A stretch of DNA of 64,000 nucleotides from Eledone cirrhosa. Taxonomy: Eukaryota. The position numbers were made by a program, and so were the translations under genes. Under the pieces are notes generated by a model that made no database searches, had not been told where the DNA came from, and saw nothing but the letters and a program-made list of their open reading frames with translations. Of this stretch, positions 1 to 64,000 are shown piece after piece (position 1 is the stretch's first letter; every line of letters starts with the position of its first letter). The stretch is from NCBI GenBank assembly GCA_964016885.1, contig OZ024744.1, positions 61,380,001-61,444,000 on the forward strand. The letters are read 5' to 3'.

Positions 1-139
1 GTACTTTATTTTATCGACCCCGTAAGGATGAAAGGCAAAGTTAACCTTGGCGGGATTTGAACTCAGAATGGCAAGGCCCGTAACTCTATGCGTCAAAGCA
101 TGGCTTCCGACCCTCTACCGATACTGCCAATCCACCACA
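1..139 (-). mobile_element. tRNA-derived SINE, family S1 (cut by the window edge)
   Basis: Same sequence as the copies at 7561, 10391, 33398 and 33563. The reverse strand carries an A-box-like TGGCAGTATCGG and a B-box-like GAGTTCAAATCC. Confidence 0.75.
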
Positions 140-919
140 GTGTGGGTAAAATAATAAAATGCACTTGGTAGAACATGGAACTGTATGTAATCAAAATGCG
201 AACCCTCAGTTTGTGAAGACCTCTCCAACCATTGCTAGCAGGGAAAGTAGACGTTAAATGATGATGATTTTAAAAGTGTACATGGGAAGAATATGCCATC
301 TCGAATAACTTGTCCCAAACTTTGGCATTCAAGAGTAAAAAATTCTAAGAGGAATGGGAGGTACTGTCAGATTTATTGTATATTCTTTTTTTACTAATTA
401 CAATGTACATGTACTGTACATAATACTGGCATAATACAGTAATACCAAATGTAAATCTTTAACCAAATTGAAAATAAAGTCCAATAAATCTATAAATCAA
501 TTTCAATATTTTTAATGCAGCCTGACAAAAAGATAGCTATGTTTTCTTATGAAAATCACAGTATTGCAGTAAACATCACATCTTCATACATATGCATCAT
601 TTGTTTGTTGCTCTTTATGAAGGAGATTTCTTTCAAACAACTTGTACATATGTTGTTTTTTATTAAACATACATTTGCCAAGAATTCTATCACCACCACT
701 TCATTTGCTCAAGGCCATCTAAAAATAAAGGATAAATTTACATGGTTTTGATTTCTTCTACTTTTAATATTCTATTTCCTTTATGGCATAGAGTTATGAC
801 CCTTTACGATCTGAGTTCAAATCCTGCCGAGGTTAGTTTTGCCTTTCTTAGGTCAGTTGTCCTGGAATTAGGTCTGATGGTATCTGTCGGTAACTAACCA
901 ACACATATTCAAATTGGTC

Positions 920-1168
920 GTGCAGGTGTCATGACAAAAAAAGCACCCAGCCCACACTATAAAGTGGTCGTGTAGGCACCACGGAAAAAAAGCATCCAGC
1001 ACTCACTGTAAATGAGGTTGGTGTTAGGAAGGGCGTCCAGCTGTAGAAAGCCAAAATCAGTTCCTGTATGAGCAAGACAAGGCCAGTCAACTGGAAATTG
1101 CCCACAACAGGACAACCCGTCTAACCCATGCTAGCGTGGAAGAATGGACATAAAACGGTGATGATGAT
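920..1168 (+). mobile_element. RTE-associated 3' UTR or non-autonomous repeat with (GAT)n tail
   Basis: Contains the core GGTTGGTGTTAGGAAGGGCRTCCAGCTGTAGAAA, ~45-bp subrepeats and an AAACGGTGATGATGAT tail. The same module follows an RTE ORF end at 13974-14761. Confidence 0.65.
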
Positions 1169-1439
1169 ATATATATACGCTGATGAATTTGTTTTGCAAG
1201 GTTTTTGATATGAAATCATGTATTGAAACAAATATTTGGGGAGGGTGATATTGTTATAATATTGCCAGAAATATATAATAAAACACACTCACACTTTGGT
1301 TTGGGTTGGTTTTTGATTCTATATATTTTATATCCCTGTAGTTAATTTAGCTGGCAATCAATGTTTATCATTGATTGACCAACAGTTAAAAATATAGATA
1401 TAAATATATATATAGATTCTCATCACACACCTGTGACAT

Positions 1440-2003
1440 CATCAGTGATACTATTATGTTTCCTTCCATTGTATTGTTGTAATGTTTACTTATCCATTTT
1501 TTATTCATTTATTTACTATTTTTATCAGTTTTCTTAGTTCTATTTCAGTTGCTTCCCTTATTTGTCTACATGTTGAATCATTTCTATGTTTAGATATTAT
1601 TTTCTTGTTTATGTTGTCTATATTACCATCACGTCTTAGTCTGGTGTATTCATATAGTACCAAACCGTCTTTTTGTCCTTTTAGTTCACTCCAGTGTTGG
1701 TCTATTCCATGATTTGCTCCTGTACAGTGGGCAAATCCCTTTCATGTCCATCTCTATGAGGGTCTTATATTTCTCTGTGGCTCCTTTGTATACCCTGATT
1801 CTGTCTCTTTGGTTGTTGCCAGAGAACTGCATGGGAGAGACATATCCAACACTTCATCAATCACATGCAATTCTCTGGCTACAACCAAAGAGACAGAATC
1901 AGCCACAAAGGAGCCACGGAGAAATATAAGACCCTCATAGAGATGGACATGAAAGGAATTTGCCCACTGTACAGGAGCAAATCATGGAATAGCATGGACT
2001 AAA
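1440..2003 (-). mobile_element. Penelope-like element remnant, partly duplicated in inverted orientation
   Basis: Minus-strand reading ...KGICPLYRSKSWNR...NKKIISKHRNDSTCRQIREATEIELRK resembles the PLE linker and the C-terminal R-x-I-x-EA-x-x-I segment of the GIY-YIG domain. It has stops. 1702-1832 is inverted at 1864-1991. Confidence 0.45.
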
Positions 2004-2222
2004 CAAAAGAAGAAGAAGAAGAAGAATGCTTTCTTTATTAACCACAAGGGTTGACACAAAGTATAACATTAAGGACAACACAGGACAATACAAATAGGCA
2101 TTTCTGCATGTAAAAAAAACAAAAACAGAGTGTAACAAAAGAAAACAATGAAAAATTCCCAATGGGGGGGGGGACCTGCTTGTGGAGAAAGCCCACAAGA
2201 AAAGCTACGGTTACCCTGACCG

Positions 2223-5200
2223 CTAGGGCAAATGCCCTCTTCCAGTTTTCCTCCTACAATGGTACAGGCACACGCTCAGGGTAGACCCCTTCACATGGGC
2301 CATTCTTGCCTCTCTCACCCACCTTTTAACAAACTGGCTGGAAGTCAGCACTTCCCTCTCCACTCTGATTTTCTTCTTCAGGTGAAACCTGAAAAAGTTA
2401 ATGAGGGCATCACCGAAGAGGAAAGTACCGGTCTTCAACCCTCTCAGACACGTCCACCATACAATCTCTTTTACCATGGCCACCAGACAGATAAAAACTG
2501 CCTGCCCTTCCCGGTTAAAGGAAGAGGGCGGGGCAATCCTCACGATGGACTCAGCTGATAGCCGGATCCGTCCTACATGTGACAGCAAGTGTTCGACATA
2601 AACCCACAAATCAGCAATGCTCGGAAACTGGACGAATGCGTGCAGGATGGTTACGTCGCCCTGCGCGCATCTCGGACATGCCCGGCTGACGGCACCTCCA
2701 TGCCTGTAAAGATTATCCCGAACTGGCAAAGCTCCTCGGTAGCACTTCCAGGGATTTCTGGAAGTTGTCCATAGGCCCCAGCCCGAAAGTTCTTCCGAAG
2801 AGATTGGCTAGTTGATTTTCGTCGACACCTAGAGTTTCCCCAAGTACGTCGTCGCTCTTCCTCTCCACTAATCCTCTATAGAACGCCAAGGTGGAGTTTC
2901 CACCGATCACATTGCCCGACTGGTTGAGGGCTATGAGCGCCTGAAGACATTCCAGTCTCCAAGCGCTCCCTCTCGGTCTTCGCTTGACCTAGGACTGCAG
3001 CTCCGTCAAGAACACGAGATGGGGAAAGACGTGTCTAGCAAACGGCGACTACACCTGATCACCGTTGAGGTAGAGGTGGAGATGTCGTAGCCTGAGCGCG
3101 TGTCTGCGCACCATCAGCCACGGCATGCCCAGCCCTCCACGTAGCGGGTGTTGACAGAAGATGGACCACCTGACCATCGGAGCACGTCCCTTCCACAAAA
3201 AGCGAAAGAGCAAACGCTCCAGCGCAGATAGGCGAGGCTTAGGACAAGGCACGATGGTCAGGCGGCAGTAGATGATGGACGCGATGTTCGCATTCGCCAC
3301 ATCCGCTCGACTTTTCAGGGATAGCTTCCTCTCTGCCCATTTCTGGGTGAGAGAAAACACCCTGTTCGTCACCTCGTCCCAGTTTTGTCCGTCTGGAGGT
3401 CCGGACTGAACCAGACCCCTAGCAATTTAACCAGTCTGTCCGTCCAGCGCCCGACGACGCTGTTGGAAGGCATGGACCTGCCTCTCCAGGTGCCGAGCTG
3501 CAGGCCCACCGACTTTTCCTGGTTGATCATTGCTCTTGTCACCGCCTCCTATTCTTTTAGTGTGGTGCCGATTGCCTCAATGTGTTTGGCGTTCGACACC
3601 ATTACGGTGACATCGTCCGCATATGCGGACACGGATCTTCGGCATCCTAGTTCGCACGGGACCCCCCCCCCCCCTCAACGTCTCCGGTTTGTGCAGTAAT
3701 GGCTCGAGAGTCAATACGTATACGAGGGACAAGAGGGAACATCCTTGGCAGACCGAGCGCATGATGTTGAACGGTTCTGAAAGGTGACCGTTCACTCTCA
3801 CCACAGAGCAGATGTTGCTGTGCATGGCAGCGATCCAGCCTCTGAAGACGGGCCCAAAGCCAGCCGCCTTCAGGACTGCCGCCAGATAACGATGGTTGAC
3901 CCTATCAAAAGCTTTCGACTGATCTAAATTGATCAAGGACCCACCCGTGCCAGGTTCCCTAGCTACCCTCTCCACGATGTATCGCACGAGGTGGAGGTTG
4001 TCGTGGATGGATCTGTCTGGAATGGCTTCATGTCTGCGCCTCTCCCACCAGACCACCAATGACAAGCGCCAACCTCTTTGCTAGCACCTTGGCCAAAATC
4101 TTGATCTCTGTGTTTAGCAGTGTTATGGGCCTGAAATTATCTGTTATCCCCCTTGTTCGGATGCTTTCTCAGCAGCGCCACCGCTCCTCGGCTCACAGAG
4201 CTGGGAATTCTCCCATTCTGTTGCCAGTTGCAGTAGATGTTCGCCAAGAGGCTTCCGAACAAGTCTGGCATCTGTACGTAAAGTTCATAGGGCAGACCAT
4301 CCAAAACAGGCGATTTACCCCTTGTGCAGCCAGTCATTGCCTCCCGTACTTCAGTGGCTGTTATCGGCTTTCCGCAACACTTCGCCCCAGTGGACGAGAG
4401 CCGCGGCAGTTCGTCGAGGTAGGCACTAAAGTCCATCCCTCGATCCGGCTCGCCGCTGCCCCCGAACAACTGAGCGAAGTGTTGCTGAAAAGCTTCACAC
4501 ATTTTCCCGGGATCGAGTAGCATGCGCCCGTCGTGGTCCACCAAAGACCGGATCGTGACTTTGTTGCCTTGACGCGCCTCCGCCACTCGGGTCCATTGAA
4601 CGGCTTTCGTCCCCTATGTCTGAGAGCACGCACCCTAGCTCTGACAATGCAGCCTTCGTGCTTTGCATTGAAGATTTGGTCAAGGGCCAATTTCTCTGCA
4701 AGTACGTCGGTCGCGATGCCTTTGCTAAGCGCCTCGTCTAATTTTCTAACTAGTTCTCCCTCTGCTCTATTTTTCTCTATTGCTAAAGCCTTACTAAACC
4801 TAATGGACTCTATTCTAATCGTTCTTTTCAGAGCAAACCACCATTTTTTGTTGACGATGGCCCCCGTCAACGCCCGCTTATTCGCTAATCCGGTCTCTGT
4901 AGGCCTTGCACGTTTAGCTTCCAGTAGCCGTGTCCCTGTCTATGAAGCCTATCTAAGTCAACCTCACAGATCACGAATTTGTGGTCCGTGTAGTCGACTA
5001 TACTGAAATGTGGACAGCCTATGCTAAACCTATCTATTTCTCTACAAAATACCCTATCTAGATATGATCTGGATGACCCGATGCGGTTTGTCCATGTCCA
5101 CATTGGCACATTCTGGAAATCCAGACGGTACCTGTCAGACGGTTGAAACCGTCTGAGCAGGTTTGCGAGGCTTTTACGCCCTCCACCCCTATCCACTAAT

Positions 5201-5568
5201 CCCACACAGTCCCAGCGTGCATCTAAGATCCCGTTCCAGTCGCCCACTAACAATAAAGAGCGGGACGTTCAAAGAAAGGTCTCCCGACACCGGAAGAAAT
5301 CAGGCCGCCCTGCTCCTGTCCGTATGGCGAGATCTAAACCTGTCCGAAAAATCACAGCAACTCCTCCCCCCGATCCAGGTTGGCTGGGAGATGCATACAC
5401 ATCATAGCCGCCGAAGATCAGTGCAAAGGCCCGTGCTTCAGAGATTCTGGTCTCGCTGATGGCCACCACATCTATGTCTAGTGACCTGAGGTCGTTGAGA
5501 AGGTGGCTCTGCTTCCATGACGACCCCAGATCATGCGCCTTTATGCTGCCTATTCTGAGTGAGGTCAT
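2223..5568 (-). pseudogene. Tx1 ORF2 (AP endonuclease plus reverse transcriptase), frameshifted
   Basis: APE motifs: VVAISET, LVGDWN, SYLDRVF, TDHK, GYWKLN. RT motifs: GKSPVLDGLPYE, LDQSKAFDRV, SVCQGCSL, SAYADDVT. C-terminus: ACPRC..TILHAFVQF. ORF pieces are 5269-5568, 4885-5253, 4361-4870, 4137-4586, 3577-4065, 3049-3372 and 2223-2729. Confidence 0.92.
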
Positions 5569-5691
5569 GTTGAAAAAGAGTGGAAAAAGATGGAAAAGAC
5601 CACTTACCTCACTTCTCGTAGAGGAAGGATGGCTTCTCCATCCTTCTCACTGCTTGTGGCCTTCTCCGAAAGGATGTCCTTATACATCCTC

Positions 5692-7286
5692 CTAAAGAGT
5701 GTTTGTCGGAAGTCTCTGATGTCCTTGGGGATTTTTTGTTTTAGTGTCGTGTACGTTTTCTGTGTGATGCAAGTGATTTGTATGTGTGGGGGGTGTTGTG
5801 AATTTTTGGGGTGTTGTGTAGTCTTTTTCTGTGATGCTGGTGTTGTGTTGGATGTAGTGTAATAATTGGTTGTTGTTCAAATTTAATGCTGTGTAGTGTG
5901 TATCGTTTTGGTTGTTTTGTTTTGTTGCGATAGGCCGGGGAATGGAAAATCCTCCACATGCGTTGGTTTTGGTTGTGGCGTGGTTGATGGTGGAGGTGGT
6001 GGTGCTAATTCTGGCGCGGTGGGTGGTGGTGGTGTTGGTTTTGCTACTGTTGCTGGGGTTGTTGCTACTAGAGTTGCTTCTGTTGTTGCTGCTATAGTTG
6101 TTGCTGCCATTTCTGCTGCTGCTGGTTTTTATGGTTGAGTCACTGGGGTGGGTAGAAGAGGTAGCCTCAACTTTTTAGCCTGAGGGCAGAAAGCCTTTAG
6201 GTGGGTTCCTTCGCCACAAACGACACACCTAGGCCTTCTACCCTCAACGATTACGGTGAGGTGGCTGCTGTCATTGAGGTCTATCACCTCTGGAATTTCC
6301 TCGATGTTTTTCTGGTCCGCTTGGATCAGGAACTCCATCCCAGATCCGGACCAGTTCTCCTGCTTTTCTTTTGTTACCTCAATTATTTTCATGTTGGCCT
6401 CGATGCCGGCGAGGACAGCAGCCATTAGCCGGGGAATTTCGATGGCCGGCGAAACGTGGGTCACCCTGATCTTCATGAGTCTCTGACCACAATAGCTTGG
6501 GATGAGTGTGAACTCGTCACTTCTTAATGGGGCCATGGAGTGCTCTCTGGCTTCCTGTGGGGTTCCAAAGAACACGTCCACGGTTCCATATTTCTGCCCA
6601 CGTCTGATGTGGATTTTTTCGCCCACACATGTCCCACAGCTTTTTGTATCTGGGACTCAGATGCCTGTTCCACTCGGCGTGATTTTGTGTTTATGGTCCG
6701 ATATGACACGGTGCATAGGCGCCAATGGTCCATTTTATTAGATGGGGGTTGAGGCTGACCCTGTACCCATCTTTTTTTTACCATTCTCTTGGCTTCATTT
6801 AATTCATCCTAACTTACCTTGATTGTTTCGCTTTTCTTGGCTGCTTTGGCAAATGACACATTTTGTTTTGCGCTGGTGTTGATGTTGTTGTTATTCTCAT
6901 TGTTGTTGTTGTTGTTGTTGTTGTTATTTTTAGTTTCAGTTGTAGTGGAGGTGGTGGTGGTGTCAGTGGTGTTCGGCGTGGAAGAGTCGATTCTGGGTGA
7001 ATCCATTTCGATGTCACAAGATCATTTTTTTTTGGTTCTGTTGTCGCTGTGGTGGTGGTGGTATCAGTGGTGTTCGTTGTTCTTTTTGACATTGTGGTGG
7101 TGGGGATGGCAGCTTTAACGGCTGCAGTTATTGGTAATGGCGGGAAATTCATGTCTTTATGCGGCAAATCTAAATAATTGAGACTGCTATTAATTATATT
7201 TTCAGTGTTGGGAACCGTAGCAAGGCTTACAATGGTGTTGGTGGAGGGGGTGTTGGTCTGTTAAAAACAGGAAATTTGTCGTCCAT
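5692..7286 (-). pseudogene. Tx1 ORF1 (gag-like nucleic-acid-binding protein), disrupted
   Basis: Contains CVVCGEGTHLKAFC (CX2CX4HX4C) in ORF 6129-6626 and the N-terminal SFAKAAK motif typical of Tx1 ORF1. Also has Thr/Asn/Pro low-complexity tracts. The start at 7286 is inferred. Confidence 0.8.
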
Positions 7287-7501
7287 GTTTTTTTTAAAAG
7301 AAATATTTTGTTTGATAAATAAAAAGTTTAAGTTTTGGGCTCAAGGCCCCAATATTTTTTTGTGTCCTTTTCAGAAAGCAATATATGTGAACTTATAAAC
7401 ACTTAATAACAAAAAATTTCCATAACTGGCAATTTGAAACAACTGAAAACAACAAACATTTGCGGAGCACCACGATAATACGATTTCCCACGTAGGCCGC
7501 C

Positions 7502-7561
<60 letters not shown>
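7502..7561 (+). repeat. (AAT)n microsatellite, about 20 units
   Basis: Read directly from the sequence. Confidence 0.97.
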
Positions 7562-7715
7562 TGTTTCTACTTTAGGCACAAGGCCAGCAATTACCCAGTG
7601 TATTACTGGTACTTTATTTTATCGACCCCGTAAGGATGAAAGGCAAAGTCAACCTCGGCGGGATTTGAACTCAGATCGTAAAGGGACGTAACTATGCTGG
7701 AAAGCATGGCGTCCA
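7561..7715 (-). mobile_element. SINE S1 copy lacking the tip of its head
   Basis: Matches 10391-10579. It is joined directly to the 5'-truncated Dong-like copy. Confidence 0.75.
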
Positions 7716-7718
7716 GAA

Positions 7719-10194
7719 GACAGAACTGCATGTTCGACAACAACCAGAAGATGCTGTTTGGAGACAGCTTGAAGGGAAAGAAATAGGCAACGACTTGATC
7801 CCTGAGGCGGAACAAACTAAAACATTCTGGAGAGGAATATGGGAGCAGGATATTAAACATAATGACCAGGCAGTGTGGATTGAGACAGTACAGAAGGAGA
7901 TCAGTGAACAGGCACACCAACAAACTGATTTGAGTATCACAGTTGAAACTCTTAAGGGGCAGGCCAAAAAACTAACCAACTGGAAATCACCTGGCCCAGA
8001 TGGTGTGCAGGGGTATTGGATTAAAAACATAACATCCCTCCACCCGAAACTGACAACCATGTTCAATGACTGCTTGATGTCAGGTGAGGTACCAGAGTGG
8101 TTGACAAAAGGTACCACAGTTCTGGTAATGAAAGACCGAATCAAGGGTAATGATGTTACCAACTATAGGCCTATCACATGTCTGTCCGTAATGTGGAAAC
8201 TGTTAACAAGCATTGTGTCTGAGGAAATCTACCATCACCTCCACATAAACAACTTGTTACCGGACGAACAGAAAGGATGCCGAAAGAAGTCACGTGGTAC
8301 AAAGGACCAGTTACTTATTGATAAGATGGTAATGAGGAATTGCAAGAGGAGGCACACTGGTCTTGCCATGGGATGGATAGACTACAAAAAGGCATTTGAC
8401 ATGGTGCCTCATTCTTGGATCACCAAAAGCCTGGAGATCTTCAGGGTGGCAGATAACATCAGACAGTTGTTGGTCAAAAGTATGAAGTCCTGGGAAACAG
8501 AGTTAACATCAACTGGAGAATCCTTGGGAAGCGTGAAGATCAAGAGAGGTATCTTCCAGGGAGATAGTCTGTCCCCTCTGTTGTTTGTCCTTGCCCTGAT
8601 GCCCCTGACCAGTGTACTGCGAAAAGTGAGAGCAGGATACAGGTTGGGAAAGGGAGGGCTTACCATCAAACACCTCCTCTTCATGGACGATCTTAAGCTC
8701 TTCGGGAAGAGTGAGAAGGAGTTGGATGTGCTTGTTGACACTGTCCGTATTTTCAGCAATGATATATGTATGCAATTTGGTATTAGTAAGTGTGGAGTCA
8801 TTGTGATGAGGAGGGGTAAGTTGAGCAGAAGTAACGGAATCCAGATACTAACAGGTGAGATGATAAAGGAAATTGACTCTGAGGAAGGATATAAGTATTT
8901 GGGCGTTCTGGAGGCTGATGAAATCAAGAACAAAAAATGAAGGAATTGATAAGAACTGAATACCTTTGGAGAGTAAGGAGCGTATTAAAGTCACATCTGA
9001 ACAGTAGAAATGCCATAAGTGCAGTAAATTCCCGAGCTGTGTCTATTATTAGGTACAGTACGGGAATTCTGAGATGGAATGTTGCTGAACAAAAAGAAAT
9101 GGATAGGAAGACTAGGAAGCTATTGACTATCTACAATATGTTCCACAAGAGGAGTGATGTCGATAGACTCTACTTAAGGAGATCTGAAGGTGGAAGAGGT
9201 CTTATCAGCATAGAGGACTGTGTTCAGATGGAGAAAAACAACCTACACAAATACGTGACTGATAGTAAGGAGCCAATGCTCAGAACTGTACTAAAGGAGG
9301 GGCCAATAGGCCAGGGGATGTCCAAGGAGGAAATAACATCAAGGAGAAAGAGCAGCCTTCAGGAAAAATCCCTTCATAGTACCTTCTTTGAGAAAACTGA
9401 ATTTAGAGATCCACAGACATGGAACTGGTTGAAAAGAGGAGACCTTAAAAAGGCTACAGAAGGAATGTTAATGGCTGCGCAGGAGCAGGCCCTCAAAACG
9501 AAGTGGTTGAAACACCACATTTACAAGGAGGAGGCTAGCCCACTGTGCAGGATCTGTGGAGAGAGAGAGGAGACTGTGGCTCACATTGTATCCGAGTGTA
9601 AACACCTAGCCCAGACTCACTATAAGGGCTGGAGACATGATGTGATGGGCAGGGTGATCCACTGGCACCTATGCAAAGTAAACAATTTACCACATTCTGA
9701 GAAGTGGTATGAGCATAAGCCAGAGGCGGTGATAGAAAACGATCAGGTGAAGGTGCTGTGGGATTTTAGGATACAGACGGACAAGAAACTGTAACACAAT
9801 AGACCTGACCTGGTGGTTTTGGACAAAGAAAAAAGATCGTGCCTGATTGTGGATGTGGCCTGCCCATTCGACACGAGAGTGCAAGAGAAGGAGAGGGAGA
9901 AAATTAACCGATACCAGGACTTAAAGTGGGAGGTAAAAAGGATTTGGAACTGCCATGAAGTCAAAGTGGTCCCGATTGTCATAGGCGCACTAGGGACTAT
10001 CTCAAAAAGTTTCCAGGGATGGTTAAAGAAAATTGGCCCCTTCACGCTTTTTGGAACGCTTCAAAAGGCATGCTTGCTGGGAACAGCAAGAACCCTCCGA
10101 TACGTCCTGAATATCTGAGGCTGCAGGTAGTGGCTTGATATTCATTTCAACAAACTTTCCAGTTAACTAAGATCAATGACTGAGACTCAAAGAG
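7719..10194 (+). mobile_element. R4/Dong-like RLE non-LTR retrotransposon, 5'-truncated copy 1
   Basis: RT motifs: WKSPGPDGVQGYWIK, NYRPITCL, IDYKKAFD, GIFQGDSLSP, LFMDDLKL. CCHC: CRICGEREETVAHIVSEC. RLE: PDLVV...DVACPFD...EK..KY. One frameshift near 8937 and one stop at 9792. The 3' end runs into (TAA)n. Confidence 0.9.
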
Positions 10195-10241
10195 TAATAA
10201 CAATAATAATAATAATAATAATAATAATTATTATTATTATT
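10195..10241 (+). repeat. (TAA)n tract switching to (TTA)n
   Basis: Read directly from the sequence. Confidence 0.9.
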
Positions 10242-10390
10242 TTTTTTTTTTAATTATAATCAATGTGCTGTATTAACTGGCTTACTAATGTACACTGAAT
10301 TTATTTGCCCTAGGTGTCAGGAAGACACTCGGCATATATCTCAGAAACAATAATGAAAGAAAAAAATAAAAATAATAATAATAATAATAA

Positions 10391-10579
10391 TTGTTTCTAC
10401 GTTAGGCACAAGGCCAGCAATTACCCAGTGTATTACTGGTACTTTATTTTATCGACCCCGTAAGGATGAAAGGCAAAGTTAACCTCGGCGGGATTTGAAC
10501 TCAGAATGGCAAGGGCCGTAACTCTATGCGTCAAAGCATGGCGTCCGACCCTCTACCAATACTGCCAATCCACCGCCAC
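10391..10579 (-). mobile_element. Full-length tRNA-derived SINE S1 with (ATT)n tail, embedded in (AAT)n
   Basis: The minus strand starts GTGGCGGTGGATTGGCAGTATTGGT (A box), contains GAGTTCAAATCC (B box) and ends TAGAAACAATTATT. (AAT)n lies on both sides. Confidence 0.8.
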
Positions 10580-10606
10580 AATAATAATAATAATAATAAT
10601 AATAAT

Positions 10607-13600
10607 ATCACGAGGGGGGGGGATGAAATCACCGGTGGTTATGTAACCATACATTCACCAATGCTCGATATGAGTGTTTAAATGTCGAACCTAAACAGTT
10701 CGAATAATGGTGAAAAGGAGACTGGAACATCATGTGACAGACTTTCACCCAGCAAGTGCTGCCTAGCCCACCAGCAGGGACCTGGCTGTCATCCAAATAC
10801 TGCTGGTGCTGGAGGAAGAAGAAGGAAAGGGACAAGAACCAACTGGACGAAAGAATTGAATAGAACTGTCATGAAATGTTACCTGAAGAGTAACCCCAAG
10901 GAGAAAGGCTATAGGAAACGGATGCATAACATCTGGAACGAGATTGGTCTATTTAAATTAGATGAACAAAAATTGGCTGGGCAGGCTCTAAGAACTAGTG
11001 GGTGGATAAGCGAGCTGGAACTGGAAAAACTGAGCAGAGAGATTAGGTTGGAAAGGGAGAGTGGAGTATGCCAGGCAAACGAGCCAGTGGGAAATGAAGG
11101 TGAAGAGGTTGAGAGACCTGAGGAAGCATCCGAAGCAGACAATGATCTGAATGCTGAAATAAATAACATCTGGAACAAAGATACGGCCATTGAGGAAATG
11201 AATGCTGACGGGCTAAGGCAAGATTTGGTTGATATCCTGAACTTAGTGGTAGATGAAATGAACAATGATAGTGGAAAACCTATGAACCTAAGATTTGTAG
11301 ACAGGAAAAAGTTAAAAGAAACAACAGCTAAGGTAAACAAAGTCATCCCATACCTTGAGGTGAGGAACCTTCACCAATGCAACAATATCCTCAAATGTGG
11401 TGAGGAAATTACTTGGTATAAAAACGAGAGGAAACAACAAACAAGAAAGATCAGAACCTTGGTGGAAGAAACGACTCAATGGTTAAATCAAGGAAATGAG
11501 AAAAGACATTGGAAAGCTTGAGTCCTTACTGAATGGGACATTACAAAACATAGACACTAAAGATAGATTGGAAATAAAGTACAAAACTAGGGGGAAAAAG
11601 CTAAATATTATCATAGAGGAACTGAAGCAACGCATTGTAGCAAAAAGTGCAAAGATTAGGCGGTATGAGAACAGAGTCAGTCAGTATAGACAGAAACGCA
11701 TGTTTGACAACAACCAGAAGATGCTGTTTGGACAGCTTGAAGGGAAAGAAAGAGGCAACGACTTGATCCCTGAGGCGGAACAGACTAAGACATTCTGGAG
11801 AGGAATATGGGAGCAGGATGTTGATCATAATAGTCAGGCAGTGTGGATTGAGACAGTTAAAAAGGAGATTAGTGAACAAGCACACCAACAACCTGATTTG
11901 AGTATCACTGTTGAAACTCTCAAGGGGCAGGCCAAAAAACTAAGAAGCTGGAAATCACCAGGCCCAGATGGTGTGCAAGGGTATTGGATTAAAAATATAA
12001 CATCCCTTCATCCGAAACTGACAACCATGTTCAATGAATGCTTGATGTCGGGTGAGGTACCAGAGTGGTTGACAAAAGGTACCACAGTTCTGGTAATGAA
12101 AGACCGAATCAAGGGTAATGATGTTACCAACTATAGGCCTATCACATGTCTGTCCGTAATGTGGAAACTGTTAACAAGCATTGTGTCTGAGGAAATCTAC
12201 CATCACCTCCACATAAACAACTTGTTACCGGACGAACAGAAAGGATGCCGAAAGAAGTCCCATGGTACAAAAGACCAGTTACTTATTGATAAGATGGTAA
12301 TGAGGAATTGCAAGAGGAGGCACACTGGTCTCGCCATGGCATGGATAGATTACAAAAAGGCATTCGACATGGTACCTTATTCTTGGATAACCAAAAGCCT
12401 AGAGATCTTCAAGGTGGCAGATAACATCAGACAGTTGTTTAGCAAAAGTATGAAGTCCTGGGAAACAGTTAACATCGGGTGGAGAATCCTTGGGAGGTGT
12501 GAAGATCAAGTGAGGTATCTTCCAGGGAGATAGTTTGTCCCCTCTGCTGTTTTTCCTTGCCCTGATACCCCTGACCGTTATATTGCGAAAAGTGAGAGCA
12601 GGATACAAGTTGGGAAAGGGAGAGCTTACCAGCAACCACCTCCTCTTCATGGACGATCTTAAACTCTTTGGGAAGAGTGAGGAGTTGGATTTACTTGTTG
12701 ACACTGTCCGTATTTTCAGCAATGATATATGTATACAATTTGGTATTAGTAAGTGCGGAGTCCTTGTGATGAAGAGGGATAAATTGAGCAGAAGCAACGT
12801 AATCCAGGTACCAACAGGTGAGATGATAAAGGAAATTGACACTGAAGAAGGATACAAATATTTAGGTGTTCTGGAGGCAGATGACATCAAGAACAAAAAT
12901 TATGAAGGAATTGATAAGATCTGAATACATAAGGAGAGTAAGGAACATATCAAAATCATATCTAAATAGTAGGAATGTCATACGTGCAGTGAATTCCCGA
13001 GCTGTGTCTATTATTAGGTACAGTACGGGAATTCTGAAATGGAATGTTGCTGAACAAAAAGAAATGGATAGGGAGACTAGGAAGCTAATGACTATCTACA
13101 ACATGTTCCACAAGAGGAGTGATGTCGATAGGCTCTACTTAAGGAGATCAGAAGGTGGAAGAGGTCTTATCAGCATAGAGGACTGTGTTCAGATGGAGAA
13201 AAACAACCTGCACAAATACGTGACTGACAGTAGGGAGCCAATGCTCAAAATTGTACTGAAGGAGAAGACAATAGACCAGGGGATGTCCAAGGGGGGAAAT
13301 AACAACAAGGAGGAAGAGCAACCTTCATGAAAAATCCCTTCATAGTACCTTCTTTAAGAAAACTGAATTTAGAGATCCATAGACATGGAACTGGTTGAAA
13401 AGGGGAGACCTTAAAAAAGCTACAGAAGGAACACTGATGGCTGTGCAAGAGCAAGCCCTCAGAACGAAGTGGGTGAAACACCATATTTACAAGGAGGAGG
13501 CTAGCTCACTGTGTAGTATCTGTGGAGAGAAAGAGGAGACTGTGGCTCACATTGTATCCGAGTGTAAACACCTAGCTCAGATTCACTATAAAAGCTGGAG

Positions 13601-14722
13601 ACATGATGTGATAGGCAGGGTGATCCACTGGCACCTATGCAAAGTAAACAATTTACCACATTCTGAGAAGTGGTATGAGCATAAGCCAGAGTCGGTGATA
13701 GAAAACGATCAGGTGAAGGTGCTATGGGATTTTAGGATACAGACGGACAAGAAATTAGAACACAATAGACCTGACCTGGTGGTTTTGGACAAGGAAAAAA
13801 GATCGTGCCTGATTGTAGATGAAGCTTGCCCATTTGACACGAGAGTGCAAGAAAAGGAGAGGGAGAAAATTAATCGATACCAGGATTTAAAGTGGGAGTT
13901 AAAAAAAGATTTGGAACTGCCATGAAGTCAAGGTCGTCCCGATTGTCATAGGCGCACTAGGAACTATCTCAAACGAACTAAGGAAAAAATTAGAAATAAG
14001 AGGGATCAGATGTTGTTTACTCGAGAGAAGGCTACATTGGTATGGTCACGTGATGCGCATGAAAGACGACAGCTGTATAACAAAGTGCAGGGCAATAAAG
14101 ATAGATGGTAGCCACAGAGTAGGCAGACCCAGGAAAACCTGGGACGAGCTGATAAATTCCGACCTCACACACTTACACCTCTCCTAGACAATGTCACTGA
14201 ACCGAGACCTTTGGCGGTACTCAGTAACAGAGAAGACCCACCTTACCTAAATACAAAGTAAAACCTACAAGTCAGTAGGCATCTCTAACAAAATACACCC
14301 CCGTCCCACCCCATCCACACCGCCCCCTTCAATGCAAAGTTATGTTGGTGCCACAACATCCAGGCCGAAACAAACGAGATCGTGTAGGTGTCACGACAAA
14401 AAAACACACAGTCCACGCTGTAAATGTGGCCGTGTAGGCAACACGGTAAAAACCTCCCAGTCCCACACTGTAAATGTGGTTGGTGTTAGGAAGGGCATCC
14501 AGCTGTAGAAAACACGCCAGACAGTCCACGCTGTAATGTGGCCGTGTAGGCAACACAGTAAAAACCTCCCAGCCCCACACTGTAAATGTGGTTGGTGTTA
14601 GGAAGGGCATCCAGCTGTAGAAAACCCGCCAGACAGTCCTATGCGAGCAAGACAAACACTCTTGCCTCAAGTGGGAAAACCCTCGTCCAAACCCATGCAA
14701 GCGTGGAACAGGGACGTTAAAC

Positions 14723-14762
<40 letters not shown>

Positions 14763-14933
14763 AAAGAAGATTAGTCCAGCCCCGATTTTTGGAACACTTC
14801 AAAAAGCATGCTTGCTGGGAACAGCAAGAACCCTCCGATACGTCCTGAATATCTGAGGCTGCAGGTAGGGGCTTGATATTCATTTCAACAAACTTTCCAG
14901 TTAAATAACATCAATGACTGAGACTCAAAGAAC
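10607..14933 (+). mobile_element. R4/Dong-like RLE non-LTR retrotransposon, apparently full-length copy 2, frameshifted and interrupted
   Basis: Starts immediately after (AAT)n. The N-terminus has WTKELNRTVMKCY...GYRKRMHNIW. RT, CCHC and RLE motifs match copy 1. It is interrupted at 13974-14761, then resumes with LQKACLLGTARTLRYVLNI* and the same 3' UTR, ending in (AAT)3. Confidence 0.9.
13974..14761 (+). mobile_element. 5'-truncated RTE-clade LINE nested in Dong-like copy 2
   Basis: Reads ELRKKLEIRGI...RRLHWYGHVMRM...GRPRKTW, which is an RTE C-terminus. The 3' UTR has tandem subrepeats and a (GAT)13 tail. Confidence 0.85.
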
Positions 14934-16304
14934 AATAATAATAATCACTTTCTTAATAGCACATATTTTTCATAAGATTTTAAAGTTGGAGATTATGATT
15001 CTGCTGATAAAATAAAAACAAATTTTTTTTAGTATTTCTATTATTGCATACTTCCATTCATTAATGCTTTCATTATTGTATACTTTTTTTTCATCTGTGT
15101 TTGTAATTAAGTTATATGAAAACAGACATTTTTTCATCATGCCATCTAATTTCAAGTTGATAATGAATGATATCAATCAGGATAATGTCATAGATTTTAT
15201 ACAAAATGTAATATTATTATCATTTCAACAACTAGGAATAGTGTAAAAAATATTTTCATTGAGATAATTGCAATCAACATTTTTACAAAATATGTATCCA
15301 CAAAACAATACATTATTAATAAAGTTGTGAGAAAATAAAATCAGGTGGGAGGACACTAATCTGTAATTATGCTAATTTTAACAAACAAAAAATACAGTGG
15401 GCCATAACTATAATTATTTAGTGTAGTAGAGACTAATAGAAATAACACAAGATTTCTTTCTTGCATAATTTTCAATGCATTTCTATATTAAAATTATCTG
15501 AATGACCTCCTTATAATAGAATCAGCACAAGTAAATTTAAAAGTAAAAAAAATATGACTTTTTTTTAATAAATACTCACTCCATTGACATCTCTAAAAAC
15601 ACTTTTATGCTTTCTACATAAAGATGTAAATTGGATATGTTGCATAAAACCAATCAATCTGTTCATACTACCTTATTTGAAACAAATGCATGCCTACTTT
15701 AGTTTTCAGTCGATGAGTAGGTCAGCATGGTTTGATATTCTTCTGCTCGAGTGATTTTTATTTTACCATTATGGCTAAATTCATATTTATTTTATCCTCA
15801 GCTAAGTGTCTTTTGATAATAATCTTATGATAATCTGTCACTGGTAGAAAATTTAGAAAAGAGTACATTGCATAAATGCATTGTAGATGTTAATATTGGT
15901 CTAAGTTGTTACTGCTGCTTGTGTTAGCTATGACAAGCAAGGAAAGATCAAAGACATCAGGCAAACTTTTATGAGTCTGACCTACTTCATTAAATTTTGT
16001 TGTCATATAAACAGTATTATGAACATATAACATTATTTAACTAACATTTTAAGTTACAGTCATAACAAGGTTATGTTTGTACCGAATTACAACCAATTGA
16101 AACTTTAAATATTATTTACAAGCAGAAATGCATAAAACCGAGTTATGTTAGGGTGTACAAAAGGTTTTGCTGAGCTCATATAATTGAGCCCAAGCCTTAT
16201 TATGAACAATGAAATTTTTTTTTTATTTTCCATTCCTTAAGCAAAAATTTGTTAGCCCAAATTGAATTATGAGTCCAGCCTGTGTGGCACAAGTGGTGGA
16301 TTCA

Positions 16305-16305
<1 letters not shown>

Positions 16306-16379
<74 letters not shown>
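16306..16379 (+). repeat. (CA)n microsatellite
   Basis: Read directly from the sequence. Confidence 0.97.
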
Positions 16380-16385
<6 letters not shown>

Positions 16386-16918
16386 AATATAAATCCTTGA
16401 GATTGTTGGCGAGGAGAAGAGAAAACAAATATATCACAGATAAAAATTAACAAAGAGAAGACAAGACAACAAACGAAAACAAGGCAAAAGGAAAAACAAT
16501 TTTTTTCAAGAGGAAACCTTGAAAATTATTTTTGAAAATAAAAATACAAACAAAAGACACAGAACTCCAGAGTCTTCAGCCGTTGAGATGAACTTTAGCA
16601 GTTTCGACCCTTCCCAACGGTATTGTTGATCCAACTGGGGTCACAGCGTCTGACACAAGCCAAAACACTGTCCATGGAGTAAGAGATGACACAAAACAAC
16701 AATTTATAGCAGTTAAGCTATAACATGTACACATAAAATTGTATGTGACGCCAAGGAGAAGGTATTGAAAAAGACAAGAAGAAAGTAAAATATCGTGTTA
16801 AATGTAAATCATTGAGATTATTGGGAGGAGAAGAGAAAACAGGTACATCACAGTAATAATAAACGTAGAAAAATTAACAAAGAGAAGAACAAACAACGAA
16901 CAAAAACAAGGCAAAATA

Positions 16919-18053
16919 TATGAGGCACACTCAAGATATTTTGAGACTTTTTCTTTTCAGACACTTTTAATTGTCCTATGTAAATGTCACTTTAATACAT
17001 CGTGGTTAGAATAAGCTAACATGTCAAATCTTTTTTTTTCCTAGGTTGAAGGTTTGGGTCACTATACCATTTTAAACACTACCAGAGGTACATGTCTTGT
17101 CACAGCTGACTGGTTCCATAGTAGTGTTGAGACATAAGAACAACTAGGAGGCTTGATATGCAATAAAGTTTTGTGTCAAGTACAGCAAAAGTGCTGCAGA
17201 AACCTATGCACAAGGACCAATTGTTAAGGGCAGTGTGCACAGTCATTCATGACTATCTGAACATGAGCAAAGTTTGTTCCCAGAGTTTGTTCCCAGAGTT
17301 TGTTCCCAGAGTTTGTTCCCAGCTAAATGAAGATCAAAGGTAGAGGTCCATAGATGAGAGCAGGGAGATTGTCGAGTGGATCACTTTGAATCCAAGTGTC
17401 CTTCAGTCTCTGGTAACATGTGATGAGAGCTGGGTCTACTGTTATGATCCAGGGACCAAGAGACAGAGTGCCCAGTGGAAATATTTTGACTTCCCATGAT
17501 CAAAAAAGGTCAAACAAAGTAGGTTTACTGAGAAGCTTATAGTGATCCCATTTCAACAGCAAAGGCATCTACATCCATTGGGTCCCCCCACAGCCAGACA
17601 GTCAACAAAGAATACTATGTAGAGGTTTTGAGGCAGTCCAGAAAAAGATTTTGTCGCAAGAAACCAGAACTCAGGGATAATGCCCCCCGCCACAAATTCA
17701 TCCTGGTGACCAACTACTTGGCCAATATGGAGTTCAAGACTGTCCCTCATCCTTCCTTCAGTCCAGTCTTAGCCCTATGTGACTTCTGGATGTTGCCAAA
17801 GCTGAAGGAGAAGATTAGCGGTATCACATTTGAGGATGTAGCGGAGATGAAGGGAGGCTATGACAAACGCCCAGGACACCTTCATTTTGGAGGACTACAA
17901 GGGTCCTTCCAGAACTTCCAACTTTTAGAAGTGGCTGGAGTGATACAAGTGCATTGAAGTTGGAGGAGCCTATTTTGAGGGAGACTAGAGTTTTGCATTG
18001 ATCTGAGTTAAATAAATGTCTCTGATAAAAGTCTCAAAATCTCTTGACTGTGT
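16919..18053 (+). mobile_element. Mariner (Tc1/mariner) DNA transposon relic
   Basis: Transposase remnants: TCDESWVYCYDPGTKRQSAQW, DNAPRH, HPSFSPVLALCDFWMLPKLK. Imperfect TIRs: CACTCAAGATATTTTGAGACTTTT (about 16928-16951) and AAAAGTCTCAAAATCTCTTGACTG (about 18027-18050). Both ends sit in TA context. Confidence 0.88.
17271..17322 (+). repeat. Four copies of a 13-bp tandem repeat (AGAGTTTGTTCCC) inside the mariner
   Basis: Read directly. It lies at the position of the (W/F)VPR linker motif. Confidence 0.85.
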
Positions 18054-18924
18054 ATATATATATTTAATATAGAAGTGACTTCTACAGGACTAGAACTGTT
18101 TCATTTGAAGGAAATCACCAAGAAAGCCACTTATATATTAAATATTTATACTCTGCTATGTATTGAGTACCTTCTTTACTGTGGTTACCCTCGATTGAAC
18201 CCAGGACACACACACACACACACACACACACAAATATTGTATATATATATATGCATGCATGTATAGACCCATAACTCGTGAGGGAATCATAGGGGCGCTC
18301 TATTGTCATACAGCATTTCTTAGGGCATTTTAAAACCTGTCAGAGCCCATTTCCTCTCCAGGTCTGCCAGGTCTGAATACAGTAGATATCTTCCAGAAAA
18401 GGACAGAGGATGAGAGAATGGAAGAGAAAGATAGAGAGACCCCAGTACTAGACTGGTATATTTTTTATCGACCTTGAATGGATGAAAGGCAAAGTTGACC
18501 TTAATATATATTTATATATATACATCAGAGGTTCTCAAAGTGGGCGTTGAGAAGGACCAGGAGGCGCCGAGGCCTAAGAGGACAGTAGAGATGATATAAT
18601 AGTATATTAACTATCAAATGATACATATATATAAATACAGCAAAATGAATAATATATATTTATGAACATAGTATATATTATATCATCTATCTAAAATAGA
18701 CTGTGTGTATGTTCCTCATTTTCTTCAAATTTGGCACAAACATGCGTTATGCTCCTGACCTTCGTAGGAACTCATTACATTTTGAAATTTGTGTCTATGC
18801 GCCCTCTATAAGAGAAAACCCGACTAAAAAAAAAATCATTTTTGAGACACACAGAGGGAGAGGCAGAAAGAGAGAGATAGACCGTTATACAGAGAGAGAT
18901 ACAATTAAAGTGTTAGATATTCAA

Positions 18925-19023
<99 letters not shown>

Positions 19024-19063
19024 GGAGAGAGAGAGAGAGAGTGTGTGTGTGTGTGTGTGTGTG
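18925..19063 (+). repeat. (GA)n followed by (GT)n compound microsatellite
   Basis: Read directly from the sequence. Confidence 0.95.
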
Positions 19064-19829
19064 TCATCCAACACCGGCTTAAACTATAGATCAAAGTATA
19101 TCAGTTGAAGGTTTTAAAGTCTTTGATTTTACAGAACAAAGAAAAATTGATACTGTTTGAAATTAATCTACCCTCCAGCTTTTATCCATATACTATTTAC
19201 AGTCCGTACTAACGAAGCAACACTTCAGCTGTGTTTCAGATGACGTCCTTTGGAGCTGAAAAAGATCATACTGACTATGGTTATTTCACAACATTTAAAA
19301 CCCAAGAACATTTAATCGGCAGTTTACCGACTGAAAAAAAAAATCATTTTTGTCAATCACTTTTACACCTTACAGCCCTTTTCCTTCAAATTTGGAACAA
19401 ACATGTGTAATGGAATTATCCTATGTTTTACCTGGCGAAGATTCGAAACCGAATTTGAGGGTTCTTGCCTCTAAAACCACATATTGTTGGGAGTTCCCAC
19501 CATTATCCCGTCAAGAGACAAGTATGATAAACGTATATACCACTTGACCTGTGACCCCAGGTTCTTGACAAATGAAACACACATGGCTGCTCATAAATCA
19601 ACCCATATACACATCCTTCTAGCTATAGCGTTATTATAAATACAATGGTTTCGAGAGAGGGAGCAGACATAGTGATAACACAGACAAGAGAAGAAAGTTC
19701 TGCTAACACTGAAATTTTTTCTTCACGAAAACCAGTTGGACAGATTGACCACTACAAGTAGGAATAACGAATACTAAGGATAGACACACACACAGTAGGT
19801 TTCATTATACTGTTTACTTTTATGCTGTA

Positions 19830-21062
19830 TCTATTCTTTGGATGCACCTGGAGGGACAGAAAAAACTTTTGTAACGAAGCTGCTCCTTGCAAAAGTTAGG
19901 CAGCATAGGGATATCATGATAGCTGTTGCCTCCTTTGGGATTGTTGTTACTTTGCTGCCCGGTGGCAGGCAGCACACTCGACTTTTAAACTCCCCCTGAA
20001 TTCAGCAACATCTGAAATGCCTACCTGCAACATCAGTAAAAGCTCATACCAAGGTCAGGTCTTCAAACGGTGTCATCTCATTGTGTGGGATGAGTGCACC
20101 ATGGCCCACAAAGGAGCTCTGGAAGCAGTAGATAGAACCCTTAAAGATATATGAGAGTGTCATGCTCCAATGGGAGGTGTAACGCTTCTGTTGTCTGGTG
20201 ATTTTAGACAGACTCTTCCCGTCATTCCCAAAGGCACCAGGGCTGATAAAGTCCAGGCGTGCCTTAAATCCTCTCCATTGTGGTGACACGTTACGACCCT
20301 GACTCTTACCACTAACATGAGAGCTAAACTACATGGTGACCACGTGTCTGCCAGGTATGCACAGGACATTTTGACACTTGGCGATGGCAAGGTGCCTCTC
20401 GACGCTGCTGGAGAAATGGACGTCTTGCCATTTTGTACCATTGTTAATTCCGTGGAAGAGTTGAAAAACCAAGTGTTTCCGAACTTGACAGAAAATTACC
20501 AAAATCACAATTGGGTGTGCGAAAGAGGAATAATGACTCCAAAAAACATCACAGTTGATAAACTCAATGAAAGTTAATGCTGTCTTTTCCAGGAAATCTT
20601 CACACTTCCAAGTCTGTTGACACAATCCTGGATCACAATAAAGTGGTGAACTATCCTTCCAGAATTTCTCAATTCATTGGAGCCTCCTGGACTACCTCCC
20701 CACATATTAGGACTTAAAATTGGAACTCCTGTAATGCTGCTTAGAAATCTAGATCCGCCAAGACTGTGCAATGGAACACGACTGGTAGTAAAGAAAATGA
20801 TGTTACATGTTATCGAGGCAACAATTCTTTCTGGATGTGGAAAAAGTGATGATGTCTTCATTCCAAGAATCCCTCTCATTCCATCAGGAGCAAAAATTCC
20901 ATTTTCATTCAGACATCTGCAATTTCCAGTTCGTGTCAACTTTGCAATGTCCATTAACAAATCCCAAGGTCAGACCCTGTCTGTGGCCGGACTTCTGTTG
21001 GAAGAGACATGTTTCTCACACGGACAATTGTACATTGGGTGTTCCCGAGTGGGAAGCCGAAG
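19830..21062 (+). pseudogene. Helitron PIF1-family helicase domain, disrupted
   Basis: Motifs: LDAPGGT (Walker A), [61 protein letters not shown]. Has stops and frameshifts. Confidence 0.88.
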
Positions 21063-21719
21063 TGTGTGTGTGTGTTGATTGAACAATTGTTACAGCATGA
21101 ATTTGTTCTTATTTAGAGTTATTGCCTTCCTAGATGAGTCAGAGGGTTAGGTCTCACTAGAACATTTTATTTTTGGCATAGTTTCATTGGTTTGATGTTT
21201 TTCCAAACACCAATCATTTTACATAGTCATTTATCATGGACTCACCATAGAGAAGCTGTTTTGTCCACTGTGTGGCTAAAGAGTTTTCTCTACTCTACAT
21301 AGTCTCTGTTCTCTCAAGTCAAACAAGACAGAGCGAAAACAATGATGCTGGAAAAGGAAAGGAAATGAATGTATGTGAAGGGAAGAAAACAGAGAGATAT
21401 GAAGATAGAAAGGGTGGGTTTGTTGCAGAACAGTGGTGGCTAGATGCTGGTTGTTGGTAGTGGATAGGATGTTAAGTAGAAAACAAAAGCAATATTTTGG
21501 GATAACAATAGGTATGTGTTTGGGAGAGAAAATGGAAGTAGTTGAAGGTGATGGTATAGGATACGGTCTTGAGTGATGGATATCAACAGATATTGTTAAC
21601 TGTAAGAGAAAGTGGTAAATGTCAACTAAGAATTTTATAGTAAAAAGAGAGGGTGATGATATTTAATATGAACAGGCCCAGAGCCTGTTCCTCATTACAC
21701 AAGTGTCATTAGAGAGTTA

Positions 21720-21888
21720 TTGTATTTCTCGGCGCTGAAGACGCTTCATCCTCGAGGACGCACCCTAATTTTGACAACCAAAAATTTGAAAAAAAATAAT
21801 AAATAACCTTCGGCCTCCAGGACTCATGGTAGATTGTTTTAGACTTATTTTAGGAAAAGAGTAGCGTCTTCGATGCCGGGAAATACGG
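21720..21888. mobile_element. pogo/Tigger-type MITE
   Basis: TIRs are TTGTATTTCTCGGCGCTGAAGACGCT and AGCGTCTTCGATGCCGGGAAATACGG. TA flanks both ends (21718-19 and 21889-90). Confidence 0.75.
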
Positions 21889-22517
21889 TAGGTATAATGG
21901 TAAAGAAGCAATGGTGAGAGAGAGGTAGAGCAATAATGGGTACTGTTGAAGGTATTGGAAACAGGTTGAACGCCATCCTTTGTAAATACAGTGTGGTATT
22001 CTAGTGAAAATTATAGAATGTGGTTGATAAAAGGGTTGTGAATGTAACAGTAGAGGGAGACTTGATGGAGGTGTAGTGAAGGAAAGACTCTGATGGTGTA
22101 TAATAAATACATCACAACACCACTGACACATCCTGCCACCTCACCACCACAAACCACTACTATCCTTGGTTATTGTCTTTGTGAGGTTCTGCTTCTTGAG
22201 GTCAGTTTTCCTCATTCTCTAAGTTTTCTACAGATTCAGCTATAAGAATTAGGCCATCAATATACAGAATTTCCCATGGATAGCTGGTCTTTAAAGCATG
22301 TATTTGCACATACATACATACATACATACATGGTAGCTGCCAACTCGTTTTCGAGTACGGCCACTATTTTATATCCATGTAGGAGAACTCCTACCGATGC
22401 GCTGAACGAGTGTGACTTTTTAGTTCAGCCAGCAACTTGAAAACTCTGGTACATACATACATACATACATACATACATACATACATACATACACATATAC
22501 ATACATACATACATACA

Positions 22518-23953
22518 TTTGCTGTGCCTGTCCTAACACCAACGTTTGGAATACTCAATTGGACAATAGACGAAATCCGAGCAGTTGATGTTGGAACTCG
22601 AAAAATACTGAACAACACCGGAAACTTCCACATCAACAGTGACATAGACCGCCTTTACTTGAAACTTAAACAGGGAGGCAGAGGCCTAACATCAGTCCAG
22701 ACAACATTTGAATGTCGCATCATATCTCTCCGACAACATCTACGAACCTTGAAGCGTAGGAGCACGCTTCTCGAGCAAGTCTATCTGCATGAAACAGATA
22801 AGATCATGAGAGTTGGGGAGGAACTCCTTGAGAGATATTCCCTGTGTGATAATCAAAAACTCACACCCAGGGATGTCACTCAGCAGTATCGCAGTGAATC
22901 CATGGATAAAAAACTGCATGCCTATCAGGAAAAAATCATGCATGGATATGTTGCCAGGAAGCTCCAGAGTGAGAGTAATATAGATAAGGAAAGTATTCTA
23001 TCTTGGACCAACAACTGCTATATTGGCTCCCACTTTGAAGGATACGCTTTTGCAATCCAAGAACAGGAGATTAGCACGAAATACCTGATTCACAAAAGAG
23101 ATAGGGATGCAGGCAAAACACCTAGATGTGATAACAAGTGCAGACTCTGCAGAACTAACATCGAGGATATCACCCATGTCATCAGCAGCTGCCCAAAGAT
23201 GTCATCGCGGTACTATCTACCTATGAGGCATGATGTAGTGGCCAAAACACTGTACAATGCAGTTCGTAAAAAAGATAGCCCCGATAATAAAGACATTAAA
23301 AGCTACAGCAATGTGGAAGACATCCATGTACATAATACAAAAGAGTACTGGTGGAATGTTCTAGTAAAAACCCCAATAAAATACAAGCATAACAGGCCAG
23401 ATATTATGATATGGGACAGAGAGAAGAAAGCATGCACAGTAGTGGAAATTAGCTGCCCAGCAGATGCCAATATAATATCAAAGATTAGTGAAAAGGAGAA
23501 TATTTATGCAGAACTGATGAGAAATCTGCAGATACTCCACCCTTATTACACCTTCAGATTTATGCCTGTGATTATTGGGGCACTGGGGTATGTTAGTAAC
23601 TGCCTCAATACAAATCTTGAGAAGCTAGGCTTCACAGGAACAGAAAGAACACAACTAGTTAGGAAACTACAAGTACAATCCATTAATGGAACAGTAAAAA
23701 TATGTAAAACATTCCAAACATTTTGCATCTAATAACTGCATATACACATGTACAGATACAAAGCATATACACATGCACACATACAACTCAAAACATACAC
23801 ATCCACACATACAATAACATCCATATCTACACATGCATGCATACATATCTACCTAGTTGATGTGTAAATTCCAATGAGAGAGTCTTGTGTCTATGTTAGA
23901 AACCGACTCTCTCTCTATTGGTAAAACTTTGTGAAATTATAAAACCAGAAGAA
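22518..23953 (+). mobile_element. RLE retrotransposon family A (R4-like), 5'-truncated unit 1
   Basis: DRLYL..KQGGRGL, CRLC..NIEDITHVISSC, RHD, RPDIMI...VEISCP, KENIY. The frame is open to 23732 and (ACAT)n flanks both sides. Confidence 0.88.
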
Positions 23954-23977
23954 CATACATACATACATACATACATA

Positions 23978-24182
23978 CCAAAGTATGACTGAACTTGGAT
24001 TTGTGGACAAAAAGCGCAGCTCCCTAATTCATAGTCTACAAATGGCTGCGATAGCTGGCACCTTCAAAATTTGCAAAACATTCTTGCGATTCAAGGGATG
24101 ACAATTTCTTTTCTTTTACAACCTTGCCACCAGGAAGGTGGCCGGTCAAAAAAAATATACTCTAAATTAAGAGAAAGAGATA
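23978..24182 (+). mobile_element. 3' fragment of a second RLE family, B (repeated at about 26162, 28362 and 31027)
   Basis: Encodes ELGFVDKKRSSLIHSLQMAAIAGTFKICKTFLRFKG*, homologous to the family A end GTVKICKTF. It has a distinct 3' UTR ending in (ACAT)n. Confidence 0.75.
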
Positions 24183-24237
24183 ACATACATACATACATAC
24201 ATACATACATACATACATACATACATACATACATACA

Positions 24238-24514
24238 TAGTGGCTGCCAATTCGTTTTCGAGTACAGCCACTACTTTATATCCATGTAGGAGAACCCCTA
24301 CCGATGCGCTGAACGAGTGTGACTTTTTAGTCCAGCCTGCGACTTGAAAACTCTGGTACAAACACTACACTTGTGACAATTACTGACACATAGTGCTGGG
24401 CCCATGGTACCATGTGACGACAAGTGCAGAGAGATCTCCAGATATAAAGCAATGCCTGTGCCGTGAAGCTTTTATAGTGAGCAAAGGCACTAAATTTCTT
24501 TTCTTTTACAACCT
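24238..24514 (+). other. Module C: ~277-bp hairpin-rich non-coding segment between (ACAT)n tracts (also at about 22331, 26434, 28650, 29099 and 31246)
   Basis: Contains several stem-loops. Its last 22 nt are identical to the start of the family B 3' UTR (24103-24124). Confidence 0.6.
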
Positions 24515-24531
24515 ACATACATACATACATA

Positions 24532-26137
24532 CTTCACCAATATCTGATGAGGACTGCTACAGATACCTGGGGATAGATGAGAACATATCCTATAATGGTA
24601 TCTGTAATAAAGAACGCGTAACCAGGGAATACTACACCCGATTAAGAAAGATCTGGTCATCGGAACTCTCTGCGCAAAACAAAACAGTGGCTCACAATGT
24701 GTTTGCTGTGCCTGTCCTAACACCAACGTTTGGAATACTCAATTGGACAATAGACGAAATCCGAGCAGTTGATGTTGGAACTCGAAAAATACTGAACAAC
24801 ACCGGAAACTTCCACATCAACAGTGACATAGACCGCCTTTACTTGAAACGTAAGCAGGGAGGCAGAGGCCTAACATCAGTCCAGACAACATTTGAATGTC
24901 GCATCATATCTCTCCGACAACATCTACGAACCTCGAAGCGTAGGAGCCCGCTTCTCGAGCAAGTCTATCTGCATGAAACAGATAAGATCATGAGAGTTGG
25001 GAAGGAACTCCTTGAGAGATATTCCCTGTGTGATAATCAAAAACTCACACCCAGGGATGTCACTCAGCAGTATCGCAGTGAATCCATGGATGAAAAACTG
25101 CATGCCTATCAGGAAAAAATCATGCATGGATATGTTGCCAGGAAGCTCCAGAGTGAGAGTAATATAGATAAGGAAAGTATTCTATCTTGGACCAACAACT
25201 GCTATATTGGCTCCCACTTTGAAGGATACGCTTTTGCAATCCAAGAACAGGAGATTAGCACGAAATACCTGATTCACAAAAGAGATAGGGATGCAGGCAA
25301 AACACCTAGATGTGATAACAAGTGCAGACTCTGCAGAACTAACATCGAGGATATCACCCATGTCATCAGCAGCTGCCCAAAGATGTCATCGCGGTACTAT
25401 CTACCTATGAGGCATGATGTAGTGGCCAAAACACTGTACAATGCAGTTCGTAAAAAAGATAGCCCCGATAATAAAGACATTAAAAGCTACAGCAATGTGG
25501 AAGACATCCATGTACATAATACGAAAGAGTACTGGTGGAATGTTCTAGTAAAAACCCCAATAAAATACAAGCATAACAGGCCAGATATTATGATATGGGA
25601 CAGAGAGAAGAAAGCATGCACAGTAGTGGAAATTAGCTGCCCAGCAGATGCCAATATAATATCAAAGATTAGTGAAAAGGAGAATATTTATGCAGAACTG
25701 ATGAGAAATCTGCAGATACTCCACCCTTATTACACCTTCAGATTTATGCCTGTGATTATTGGGGCACTGGGGTATGTTAGTAACTGCCTCAATACAAATC
25801 TTGAGAAGCTAGGCTTCACAGGAACAGAAAGAACACAACTAGTTAGGAAACTACAAGTACAATCCATTAATGGAACAGTAAAAATATGTAAAACATTCCA
25901 AACATTTTGCATCTAATAACTGCATATACACATGTACAGATACAAAGCATATACACATGCACACATACAACTCAAAACATACACATCCACACATACAATA
26001 ACATCCATATCTACACATGCATGCATACATATCTACCTAGTTGATGTGTAAATTCCAATGAGAGAGTCTTGTGTCTATGTTAGAAACCGACTCTCTCTCT
26101 ATTGGTAAAACTTTGTGAAATTATAAAACCAGAAGAA
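24532..26137 (+). mobile_element. RLE family A, unit 2 (open frame to 25916)
   Basis: Begins at YRYLGIDE (end of RT), followed by thumb, CCHC and RLE. Confidence 0.88.
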
Positions 26138-26731
26138 CATACATACATACATACATACATACCAAAGTATGACTGAACTTGGATTTGTGGACAAAAAGCG
26201 CAGCTCCCTAATTCATAGTCTACAAATGGCTGCGATAGCTGGCACCTTCAAAATTTGCAAAACATTCTTGCGATTCAAGGGATGACAATTTCTTTTCTTT
26301 TACAACCTTGCCACCAGGAAGGTGGCCGGTCAAAAAAAATATACTCTAAATTAAGAGAAAGAGATAACATACATACATACATACATACATACATACATAC
26401 ATACATACATACATACATACATACATACATACATAGTGGCTGCCAATTCGTTTTCGAGTACAGCCACTACTTTATATCCATGTAGGAGAACCCCTACCGA
26501 TGCGCTGAACGAGTGTGACTTTTTAGTCCAGCCTGCGACTTGAAAACTCTGGTACAAACACTACACTTGTGACAATTACTGACACATAGTGCTGGGCCCA
26601 TGGTACCATGTGACGACAAGTGCAGAGAGATCTCCAGATATAAAGCAATGCCTGTGCTGTGAAGCTTTTATAGTGAGCAAAGGCACTAAATTTCTTTTCT
26701 TTTACAACCTACATACATACATACATACATA

Positions 26732-28337
26732 CTTCACCGATATCTGATGAGGACTGCTACAGATACCTGGGGATAGATGAGAACATATCCTATAATGGTA
26801 TCTGTAATAAAGAACGCGTAACCAGGGAATACTACACCCGATTAAGAAAGATCTGGTCATCGGAACTCTCTGCGCAAAACAAAACAGTGGTTCACAATGT
26901 GTTTGCTGTGCCTGTCCTAACACCAACGTTTGGAATACTCAATTGGACAATAGACGAAATCCGAGCAGTTGATGTTGGAACTCGAAAAATACTGAACAAC
27001 ACCGGAAACTTCCACATCAACAGTGACATAGACCGCCTTTACTTGAAACGTAAGCAGGGAGGCAGAGGCCTAACATCAGTCCAGACAACATTTGAATGTC
27101 GCATCATATCTCTCCGACAACATCTACGAACCTCGAAGCGTAGGAGCCCGCTTCTCGAGCAAGTCTATCTGCATGAAACAGATAAGATCATGAGAGTTGG
27201 GAAGGAACTCCTTGAGAGATATTCCCTGTGTGATAATCAAAAACTCACACCCAGGGATGTCATTCAGCAGTATCGCAGTGAATCCATGGATGAAAAACTG
27301 GATGCCTATCAGGAAAAAATCATGCATGGATATGTTGCCAGGAAGCTCCAGAGTGAGAGTAATATAGATAAGGAAAGTATTCTATCTTGGACCAACAACT
27401 GCTATATTGGCTCCCACTTTGAAGGATATGCTTTTGCAATCCAAGAACAGGAGATTAGCACGAAATACCTGATTCACAAAAGAGATAGGGATGCAGGCAA
27501 AACACCTAGATGTGATAACAAGTGCAGACTCTGCAGAACTAACATCGAGGATATCACCCATGTCATCAGCAGCTGCCCAAAGATGTCATCGCGGTACTAT
27601 CTACCTATGAGGCATGATGTAGTGGCCAAAACACTGTACAATGCAGTTCGTAAAAAAGATAGCCCCGATAATATAGACATTAAAAGCTACAGCAATGTGG
27701 AAGACATCCATGTACATAATACGAAAGAGTACTGGTGGAATGTTCTAGTAAAAACCCCAATAAAATACAAGCATAACAGGCCAGATATTATGATATGGGA
27801 CAGAGAGAAGAAAGCATGCACAGTAGTGGAAATTAGCTGCCCAGCAGATGCCAATATAATATCAAAGATTAGTGAAAAGGAGAATATTTATGCAGAACTG
27901 ATGAGAAATCTGCAGATACTCCACCCTTATTACACCTTCAGATTTATGCCTGTGATTATTGGGGCACTGGGGTATGTTAGTAACTGCCTCAATACAAATC
28001 TTGAGAAGCTAGGCTTCACAGGAACAGAAAGAACACAACTAGTTAGGAAACTACAAGTACAATCCATTAATGGAACAGTAAAAATATGTAAAACATTCCA
28101 AACATTTTGCATCTAATAACTGCATATACACATGTACAGATACAAAGCATATACACATGCACACATACAACTCAAAACATACACATCCACACATACAATA
28201 ACATCCATATCTACACATGCATGCATACATATCTACCTAGTTGATGTGTAAATTCCAATGAGAGAGTCTTGTGTCTATGTTAGAAACCGACTCTCTCTCT
28301 ATTGGTAAAACTTTGTGAAATTATAAAACCAGAAGAA
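26732..28337 (+). mobile_element. RLE family A, unit 3 (open frame to 28116)
   Basis: Near-identical to unit 2. Confidence 0.88.
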
Positions 28338-29396
28338 CATACATACATACATACATACATACCAAAGTATGACTGAACTTGGATTTGTGGACAAAAAGCG
28401 CAGCTCCCTAATTCATAGTCTACAAATGGCTGCGATAGCTGGCACCTTCAAAATTTGCAAAACATTCTTGCGATTCAAGGGATGACAATTTCTTTTCTTT
28501 TACAACCTTGCCACCAGGAAGGTGGCCGGTCAAAAAAAATATACTCTAAATTAAGAGAAAGAGATAACATACATACATACATACATACATACATACATAC
28601 ATACATACATACATACATACATACATACATACATACATACATACATACATAGTGGCTGCCAATTCGTTTTCGAGTACAGCCACTACTTTATATCCATGTA
28701 GGAGAACCCCTACCGATGCGCTGAACGAGTGTGACTTTTTAGTCCAGCCTGCGACTTGAAAACTCTGGTACAAACACTACACTTGTGACAATTACTGACA
28801 CATAGTGCTGGGCCCATGGTACCATGTGACGACAAGTGCAGAGAGATCTCCAGATATAAAGCAATGCCTGTGCCGTGAAGCTTTTATAGTGAGCAAAGGC
28901 ACTAAATTTCTTTTCTTTTACAACCTACATACATACATACATACATACTTCACCGATATCTGATGAGGACTGCTACAGATACCTGGGGATAGATGAGAAC
29001 ATATCCTATAATGGTATCTGTAATAAAGAACGCGTACATACATACATACATACATACATACATACATACATACATACATACATACATACATACATACATA
29101 GTGGCTGCCAATTCGTTTTCGAGTACAGCCACTACTTTATATCCATGTAGGAGAACCCCTACCGATGCGCTGAACGAGTGTGACTTTTTAGTCCAGCCTG
29201 CGACTTGAAAACTCTGGTACAAACACTACACTTGTGACAATTACTGACACATAGTGCTGGGCCCATGGTACCATGTGACGACAAGTGCAGAGAGATCTCC
29301 AGATATAAAGCAATGCCTGTGCCGTGAAGCTTTTATAGTGAGCAAAGGCACTAAATTTCTTTTCTTTTACAACCTACATACATACATACATACATA

Positions 29397-31002
29397 CTTC
29401 ACCGATATCTGATGAGGACTGCTACAGATACCTGGGGATAGATGAGAACATATCCTATAATGGTATCTGTAATAAAGAACGCGTAACCAGGGAATACTAC
29501 ACCCGATTAAGAAAGATCTGGTCATCGGAACTCTCTGCGCAAAACAAAACAGTGGCTCACAATGTGTTTGCTGTGCCTGTCCTAACACCAACGTTTGGAA
29601 TACTCAATTGGACAATAGACGAAATCCGAGCAGTTGATGTTGGAACTCGAAAAATACTGAACAACACCGGAAACTTCCACATCAACAGTGACATAGACCG
29701 CCTTTACTTGAAACGTAAGCAGGGAGGCAGAGGCCTAACATCAGTCCAGACAACATTTGAATGTCGCATCATATCTCTCCGACAACATCTACGAACCTCG
29801 AAGCGTAGGAGCCCGCTTCTCGAGCAAGTCTATCTGCATGAAACAGATAAGATCATGAGAGTTGGGAAGGAACTCCTTGAGAGATATTCCCTGTGTGATA
29901 ATCAAAAACTCACACCCAGGGATGTCATTCAGCAGTATCGCAGTGAATCCATGGATGAAAAACTGCATGCCTATCAGGAAAAAATCATGCATGGATATGT
30001 TGCCAGGAAGCTCCAGAGTGAGAGTAATATAGATAAGGAAAGTATTCTATCTTGGACCAACAACTGCTATATTGGCTCCCACTTTGAAGGATACGCTTTT
30101 GCAATCCAAGAACAGGAGATTAGCACGAAATACCTGATTCACAAAAGAGATAGGGATGCAGGCAAAACACCTAGATGTGATAACAAGTGCAGACTCTGCA
30201 GAACTAACATCGAGGATATCACCCATGTCATCAGCAGCTGCCCAAAGATGTCATCGCGGTACTATCTACCTATGAGGCATGATGTAGTGGCCAAAACACT
30301 GTACAATGCAGTTCGTAAAAAAGATAGCCCCGATAATAAAGACATTAAAAGCTACAGCAATGTGGAAGACATCCATGTACATAATACGAAAGAGTACTGG
30401 TGGAATGTTCTAGTAAAAACCCCAATAAAATACAAGCATAACAGGCCAGATATTATGATATGGGACAGAGAGAAGAAAGCATGCACAGTAGTGGAAATTA
30501 GCTGCCCAGCAGATGCCAATATAATATCAAAGATTAGTGAAAAGGAGAATATTTATGCAGAACTGATGAGAAATCTGCAGATACTCCACCCTTATTACAC
30601 CTTCAGATTTATGCCTGTGATTATTGGGGCACTGGGGTATGTTAGTAACTGCCTCAATACAAATCTTGAGAAGCTAGGCTTCACAGGAACAGAAAGAACA
30701 CAACTAGTTAGGAAACTACAAGTACAATCCATTAATGGAACAGTAAAAATATGTAAAACATTCCAAACATTTTGCATCTAATAACTGCATATACACATGT
30801 ACAGATACAAAGCATATACACATGCACACATACAACTCAAAACATACACATCCACACATACAATAACATCCATATCTACACATGCATGCATACATATCTA
30901 CCTAGTTGATGTGTAAATTCCAATGAGAGAGTCTTGTGTCTATGTTAGAAACCGACTCTCTCTCTATTGGTAAAACTTTGTGAAATTATAAAACCAGAAG
31001 AA
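29397..31002 (+). mobile_element. RLE family A, unit 4 (open frame to 30781)
   Basis: Near-identical to unit 2. Confidence 0.88.
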
Positions 31003-31539
31003 CATACATACATACATACATACATACCAAAGTATGACTGAACTTGGATTTGTGGACAAAAAGCGCAGCTCCCTAATTCATAGTCTACAAATGGCTGCGA
31101 TAGCTGGCACCTTCAAAATTTGCAAAACATTCTTGCGATTCAAGGGATGACAATTTCTTTTCTTTTACAACCTTGCCACCAGGAAGGTGGCCGGTCAAAA
31201 AAATATACTCGAAATTAAGAGAAAGAGAAAACATACATACATACATGGTGGCTGCCAACTCGTTTTCGAGTACAGCCACTACTTTATATCCATGTAGGAG
31301 AACCCCTACCGATGCGCTGAACGAGTGTGACTTTTTAGTCCAGCCTGCGACTTGAAAACTCTGGTACAAACACTACACTTGTGACAATTACTGACACATA
31401 GTGCTGGGCCCATGGTACCATGTGACGACAAGTGCAGAGAGATCTCCAGATATAAAGCAATGCCTGTGCCGTGAAGCTTTTATAGTGAGCAAAGGCACTA
31501 AATTTCTTTTCTTTTACAACCTACATACATACATACATA

Positions 31540-33160
31540 CTTCACCGATATCTGATGAGGACTGCTACAGATACCTGGGGATAGATGAGAACATATCCTA
31601 TAATGGTATCTGTAATAAAGAACGCGTAACCAGGGAATACTACACCCGATTAAGAAAGATCTGGTCATCGGAACTCTCTGCGCAAAAAAAAACAGTGGCT
31701 CACAATGTGTTTGCTGTGCCTGTCCTAACACCAACGTTTGGAATACTCAATTGGACAATAGACGAAATCCGAGCAGTTGATGTTGGAACTCGAAAAATAC
31801 TGAACAACACCGGAAACTTCCACATCAACAGTGACATAGACCGCCTTTACTTGAAACGTAAGCAGGGAGGCAGAGGCCTAACATCAGTCCAGACAACATT
31901 TGAATGTCGCATCATATCTCTCCGACAACATCTACGAACCTCGAAGCGTAGGAGCCCGCTTCTCGAGCAAGTCTATCTGCATGAAACAGATAAGATCATG
32001 AGAGTTGGGAAGGAACTCCTTGAGAGATATTCCCTGTGTGATAATCAAAAACTCACACCCAGGGATGTCACTCAGCAGTATCGCAGTGAATCCATGGATG
32101 AAAAACTGCATGCCTATCAGGAAAAAATCATGCATGGATATGTTGCCAGGAAGCTCCAGAGTGAGAGTAATATAGATAAGGAAAGTAGTCTATCTTGGAC
32201 CAACAACTGCTATATTGGCTCCCACTTTGAAGGATACGTTTTTGCAATCCAAGAACAGGAGATTAGCACGAAATACCTGATTCACAAAAGAGATAGGGAT
32301 GCAGGCAAAACACCTAGATGTGATAACAAGTGCAGACTCTGCAGAACTAACATCGAGGATATCACCCATGTCATCAGCAGCTGCCCAAAGATGTCATCGC
32401 GGTACTATCTACCTATGAGGCATGATGTAGTGGCCAAAACACTGTACAATGCAGTTCGTAAAAAAGATAGCCCTGATAATAAACACATTAAAAGCTACAA
32501 CAATGTGGAAGACATCCATGTACATAATATGAAAGAGTACTGGTGGAATGTTCCAGTAAAAACCCCAATAAAATGCAGGCATAACAGACCAGATATTATG
32601 ATATGGGACAGAGAGAAGAAAACATGCACAGTAGTGGAAATTAGCTGCCCAGCAGATGCCAATATAATATCAAAGATTAGTGAAAAGGAGAATATTTATG
32701 CAGAACTGATGAGAAATCTGCAGATACTCCACCCTGATTACACCTTCAGATTTATGCCTGTGATTATTGGGGCACTGGGGTATGTTAGTAACTGCCTCAA
32801 TACAAATCTTGAGAAGCTAGGCTTCACAGGAACAGAAAGAACACAACTAGTTAGGAAATTACAAGTACAATCAATTAATGGAACAGTAAAAAATATGTAA
32901 AACATTCCAAAAATTTTGCATCTAATAACTGCATATACACATGTACAGATAAAAAGCATATACACATGCACACATACAACTCAAAACATACACATCCACA
33001 CATACAATAACATCCATATCTACATATGCATGCATGCAGACATACATACATATCTACCTAGTTGATGTTGTGTAAATTCCAATGAGAGAGTCTTGTGTCT
33101 ATGTTAGAAACCGACTCTCTCTCTATTGGTAAAACTTTGTGAAATTATAAAACCAGAAGA
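31540..33160 (+). mobile_element. RLE family A, unit 5 (diverged 3' half, terminal frameshift)
   Basis: ORF 31401-32900. Its 3' variants are shared with the copy at 61.5-64 kb. Confidence 0.88.
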
Positions 33161-33264
33161 ACATACATACATACATACATACATACATACATACATACAT
33201 ACATACATACATACATACATACATACATACATACATACATACATACATACATACATACATACAT
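33161..33264 (+). repeat. (ACAT)n microsatellite, about 26 units
   Basis: Read directly from the sequence. Confidence 0.97.
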
Positions 33265-34472
33265 AGGATGTTGTAGAGATTAGCTGCCCACTTGAAGTAA
33301 ACGTTGTAAGAAAAATACAAGTGAAGGAGGACATCTACGGACTTTAGCAGAAAATATATATAATGTATAATAGATATATCAACACGAATAATAATAATGT
33401 TTCTACTTTTGGCACAAGGCCAGCAATTACCCAGTGCATTACTGGTACTTTGTTTTATCGACCTCTGTAAAGTTAACCTCGGCGGGATTTGAACTCAGAT
33501 CGAAAAGGGGCGTAACTATATCCGACCCTCTACCGATACTGCCAATTCACGAATAATAATAATTGTTTCTACTTTAGGCACAAGGCCAGCAATTACCCAG
33601 TACATTACCGGTACTTTATTTTATCGACCCCGTAAGGATGAAAGGCAAAGTTAACCTCGGTGGGATTTGAACTCAGACTGTAAAGGGACGTAACTATGCT
33701 AGAAAACATGGCGTCCAACCCTCTACCGATACTGCCAATAATAATAATGATGTGTATTTGTTGTAACAGGAAAGGTGTGGTTTTGTTAAACGTGAGATTA
33801 GTGAATGTTTGTGGAATTAGTTGTAATGTCTCCGTTTTACATGTTTTATTTACAGCTAACTACAAAGAGTTAAGTTGAGTTGACATGTCAAAGTAAAGAA
33901 CAAACATAATTAATAATTAAGAAGTGAATGTGGCATTGTGCCAGGCCAAAAGCGGCCGACAGGCCAAAGTGAAAGTCTCACCGTTACATTATTGTGTATT
34001 GACCTTTCAGAGTCCAAGCAGCAAGAGAAAGATTTATGAATCTCTGCGGGAATTTTTCCCTCTGGGGCGGAAGTCGAGATACATTCGCCTACGCTGTCGA
34101 TTGACTGAACTGAGCCAAACAACGCACAGAGAATGTATCCATCAGCCCTCAGAATGTAGGTCACTACAGGACCATTGATGAGGAGTTTGCAGATCCAGTA
34201 TCCAATACACCTTCAACTTCATACCCATCATTGTTGGAGCTACAGGTTATATTCCAACCTGCTTGGAAGTATAACTGAACTTGGATTTGTGGACAAAGAG
34301 TGCAGCTCCCTAATTCATAGACTACAAATGGCTGCAATAGGTGGCACCTTCAAAATTTGCAAAACATTCTTGCAATTCAAGGGATGACAATTTCTTTTCT
34401 TTTACAACCTTGCCACCAGGAAGGTGGCCGGTCAAAAATGTACTCGAAATTAAGAGAATGAGAAACATAGAT
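33265..34472 (+). mobile_element. Longer RLE family B fragment split by an ~820-bp insertion
   Basis: VVEISCPLEVNVVRKIQVKEDIYG at 33268-33341 resumes at about 34169 as GPLMRSLQIQYP..FIPIIVGATGY..GTFKICKTFLQFKG*. It ends in ACATAGATACATACATAC. Confidence 0.75.
33398..33738 (-). mobile_element. Two tandem SINE S1 copies separated and flanked by (AAT)n
   Basis: 33398-33550 and 33563-33738 both match 10391-10579. Confidence 0.75.
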
Positions 34473-35470
34473 ACATACATACATACTTGGTTTTTTTTTT
34501 GGTTTTTTTTGCAAGATTATTGATGTGAAATCATGTATAAAATCAAATCATGTATAAAATCAAATATTGTTATACTAGGGTCATGCTGCCAATAAAAACA
34601 CACAAACACACCAGTTGAGTTTCACTTCAGTTTATTGTTGGTTAAGTAACTATAACAAGTTTTCTTGTTTGTTTGCTGCTGAGGAAAAGATTACTTATAC
34701 TTTTCGTTGTAGACAAAATCCATGTGGAATGTTGTAGAAAAAATGTAGAAAAAATCCATGTGGAATGTTGTTAGAGGAATTTTTTCTTTTTGAAATACTG
34801 CTAATTAATTTTCTTTTTTTCATATTCACACAACACCAGATCCTATTATTTTTTTCTCGGGGTCACCAATTATAACAGGACACTGGGTTGTATGTACAAT
34901 GTTTATTTAACAAGGTTGAGCTATGTAGAGCAGAATAGTTGACATGCCAAGAGAGATGAAAGGATGAATTAAAGTTAGTTGTTTACCGTTTTGAAGTCAG
35001 CACACAAGAGACCAAGAGGTCTTTACATTACCATGTTCAGGTTGCCAGAGAGTATAGCCTCGGCAGGTTAAAAGAGAGGGAGATAGCTTTCAGCTCTCTC
35101 ATTTTATAGTACCCTGGACGGAAGTTCCTAAGAAGGTTCTGCCACCCCAACGGGAAGTAACTCCAGCTACTTCCTGTCTAGAGAACGCTACTGGTGATGT
35201 GATCGTCATAACAAGGGAGGCAACTCTTGCTACATAACTAATCAATTGATGGAGTAAATAGAACAAGATCAGAATAAAGAGGAGACACAGAGGAGCAAGA
35301 ATAGTCATTGAGAGCTTTGATAATTAAATATGACAATTAAACAACCATCCAGTTACTAAACTAACCAATGAATTGATTAGGTTCTTAACTAACAATAAAC
35401 CGAAGTGAATCTCATTGGTGTGTGTGTTTTTATTGGCAACATGACCCTCCCAAAATATAATATATATATA

Positions 35471-36440
35471 TCATCATCATCATTTAATGTCTATTTTCCA
35501 TGCTAGCATGGGTAGGACAGGCTGACCCTTTAGGAGAGACTAGGTCAGAGGACCATGTTTCGCTCACCCAGGGTTGATTATGGCTTGGTTTCTACAGCTG
35601 CATGCCCTTCCTAACGCCAACCACATTTGCAGTGTATGCTGGGTGCTTTTTGTCATGTCACATGACTACTTTACAGCGTGGAATATATATTCATTCATTC
35701 ATTTCATTTTACGTCCACTTTTCCTTGCTTGCAAAGGTGGGACGGGAACTGATTCTGGCTTGATTTCTACAGCTGGATGCCCTTCCTAACACCAACCTTA
35801 TTTACAGTGAGTGCTGGGTGCTTTTTTCCGTGGCGCCTACACGTCCACTTTACAGTGAGTGCTGGGTGCTTTTTTGCCGTAGCACCTCCACAACCACTTT
35901 GCAGTGGAATGATAGGGACCCCAGTCCCTATCATCTCATTTCTACAGCTGAGTAAACTGGAGCAATGTGAAATAAAGTGTCTTGCTCAAGGAAACAACAC
36001 ATTACCCGGTCTGAGAATTGAACTCACAACCTTTCGATTGCAAGGCCAATGCTCTAACCACTAAGCCATGTGCCTTCATATATATATAATCATCATCATC
36101 ATTTAATGTCCATTTTTCCACGCTTGCATTGTCCCATTGTGAGACAAGTCAGATCAGATGACCGTGTCTTGCTCACAGAACTGTTTCTGGTTTGGTTTCT
36201 ATGGTTGGATGCGCTTCCTAATGCCAACATTTACAGTGTGCACTAGGTGCTAGTTACTGTTGCACCGAAAATGATCACTTTATTGCATAGAAGGGACATT
36301 TTTTGTGACACCAGCATGACTACTTTACAGTGTGGGCTGGGTGTTTTTTGTCATGTTACCAACAAGACTACTTTAAAGTGTCATGGCGCCAAGATGACCA
36401 CTTAACAGTGTAGACTGTGTGCCTTTTTTCATGGCACTGT
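35471..36440 (-). mobile_element. Cluster of RTE-3'-UTR-type repeats (about three copies)
   Basis: Reverse complement of the core (TTTCTACAGCTGGATGCCCTTCCTAACRCCAACC) with (CAT)n or (CATT)n tails. Confidence 0.65.
35945..36079 (-). mobile_element. tRNA-derived SINE head, second family
   Basis: The minus strand has TGGCTTAGTGGTTAGAGCA (A box) and GAGTTCAATTC (B box), followed by CCTTGAGCAAGACACTT, which resembles the central domain shared by many SINE superfamilies. Confidence 0.7.
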
Positions 36441-36999
36441 ATATATATATATATATCTTATTTCATAAATGCTTTCTTTTCCTAAAATGTTCACCTCGAT
36501 GCCCTAATGATACACACTCTCTCTCCCCTCTCTCTAACTTTGATTGCTTGGTTCCCCACTTCTCTCTCTCTATCATAATCAGGATTTTCTTACACCCTCG
36601 TGCACACTACCATCATCATCACATTTCATCCTTGAAAAGTAACAACTTGGTTAGTGACAGATGATTTTTACAGGAGAAATGAATAAGAATAAGTTAACAT
36701 ATTTCAATCATATATTATATCTTTGTTTTTTTGCCTTGCCTAAAATGTTTGCCTTCATGATATGCTTCACCTCACTGCATTCCACCCCACCCCACCCCGA
36801 CCCCCTTTACCCCCTTCCAGTCTGTTGCTTTTCAGACATACACTCTCACATTACTAACGATGATTCACTACTGTGTGGACCCTAATTACGCTTAAAAAGG
36901 CCAACAAAGGATTCTTAAGCTGCATGAGTTGGCACCTAGTATAGACAAGTGTCTAGAAGAGCAGTTACTCTGAGTAAAATAAGATTAGAGGGGGCATAT

Positions 37000-38125
37000 A
37001 TGGAGCTTTGTAAACCTTTGAGAAGGCAGACCGTCTAGGATGAGAGAAACTTGGATTAAAAACAACTGCATAGGGTAGACATGGTCCCTGTAGCTGTAGA
37101 TGAAGGAAACCATCTAGGAGGGCAGTGACTGTGATTAAAATAAACTGCTTGGGGAAGAACCACTTGAAACAAATGTCAAACCAAGCTACACTGTATAGAG
37201 AAACAGTGGTGAACAATATGTGGAATGATCCAAAGAGTTTCTTCAAAATTGTAAAATTTGTCATGCAGCATCAGACATTGAGGCTAACACCCATCAATGA
37301 TTTGGCTTGCAACAAAGAAGGATGACACCCTTAGGAATTATAAGGAAGATTTCAGCATGCTGCTAAACCAGCAAAACAACACCAACCATTAGAGATAGTC
37401 CCAGGAAGAGGTTCTAATAGAATTGGAAGATAGCTGAAGAGCTCTCAAAAGCTCTTAAACAGCTCTCATGCAACAAAGCTCTTGAATGAGACTGCATCCA
37501 GCAAGAAGTCCTAAAAGCAGGTGGCTATGATCTTGAAGAAGAACTGCTGAAACTTCTCCATTCTATTTGGCATGAAGAACAAGTGCCACAATATTCAAGG
37601 ATGGAGACATTATTACTCTTTATAAAAAGAATTGTTGCCTCACTTGTAGGAACCACTGGGGCAGCCATCACAGGGAAACTCTTCATGAAGATTATCTTGA
37701 ACCAAATCTGGCTGACTATTGAGAAATTCCTTCCAAAAGCACTGTGCAGTTTCAAGGGAAACAAGTTCACCAATAATATGATGTATGTCTTAAGGCAGCT
37801 TCTTGAAAAGTGCTGTGAACAACACCAAGAATTGCACATCATCTTTGTGGACCTAGTAAAAGCCTTTGACACAGTGAACAGAAACACCATGTGGCACCTT
37901 CTACTCAAAATTGGAATATCTCCCCAAGTTGGTCTATATCATCCGCAATGAGTTCACAGAGGAATTTGAAGTGTCAACTGGTCTTTGCCAAGGTTGCATT
38001 CTTGCACCAACACTGTTTGTGTTATTTTTTACCTTTGTTTGGCACCATGCACACAAAACCATGCCAATATTTGGCATTGATGAGCATTACAAGCTTGATA
38101 GCAACCTCTTATGTTCTTTGCTAGC
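37000..38125 (+). mobile_element. Degenerate RTE-clade RT fragment
   Basis: LRQLLEKCCEQHQELHIIFVDLVKAFDTVNR and TGLCQGCILAPTLF. Confidence 0.8.
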
Positions 38126-38129
38126 CTGC

Positions 38130-39400
38130 CTGTGATTGTTAATCCTAATACCGCTGACTGCTCCTCTATACATGGCTTATAATGCCCTCACAAGCCACTC
38201 ATCTATTTCTAATGTTCTAAGATCCCACCAGATAATGGAACAGGGTCTCTGTCAAAAGCTTTCCCCAGACCAACAAATGCCAAGTAGAAAGGTTTACCTT
38301 TAGCTAGGAACTTCTCCTGCAGTTTCCTCATAGGTAAGAAGGCATCTGTGGTACCTTTGTAGCAGTAATTTGATACTCCCTTCAATAGAGTTTCATTTGC
38401 ACCATCAAGCGGTCACCAAAAAGTTAACCTTCCATGTCAATCGTTTTGACATGGAAATCACCATCTGTATATTCTCGTGTTCTGGAGGCAGAATGAGCAA
38501 TACTATTAAATAGCCAGCTTGCAGTGTCAAAGTAAGGAGTTGCAGAAATGATTTCGACCAGTTAAGATGTAGTAAAAAAAAATCTCACACAGATCGCTGT
38601 CAGTCTCTCTCTCTATTTCTCTCTTTTGGTTTCTCTCACTGCCAGAAAACGGCTATCATTACAGAAGTCTGGTAAATACTATCTTTTGAATCATTGCACT
38701 AATGCACATATCACAATAGCATGAGCCTTGATTTCATAACATTGTCAACAATGGCCTTGTAGCAGGCTATTCACTTAATAAATATATTATTTTAGTAGTG
38801 ATCATGTTTTATTTGTTCATTCATCTGCATTTCACAGAGTGTTTATCTATGGGACAATTTACCTTTCCCTAATCACCCATAAAGCCAACAATACAAACTA
38901 CTACAACCTCCGCTGCACTCAAATGAATAACAACAAACTCAAACCAATTCTTTTTATTGCTACAACCCCAAAACACATATTAACTACAATCTATTTGCTA
39001 CACCTTTACCTAGCACAAATCCAAACTGCATCTCACCCAGATTAACTCGATCCCTAATTAGCTGTGCTCTAACTCTTCATGTGACCTTCATAACCTGGTC
39101 AACCAACTTAACACCTCTTTAGTTTTCTCTCTCTAGTACATCACCTTTACCCTTGTAGCAGTTGACAGTGATGCTGCTGCTACACCAGTCATTCGGTATG
39201 TCCCTATTTTGTATTACTTGGTTTACAATATGTATGGCTATGGAGTGACCCACTATCCTAGATGCTTTCAGCATCTCAGCAATTATCCCCAAAGGTCCAG
39301 CTGCCTTGCCTGACTTCATATCATTGATTGCCTTACTATACTACGGCTGACTTGTACAGCTGGTCTTTCTATTGGGTCAACTTGGGGCAAACTATCTTCT
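38130..39400 (-). mobile_element. Degenerate RTE-clade RT fragments in two pieces (38130-38360 and about 39000-39400)
   Basis: MKSGKAAGPLGIIAEMLK..IPNDW..YKGKGD, LDEMQFGF and LQEKFLAKGKPFYLAFVGLGKAFDR. Confidence 0.75.
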
Positions 39401-39976
39401 TCCCATGCATTCTCCTCATTCAGTAGTTTTTCATAGTGGCACTTCCATGCTACCTTCTTTTCAGCATAATGAAGGCAAGTACACCATTATCATCTCGAAT
39501 ACACTTCTCCCTGTCAACATCACAATTTTCCCTCTCACACACATACACACATGATCGTATTTTAAGGAGTGAATTATGAATTCTGAAGTTATGTTAGCTC
39601 AAAGTTATCTGCTTCAAGGGATTTTTTATTATTATGAAAACAGACAAACCAATTGGGGTTATAAGCCATTAGACAGAAAAAGTGGACAGCATCATCTGTG
39701 GATCATGCTCAACTCTCCTTACACATACTGCCAATAGATAAGGCTTAAAATAATGGGGACATTTTTCAGCCCACATTGGTGTAATTGATAGAGCATAAGG
39801 CAGGTGTGAGTTCATGTCCCACTGGTGATGCTATCCAATTTTCCCCTCTCTAGAGGCTTAATTGCCCAACTTGTTTCACTATTTTTCATAGTAAAAATAT
39901 CTGCCAGAACCTGATTTTCCATATGAAATGTCAGATGTTGTCAAGTCATGTCATGTATTTATCTCCTGCATTGAAC

Positions 39977-40512
39977 TCAAAAAAGCACCCAGCCCACATT
40001 GTAACATGGTTGTGTTGGTGTCATGAAAGAAAGCATCCAGCCCACACTGTAAATTTGTAGTGTAGGTCTCACGACAAAAAGAGCCCTGCCCACACTGTAA
40101 AGTGGTCTTGTAGGTGCCATGACAAAAAGCGCCCAGCCCACACTGTAAAGCGGTTGTGTAGGTGTCATGACAAAAAGCATCCAGTCCACACTGTAAAGTG
40201 ATTGTGTAGGTGTGTCACGACAAAAAGTACCCAGCACACATTGTAGAGTGGTCGTGTAGGTGTCATGACAAAAAGTACCCAGTAGATACTGTAAATGTGG
40301 TTGGCGTTAGGAAGAATATACAGCTGTAGAAACCAAACCCAAATCGGTTCTGTACGAACAAGACATGGTCACCTGACATGACCTATCTCATAACAGGACA
40401 ACTCATCTAATACATGCTAGCATGGAAAAAAAACGGACGTAAAACGGTGATGATGGTGATGATGGTGGTGATGACGATGATGATGATAATGATGATGATG
40501 ATGATGATGATA
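39977..40512 (+). mobile_element. RTE-3'-UTR-type repeat with about seven tandem ~47-bp subunits and a (GAT)n tail
   Basis: The unit AAAAGCACCCAGCCCACACTGTAAAGTGGTYGTGTAGGTGTCATGAC is repeated, followed by the core and the tail. Confidence 0.7.
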
Positions 40513-41460
40513 TATATACGTGTGTGTATCTGTAATATTCTTTTAGTATATAATTGATATTAATAATTAAACTGTGGCCATGCCAAGGCATTCACTGCGA
40601 GAGTTTTTAATTGGTTATATTCTAAATACGTATTTCAGTCTGGTACTTAACTTAGCTATATCTGAAACGAATGGCTTAAGATCAAAGGGAGATAACTTCG
40701 TCACAGATCACACATGCACACAGTGAGCCAAACAGGATACCTTTACGCGATCGTTGGACCTGCTGGAAATAGTAACCATCTAACCGTATTAAATAAGAAG
40801 ACACATTCAATAATTCAATTTGCCCATCTACTGATGTTCTGTTTAAACTGTTGCAAGTAAACAATGAGCTGGGACAGTTCTAGAGGGCTGCAGAGAACCA
40901 TAAGCACACCACCCCTGCCTCTCTTGAAGTTTTCTCATTTGCCCAGAGCATCAATAATTCCAGTTAAAAGATATATGTATATATATATAGAGAGAGAGAG
41001 GGGGAGAGAAAGAGCCATATATAATTTAAGAAACATAGTATTTTGTACATATATAAAGCACATAATATTTAGGAAAAAATACATACTTCAATGAGGAAAA
41101 GTTCTTCTTTCCTTATGGTACCATTTCATTATTTGTAAACCATAACTAAAATCGATCTAAGCAATTGATCCAACTATTGATTTTGGTAAATCTACAGGAA
41201 ACGTGAATCAATCATCAGAGGAATTACATCTTTGGATAAATTCCAATAGAGTATAGAGTACAAAATACTTTTATATCTGTCAGGATCCAAGAGTTAGGCT
41301 ATCACCATAGGCAGCATAGTGTAAGAACATTTTAACTGAGGTGGCAGATATAAACAGGACTGGACATCATATCTGCTAGAAGAGGTGCGAAGTACTAATC
41401 ACAATATAAGCATATTATATATGTTGTGATACCTTAAATTAGTATATAACTGCCACTGTT

Positions 41461-41878
41461 CAAGCACAGAAAATAACTGCAATTACAGTCAGTTGCTATA
41501 AAATAGCTTATAAAAATCGGGTAACACCCTTAGAGAAGTTAAAATGTTGCCAGTGGCTACCATGAATTATCAAATTCTGTATGTCTCAGATACCAGCTGA
41601 GTGCTATCACCATTGAGCTCAGGGACTTCTGACAACATCAAACAGCTTTTGAAAATGTAAACAAATGTCATGTGTTAAGCTCTAATTTTCAAACTTACGA
41701 AGATGCAGGGTGTTGTCAGAGGTCCCTTCGCCCAGTGGCATCAGCACCCAGCTTGTATCTGGCTTGATTCTTCATAGTGGCCATTGGCAACATTGTTTTG
41801 TCTCTAAGGGTCTTTACCTGACTTTTATAAGCTATTTTATAACAACTGACTGTAATTGCAATTATTTTCTGTACTTGG
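41461..41878. repeat. Long imperfect inverted repeat (MITE or fold-back like)
   Basis: 41461-41639 is the reverse complement of about 41710-41878, for example TTGCTATAAAATAGCTTATAAAA against TTTTATAAGCTATTTTATAACAA. Confidence 0.8.
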
Positions 41879-41907
41879 GTATCCTACATCTTCTTATAAA
41901 CATATAT

Positions 41908-42205
41908 ATCATCATCATTTAATGTCTATTTTTCTATGCTTACATGAGCTAGAGGGGTTGTCAGGCCAGGTGACCATGTCTTGCTTATTCAGATCTGTAA
42001 TTTGGCTTGGCTTTTACAGCTGGATGCCCTTCATAATGCCAACCACATTACAATGTGGCGCAGGTGCTTTTAATTGTGGTACCAAAACAACCTTCTAACA
42101 GGGTGGACTGTGTGCTTTTTCATTGTGTCACCAACACAACCACCTTGCAAGGTGGATCGGGTGCTTTTTTGTTATGTCACCAACACAACTACTATACAGG
42201 GTGGA
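41908..42205 (-). mobile_element. RTE-3'-UTR-type repeat
   Basis: (CAT)n tail plus the TACAGCTGGATGCCCTTC core. Confidence 0.6.
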
Positions 42206-42358
42206 CTTAGAGATTTTTTGTTGAGGAAGGTCAGGGCTGGGGCGCAGTACCAAGTCCGCAATTTGGTCATGGACAAGGTGTGTGAGATATTTATCTGGTA
42301 GGAGGGGAGTATTAAGCCTAGGAAGGGTGAATTGTGAAGGGGTTGGGAGATGATTGGT

Positions 42359-42720
42359 GCAGACCAGTGTCCTCTACATAATAGCCAGAGTGAGAATGGA
42401 TTGGAAAAAGTTCAGGGAGTTACTACCACTGCTAGCTACAAACATGTAGAGGACACTGGTCTGCTAATTTGGTCACCCAAATAACAGAAGCTATTAACTC
42501 CTTCTATGGAACTCTCTGAGCAGTTAATGGAACTCGTTTCCTGTGAGCACTTGCTGCCTACTGCTCCTGTGTATCGACCACATATGAAGTCTAAGTTTTA
42601 TGTTTGTCTGCCTGAGATTCCACTATATCTCTTGTGTACCCATAGTTTGCAATTGAGATATTGGATGGAATTACTCCCCACTACTTTCTTGCACACTGAG
42701 CAAGGCCATTTCTCTGAAGG
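42359..42720 (-). mobile_element. Rearranged RTE fragment with an internal inversion
   Basis: The minus strand reads KWPCSVCKKVVGSNSIQ..CKLWVHKR and SFCYLGDQIS. The plus strand reads IARVRMDWKKFRELLPLL. Confidence 0.65.
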
Positions 42721-43859
42721 GTAAATTAAATAAAAGTGTCAAAGGTAAATATAAGTGTTAAGTGAATGACCAAAGAACTTGCTGGGATCAAAACATTTAT
42801 TATTTTAGATATGTTTCATTAATGAGAAAATTAGGATCGATAATGGAAACATAATGTTTACACATTGCTGAATTTCCATCAAACTCATCAGGAATTAAAA
42901 AAATGAATGAATGAAAATGTTCCATAGAATTGAGAATAAAAGAGTATAATTATTATCAAACAGAAGATACAATCATATTTATACCCATTGATTATATCTC
43001 CAAGGCTTTTATACACAAAAATATGATGGAATGAGTTTATGTTTGAAAAAGACAAAAATACTTTAAAACAAATGGTTTATAAAACCAGAGGTAGTTTCAC
43101 CATTTTGCATTTACATGTCTAGCACTATGATACCATAGCACAATAGCATGCTAATACTATAACGCAGTAAGACAAATTTTCTACTGCTTACTGTGCTCAG
43201 TATTAAACACCAAGGCATCTTTGCATGCACAAGCATGTTTCTGTGTGGCTTATACTTGTAACATGGCTCTATATCTTTCTGTTTTACTGTAATGAGAGAA
43301 GACAAGGTGTCAATCATTTATTTAGCTTAATTAAATTGAACTCTTTTTTTCAGTAGCATTAGAGTGTAGAGTTATAAGTAAAACCTCTACAATTTTAGAC
43401 AGATACTTAAATCTTTTCCCATCACCAAAGATTGTAAATAATCCTATAAAACATCAATTCTATTATACTTTACATCATAATCATTCATATTTCTTGTTAT
43501 TTACTTCAGTGGGCATGCCTACAAAGTCTGAAAACAACACAGCTCCCATGGGTTTTGGAAACATTTTTTCACACTCAGAGTTGCATCAGTTGTTAGCTGC
43601 CGAGACACTGCATCCTTTCAAACCTCCATGCTTCCTGAAATTTGCCAACACTACACCTGATACCCCCCCCCCCCTCCATACACATGCACGCATGTATATC
43701 ATGACTCATACATTGTTTACTTTCCTTTATACCTTTGATGAGTTGTAATGCACATGAGCACTGTACACAATAATTTCATCATTATTATTATTATTCAGAA
43801 ACTAATGCTTCACACCAAACATTGTAGGGAATTAAGTTATATGGCAATATTTGATAGTC

Positions 43860-44480
43860 TAGAAATTCATTGTGAAGCTTTTCAACTTTATTGGCTAAAC
43901 TAAAATGAGTAAAAAAATTACTGTACCTATCAACAAAATATGAAACCTGGGAAAATTGAGCTTTCACTCTTTGTGTAAAATTAATAAAGGATATATTCCT
44001 TAGGAACTCACCAATGGGTATTTTTTTTAAGAGACTTTGTTACAGTGTTTATGTAAAATACATAAACAGCTTGATAAAATTTATATTTACACAAATCTGA
44101 AATATTTCCTTCATTCAATAATCTGTCCATTGTGGATTTAGTTGTAATCTCAATGAAGACGTTCATACAACTGAGATAGTTTTCTGTATTTTTTACATTA
44201 TCTTCTTTCAGACAAGACAATCTGTAGCAATAATTTGATGCTCTTTTCAACTGTTGCTTTTACACTATCAAATCAGCCACGAAGAAGCTGACCTCCGTGG
44301 CCTCTTAGATAAGTTCACATTGTGAATGGTTTTTGAGTTGCCAATATGTTTGAGTTTTTGACATATTAAACAGCCATCTGCTTGTTCTCAAATCTTGGAG
44401 ACAAAGGAAGTGGTATTCATAAATAGCCAGCTCTCTGAGTCAAAGACATTCAGTCGCAGAGTTGAATTCTAAGAGTTAAC
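43860..44480 (-). mobile_element. Possible degenerate hAT-like transposase fragment
   Basis: TTKSTMDRLLNEGNISDLCKYKFYQAVYVFY..SLKK resembles the C-terminal part of hAT-like transposases. The match is weak and no TIRs were found. Confidence 0.3.
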
Positions 44481-46342
44481 ATGTACTCTCTCTCTCTCAC
44501 TCTCTCTCTCTCTCTCTCTCCCTCTCTCTGTGTGCCAAGCCAGCAAAATTCATCACATCAACAGAAGTTTGATAAATACATTTTTAATAATATCTTTGCA
44601 AGCAAACACACATACACATCATCCTGATACATAACATCACACAACTCAACTGTGGTTATTTGTTCTTCGGTATTATCATATAACTTCACCAAAAGTTATA
44701 TTTAATAAATTAGTAACTTAGCGGCTTGGTGTTATCATGGCTTATATATATTTCATTTCCTAAGTCTCAACCTGGTTGACACATTCACCAGAATATTTCT
44801 ATACTCTGTATCACAAAAGCAACAAAGCTCCTCTAACAGCCCTTTTTGTTTTGAAATCTTATAAAAAAGGTTAAATAAATCAATTTAAAAGTCTTCTATA
44901 TCGAAACAACATTTATCTCTAAATTTGGTTGAAGTAAAGGAAGCAATGTTATGTACAAGATGGCAATGGCATCCCATGAAACAAACAAGTATTGTTTATA
45001 TTGTAAACTATAGATAACAGTTTATATTGTAAACTATAGATAACTGTTTATATTGTGAACTATAGATAACTGTTTATATTGTAAACTATAGAGAACTGTT
45101 TATATTGTAAACTATAGATAACTGTTTATATTGTAAACTGTTGATAACTGTTTATATTGTAAACTATAGAGAACTGTTTATATTGTAAACTATAGATAAC
45201 AGTTTATATTGTAAACTATAGATAACTGTTTATATTGTAAACTATAGATAACTGTTTATATTGTAAACTATAGAGAACTGTTTATATTGTAAACTATAGA
45301 TAACTGTTTATATTGTAAACTATAGAGAACTGTTTATATTGTAAACTATAGATAACTGTTTATATTGTAAACTATAGATAACTGTTTATATTGTAAACTA
45401 TAGATAACTGTTTATATTGTAAACTATAGATAACTGTTTATATTGTAAACTATAGAGAACTGTTTATATTGTAAACTATAGAGAACTGTTTATATTGTAA
45501 ACTATAGATAACTGTTTATATTGTAAACTATAGATAACTGTTTATATTGTAAACTATAGATAACTGTTTATATTGTAAACTATAGATACCTGTTTATATT
45601 GTAAACTATAGATACCTGTTTATATTGTAAACTATAGATAACAGTTTATATTGTAAACTATAGATAACTGTTTATATTGTAAACTATAGATAACTGTTTA
45701 TATTGTGAAGTATAGATAACTGTTTATATTGTAAACTATAGATAACTGTTTATATTGTAAACTATAGAGAACTGTTTATATTGTAAACTATAGATAACTG
45801 TTTATATTGTAAACTATAGATAACTGTTTATATTGTAAACTATAGATAACTGTTTATATTGTAAACTATAGATAACTGTTTATATTGTAAACTATAGATA
45901 CCTGTTTATATTGTAAACTATAGATAACTGTTTATATTGTAAACTATAGATAACAGTTTCTATTGTAAACTATAGATAACTGTTTATATTGTAAACTATA
46001 GATAACTGTTTATATTGTGAAGTATAGATAACTGTTTATATTGTAAACTATAGATAACTGTTTATATTGTAAACTATAGATAACTGTTTATATTGTAAAC
46101 TATAGATAACTGTTTATATTGTAAACTATAGATAACAGTTTATATTGTAAACTATAGATAACTGTTTATATTGTAAACTATAGATAACTGTTTATATTGT
46201 GAAGTATAGATAACTGTTTATATCGTAAACTATAGATACCTGTTTATATTGTAAACTATAGAGAACTGTTTATATTGTAAACTATAGATAACTGTTTATA
46301 TTGTGAAGTATAGATAACTGTTTATATTGTAAACTATAGATA

Positions 46343-48070
46343 TGTTTCTTTTATTTGCCACTAGGGCATCAAAAGTGGGACAAGTACAAAGGGGGGAGTT
46401 TACACAAAAAGGCGTCCTCAATAAGGAGGAGGCAATAACAAAATATAAAAATAAAATAAGATATAACAAAAAATAAAATTTTTAACAAAATCCTCAATAG
46501 AGAGGAGGCGCCTTGGGGGGTCGCACACCCCCCCGAAAAAAGTGTGCAACACTTCTCCTCAGGAGCACAGAGAAGGGGTGCTCCCTTGGTCTTTCATCTT
46601 CCTCACCTATAGTCTGATGTAGAGTGAAGGCCCATTCACACGGGCCATTCTCGCCACTTTCACCCATCTTTCATAGAAACGGCTGGGGTGCAGCACCTCT
46701 CTCTCCATCCTGATCCTTCTTCCGAAATGATATCGGAAGAAACGGACCAGTTGTTGGCCAGAGAGAAAGGTGCCTGACCTCAGTCCTTTCAGACGCGTCC
46801 ACCATACAACCTCTTTCGCCATGGCTATTACGCACAGAAACACCGCCTCTGCTTCATCTTTGAAGGGGGGAGGCGGCTTGATCATTACAATAGACTCGGT
46901 GGTCAACCGGATCGGTCCCACCCTTGACAGCAGTTGTTCGACATAGCCCCACAGATAGGCTACGCTCGAGCAGTGTACCAATGCGTGTGCAACGGTTTCC
47001 TCGTCGCACACGCATCTGGGACAGATCTTTTTGGCGGGGTCCCTACCCGGGCGCCCGTGTCTGTAGAGCCTTTCTCGAACGGGTAAAGCCCCTCGGTAGC
47101 ACTGCCAGGCCAGGGACTTCTGGAAGTTGTCCATAGGTCCCGGGCTGAATGTCCTACCGAACAGGCTGGCCAGTTCGTCCTCCTCCATGTCTAGGGCTTC
47201 TCCGAGGGCGTCGTCGCACCTGCTGCGTACCAGCCCTCTATAGAATGTTGCGGTGGAGTCTCCACTGATAACCGGATCCGCCTGCCAGAGGGCGGTGAGC
47301 GCCTGGGCACACTCAGTGTGCCAGGCGCCCAGTTTTCTCGGTCTTTGCTTGACCCAGGATTGCAGCTCGGTGAGTGAGACGAGTCTGGGAAAGGTTCGTC
47401 TCACAAACGAGGCCCACACCGGTTGTCCGGTGAGGAATACGTAGAGGTGCCGTAGCCTTAATGCGTGTTTACGCATCATTAGCCACGGCATCCCCAGCCC
47501 TCCTTTCGAAGGGTGTTGACAGAAGATGGATCTCCTCACCATAGGAGCCCGCCTCTTCCAAAGGAATTGGAAGAGCGCGCGCTCCATCTTGGTGAGGGTT
47601 TCCCTTGGGCAGGGCACTACGGTCAGGCGGTAGTAGATGACGGACGCTATGTAGGTGTTCGCCACCTCCGCCCGACCTTTCAGGGATAGTTTGCAACTGG
47701 CCCACTTCTGGGTCAGTGCAAACACCCTGTTCGTAACCTCCGCCCAGTTTTTCTCCACCTGGAGGTCCGGTCCGAACCAGACCCCGAGCAACTTCACCGG
47801 GCCCTCCGTCCAGCGTCCGACGACGCCATCGGAGGGCATCGGTCTGCCCCTCCACGTGCCGAGTTGCAAACCGATCGACTTGTCCCGGTTCAGCTTAGCC
47901 CCTGTGAACTTTTCGTACTCCTCCAGTAAGGTGCCGACCGCCTCGATTTCGGAGGCCGTCGACACCATTACTGTCACGTCATCGGCGTAGGCCGACACCG
48001 CTTTCCGCAATCCCGGTTCCAAAGGGATGCCCTGCAACAACTCCAACTTCCGCAGTAGTGGCTCGAGAGT
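46343..48070 (-). mobile_element. 5'-truncated Tx1-like LINE (second family), copy 1, inside the satellite
   Basis: Uninterrupted ORF2 C-terminal half (46607-48046): SAYADDVT, KLLGVWFG, GGLGMP, CPRC..ETVAHALVHC. The 3' end is AATAAAAGAAACA. Confidence 0.93.
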
Positions 48071-50587
48071 TTATATTGTAAACTATAGAGAACTGTTTAT
48101 ATTGTAAACTATAGATAACTGTTTATATTGTAAACTATAGATAACTGTTTATATTGTAAACTATAGATAACTGTTTATATTGTAAACTATAGATAACTGT
48201 TTATATTGTAAACTATAGATAACTGTTTATATTGTGAAGTATAGATAACTGTTTATATTGTAAACTATAGAGAACTGTTTATATTGTAAACTATAGAGAA
48301 CTGTTTATATTGTAAACTATAGATAACTGTTTATATTGTAAACTATAGATAACTGTTTATATTGTAAACTATAGATACCTGTTTATATTGTAAACTATAG
48401 ATACCTGTTTATATTGTAAACTATAGATAACAGTTTATATTGTAAACTATAGATAACTGTTTATATTGTAAACTATAGATAACTGTTTATATTGTGAAGT
48501 ATAGATAACTGTTTATATTGTAAACTATAGATAACTGTTTATATTGTAAACTATAGAGAACTGTTTATATTGTAAACTATAGATAACTGTTTATATTGTA
48601 AACTATAGATAACTGTTTATATTGTAAACTATAGATAACTGTTTATATTGTAAACTATAGATAACTGTTTATATTGTAAACTATAGATACCTGTTTATAT
48701 TGTAAACTATAGATAACTGTTTATATTGTAAACTATAGATAACAGTTTCTATTGTAAACTATAGATAACTGTTTATATTGTAAAATATAGATAACTGTTT
48801 ATATTGTGAAGTATAGATAACTGTTTATATTGTAAACTATAGATAACTGTTTATATTGTAAACTATAGATAACTGTTTATATTGTAAACTATAGATAACT
48901 GTTTATATTGTAAACTATAGATAACAGTTTATATTGTAAACTATAGATAACTGTTTATATTGTAAACTATAGATAACTGTTTATATTGTGAAGTATAGAT
49001 AACTGTTTATATTGTAAACTATAGATACCTGTTTATATTGTAAACTATAGATAACTGTTTATATTGTAAACTATAGATAACTGTTTATATTGTAAACTAT
49101 AGATAACAGTTTATATTGTAAACTATAGAGAACTGTTTATATTGTAAACTATAGATAACTGTTTATATTGTAAACTATAGAGAACTGTTTATATTGTAAA
49201 CTATAGATAACAGTTTATATTGTAAACAATAGATAACTGTTTATATTGTAAACTATAGATAACTGTTTATATTGTAAACTATAGAGAACTGTTTATATTG
49301 TATACTATAGATAACTGTTTATATTGTAAACTATAGAGAACTGTTTATATTGTAAACTATAGATAACTGTTTATATTGTAAACTATAGATAACTGTTTAT
49401 ATTGTAAACTATAGATAACTGTTTATATTGTAAACTATAGATAACTGTTTATATTGTAAACTATAGAGAACTGTTTATATTGTAAACTATAGAGAACTGT
49501 TTATATTGTAAACTATAGAGAACTGTTTATATTGTAAACTATAGATAACTGTTTATATTGTAAACTATAGATAACTGTTTATATTGTAAACTATAGATAA
49601 CTGTTTATATTGTAAACTATAGATACCTGTTTATATTGTAAACTATAGATAACTGTTTATATTGTAAACTATAGATAACTGTTTATATTGTAAACTATAG
49701 ATAACTGTTTATATCGTGAAGTATAGATAACTGTTTATATTGTAAACTATAGATAACTGTTTATATTGTAAACTATAGAGAACTGTTTATATTGTAAACT
49801 ATAGATAACTGTTTATATTGTAAACTATAGATAACTGTTTATATTGTAAACTATAGATACCTGTTTATATTGTAAACTATAGATAACAGTTTATATTGTA
49901 AACTATAGATAACTGTTTATATTGTAAACTATAGATAACTGTTTATATTGTGAAGTATAGATAACTGTTTATATTGTAAACTATAGATAACTGTTTATAT
50001 TGTAAACTATAGAGAACTGTTTATATTGTAAACTATAGATAACTGTTTATATTGTAAACTATAGATAACTGTTTATATTGTAAACTATAGATAACTGTTT
50101 ATATTGTAAACTATAGATAACTGTTTATATTGTAAACTATAGATACCTGTTTATATTGTAAACTATAGATAACTGTTTATATTGTAAACTATAGATAACA
50201 GTTTCTATTATAAACTATAGATAACTGTTTATATTGTAAACTATAGATAATTGTTTATATTGTGAAGTATAGATAACTGTTTATATTGTAAACTATAGAT
50301 AACTGTTTATATTGTAAACTATAGATAACTGTTTATATTGTAAACTATAGATAACTGTTTATATTGTAAACTATAGATAACAGTTTATATTGTAAACTAT
50401 AGATAACTGTTTATATTGTAAACTATAGATAACTGTTTATATTGTGAAGTATAGATAACTGTTTATATCGTAAACTATAGATACCTGTTTATATTGTAAA
50501 CTATAGAGAACTGTTTATATTGTAAACTATAGATAACTGTTTATATTGTGAAGTATAGATAACTGTTTATATTGTAAACTATAGATA

Positions 50588-52315
50588 TGTTTCTTTTATT
50601 TGCCACTAGGGCATCAAAAGTGGGACAAGTACAAAGGGGGGAGTTTACACAAAAAGGCGTCCTCAATAAGGAGGAGGCAATAACAAAATATAAAAATAAA
50701 ATAAGATATAACAAAAAATAAAATTTTTAACAAAATCCTCAATAGAGAGGAGGCGCCTTGGGGGGTCGCACACACCCCCGAAAAAAGTGTGCAACACTTC
50801 TCCTCAGGAGCACAGAGAAGGGGTGCTCCCTTGGTCTTTCATCTTCCTCACCTATAGTCTGATGTAGAGTGAAGGCCCATTCACACGGGCCATTCTCGCC
50901 ACTTTCACCCATCTTTCATAGAAACGGCTGGGGTGCAGCACCTCTCTCTCCATCCTGATCCTTCTTCCGAAATGATATCGGAAGAAACGGACCAGTTGTT
51001 GGCCAGAGAGAAAGGTGCCTGACCTCAGTCCTTTCAGACGCGTCCACCATACAACCTCTTTCGCCATGGCTATTACGCACAGAAACACCGCCTCTGCTTC
51101 ATCTTTGAAGGGGGGAGGCGGCTTGATCATTACAATAGACTCGGTGGTCAACCGGATCGGTCCCACCCTTGACAGCAGTTGTTCGACATAGCCCCACAGA
51201 TAGGCTACGCTCGAGCAGTGTACCAATGCGTGTGCAACGGTTTCCTCGTCGCACACGCATCTGGGACAGATCTTTTTGGCGGGGTCCCTACCCGGGCGCC
51301 CGTGTCTGTAGAGCCTTTCTCGAACGGGTAAAGCCCCTCGGTAGCACTGCCAGGCCAGGGACTTCTGGAAGTTGTCCATAGGTCCCGGGCTGAATGTCCT
51401 ACCGAACAGGCTGGCCAGTTCGTCCTCCTCCATGTCTAGGGCTTCTCCGAGGGCGTCGTCGCACCTGCTGCGTACCAGCCCTCTATAGAATGTTGCGGTG
51501 GAGTCTCCACTGATAACCGGATCCGCCTGCCAGAGGGCGGTGAGCGCCTGGGCACACTCAGTGTGCCAGGCGCCCAGTTTTCTCGGTCTTTGCTTGACCC
51601 AGGATTGCAGCTCGGTGAGTGAGACGAGTCTGGGAAAGGTTCGTCTCACAAACGAGGCCCACACCGGTTGTCCGGTGAGGAATACGTAGAGGTGCCGTAG
51701 CCTTAATGCGTGTTTACGCATCATTAGCCACGGCATCCCCAGCCCTCCTTTCGAAGGGTGTTGACAGAAGATGGATCTCCTCACCATAGGAGCCCGCCTC
51801 TTCCAAAGGAATTGGAAGAGCGCGCGCTCCATCTTGGTGAGGGTTTCCCTTGGGCAGGGCACTACGGTCAGGCGGTAGTAGATGACGGACGCTATGTAGG
51901 TGTTCGCCACCTCCGCCCGACCTTTCAGGGATAGTTTGCAACTGGCCCACTTCTGGGTCAGTGCAAACACCCTGTTCGTAACCTCCGCCCAGTTTTTCTC
52001 CACCTGGAGGTCCGGTCCGAACCAGACCCCGAGCAACTTCACCGGGCCCTCCGTCCAGCGTCCGACGACGCCATCGGAGGGCATCGGTCTGCCCCTCCAC
52101 GTGCCGAGTTGCAAACCGATCGACTTGTCCCGGTTCAGCTTAGCCCCTGTGAACTTTTCGTACTCCTCCAGTAAGGTGCCGACCGCCTCGATTTCGGAGG
52201 CCGTCGACACCATTACTGTCACGTCATCGGCGTAGGCCGACACCGCTTTCCGCAATCCCGGTTCCAAAGGGATGCCCTGCAACAACTCCAACTTCCGCAG
52301 TAGTGGCTCGAGAGT
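50588..52315 (-). mobile_element. 5'-truncated Tx1-like LINE (second family), copy 2, inside the satellite
   Basis: Identical protein (50852-52291) and identical junctions to copy 1, offset by 4245 bp. Confidence 0.93.
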
Positions 52316-55300
52316 TTATATTGTAAACTATAGAGAACTGTTTATATTGTAAACTATAGATAACTGTTTATATTGTAAACTATAGATAACTGTTTATATT
52401 GTAAACTATAGATAACTGTTTATATTGTAAACTATAGATAACTGTTTATATTGTAAACTATAGATAACTGTTTATATTGTGAAGTATAGATAACTGTTTA
52501 TATTGTAAACTATAGAGAACTGTTTATATTGTAAACTATAGAGAACTGTTTATATTGTAAACTATAGATAACTGTTTATATTGTAAACTATAGATAACTG
52601 TTTATATTGTAAACTATAGATACCTGTTTATATTGTAAACTATAGATACCTGTTTATATTGTAAACTATAGATAACAGTTTATATTGTAAACTATAGATA
52701 ACTGTTTATATTGTAAACTATAGATAACTGTTTATATTGTGAAGTATAGATAACTGTTTATATTGTAAACTATAGATAACTGTTTATATTGTAAACTATA
52801 GAGAACTGTTTATATTGTAAACTATAGATAACTGTTTATATTGTAAACTATAGATAACTGTTTATATTGTAAACTATAGATAACTGTTTATATTGTAAAC
52901 TATAGATAACTGTTTATATTGTAAACTATAGATACCTGTTTATATTGTAAACTATAGATAACTGTTTATATTGTAAACTATAGATAACTGTTTATATTGT
53001 AAACTATAGATAACTGTTTATATCGTGAAGTATAGATAACTGTTTATATTGTAAACTATAGATAACTGTTTATATTGTAAACTATAGAGAACTGTTTATA
53101 TTGTAAACTATAGATAACTGTTTATATTGTAAACTATAGATAACTGTTTATATTGTAAACTATAGATAACTGTTTATATTGTAAACTATAGATACCTGTT
53201 TATATTGTAAACTATAGATAACTGTTTATATTGTAAACTATAGATAACAGTTTCTATTGTAAACTATAGATAACTGTTTATATTGTAAACTATAGATAAC
53301 TGTTTATATTGTGAAGTATAGATAACTGTTTATATTGTAAACTATAGATAACTGTTTATATTGTAAACTATAGATAACTGTTTATATTGTAAACTATAGA
53401 TAACTGTTTATATTGTAAACTATAGATAACAGTTTATATTGTAAACTATAGATAACTGTTTATATTGTAAACTATAGATAACTGTTTATATTGTGAAGTA
53501 TAGATAACTGTTTATATCGTAAACTATAGATACCTGTTTATATTGTAAACTATAGAGAACTGTTTATATTGTAAACTATAGATAACTGTTTATATTGTGA
53601 AGTATAGATAACTGTTTATATTGTAAACTATAGATAACTGTTTATATTGTAAACTATAGATACCTGTTTATATTGTAAACTATAGATAACTGTTTATATT
53701 GTAAACTATAGATAACAGTTTCTATTGTAAACTATAGATAACTGTTTATATTGTAAACTATAGATAACTGTTTATATTGTGAAGTATAGATAACTGTTTA
53801 TATTGTAAACTATAGATAACTGTTTATATTGTAAACTATAGATAACTGTTTATATTGTAAACTATAGATAACTGTTTATATTGTAAACTATAGATAACAG
53901 TTTATATTGTAAACTATAGATAACTGTTTATATTGTGAAGTATAGATAACTGTTTATATTGTAAACTATAGATAACTGTTTATATTGTAAACTATAGAGA
54001 ACTGTTTATATTGTAAACTATAGATAACTGTTTATATTGTAAACTATAGATAACTGTTTATATTGTAAACTATAGATAACTGTTTATATTGTAAACTATA
54101 GATAACTGTTTATATTGTAAACTATAGATACCTGTTTATATTGTAAACTATAGATAACTGTTTATATTGTAAACTATAGATAACAGTTTCTATTGTAAAC
54201 TATAGATAACTGTTTATATTGTAAACTATAGATAACTGTTTATATTGTGAAGTATAGATAACTGTTTATATTGTAAACTATAGATAACTGTTTATATTGT
54301 AAACTATAGATAACTGTTTATATTGTAAACTATAGATAACTGTTTATATTGTAAACTATAGATAACAGTTTATATTGTAAACTATAGATAACTGTTTATA
54401 TTGTAAACTATAGATAACTGTTTATATTGTGAAGTATAGATAACTGTTTATATTGTAAACTATAGATACCTGTTTATATTGTAAACTATAGATAACTGTT
54501 TATATTGTAAACTATAGATAACTGTTTATATTGTAAACTATAGATAACAGTTTATATTGTAAACTATAGAGAATTGTTTATATTGTAAACTATAGATAAC
54601 TGTTTATATTGTAAACTATAGAGAACTGTTTATATTGTAAACTATAGCGAACTGTTTATATTGTAAACTATAGATAACTGTTTATATTGTAAACTATAGA
54701 TAACTGTTGATATTGTAAACTATAGATAACTGTTCATATTGAATATAAATAACTGTTTATATTGTAAACTATAGAGAACTGTTTATATCGTGAAGTATAG
54801 ATAACTGTTTATATTGTAAACTATAGATAACTGTTTATATTGGAAACTATAGATAACTGTTCATATTGTGAACTATAGATACTGTTTATATTGTGAAGTA
54901 TAGATAACTGTTTATATTGTGAAGTATAGATAACTGTTTATATTGTAAACTATAGATAACTGTTCATATTGAATATAGATAACTGTTTATATTGTAAACT
55001 ATAGAGAACTGTTTATATTGTGAAGTATAGATAACTGTTTATATTGTAAACTATAGAGAACTGTTTATATTGTGAAGTATAGATAACTGTTTATATTGTG
55101 AAGTATAGATATCTGTTCATATTGTAAACTATAGATAACTGTTTATATTGTAAACTATAGATAACTGTTTATATTGTAAACTATAGAGAACTGTTTATAT
55201 TGTGAAGTATAGATAACTGTTTATATTGTGAAGTATAGATAACTGTTTATATTGTGAAGTATAGATAACTGTTTATATTGTGAAGTATAGATATCTGTTC

Positions 55301-55889
55301 ATATTGTAAACTATAGATAACTGTTTATATGGTGAAGTATAGATATCTGTTCATATTGTAAACTATAGATAACTGTTTATATTGTGAAGTATAGATATCT
55401 GTTCATATTGTAAACTATAGATAACTGTTTATATTGTGAAGTATAGATATAAGTGAATTATCTTTCCATGTTTAAGCTGCAATTGTCTAACCTAAAACCA
55501 ACACAGTGACCCACAGTGTTTCATTCTTATTCATAGAATCTTGAATTTTCTTATATTTTATTTCTACTTTGTCACAATCAGGACCAGTTATAGTAGACAA
55601 ATCAAAGAACTTTGTTACAACTGTGTGTAATCTATACATATAAAAAATTCTAACAGTTAAGGGGAGGGGGGTTATAGTTTAGTAGGTTTTATTTTATTTT
55701 AATGTGTTGTCAAATATTCCCATAATTTCGGCCACCATATATCGTATGGAATTTTTTCCTAAACGTTATAATAAAAATATAATAATATAATGCTTACAGA
55801 ACGAAAACACAAACATACATAATATATACAAATATAAACACAAAAAGAGAGATAAGAAAAAACAAAAAAAAAGAAGAGACGGGTGGGGC

Positions 55890-56135
55890 AATTCACCACC
55901 AAGTGCGACAATCGACCACACATCACATCACAAGGGTTAACTAAACACTTTGAGGCAAGCCAATATGCTTGTAGCATTGCCATGGGTGATGCCAAGGCTA
56001 AGACGCTCAAATAACTAGGCACCCTCACAGACATTACTTAACACCTCAGTAAGGCAAGCCACCAACGATGACAAGAACTCCACTCTCAGCAGCCTGACTA
56101 CACCAAACGTCCTGAATGCAACAGGATAGAAAAAA
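55890..56135 (-). mobile_element. CRE-clade 3' fragment
   Basis: Homologous to 58590-58825. Reads ...AWLFERLSLGITHGNATSILAS-like with stops. Confidence 0.65.
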
Positions 56136-56849
56136 ATAGAATTATTGGATAATTTGCGAGAATCTTAAAAATGTGGAACACAAAAATGTCAGAAAAACAA
56201 AGGTAAATGACAACTACCATAACTGTTCCGTCTGTTCGTGATGCTGCAAGTACTGCAGATGTCGAGTGGTGGTGGTGGGGGTTTGGTGGGGGGGGGGGCA
56301 TGGAGCTCTGGACTGGGGCACCAAGCAGCATCAGGGGTGAGTGGCTGGTTATCACCAGCCTAGGTGCTAGGCACAACTGCATGTGGGTGGAAGGGAAAGT
56401 GATGGTATGAGTGAGGCCCCATAGTTCACCTACATCAGATATGGAGATGACAGAAGACAAGATAAAAGAGAAGGGGAGCAGGTTGCATGGAGGGGGACCT
56501 CCATGCAACCTGCCCCCCCCCCCCCCCCCCCCCCCTTGTAAACTATAGATAACTTAACTGAGGTGTTAAGTACGAAAGTAGAAAATTAGCAAATAAATAA
56601 ACGAATGAATGGATGAATGTACAAAAAGAAAACAGGGGGGTTGTTCCCAGCGGAATGACCCAAAAGTTGTTATTGTCACTGATGCTGGAGTTGGCTTCCT
56701 CTTGTTAATGGTGGTGGTAGTGATTCCTGGTAAGATGTTGGTGTATACACATGTATGTTGTTGCTGTTGTTGTCACACCCGCCGGCCATCCGCTCCACTA
56801 TCAGGTCTAGGTTCTAACAACTCCAGACCCTCACGAGCTGACTGGGGTT

Positions 56850-58027
56850 AATCGATGGCCAACCAGCTCTCTTCCTGTTGAAGAACTGCTTTGCCTTGCT
56901 GAAGCTCCTCTACACCCTTCGCAGCGCTCCGTACTGCAGCCACGTATCTCTCCTCGCTCACCTCGAAACTTGTATCTGAGCAGCAGCTGATGAGAAATGC
57001 AATGTCAGGTTTGACGACATTGGATGGCAACAGGCCGCTTTACCTGTCAGATATGGCAGCCTTGACCTCCGCTCCCCGATCTCGCTGGCTTTGCTGGTGT
57101 TTCTTTCATCAGTAACCTCATGCCGCATCCTCATCAGCAGGGTTCCCCAAAACACGTGTCTGGACTGAGGCCGCCTGTGAGACGTGGGACTGGCTGGGAC
57201 TTAGCCCAGTAGACGTCCCTCCTCCTTCTCCCCTTGTTGACGTCAAGTCCCCCCAAAGCGTATGGGATGCCATCCAGTGCAGCCTGGCCTCAGACAGGCT
57301 TACGCGCCAGCTTGACCAGCACTGCCTTGCCTGTTTTCGCACAGCCTCCAAACCACACAGTGGTGCCTGGCTCCATGCCCTGCCCTCCTTCTCCACTGGC
57401 ACGCAGCTAGACAACCATAGCCTGCGCATTGGCGTTTCCTTGAGGCTTGGACTTCAGATCTGCCAGCCACACCAATGTCGCTGTGGATCCACCGTGGACT
57501 CTTTCGACCTCCACCCGCTTTTCTGTCGCCACAGTGCCAGCCGCCTTCCATGCCATGCTGCCCATCTTCCTGTTCCACGCTGCCAAACCACTTGCAGCAA
57601 CACTTTCTCCCCGCCGCAACCTGGTGCAGTCTGTAACTAACCCAGGTTCTGCTGCACATCGGGCTGAGGTGGCCAAATTCTCCAAGTACCAGTCGCTCTC
57701 CGACAGGTTCGCGGCCGTGCCCTTGGCAGTGGAGACTTCTGGTGTCTTTGGCCCTAGGGCTACTTCCCTACTCACCACCAGAGACGCTGAGTTGGCCAGC
57801 CGCAGGTGTGAATCTCACAAGTTGGAATGGCTCTTCCTGCGCATCTCCCTTACCATCCTCCGGGAAAACGCTTTCTCCATTCTATCTGCCGGGGCTGAGG
57901 GGAGGCCAGCACGTGGGACCCCATTTGCTCACCATACGGATTAATAGGCAAAGTTATAAACTATTGTTAAAAAAAAAAAAAATTAATTGCTATTTTATCT
58001 ACATGTCAAAGGTTAAATAAAAAAAAT
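56850..58027 (+). mobile_element. CRE-clade non-LTR relic, 5'-truncated and internally deleted
   Basis: QAALPVRYGSLDLRS, SGAWLHALP, LRLGLQICQPHQCRCGSTVD...HPLFC, PLAVETSGVFGP, RISLTILRENA. The 3' end is A-rich. Confidence 0.82.
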
Positions 58028-58589
58028 AGCTGATTAGGGTTAGTGGATTCACAGTTGCAGTAATATGCTTGTATATAAATGTGTAAATTTTAATGTTTTT
58101 TTCTCAATTTATTAAGGTTGAGAATGTAAGTACAAATGTAAACCAAATACATTTATAAATATTTATATATATAAAAAAAAAAATACTGCACCTTTAATTC
58201 CTCTAATCTTAATCAGTATCTGATAAAAGAAAATTTTCTTGCAGATTCTGAATATATCTACATAAACTTTGATACGTAGCTGCGGAACTAATTATATTTC
58301 AATGTTTCCATTTCAATTTGACATGTTCCTTGATATGATAGGTTACTAAAATAAGAAAAAAATCGACATTTAAAAGAAAATATTACTTTTAACAGTAGGG
58401 GCTACTGTACCATTCAGCATTCAGGTAACTTTCGTCTTTACAGTACTGTACTTATGTGCAATCTTGCTGTCCGGAATATTTCAGCCAGTAGGGAACTTAA
58501 ATGGTCTATGATTTTCAGTGGTATGCTATGCTGAGCTCTGAAGGTTGCAATTTTAATCTCTGCATGTAATCGAAAACAACCATCAATTC

Positions 58590-61535
58590 ATAACCAAGTG
58601 CAACAACTGGCCGCACATCACAAGGGTCAACGGAATATTTTGAGGGAAGCCAATATGCTCGCAACATTACCATGGGTGATGACAAGGCTAAGGTGCTGAA
58701 ACAACCAGGCACTCTTATGGGCATCACCTAACACCTCAGTAAGGCGAGCCACCAGCATTGACAAGAACTTCATTGTTAACAGCCCAACTCCACCAAACGT
58801 CTCGAACACTATAGGCTGGAAAAACTGTTTATTAGATAAATCCAGGTATTTCCGAATATTATTCTATTCAGCAATGGAAACAGTGACCCTCGCATTTACC
58901 ATGGCATCCATGATGTGGGAGGGTGCAAAAGAGTCACTAATTGTGGTATCCAAGATGAGACAACTACCTCTTACCCAGGGACTAAGGCTAAGACCACCGG
59001 TCTCTTCCCTTCACTTCTGGATAATCCAACTGGTTCCAGAACTGAGAGGATATTTACCTGAGCTAGGGCCCGCTTAATGATCAGATTTAGCTCAGTGTGG
59101 CATACGAAGTGACCGACATTCAGGTGGCAGGACAAACCATGTAGGCCTGTGGCATCAATCGACCTTCCTCAGTGACATCTCAGACCCCAACAGACATCGG
59201 TTATCACTCAGAATGCAATGGATATGCGGAATTGGTCCAGACTGAGAAGACCATCAATATTGGCCACAGGCAGGACATCAATCCAGTCCCTGAGAACTTT
59301 GCCTTTGTCGAAAGTAAGCAACAGTTAGAAAATTGATCAGAATGATCAAAGAGAGTTAAATGCAGATTATCCCATACTCTCTGCTTCCGTCTATCCTCGT
59401 CAGTATCGGAACTTACAAACCTAGCTCTCTCCACTGTAGTAAAGCTTCATCCATCTCCCTGGTAGAACTAGTCTATATTGGAAAGGAGAGGATGCCGTCC
59501 ACTAAAGAGGAGCAATCATGGATGGAGGAAAGAAAGCAAGGTAGAGGCAAAGATGTGTATTTACACAGACCAATATTTCCAAACCGTTTGGGCAAAGCAG
59601 CCTGGTCATGGGACTCAGGAAAGTTTGAAAATTAAGCTGTCAAAATGTTGGAGAAATGACCAGAATTTGTAAGAGGGACTAACTCTGAGGAAATACAACT
59701 TAGGAATCAACAGGTAATTCCTAAGTACAAAAAAACCTTGGTATGGTTCAATGGCCTCAAGGTTAGCCATCTTAGATCGAAAAATGGATTTGAAGGCTTG
59801 GTCAGTAATTGGGGCTCCAAGGGAGCATCACAGTGATGAAGGAGGAACTGTGATAGAGGGGGACAGACTCTGTAAACAGGTCAACAGTCTGCTGATGTGA
59901 AGCTGGGTGGTTGGAGGGCCAGTGCTTGCATTTGGAACTATTGATATGAAGGCCTCTATGATCCTGTCCTCAATCATCATCTTGGCCGTTGCAAGGACCT
60001 TATCTGAAGGACACCCCAAACAAGCATCATGCAGATACCAGACATTCAAATCCAGGTCAGTTCCCATCTTGGTGATGTCATCAATGTTCAGTACGAAAAG
60101 AGCAGGTCCAAGCGGATCACCTTGTTCAACCCCTGAAGCTGATGGGCCCTCTCCTTTACTGAATGGAGAATGACATCCTGATTGATGGAATTGAAAGCAT
60201 TCCTGAGATCTAGCTTGAGGATAACCTTGCGGGTTTCAGAAGGCAAGTAGGTAAATGCTCTGGTTGCATGAGTGGCAGCCTCTCAACCCAGCTTGGTACC
60301 CACCCCTAGTTGAATTGGGGAAAATTTGGTGGACAGGGTGTCTGAAATCGAGGACAGACATACTTTTACAGTGAGCCATCGCAGTATGCATTCAACTGCT
60401 TTGGGATGGAGGTCACCATTGGGCTTTGTGAAGCCAAACAGTTTATCCCCAAAGAACAGGGGGCGAATACAAGGGAGGACACTCTTGGATGAGGACAAGT
60501 TAACAAACTGGGTGAGGTTCTCCAAAAGCTCAAGGCTGGCATCTCCAAACTACAAGGAGACACCATCCTTGAGGTATTGAGGTTATAGACCATCAATCCA
60601 TGTGCTAGAACCTGCAGGAAAGGATATAATCACCTTCCTGGCGTTATCTGGGGTGAAGACAGGTTGTAAATAACCCAGTGGATCGGGTTAGTGTAAGTGG
60701 TTATCCGGAGAGGCCGGAGGATGTTTCTCCCTCAGACAATTGAGTGAATCAGGAGCGCACAGGGCGAGGGAGGGCAGAGAGGAGAGGGGGCGAACAGCTC
60801 CTTTAATGTCAAATTCATTGAATTTGGCATTGACAGTCTTCTTTAAGTTCGGTGATCATCCATTAATCGGAACTGAGTTGATCACCAAGATAAGAAGAGC
60901 AGTAGTTGGGGTTGAACCAAACACCTCAAACTGCCATTTTAAGGAAGATGTGAGGGATCCGGATTTCGCGTTAATCACTTGCTTAATGTCATTGCTCCCC
61001 CACACATCAGATAGACAGTCCACTCCCAGCTTAAGAAGTTGTACCATGAGGCTGACCCTCATGGTTCACTCCATAGCTGTGAACCTGTGGCAGGGAGGCT
61101 CGTATCAGGATGCAACTTTCTGCACTCAGTCAGATCATGGATGAAAGAACTTCTGCTCAATGCCTGTCTCTGTGGTATGCAGCCTCCTTAACAACATGGA
61201 ACATAGGCTCTTTCTCAGCCCTAAAGAATCCCTCTGCCCTAGCTCCAGTGATGCCTGGCCCTTCTAATCCTGCCTGAATCACCTCTGAACAGCTGTTGGT
61301 TGCTGTACAGCCGACCTTCTGAAATGGGGATATGCCACTGATGATGAATCCAACTGCCAATGCAGACAATTACAAACTATAGAGCACCTTCTAATTTTCT
61401 CCAATCTTGAAGATTCATGCATGCTTAATGATCTTGAAACCATGACACCCAATGGATGGGTGTGGTGTATTGACTTGATGAAAAGAAGAAGAAGCAGTTC
61501 AATTAGGTCTAAAAACATAAAATGAGGATTACCTA
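58590..61535 (-). mobile_element. CRE-clade non-LTR retrotransposon, heavily degenerate
   Basis: RT motifs: FTKPNGDLHPKAV, IQLGVG, LKLDLRNAFNSI, GVEQGDPLGPALF, WYLHDA. RLE motifs: GLSLSPWVRGSCLILDTTISDSFA, FETFGGVG, LSLVITHGNVASI. Confidence 0.82.
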
Positions 61536-61557
61536 AACATACATATATACATACATA

Positions 61558-63982
61558 TCGACCTCTACCAGCAAGCTCTCAAGAGAGATACACATATACC
61601 AGAATGGCTGACATTAGCACAAACAATACTGGTCCCCAAGAACAAAAGACACCCACTTGGCAAAATCTACCGACCCATTGCATGCCAGATCTAATGCATA
61701 AGGTGTATACAACCTGCCTGAGCCTATTTCTCCAAGATCACTGCAACAATAATGACATCATCACAGATGAACAAGCAGCTGGAAAGAAAGGTGTTTGGGG
61801 ATGTGCTGAACAACTCCTAATTAACAAAACTACAATGTCAGAAGTGCGACAACTTAGGAGGAATATGGTTACAGTCTGGCTGGACTACAGGAAAGCTTTT
61901 GATTCTGTTCCCACTCTTGGAGGATAGAGGCCTCTGACTTGCTAAAGTCCCAGACATTATTATCAGAGCCATAGAGAAGCTGTCTTTTTCTTGGGCTACT
62001 ATCCTAAAGTTAAAAGCAGAGAAGGAGAACTCGATTTCCACTGATAAAATAGAATATCACAGGGGTATATTTCAAGAGGACAGTCTCTCTGTGCTGCTAT
62101 TTATCCTGTCATAAACCATTTGTCCTTTTTGCTCAAGGAATGTGAAAGATACATCATTGGCACATAGGAGGACAGAAATACGAACTTAACCCATAATTTC
62201 TTTGTGGATAACCTGAAACTCTAAACCAGTAGCATAAATGGGATGAAGAAAAATCCCAACTTGGTTACAATGTTTCTCAAAGGATATAGAAATGGAGTTT
62301 GGCCAAGATAAATGTTCATATATGATTGTAAAGTGAGGAAAAACTTCAATCAATCTAGCAACATTTGTATCAATGTCCTAACTGTTTCACTGATATCTGA
62401 CGAGGACTGCTGCAGATATCTGGGGATAGATGAGAATATATTCTATAATTGTATTTGTAATAAGGAACACGTAACCAAGGAATATTACACCCAATTAAGA
62501 AAAATATGGTCATCGGAACTCTCTGCACACAGTAAAACAGTGACTCACAATGAGTTTGCTGTGCCTGTCCTAACACCAACGTTTGGAATATTCGAGTGGA
62601 CGATAGATGGAATCTGAGCAATTGATGTTAAAACTCGAAAAATTCTAAACAATACCGGAAACTTCCACATCAACAGTGACATAGACCGCCTCTACTTGAA
62701 AAGTAAGCAGGGAGAAGAGGTCCAATATCAGTCCAGACAACATTTGACTGTCACATCATATCCTTCCGAGAACATTTACAAACCTCGAAGCATAGGAGCC
62801 CATCTATTGAGCAAACCTATCTGCATGAGACAGATAAGATCATGAGAGTTGGATAGGAACTCTTTGAAAGATACTCCTTGCATGAAAATCAAAAACTCAC
62901 ACCTAGGGAAATTGCCAGGAATACTGCAGCGAATTCATGGATGAAAAACTGCATGCTTATCAGCAAAAAATCATGCATGGATATGTTGCCAGGAAGCTCC
63001 AGAGTGAGAGTAATATAGATAAAGAAAGTAGTCTATCTTGGAACAACAACCGCTATATTGGCTCCCACTTTGAAGGATATGCTTTTGCAATCCAAGAACA
63101 GGAAATCAACACAATATACCTGATTCACAAAAGAGATAGGGATGCAGGCAAAACACCTAGATGTGAGAAGTGCAGATGCTGCAGAATTAACATCGAATAA
63201 GTCACCCATGTCATAAGCAGCTGCCCAAAGATGTCATCACAGTACTATCTACCTATGAGGCATGGTGTGGTGGCCAAAACTCTGTACAATGCAATTTATA
63301 GAAAAGATAGCCCTGACAATAAACACGTTAAAAGCTACAGCACTGTGGAAGACATACACATACATAATATGAAAGAGTACTGGTGGAATGTTCCAATAAA
63401 AAACCCCAATAAAATGCAGGTATAACAGACCAGATATAATGATATGGGACAAGGAAAAGAAGGCATGCATGGAGGTGAAAGTTAGCTGCCCAGCAGATGC
63501 CAATATAATATTAAACATTAGCGAAAAGAGAACATCTATGCAGAACTAATGAGAAATTTGCAGATACTCCACCCTGACTATACCTGTGATTATTAGGGCA
63601 CTGGGATATGTTAATAACTGCCTCAGAACAAATCTTGAGAAGCTGGGCTTCACAGAAACATAAAGAACACAACTAGTTAGGAAATTACAAGTACAATCCA
63701 TTAATGGAACAGTAAAAATATGTAAAACATTCCAAACATTTTGCATCTAATAACTGTATGTACACTTATACAGATACAAAACATCTGCACATGCACACAA
63801 AACATCCACATCCACACATACAATAACATACATATCTGCACACACATGCATGCATGCAGACATACATACATATCTACCTAGTTGATGTTGTGTAGATTCC
63901 AATGTGAGAGACTTGTATCTATGTTGGAAACCGACTCTCTCTCAATTGGTAAAAGAATTTGTGAAATTATAAAACCAGAAGA
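61558..63982 (+). mobile_element. RLE family A, longer but degenerate 5'-truncated copy including the RT
   Basis: DEQAAGKKGVWGCAEQLLINK, WLDYRKAFDSVP, GIFQEDSLS and FFVDNLKL, then the same 3' half and 3' UTR as the array units. ACAT-type repeats lie on both sides. Confidence 0.88.
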
Positions 63983-64000
63983 ACATACATATGTGTGTGG

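What the first reader, a model, noticed from the sequence alone, without database searches (positions are those of the whole stretch)
22308..34487. Two RLE retrotransposon families apparently targeting (ACAT)n microsatellites
Seen: every copy of family A (five in the array plus a diverged copy at 61558-63982) and every copy of family B has (ACAT)n at both the 3' end and the variably truncated 5' end. A tail alone would not explain repeats at the 5' junctions. Established: R4-clade Dong targets (TAA)n, and ACAY targeting is known for Waldo, which uses an APE endonuclease (R1 clade). Inference: an RLE lineage has converged on ACAT and piles up at its own tails. I do not recall such a lineage being described but cannot check. 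The array units are duplicates, so there are only about three to five independent junctions here.
Basis: partly seen in the sequence, partly recalled or inferred. Interest (0 to 1): 0.75.

Follow-up and report, generated by a model that had tools for sequence, protein, structure and literature searches.

The report
Retrotransposons homing to ACAT microsatellites
Two related families of jumping genes, with thousands of copies in this animal genome (likely an octopod), have ACAT repeats at both ends in about three of four sampled copies while a co-resident relative has TAA instead, so they likely insert into ACAT repeats on purpose, which would be a new target for a known kind of site-specific element.

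Summary
Confirmed and extended genome-wide. Families A (4.12 kb) and B (4.22 kb, one intact 1,174-aa ORF found) are single-ORF RLE retrotransposons with R4/Dong architecture: Myb-like N-terminus, RT, CCHC finger, RLE. ACAT repeat lies at the 5' junction in 39 of 52 position-sampled 5'-truncated copies and 56 of 60 full-length 5' ends, against 0.5% background. A co-resident Dong-like family has TAA at 12 of 18 junctions and ACAT at none. The two flanks of a copy share rare repeat variants, which suggests one older array split by insertion. The window array derives from two separate A insertions multiplied by unequal crossover, giving five independent A/B junctions. Only 25 of 120 flanks lead to another A/B copy, so 'own tails' is partial. 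Untested: empty sites, cleavage, a tree with named Dong/R4, Repbase/Dfam. Ten paper searches found no ACAT-targeting RLE. This scan noted the same pattern on other DNA of this genome (e1-10329220). New target variant of a known kind.

The parts
22308..22331 (+). (ACAT)6, left edge of the nest; likely the 3' tail/target of the C copy to its right
22332..22450 (-). element C, truncated copy (about the first 120-130 nt from its fixed end), 94.7% to consensus
22451..22518 (+). (ACAT)17 with two variant units; 5' junction of A1
22518..23952 (+). family A copy A1, 5'-truncated at consensus 2682 of 4123; independent insertion
23977..24180 (+). family B, 5'-truncated 204-bp copy between (ACAT)6 and (ACAT)14; duplicated at 26161-26364, 28361-28564, 31026-31228
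24240..24491 (-). element C, 253-nt piece; duplicated at 26436, 28652, 29101, 31247
24493..24514 (+). 22-bp piece of the B 3'UTR fused to C without ACAT on its 5' side (the exception); duplicated four times
24533..26136 (+). family A copy A2 (consensus 2513-4123); 5' part like A5, 3' part like A1
26733..28336 (+). family A copy A3, same chimeric pattern
28586..29485 (+). local 449-bp tandem duplication holding an 88-bp A fragment (28949-29036) and an extra C piece
29398..31001 (+). family A copy A4, same chimeric pattern
31541..33160 (+). family A copy A5 (consensus 2513-4123, 98.7%); second independent insertion; followed by (ACAT)26 at 33161-33264
33269..34463 (+). family B copy from consensus 3851, interrupted by 821 bp (33343-34163) of other repeats; tail (ACAT)3 at 34473-34484
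61560..63982 (+). older family A copy (consensus 1683-4123, 87.7%), RT to RLE with many stops; imperfect ACAT 5', short ACAT 3'
7718..10194 (+). family D, Dong-like RLE element with (TAA)n tail; used as internal control, not part of the ACAT system
10606..14945 (+). family D, near full-length copy starting after (AAT)9, interrupted at about 13974-14755; internal control

Best explanation
A and B are two single-ORF retrotransposon families with a reverse transcriptase and a restriction-like endonuclease that have ACAT repeats at both ends across the genome, and they likely insert into pre-existing (ACAT)n microsatellites, their protein likely recognising and nicking the repeat and priming reverse transcription there. 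Shown: architecture, copy numbers, ACAT at full-length and truncated 5' junctions, one fixed orientation relative to the repeat, and TAA instead of ACAT for the co-resident family D. Inferred by analogy to R2 and Dong: the RLE nicks the ATGT strand; the freed 3' end primes cDNA synthesis on the element RNA, helped by pairing with the RNA's ACAT tail; the Myb-like N-terminal domain and the RLE set the sequence choice; a few untemplated bases are added at the 5' joint. Because the array is split, repeat remains on both sides, so each insertion leaves two landing sites and nests grow. The antisense element C uses and supplies the same repeats. The window's tandem array arose later by unequal crossover between two A insertions (A1, A5).
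For: 5'-truncated copies taken in chromosome order: A 18 of 27, B 21 of 25 with ACAT at the junction; 1 of 60 with the reverse repeat, 0 of 60 with TAA. Full-length 5' ends: A 27 of 30, B 29 of 30. Genome-wide, 248 of 326 minus-strand A 5' ends have an exact ACATACAT within 10 nt. Background 70 of 14,657. Family D: TAA at 12 of 18 evaluable 5' junctions, ACAT at 0 of 18; Fisher p 9e-9 for A/B versus D at ACAT. ACAT is the dominant unit at 58 of 60 full-length 5' flanks, although (AT)n runs were more frequent than ACAT runs in the control DNA (18 versus 8). Up- and downstream flanks of one copy share variant 10-mers: 192 observed, shuffled mean 65, maximum 146 in 2,000 shuffles, 91 copies. None of 19 rows of split host elements held an A, B or C copy. 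Protein: RT FVDD, CCHC, RHD, PD..E..K motifs intact in A and B and conserved in 39 relatives; best sequence and Foldseek matches are R2 proteins; N-terminal three-helix domain matches Myb/SANT structures at Z 5-6. Run-derived contigs also join ACAT to further truncation points of A and B (table 5c). Dong targets TAA and carries a Myb-like domain (PMC7998251 passages).
Against: No empty orthologous site was seen, so that the repeat came first is inferred, not shown. 13 of 52 truncated junctions fail the score: five have an ACAT array a little further upstream, one has the reverse repeat, seven have at most 7 nt of it. Some sampled copies are duplicates of each other (L315/L316, L318/L321, L330/L331). 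The number of copy pairs sharing any variant is only modestly raised (24 versus 16.5, p 0.012), and those 91 copies came from mixed, partly selected loci. Element C, which shows no RLE, also has ACAT or AT repeats at both ends, so two-sided repeats do not need this endonuclease. No cleavage data. The Myb match is of middling Z and had no Pfam support.
Confidence: 0.68

Rival explanations
1. Insertion is into pre-existing ACAT arrays, but the choice is made by the RNA: the element's (ACAU)n tail pairs with repeat DNA opened by a weakly specific RLE, by another element's endonuclease or by spontaneous breaks. The protein has no real ACAT specificity.
For: Predicts the same fixed orientation and two-sided repeats. 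Element C shows both without any RLE of its own. A review states that some R2 proteins can be redirected by homology arms on the template RNA (PMC13586686 passage). Family D's tail is TAA, so the A/B versus D contrast fits too.
Against: A and B sit in ACAT at 58 of 60 full-length 5' flanks, whereas C's fixed end sits in (AT)n in 16 of 30 and ACAT in 12 of 30, so A/B are stricter than a tail-bearing neighbour. Most RLE clades are described as target-specific (PMC4640811 passage). Both families keep a Myb-like domain.
Confidence: 0.2
2. The 5' ACAT is made during integration: the RT jumps from the end of a truncated template to the tail of another RNA, or slips on the tail, and so adds ACAT at sites that had none.
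For: Head-to-tail A/B neighbours occur at 25 of 120 flanks, all in the same orientation. End-to-end template jumping is known for R2 RT (recalled, not checked here). Short filler pieces occur at some 5' joints.
Against: It predicts A/B copies inside other elements at ACAT-free sites; 0 of 19 split-host rows held one, while 16 held a roughly 180-bp SINE-like repeat. It does not predict shared rare variants in both flanks. About half of the flanks lead into unrelated sequence after arrays of tens to hundreds of bases.
Confidence: 0.07
3. No targeting: copies insert broadly and survive, or are trimmed back by deletion, in ACAT-rich regions; the window pattern is a by-product of tandem duplication.
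For: The window array is indeed duplicated. Copies cluster, and internal deletions are common.
Against: Copies at 98-99.5% identity to consensus show the pattern. The repeat abuts the junction in one orientation only. Family D in the same chromosome region shows TAA and never ACAT.
Confidence: 0.05

Closest known systems
Dong, DongAg, DongBg and ostracod Dong (R4 clade, RLE)
   Same: Single ORF with Myb/SANT-like N-terminus without zinc fingers, RT, CCHC, RLE; insertion into a microsatellite with repeat on both sides (PMC7998251, PMC3812793 passages).
   Different: Target is the tetranucleotide ACAT, not TAA. A and B are only 32-34% identical to the co-resident TAA-flanked family D and fall in a separate RT branch. 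No HDV-like ribozyme was found at their 5' ends, unlike silkworm Dong (inconclusive).
Waldo (WaldoAg1, WaldoAg2, WaldoFs1; R1 clade)
   Same: ACAY microsatellite target (PMC3812793 passage).
   Different: Waldo is APE-type; A and B have a C-terminal RLE and no APE domain. Same target, unrelated nuclease.
Octopus 'Dong-R4' LINE families
   Same: Five recently active Dong-R4 families with 1,129 insertions over 4.73 Mb (mean about 4.2 kb, my division) are catalogued in O. vulgaris (PMC13282606); a full-ORF Dong is noted in O. bimaculoides (PMC9115989). A and B may be relatives of these.
   Different: The passages read give no target sequence for them ('target' occurs 0 times in PMC13282606). Their sequences could not be compared.
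Togen (TG)n and microsatellite-specific HERO families (RLE)
   Same: RLE elements with microsatellite targets other than TAA exist (PMC4640811 passages).
   Different: Different targets; placed near NeSL/HERO, not with Dong. Not compared by sequence.
R2 (R2Tg, R2Bm; solved structures)
   Same: Best sequence and Foldseek matches over RT to RLE; source of the inferred mechanism.
   Different: 18-20% identity; R2 targets 28S rDNA and has N-terminal zinc fingers.

Membership tests
RLE-type non-LTR retrotransposon (R2 group) | Single ORF with non-LTR RT followed by CCHC finger and PD-(D/E)xK restriction-like endonuclease | tested here: met
   Intact 1,174-aa ORF in L142:2334-5855; RVT_1 E 7e-25; CCHC at 985-1002, RHD 1014, PD 1064, E 1080, K 1096; profile matches R2 proteins over positions 377-1145, E 2e-54.
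RLE-type non-LTR retrotransposon (R2 group) | Fixed 3' end, variable 5' truncation, no LTRs | tested here: met
   52 of 60 copies sampled by 3' end are 5'-truncated at scattered positions.
R4/Dong clade | N-terminal Myb/SANT-like domain and no N-terminal zinc fingers | tested here: met
   Three-helix domain, pLDDT 87; top structural matches Sap1, Zeste, TRF1, NgTRF, GT-1, TRF2, ISWI at Z 5.1-5.9, rmsd 2.6-3.9, 57-66 aligned (middling Z); aligns with the N-terminus of family D. Feature as described in PMC7998251.
R4/Dong clade | RT phylogeny groups it with named Dong, R4 and Rex6 to the exclusion of R2, NeSL, HERO, CRE | tested here: inconclusive
   No named reference sequences were returned. 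A tree of 69 RT regions puts A and B in one branch (0.98) apart from D, but it lacks named references and an outgroup, and its two halves came from searches seeded on A and on D. A/B are 37% identical to D-type RTs and about 19% to R2 over the whole protein.
Dong proper | (TAA)n target | tested here: not met
   TAA at 0 of 60 5' junctions of A/B; family D has it at 12 of 18.
Dong proper | HDV-like self-cleaving ribozyme at the 5' junction | tested here: inconclusive
   Rfam scan of window 22000-25000 gave only repeat-driven hits and did not include an A or B 5' end; a home-made topology scan of the A and B 5' ends gave no canonical match. The scan was not validated on a known ribozyme.
Target-specific non-LTR retrotransposon | Same repeat at 3' junctions and at 5' junctions of truncated copies, in fixed orientation | tested here: met
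Target-specific non-LTR retrotransposon | Empty sites carry the target | tested here: inconclusive
   No empty allele among the joints shown; paralogue search gave only other repeat-bridged neighbours.
Target-specific non-LTR retrotransposon | Endonuclease cuts the target in vitro | not testable with these tools
   Needs a bench assay.
Waldo (R1 clade) | APE endonuclease before RT, two ORFs | tested here: not met
   Single ORF, no APE domain, RLE motifs present.
RTE-derived non-autonomous element (for C) | Shared 3' end with an autonomous RTE LINE | not tested
   No partner was found in the fetched loci. C keeps a CxxC-x12-H-x4-H remnant ending in a stop near its fixed end; the likeness of this and of its other end to RTE elements is recalled, from no call.

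The most novel reading that the evidence does not exclude
A and B represent an old, separate sub-lineage of the R4/Dong clade (46% identical to each other, 32-34% to the TAA family; a 67%-identical RT region in Argonauta) whose Myb-like domain and RLE have switched from a trinucleotide to the tetranucleotide ACAT, converging on Waldo's target with an unrelated nuclease. Together with an antisense short element that seeds the same repeat on the other strand, they form a self-feeding guild. One genome then carries TAA- and ACAT-specific RLEs side by side, at least the ACAT one with an intact ORF: a natural domain-swap experiment on how RLE elements read microsatellites.
Probability: 0.5. Interest if true: 0.62.

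Novelty: new variant of a known kind. Interest (0 to 1): 0.47.

Why it matters
How RLE retrotransposons change targets is an open question that matters for R2-based gene insertion tools; reviews ask for more elements with distinct specificities (PMC13586686 passage). Dong-type elements are described as TAA-specific in insects, molluscs and cnidarians (PMC7998251). Here two young families with hundreds of full-length 5' ends and an intact ORF use ACAT next to a TAA-using relative, so protein-versus-RNA control of targeting can be tested directly by swapping the Myb domain, the RLE or the RNA tail. It also explains how ACAT-rich repeat nests and tandem arrays arise in this genome. The kind of system, a microsatellite-specific non-LTR element, is well known, which limits the surprise.

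Tried and rejected
Empty sites: runs X18-X20 match the unique flank of L058 with no differences, so they are not independent of the assembly; no joint skipping the element was among those shown (15 shown, 280 not). X1 holds family A at about 98-99% but not the unique flank beyond L058:9076. RAD-seq run X21 did not cover the flank at window 21984-22325. A paralogue search rebuilt 164 empty sites; 42 had a spanning match, all other repeat-bridged neighbours, overlapping loci or the copy itself, so none was counted. Named references for the tree: none returned; the ESM Atlas gave no result. Xiong and Eickbush 1993 and Biedler 2015 were not held. Rfam: only repeat-driven miRNA and snoRNA hits below threshold. 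HDV-like ribozyme scan: nothing canonical for A, B, C or D. Pfam found no Myb family in the N-termini. My first idea that C is the 5' end of B was dropped: C is a separate 606-bp element and B's 5' end is different. My notebook doubt that the last B copy lacks a 5' ACAT was wrong; it starts at 33269 after (ACAT)26. A 3'-end pattern for family D matched only 4 places and was replaced. The plus-strand count is inflated by overlapping matches and was not used. The phase of ACAT at truncated 5' joints is spread over all four phases, so no cut site could be read. The VIA re-alignment ranked LINE-1 ORF2p and R2 about equally and was not used for classification. The pooled tally (ACAT-like run upstream in 48 of 73 A and 57 of 78 B truncated copies) did not chain interrupted copies and was superseded.
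Full report
Setting. The window is G000:C28:61,380,001-61,444,000 of a 3.0-Gb animal genome. The host is likely an octopod: the only named protein among the 120 closest listed relatives of family A is from Argonauta hians, and it is 67% identical to family B in the RT region.

Observation in the window. The ACAT runs are present as described. I built consensus sequences from genomic copies (A from 7 full-length copies; B from 8; C from 14) and mapped them to the window. It holds five 3'-complete A copies, one 88-bp A fragment, four 204-bp B copies, one interrupted B copy starting right after (ACAT)26, and an older A copy at 61560-63982. All have ACAT at the 5' junction. One exception is a 22-bp B 3'UTR piece fused to element C, repeated five times. 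Diagnostic positions show that A2-A4 match A5 in the 5' part and A1 from consensus 3160 onward. So the array comes from two independent A insertions, multiplied by unequal crossover, and the window has five independent A/B junctions.

What A and B are. A is 4,123 bp with a reading frame of about 1,230 aa; none of the 7 full-length copies checked is intact. B is 4,223 bp, and 1 of 8 full-length copies has an intact 1,174-aa ORF. They are 46% identical. Both carry RT (FVDD), a CCHC finger, RHD and PD..E..K motifs, conserved in an alignment of 39 relatives. R2 proteins are the best matches by sequence and by Foldseek on a model of mean pLDDT 84. The N-terminal 70 residues fold as three helices whose best structural matches are Myb/SANT-type DNA-binding domains at Z 5-6, a middling score; no zinc finger precedes RT. 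This is the architecture described for R4/Dong (PMC7998251, passages). Exact end motifs occur 483 (A 5'), 2,361 (A 3'), 312 (B 5') and 3,900 (B 3') times; these are lower bounds.

Junction test. I took the first 30 matches in chromosome order for each end motif. The score asks for at least 14 of 16 nt matching periodic ACAT within 8 nt of the junction. Full-length 5' ends: A 27 of 30, B 29 of 30. Copies sampled by their 3' end, after fetching the full upstream DNA and chaining interrupted pieces: truncated A 18 of 27, truncated B 21 of 25, full-length 8 of 8; TAA at 0 of 60 and the reverse repeat at 1 of 60. Of the 13 misses, five have an ACAT array slightly further upstream, one the reverse repeat, and seven at most 7 nt. 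Three pairs in the sample are duplicates of each other. Genome-wide, 248 of 326 minus-strand A 5' ends have an exact ACATACAT within 10 nt. Background is 70 of 14,657 positions in control loci and window flanks. Truncated copies are the decisive class, because neither a tail nor a co-transcribed leader explains them.

Controls. The window also carries a Dong-like family D with TAA flanks (8,064 motif matches). In 30 sampled copies, 18 had the 5' junction inside the locus: 12 at TAA, 0 at ACAT; 12 ran beyond the fetched DNA and were not scored. In 91 A/B copies with repeat on both sides, the two flanks share variant 10-mers far more than shuffled pairs (192 versus mean 65, maximum 146 of 2,000), though the number of sharing pairs is only modestly raised (24 versus 16.5). 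This favours one older array split or duplicated by the insertion. Among 19 rows in which an A, B or D copy is split with colinear ends, none contains A, B or C, and 16 contain a roughly 180-bp SINE-like repeat. No empty allele was obtained.

The third element. C is 606 bp, non-coding apart from a zinc-finger-like remnant ending in a stop, with at least 22,971 copies. One end is constant and the other is variably truncated (16 of 30 sampled; the sample was chosen by the constant end; the rows visible agree). Read as a retroelement, it lies antisense to A and B with an (ATGT)n or (AT)n tail. Its specificity is looser: (AT)n dominates at 16 of 30 constant ends and ACAT at 12; the other end scores for ACAT in 16 of 30. 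Its likeness to RTE elements is recalled, not tested. Beyond the ACAT array at 120 A/B flanks lie A or B in 25 cases (all same orientation), C in 32 (all antisense) and other DNA in 63.

Mechanism. Best reading (0.68): the A/B protein recognises and nicks (ACAT)n and primes reverse transcription there, aided by the RNA tail; repeat is left on both sides, so nests grow. Insertion into pre-existing arrays by either protein or RNA-tail guidance is about 0.88 together. The genomic data cannot separate the two well; C shows that two-sided repeats do not need this nuclease.

Relationships. A FastTree of 69 RT regions, thinned from 209, places A and B in a branch of 19 sequences (support 0.98) and D in another with proteins named from Euphydryas and Penaeus. 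The two halves come from searches seeded on A and on D, and there are no named Dong, R4, Rex6, HERO or NeSL sequences and no outgroup. The tree shows that A/B are not a recent offshoot of D; it does not prove clade membership.

Literature. Seen as passages: PMC4640811, PMC9115989, PMC3774820, PMC7998251, PMC3124438, PMC3812793, PMC3636483, PMC8967140, PMC13586686, PMC13580325. PMC13282606: first third of the text and passages. They give TAA for Dong, ACAY for Waldo, (TG)n for Togen, and list octopus Dong-R4 families without targets. Ten searches found no ACAT-targeting RLE element. Not seen: Kojima and Fujiwara 2003 and 2004, Fell et al. 2025 and its supplements, the supplement of PMC13282606, Repbase and Dfam; any of these could hold the family. 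An earlier unreviewed note of this scan reports the same three families on other DNA of this genome; I had reached the reading before seeing it, and it is not independent support.

Verdict. A real, genome-wide pattern; a new target variant of a known kind of element; interest 0.47.

Noticed in passing
window 7718-10194 and 10606-14945 (+): Family D: Dong-like RLE elements with (TAA)n at the 3' end and at the 5' end of the near full-length copy; at least 8,064 motif matches genome-wide. Canonical TAA targeting beside the ACAT families.
   Followed up: yes
window 46607-48070 and 50852-52315 (-): Two near-identical 5'-truncated L1/Tx1-like RT copies (487-aa frame) embedded in a 26-bp satellite array (44993-55449), joined to the satellite at both ends; possible satellite-targeted element or one insertion duplicated with the array.
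   Followed up: no
window about 2020-7300 (-): Decayed two-ORF L1/Tx1-like element (zinc-knuckle ORF1 remnant, RT) ending in a (TTC)n tail; 74% similar to the satellite-embedded copies. TTC is the target given for Koshi elements in PMC3812793.
   Followed up: no
window 1-136, 7514-7717, 10346-10574, 33353-33739; many loci: A roughly 180-bp SINE-like repeat next to (AAT)n; it is the usual intruder into A and B bodies (16 of 19 split-host rows), often with short overlaps that look like target duplications at AAT-like sites.
   Followed up: partly
window 22332-22450 and 24240-24491; L247-L276: Element C ends in a stem-loop whose outer pairs differ by compensating changes in a related element seen in L035, L064 and L077; further diverged C-like families (about 70% identity) occur in many loci.
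   Followed up: partly
L152 (G000:C14:37844200-37850700): Tandem repeats of a roughly 115-bp piece from the start of the A reading frame separated by ACAT arrays, with a B copy among them; unexplained.
   Followed up: no
L098-L127: Full-length A 5' joints often carry recurring short additions or duplications of the element's first four bases between the ACAT array and the element, suggesting slippage or untemplated addition at the 5' joint.
   Followed up: no
L202 (G000:C1:20784182-20787207): The one B copy of 60 sampled whose 5' flank is the reverse repeat (ATGT)n while its tail is ACAT; possible inversion or insertion at an ATGT/ACAT boundary.
   Followed up: no
run X1 on L058: A run labelled with another organism code holds family A along most of its length at about 98-99% identity and low depth, without the unique flank; may be a close species sharing the family.
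   Followed up: no
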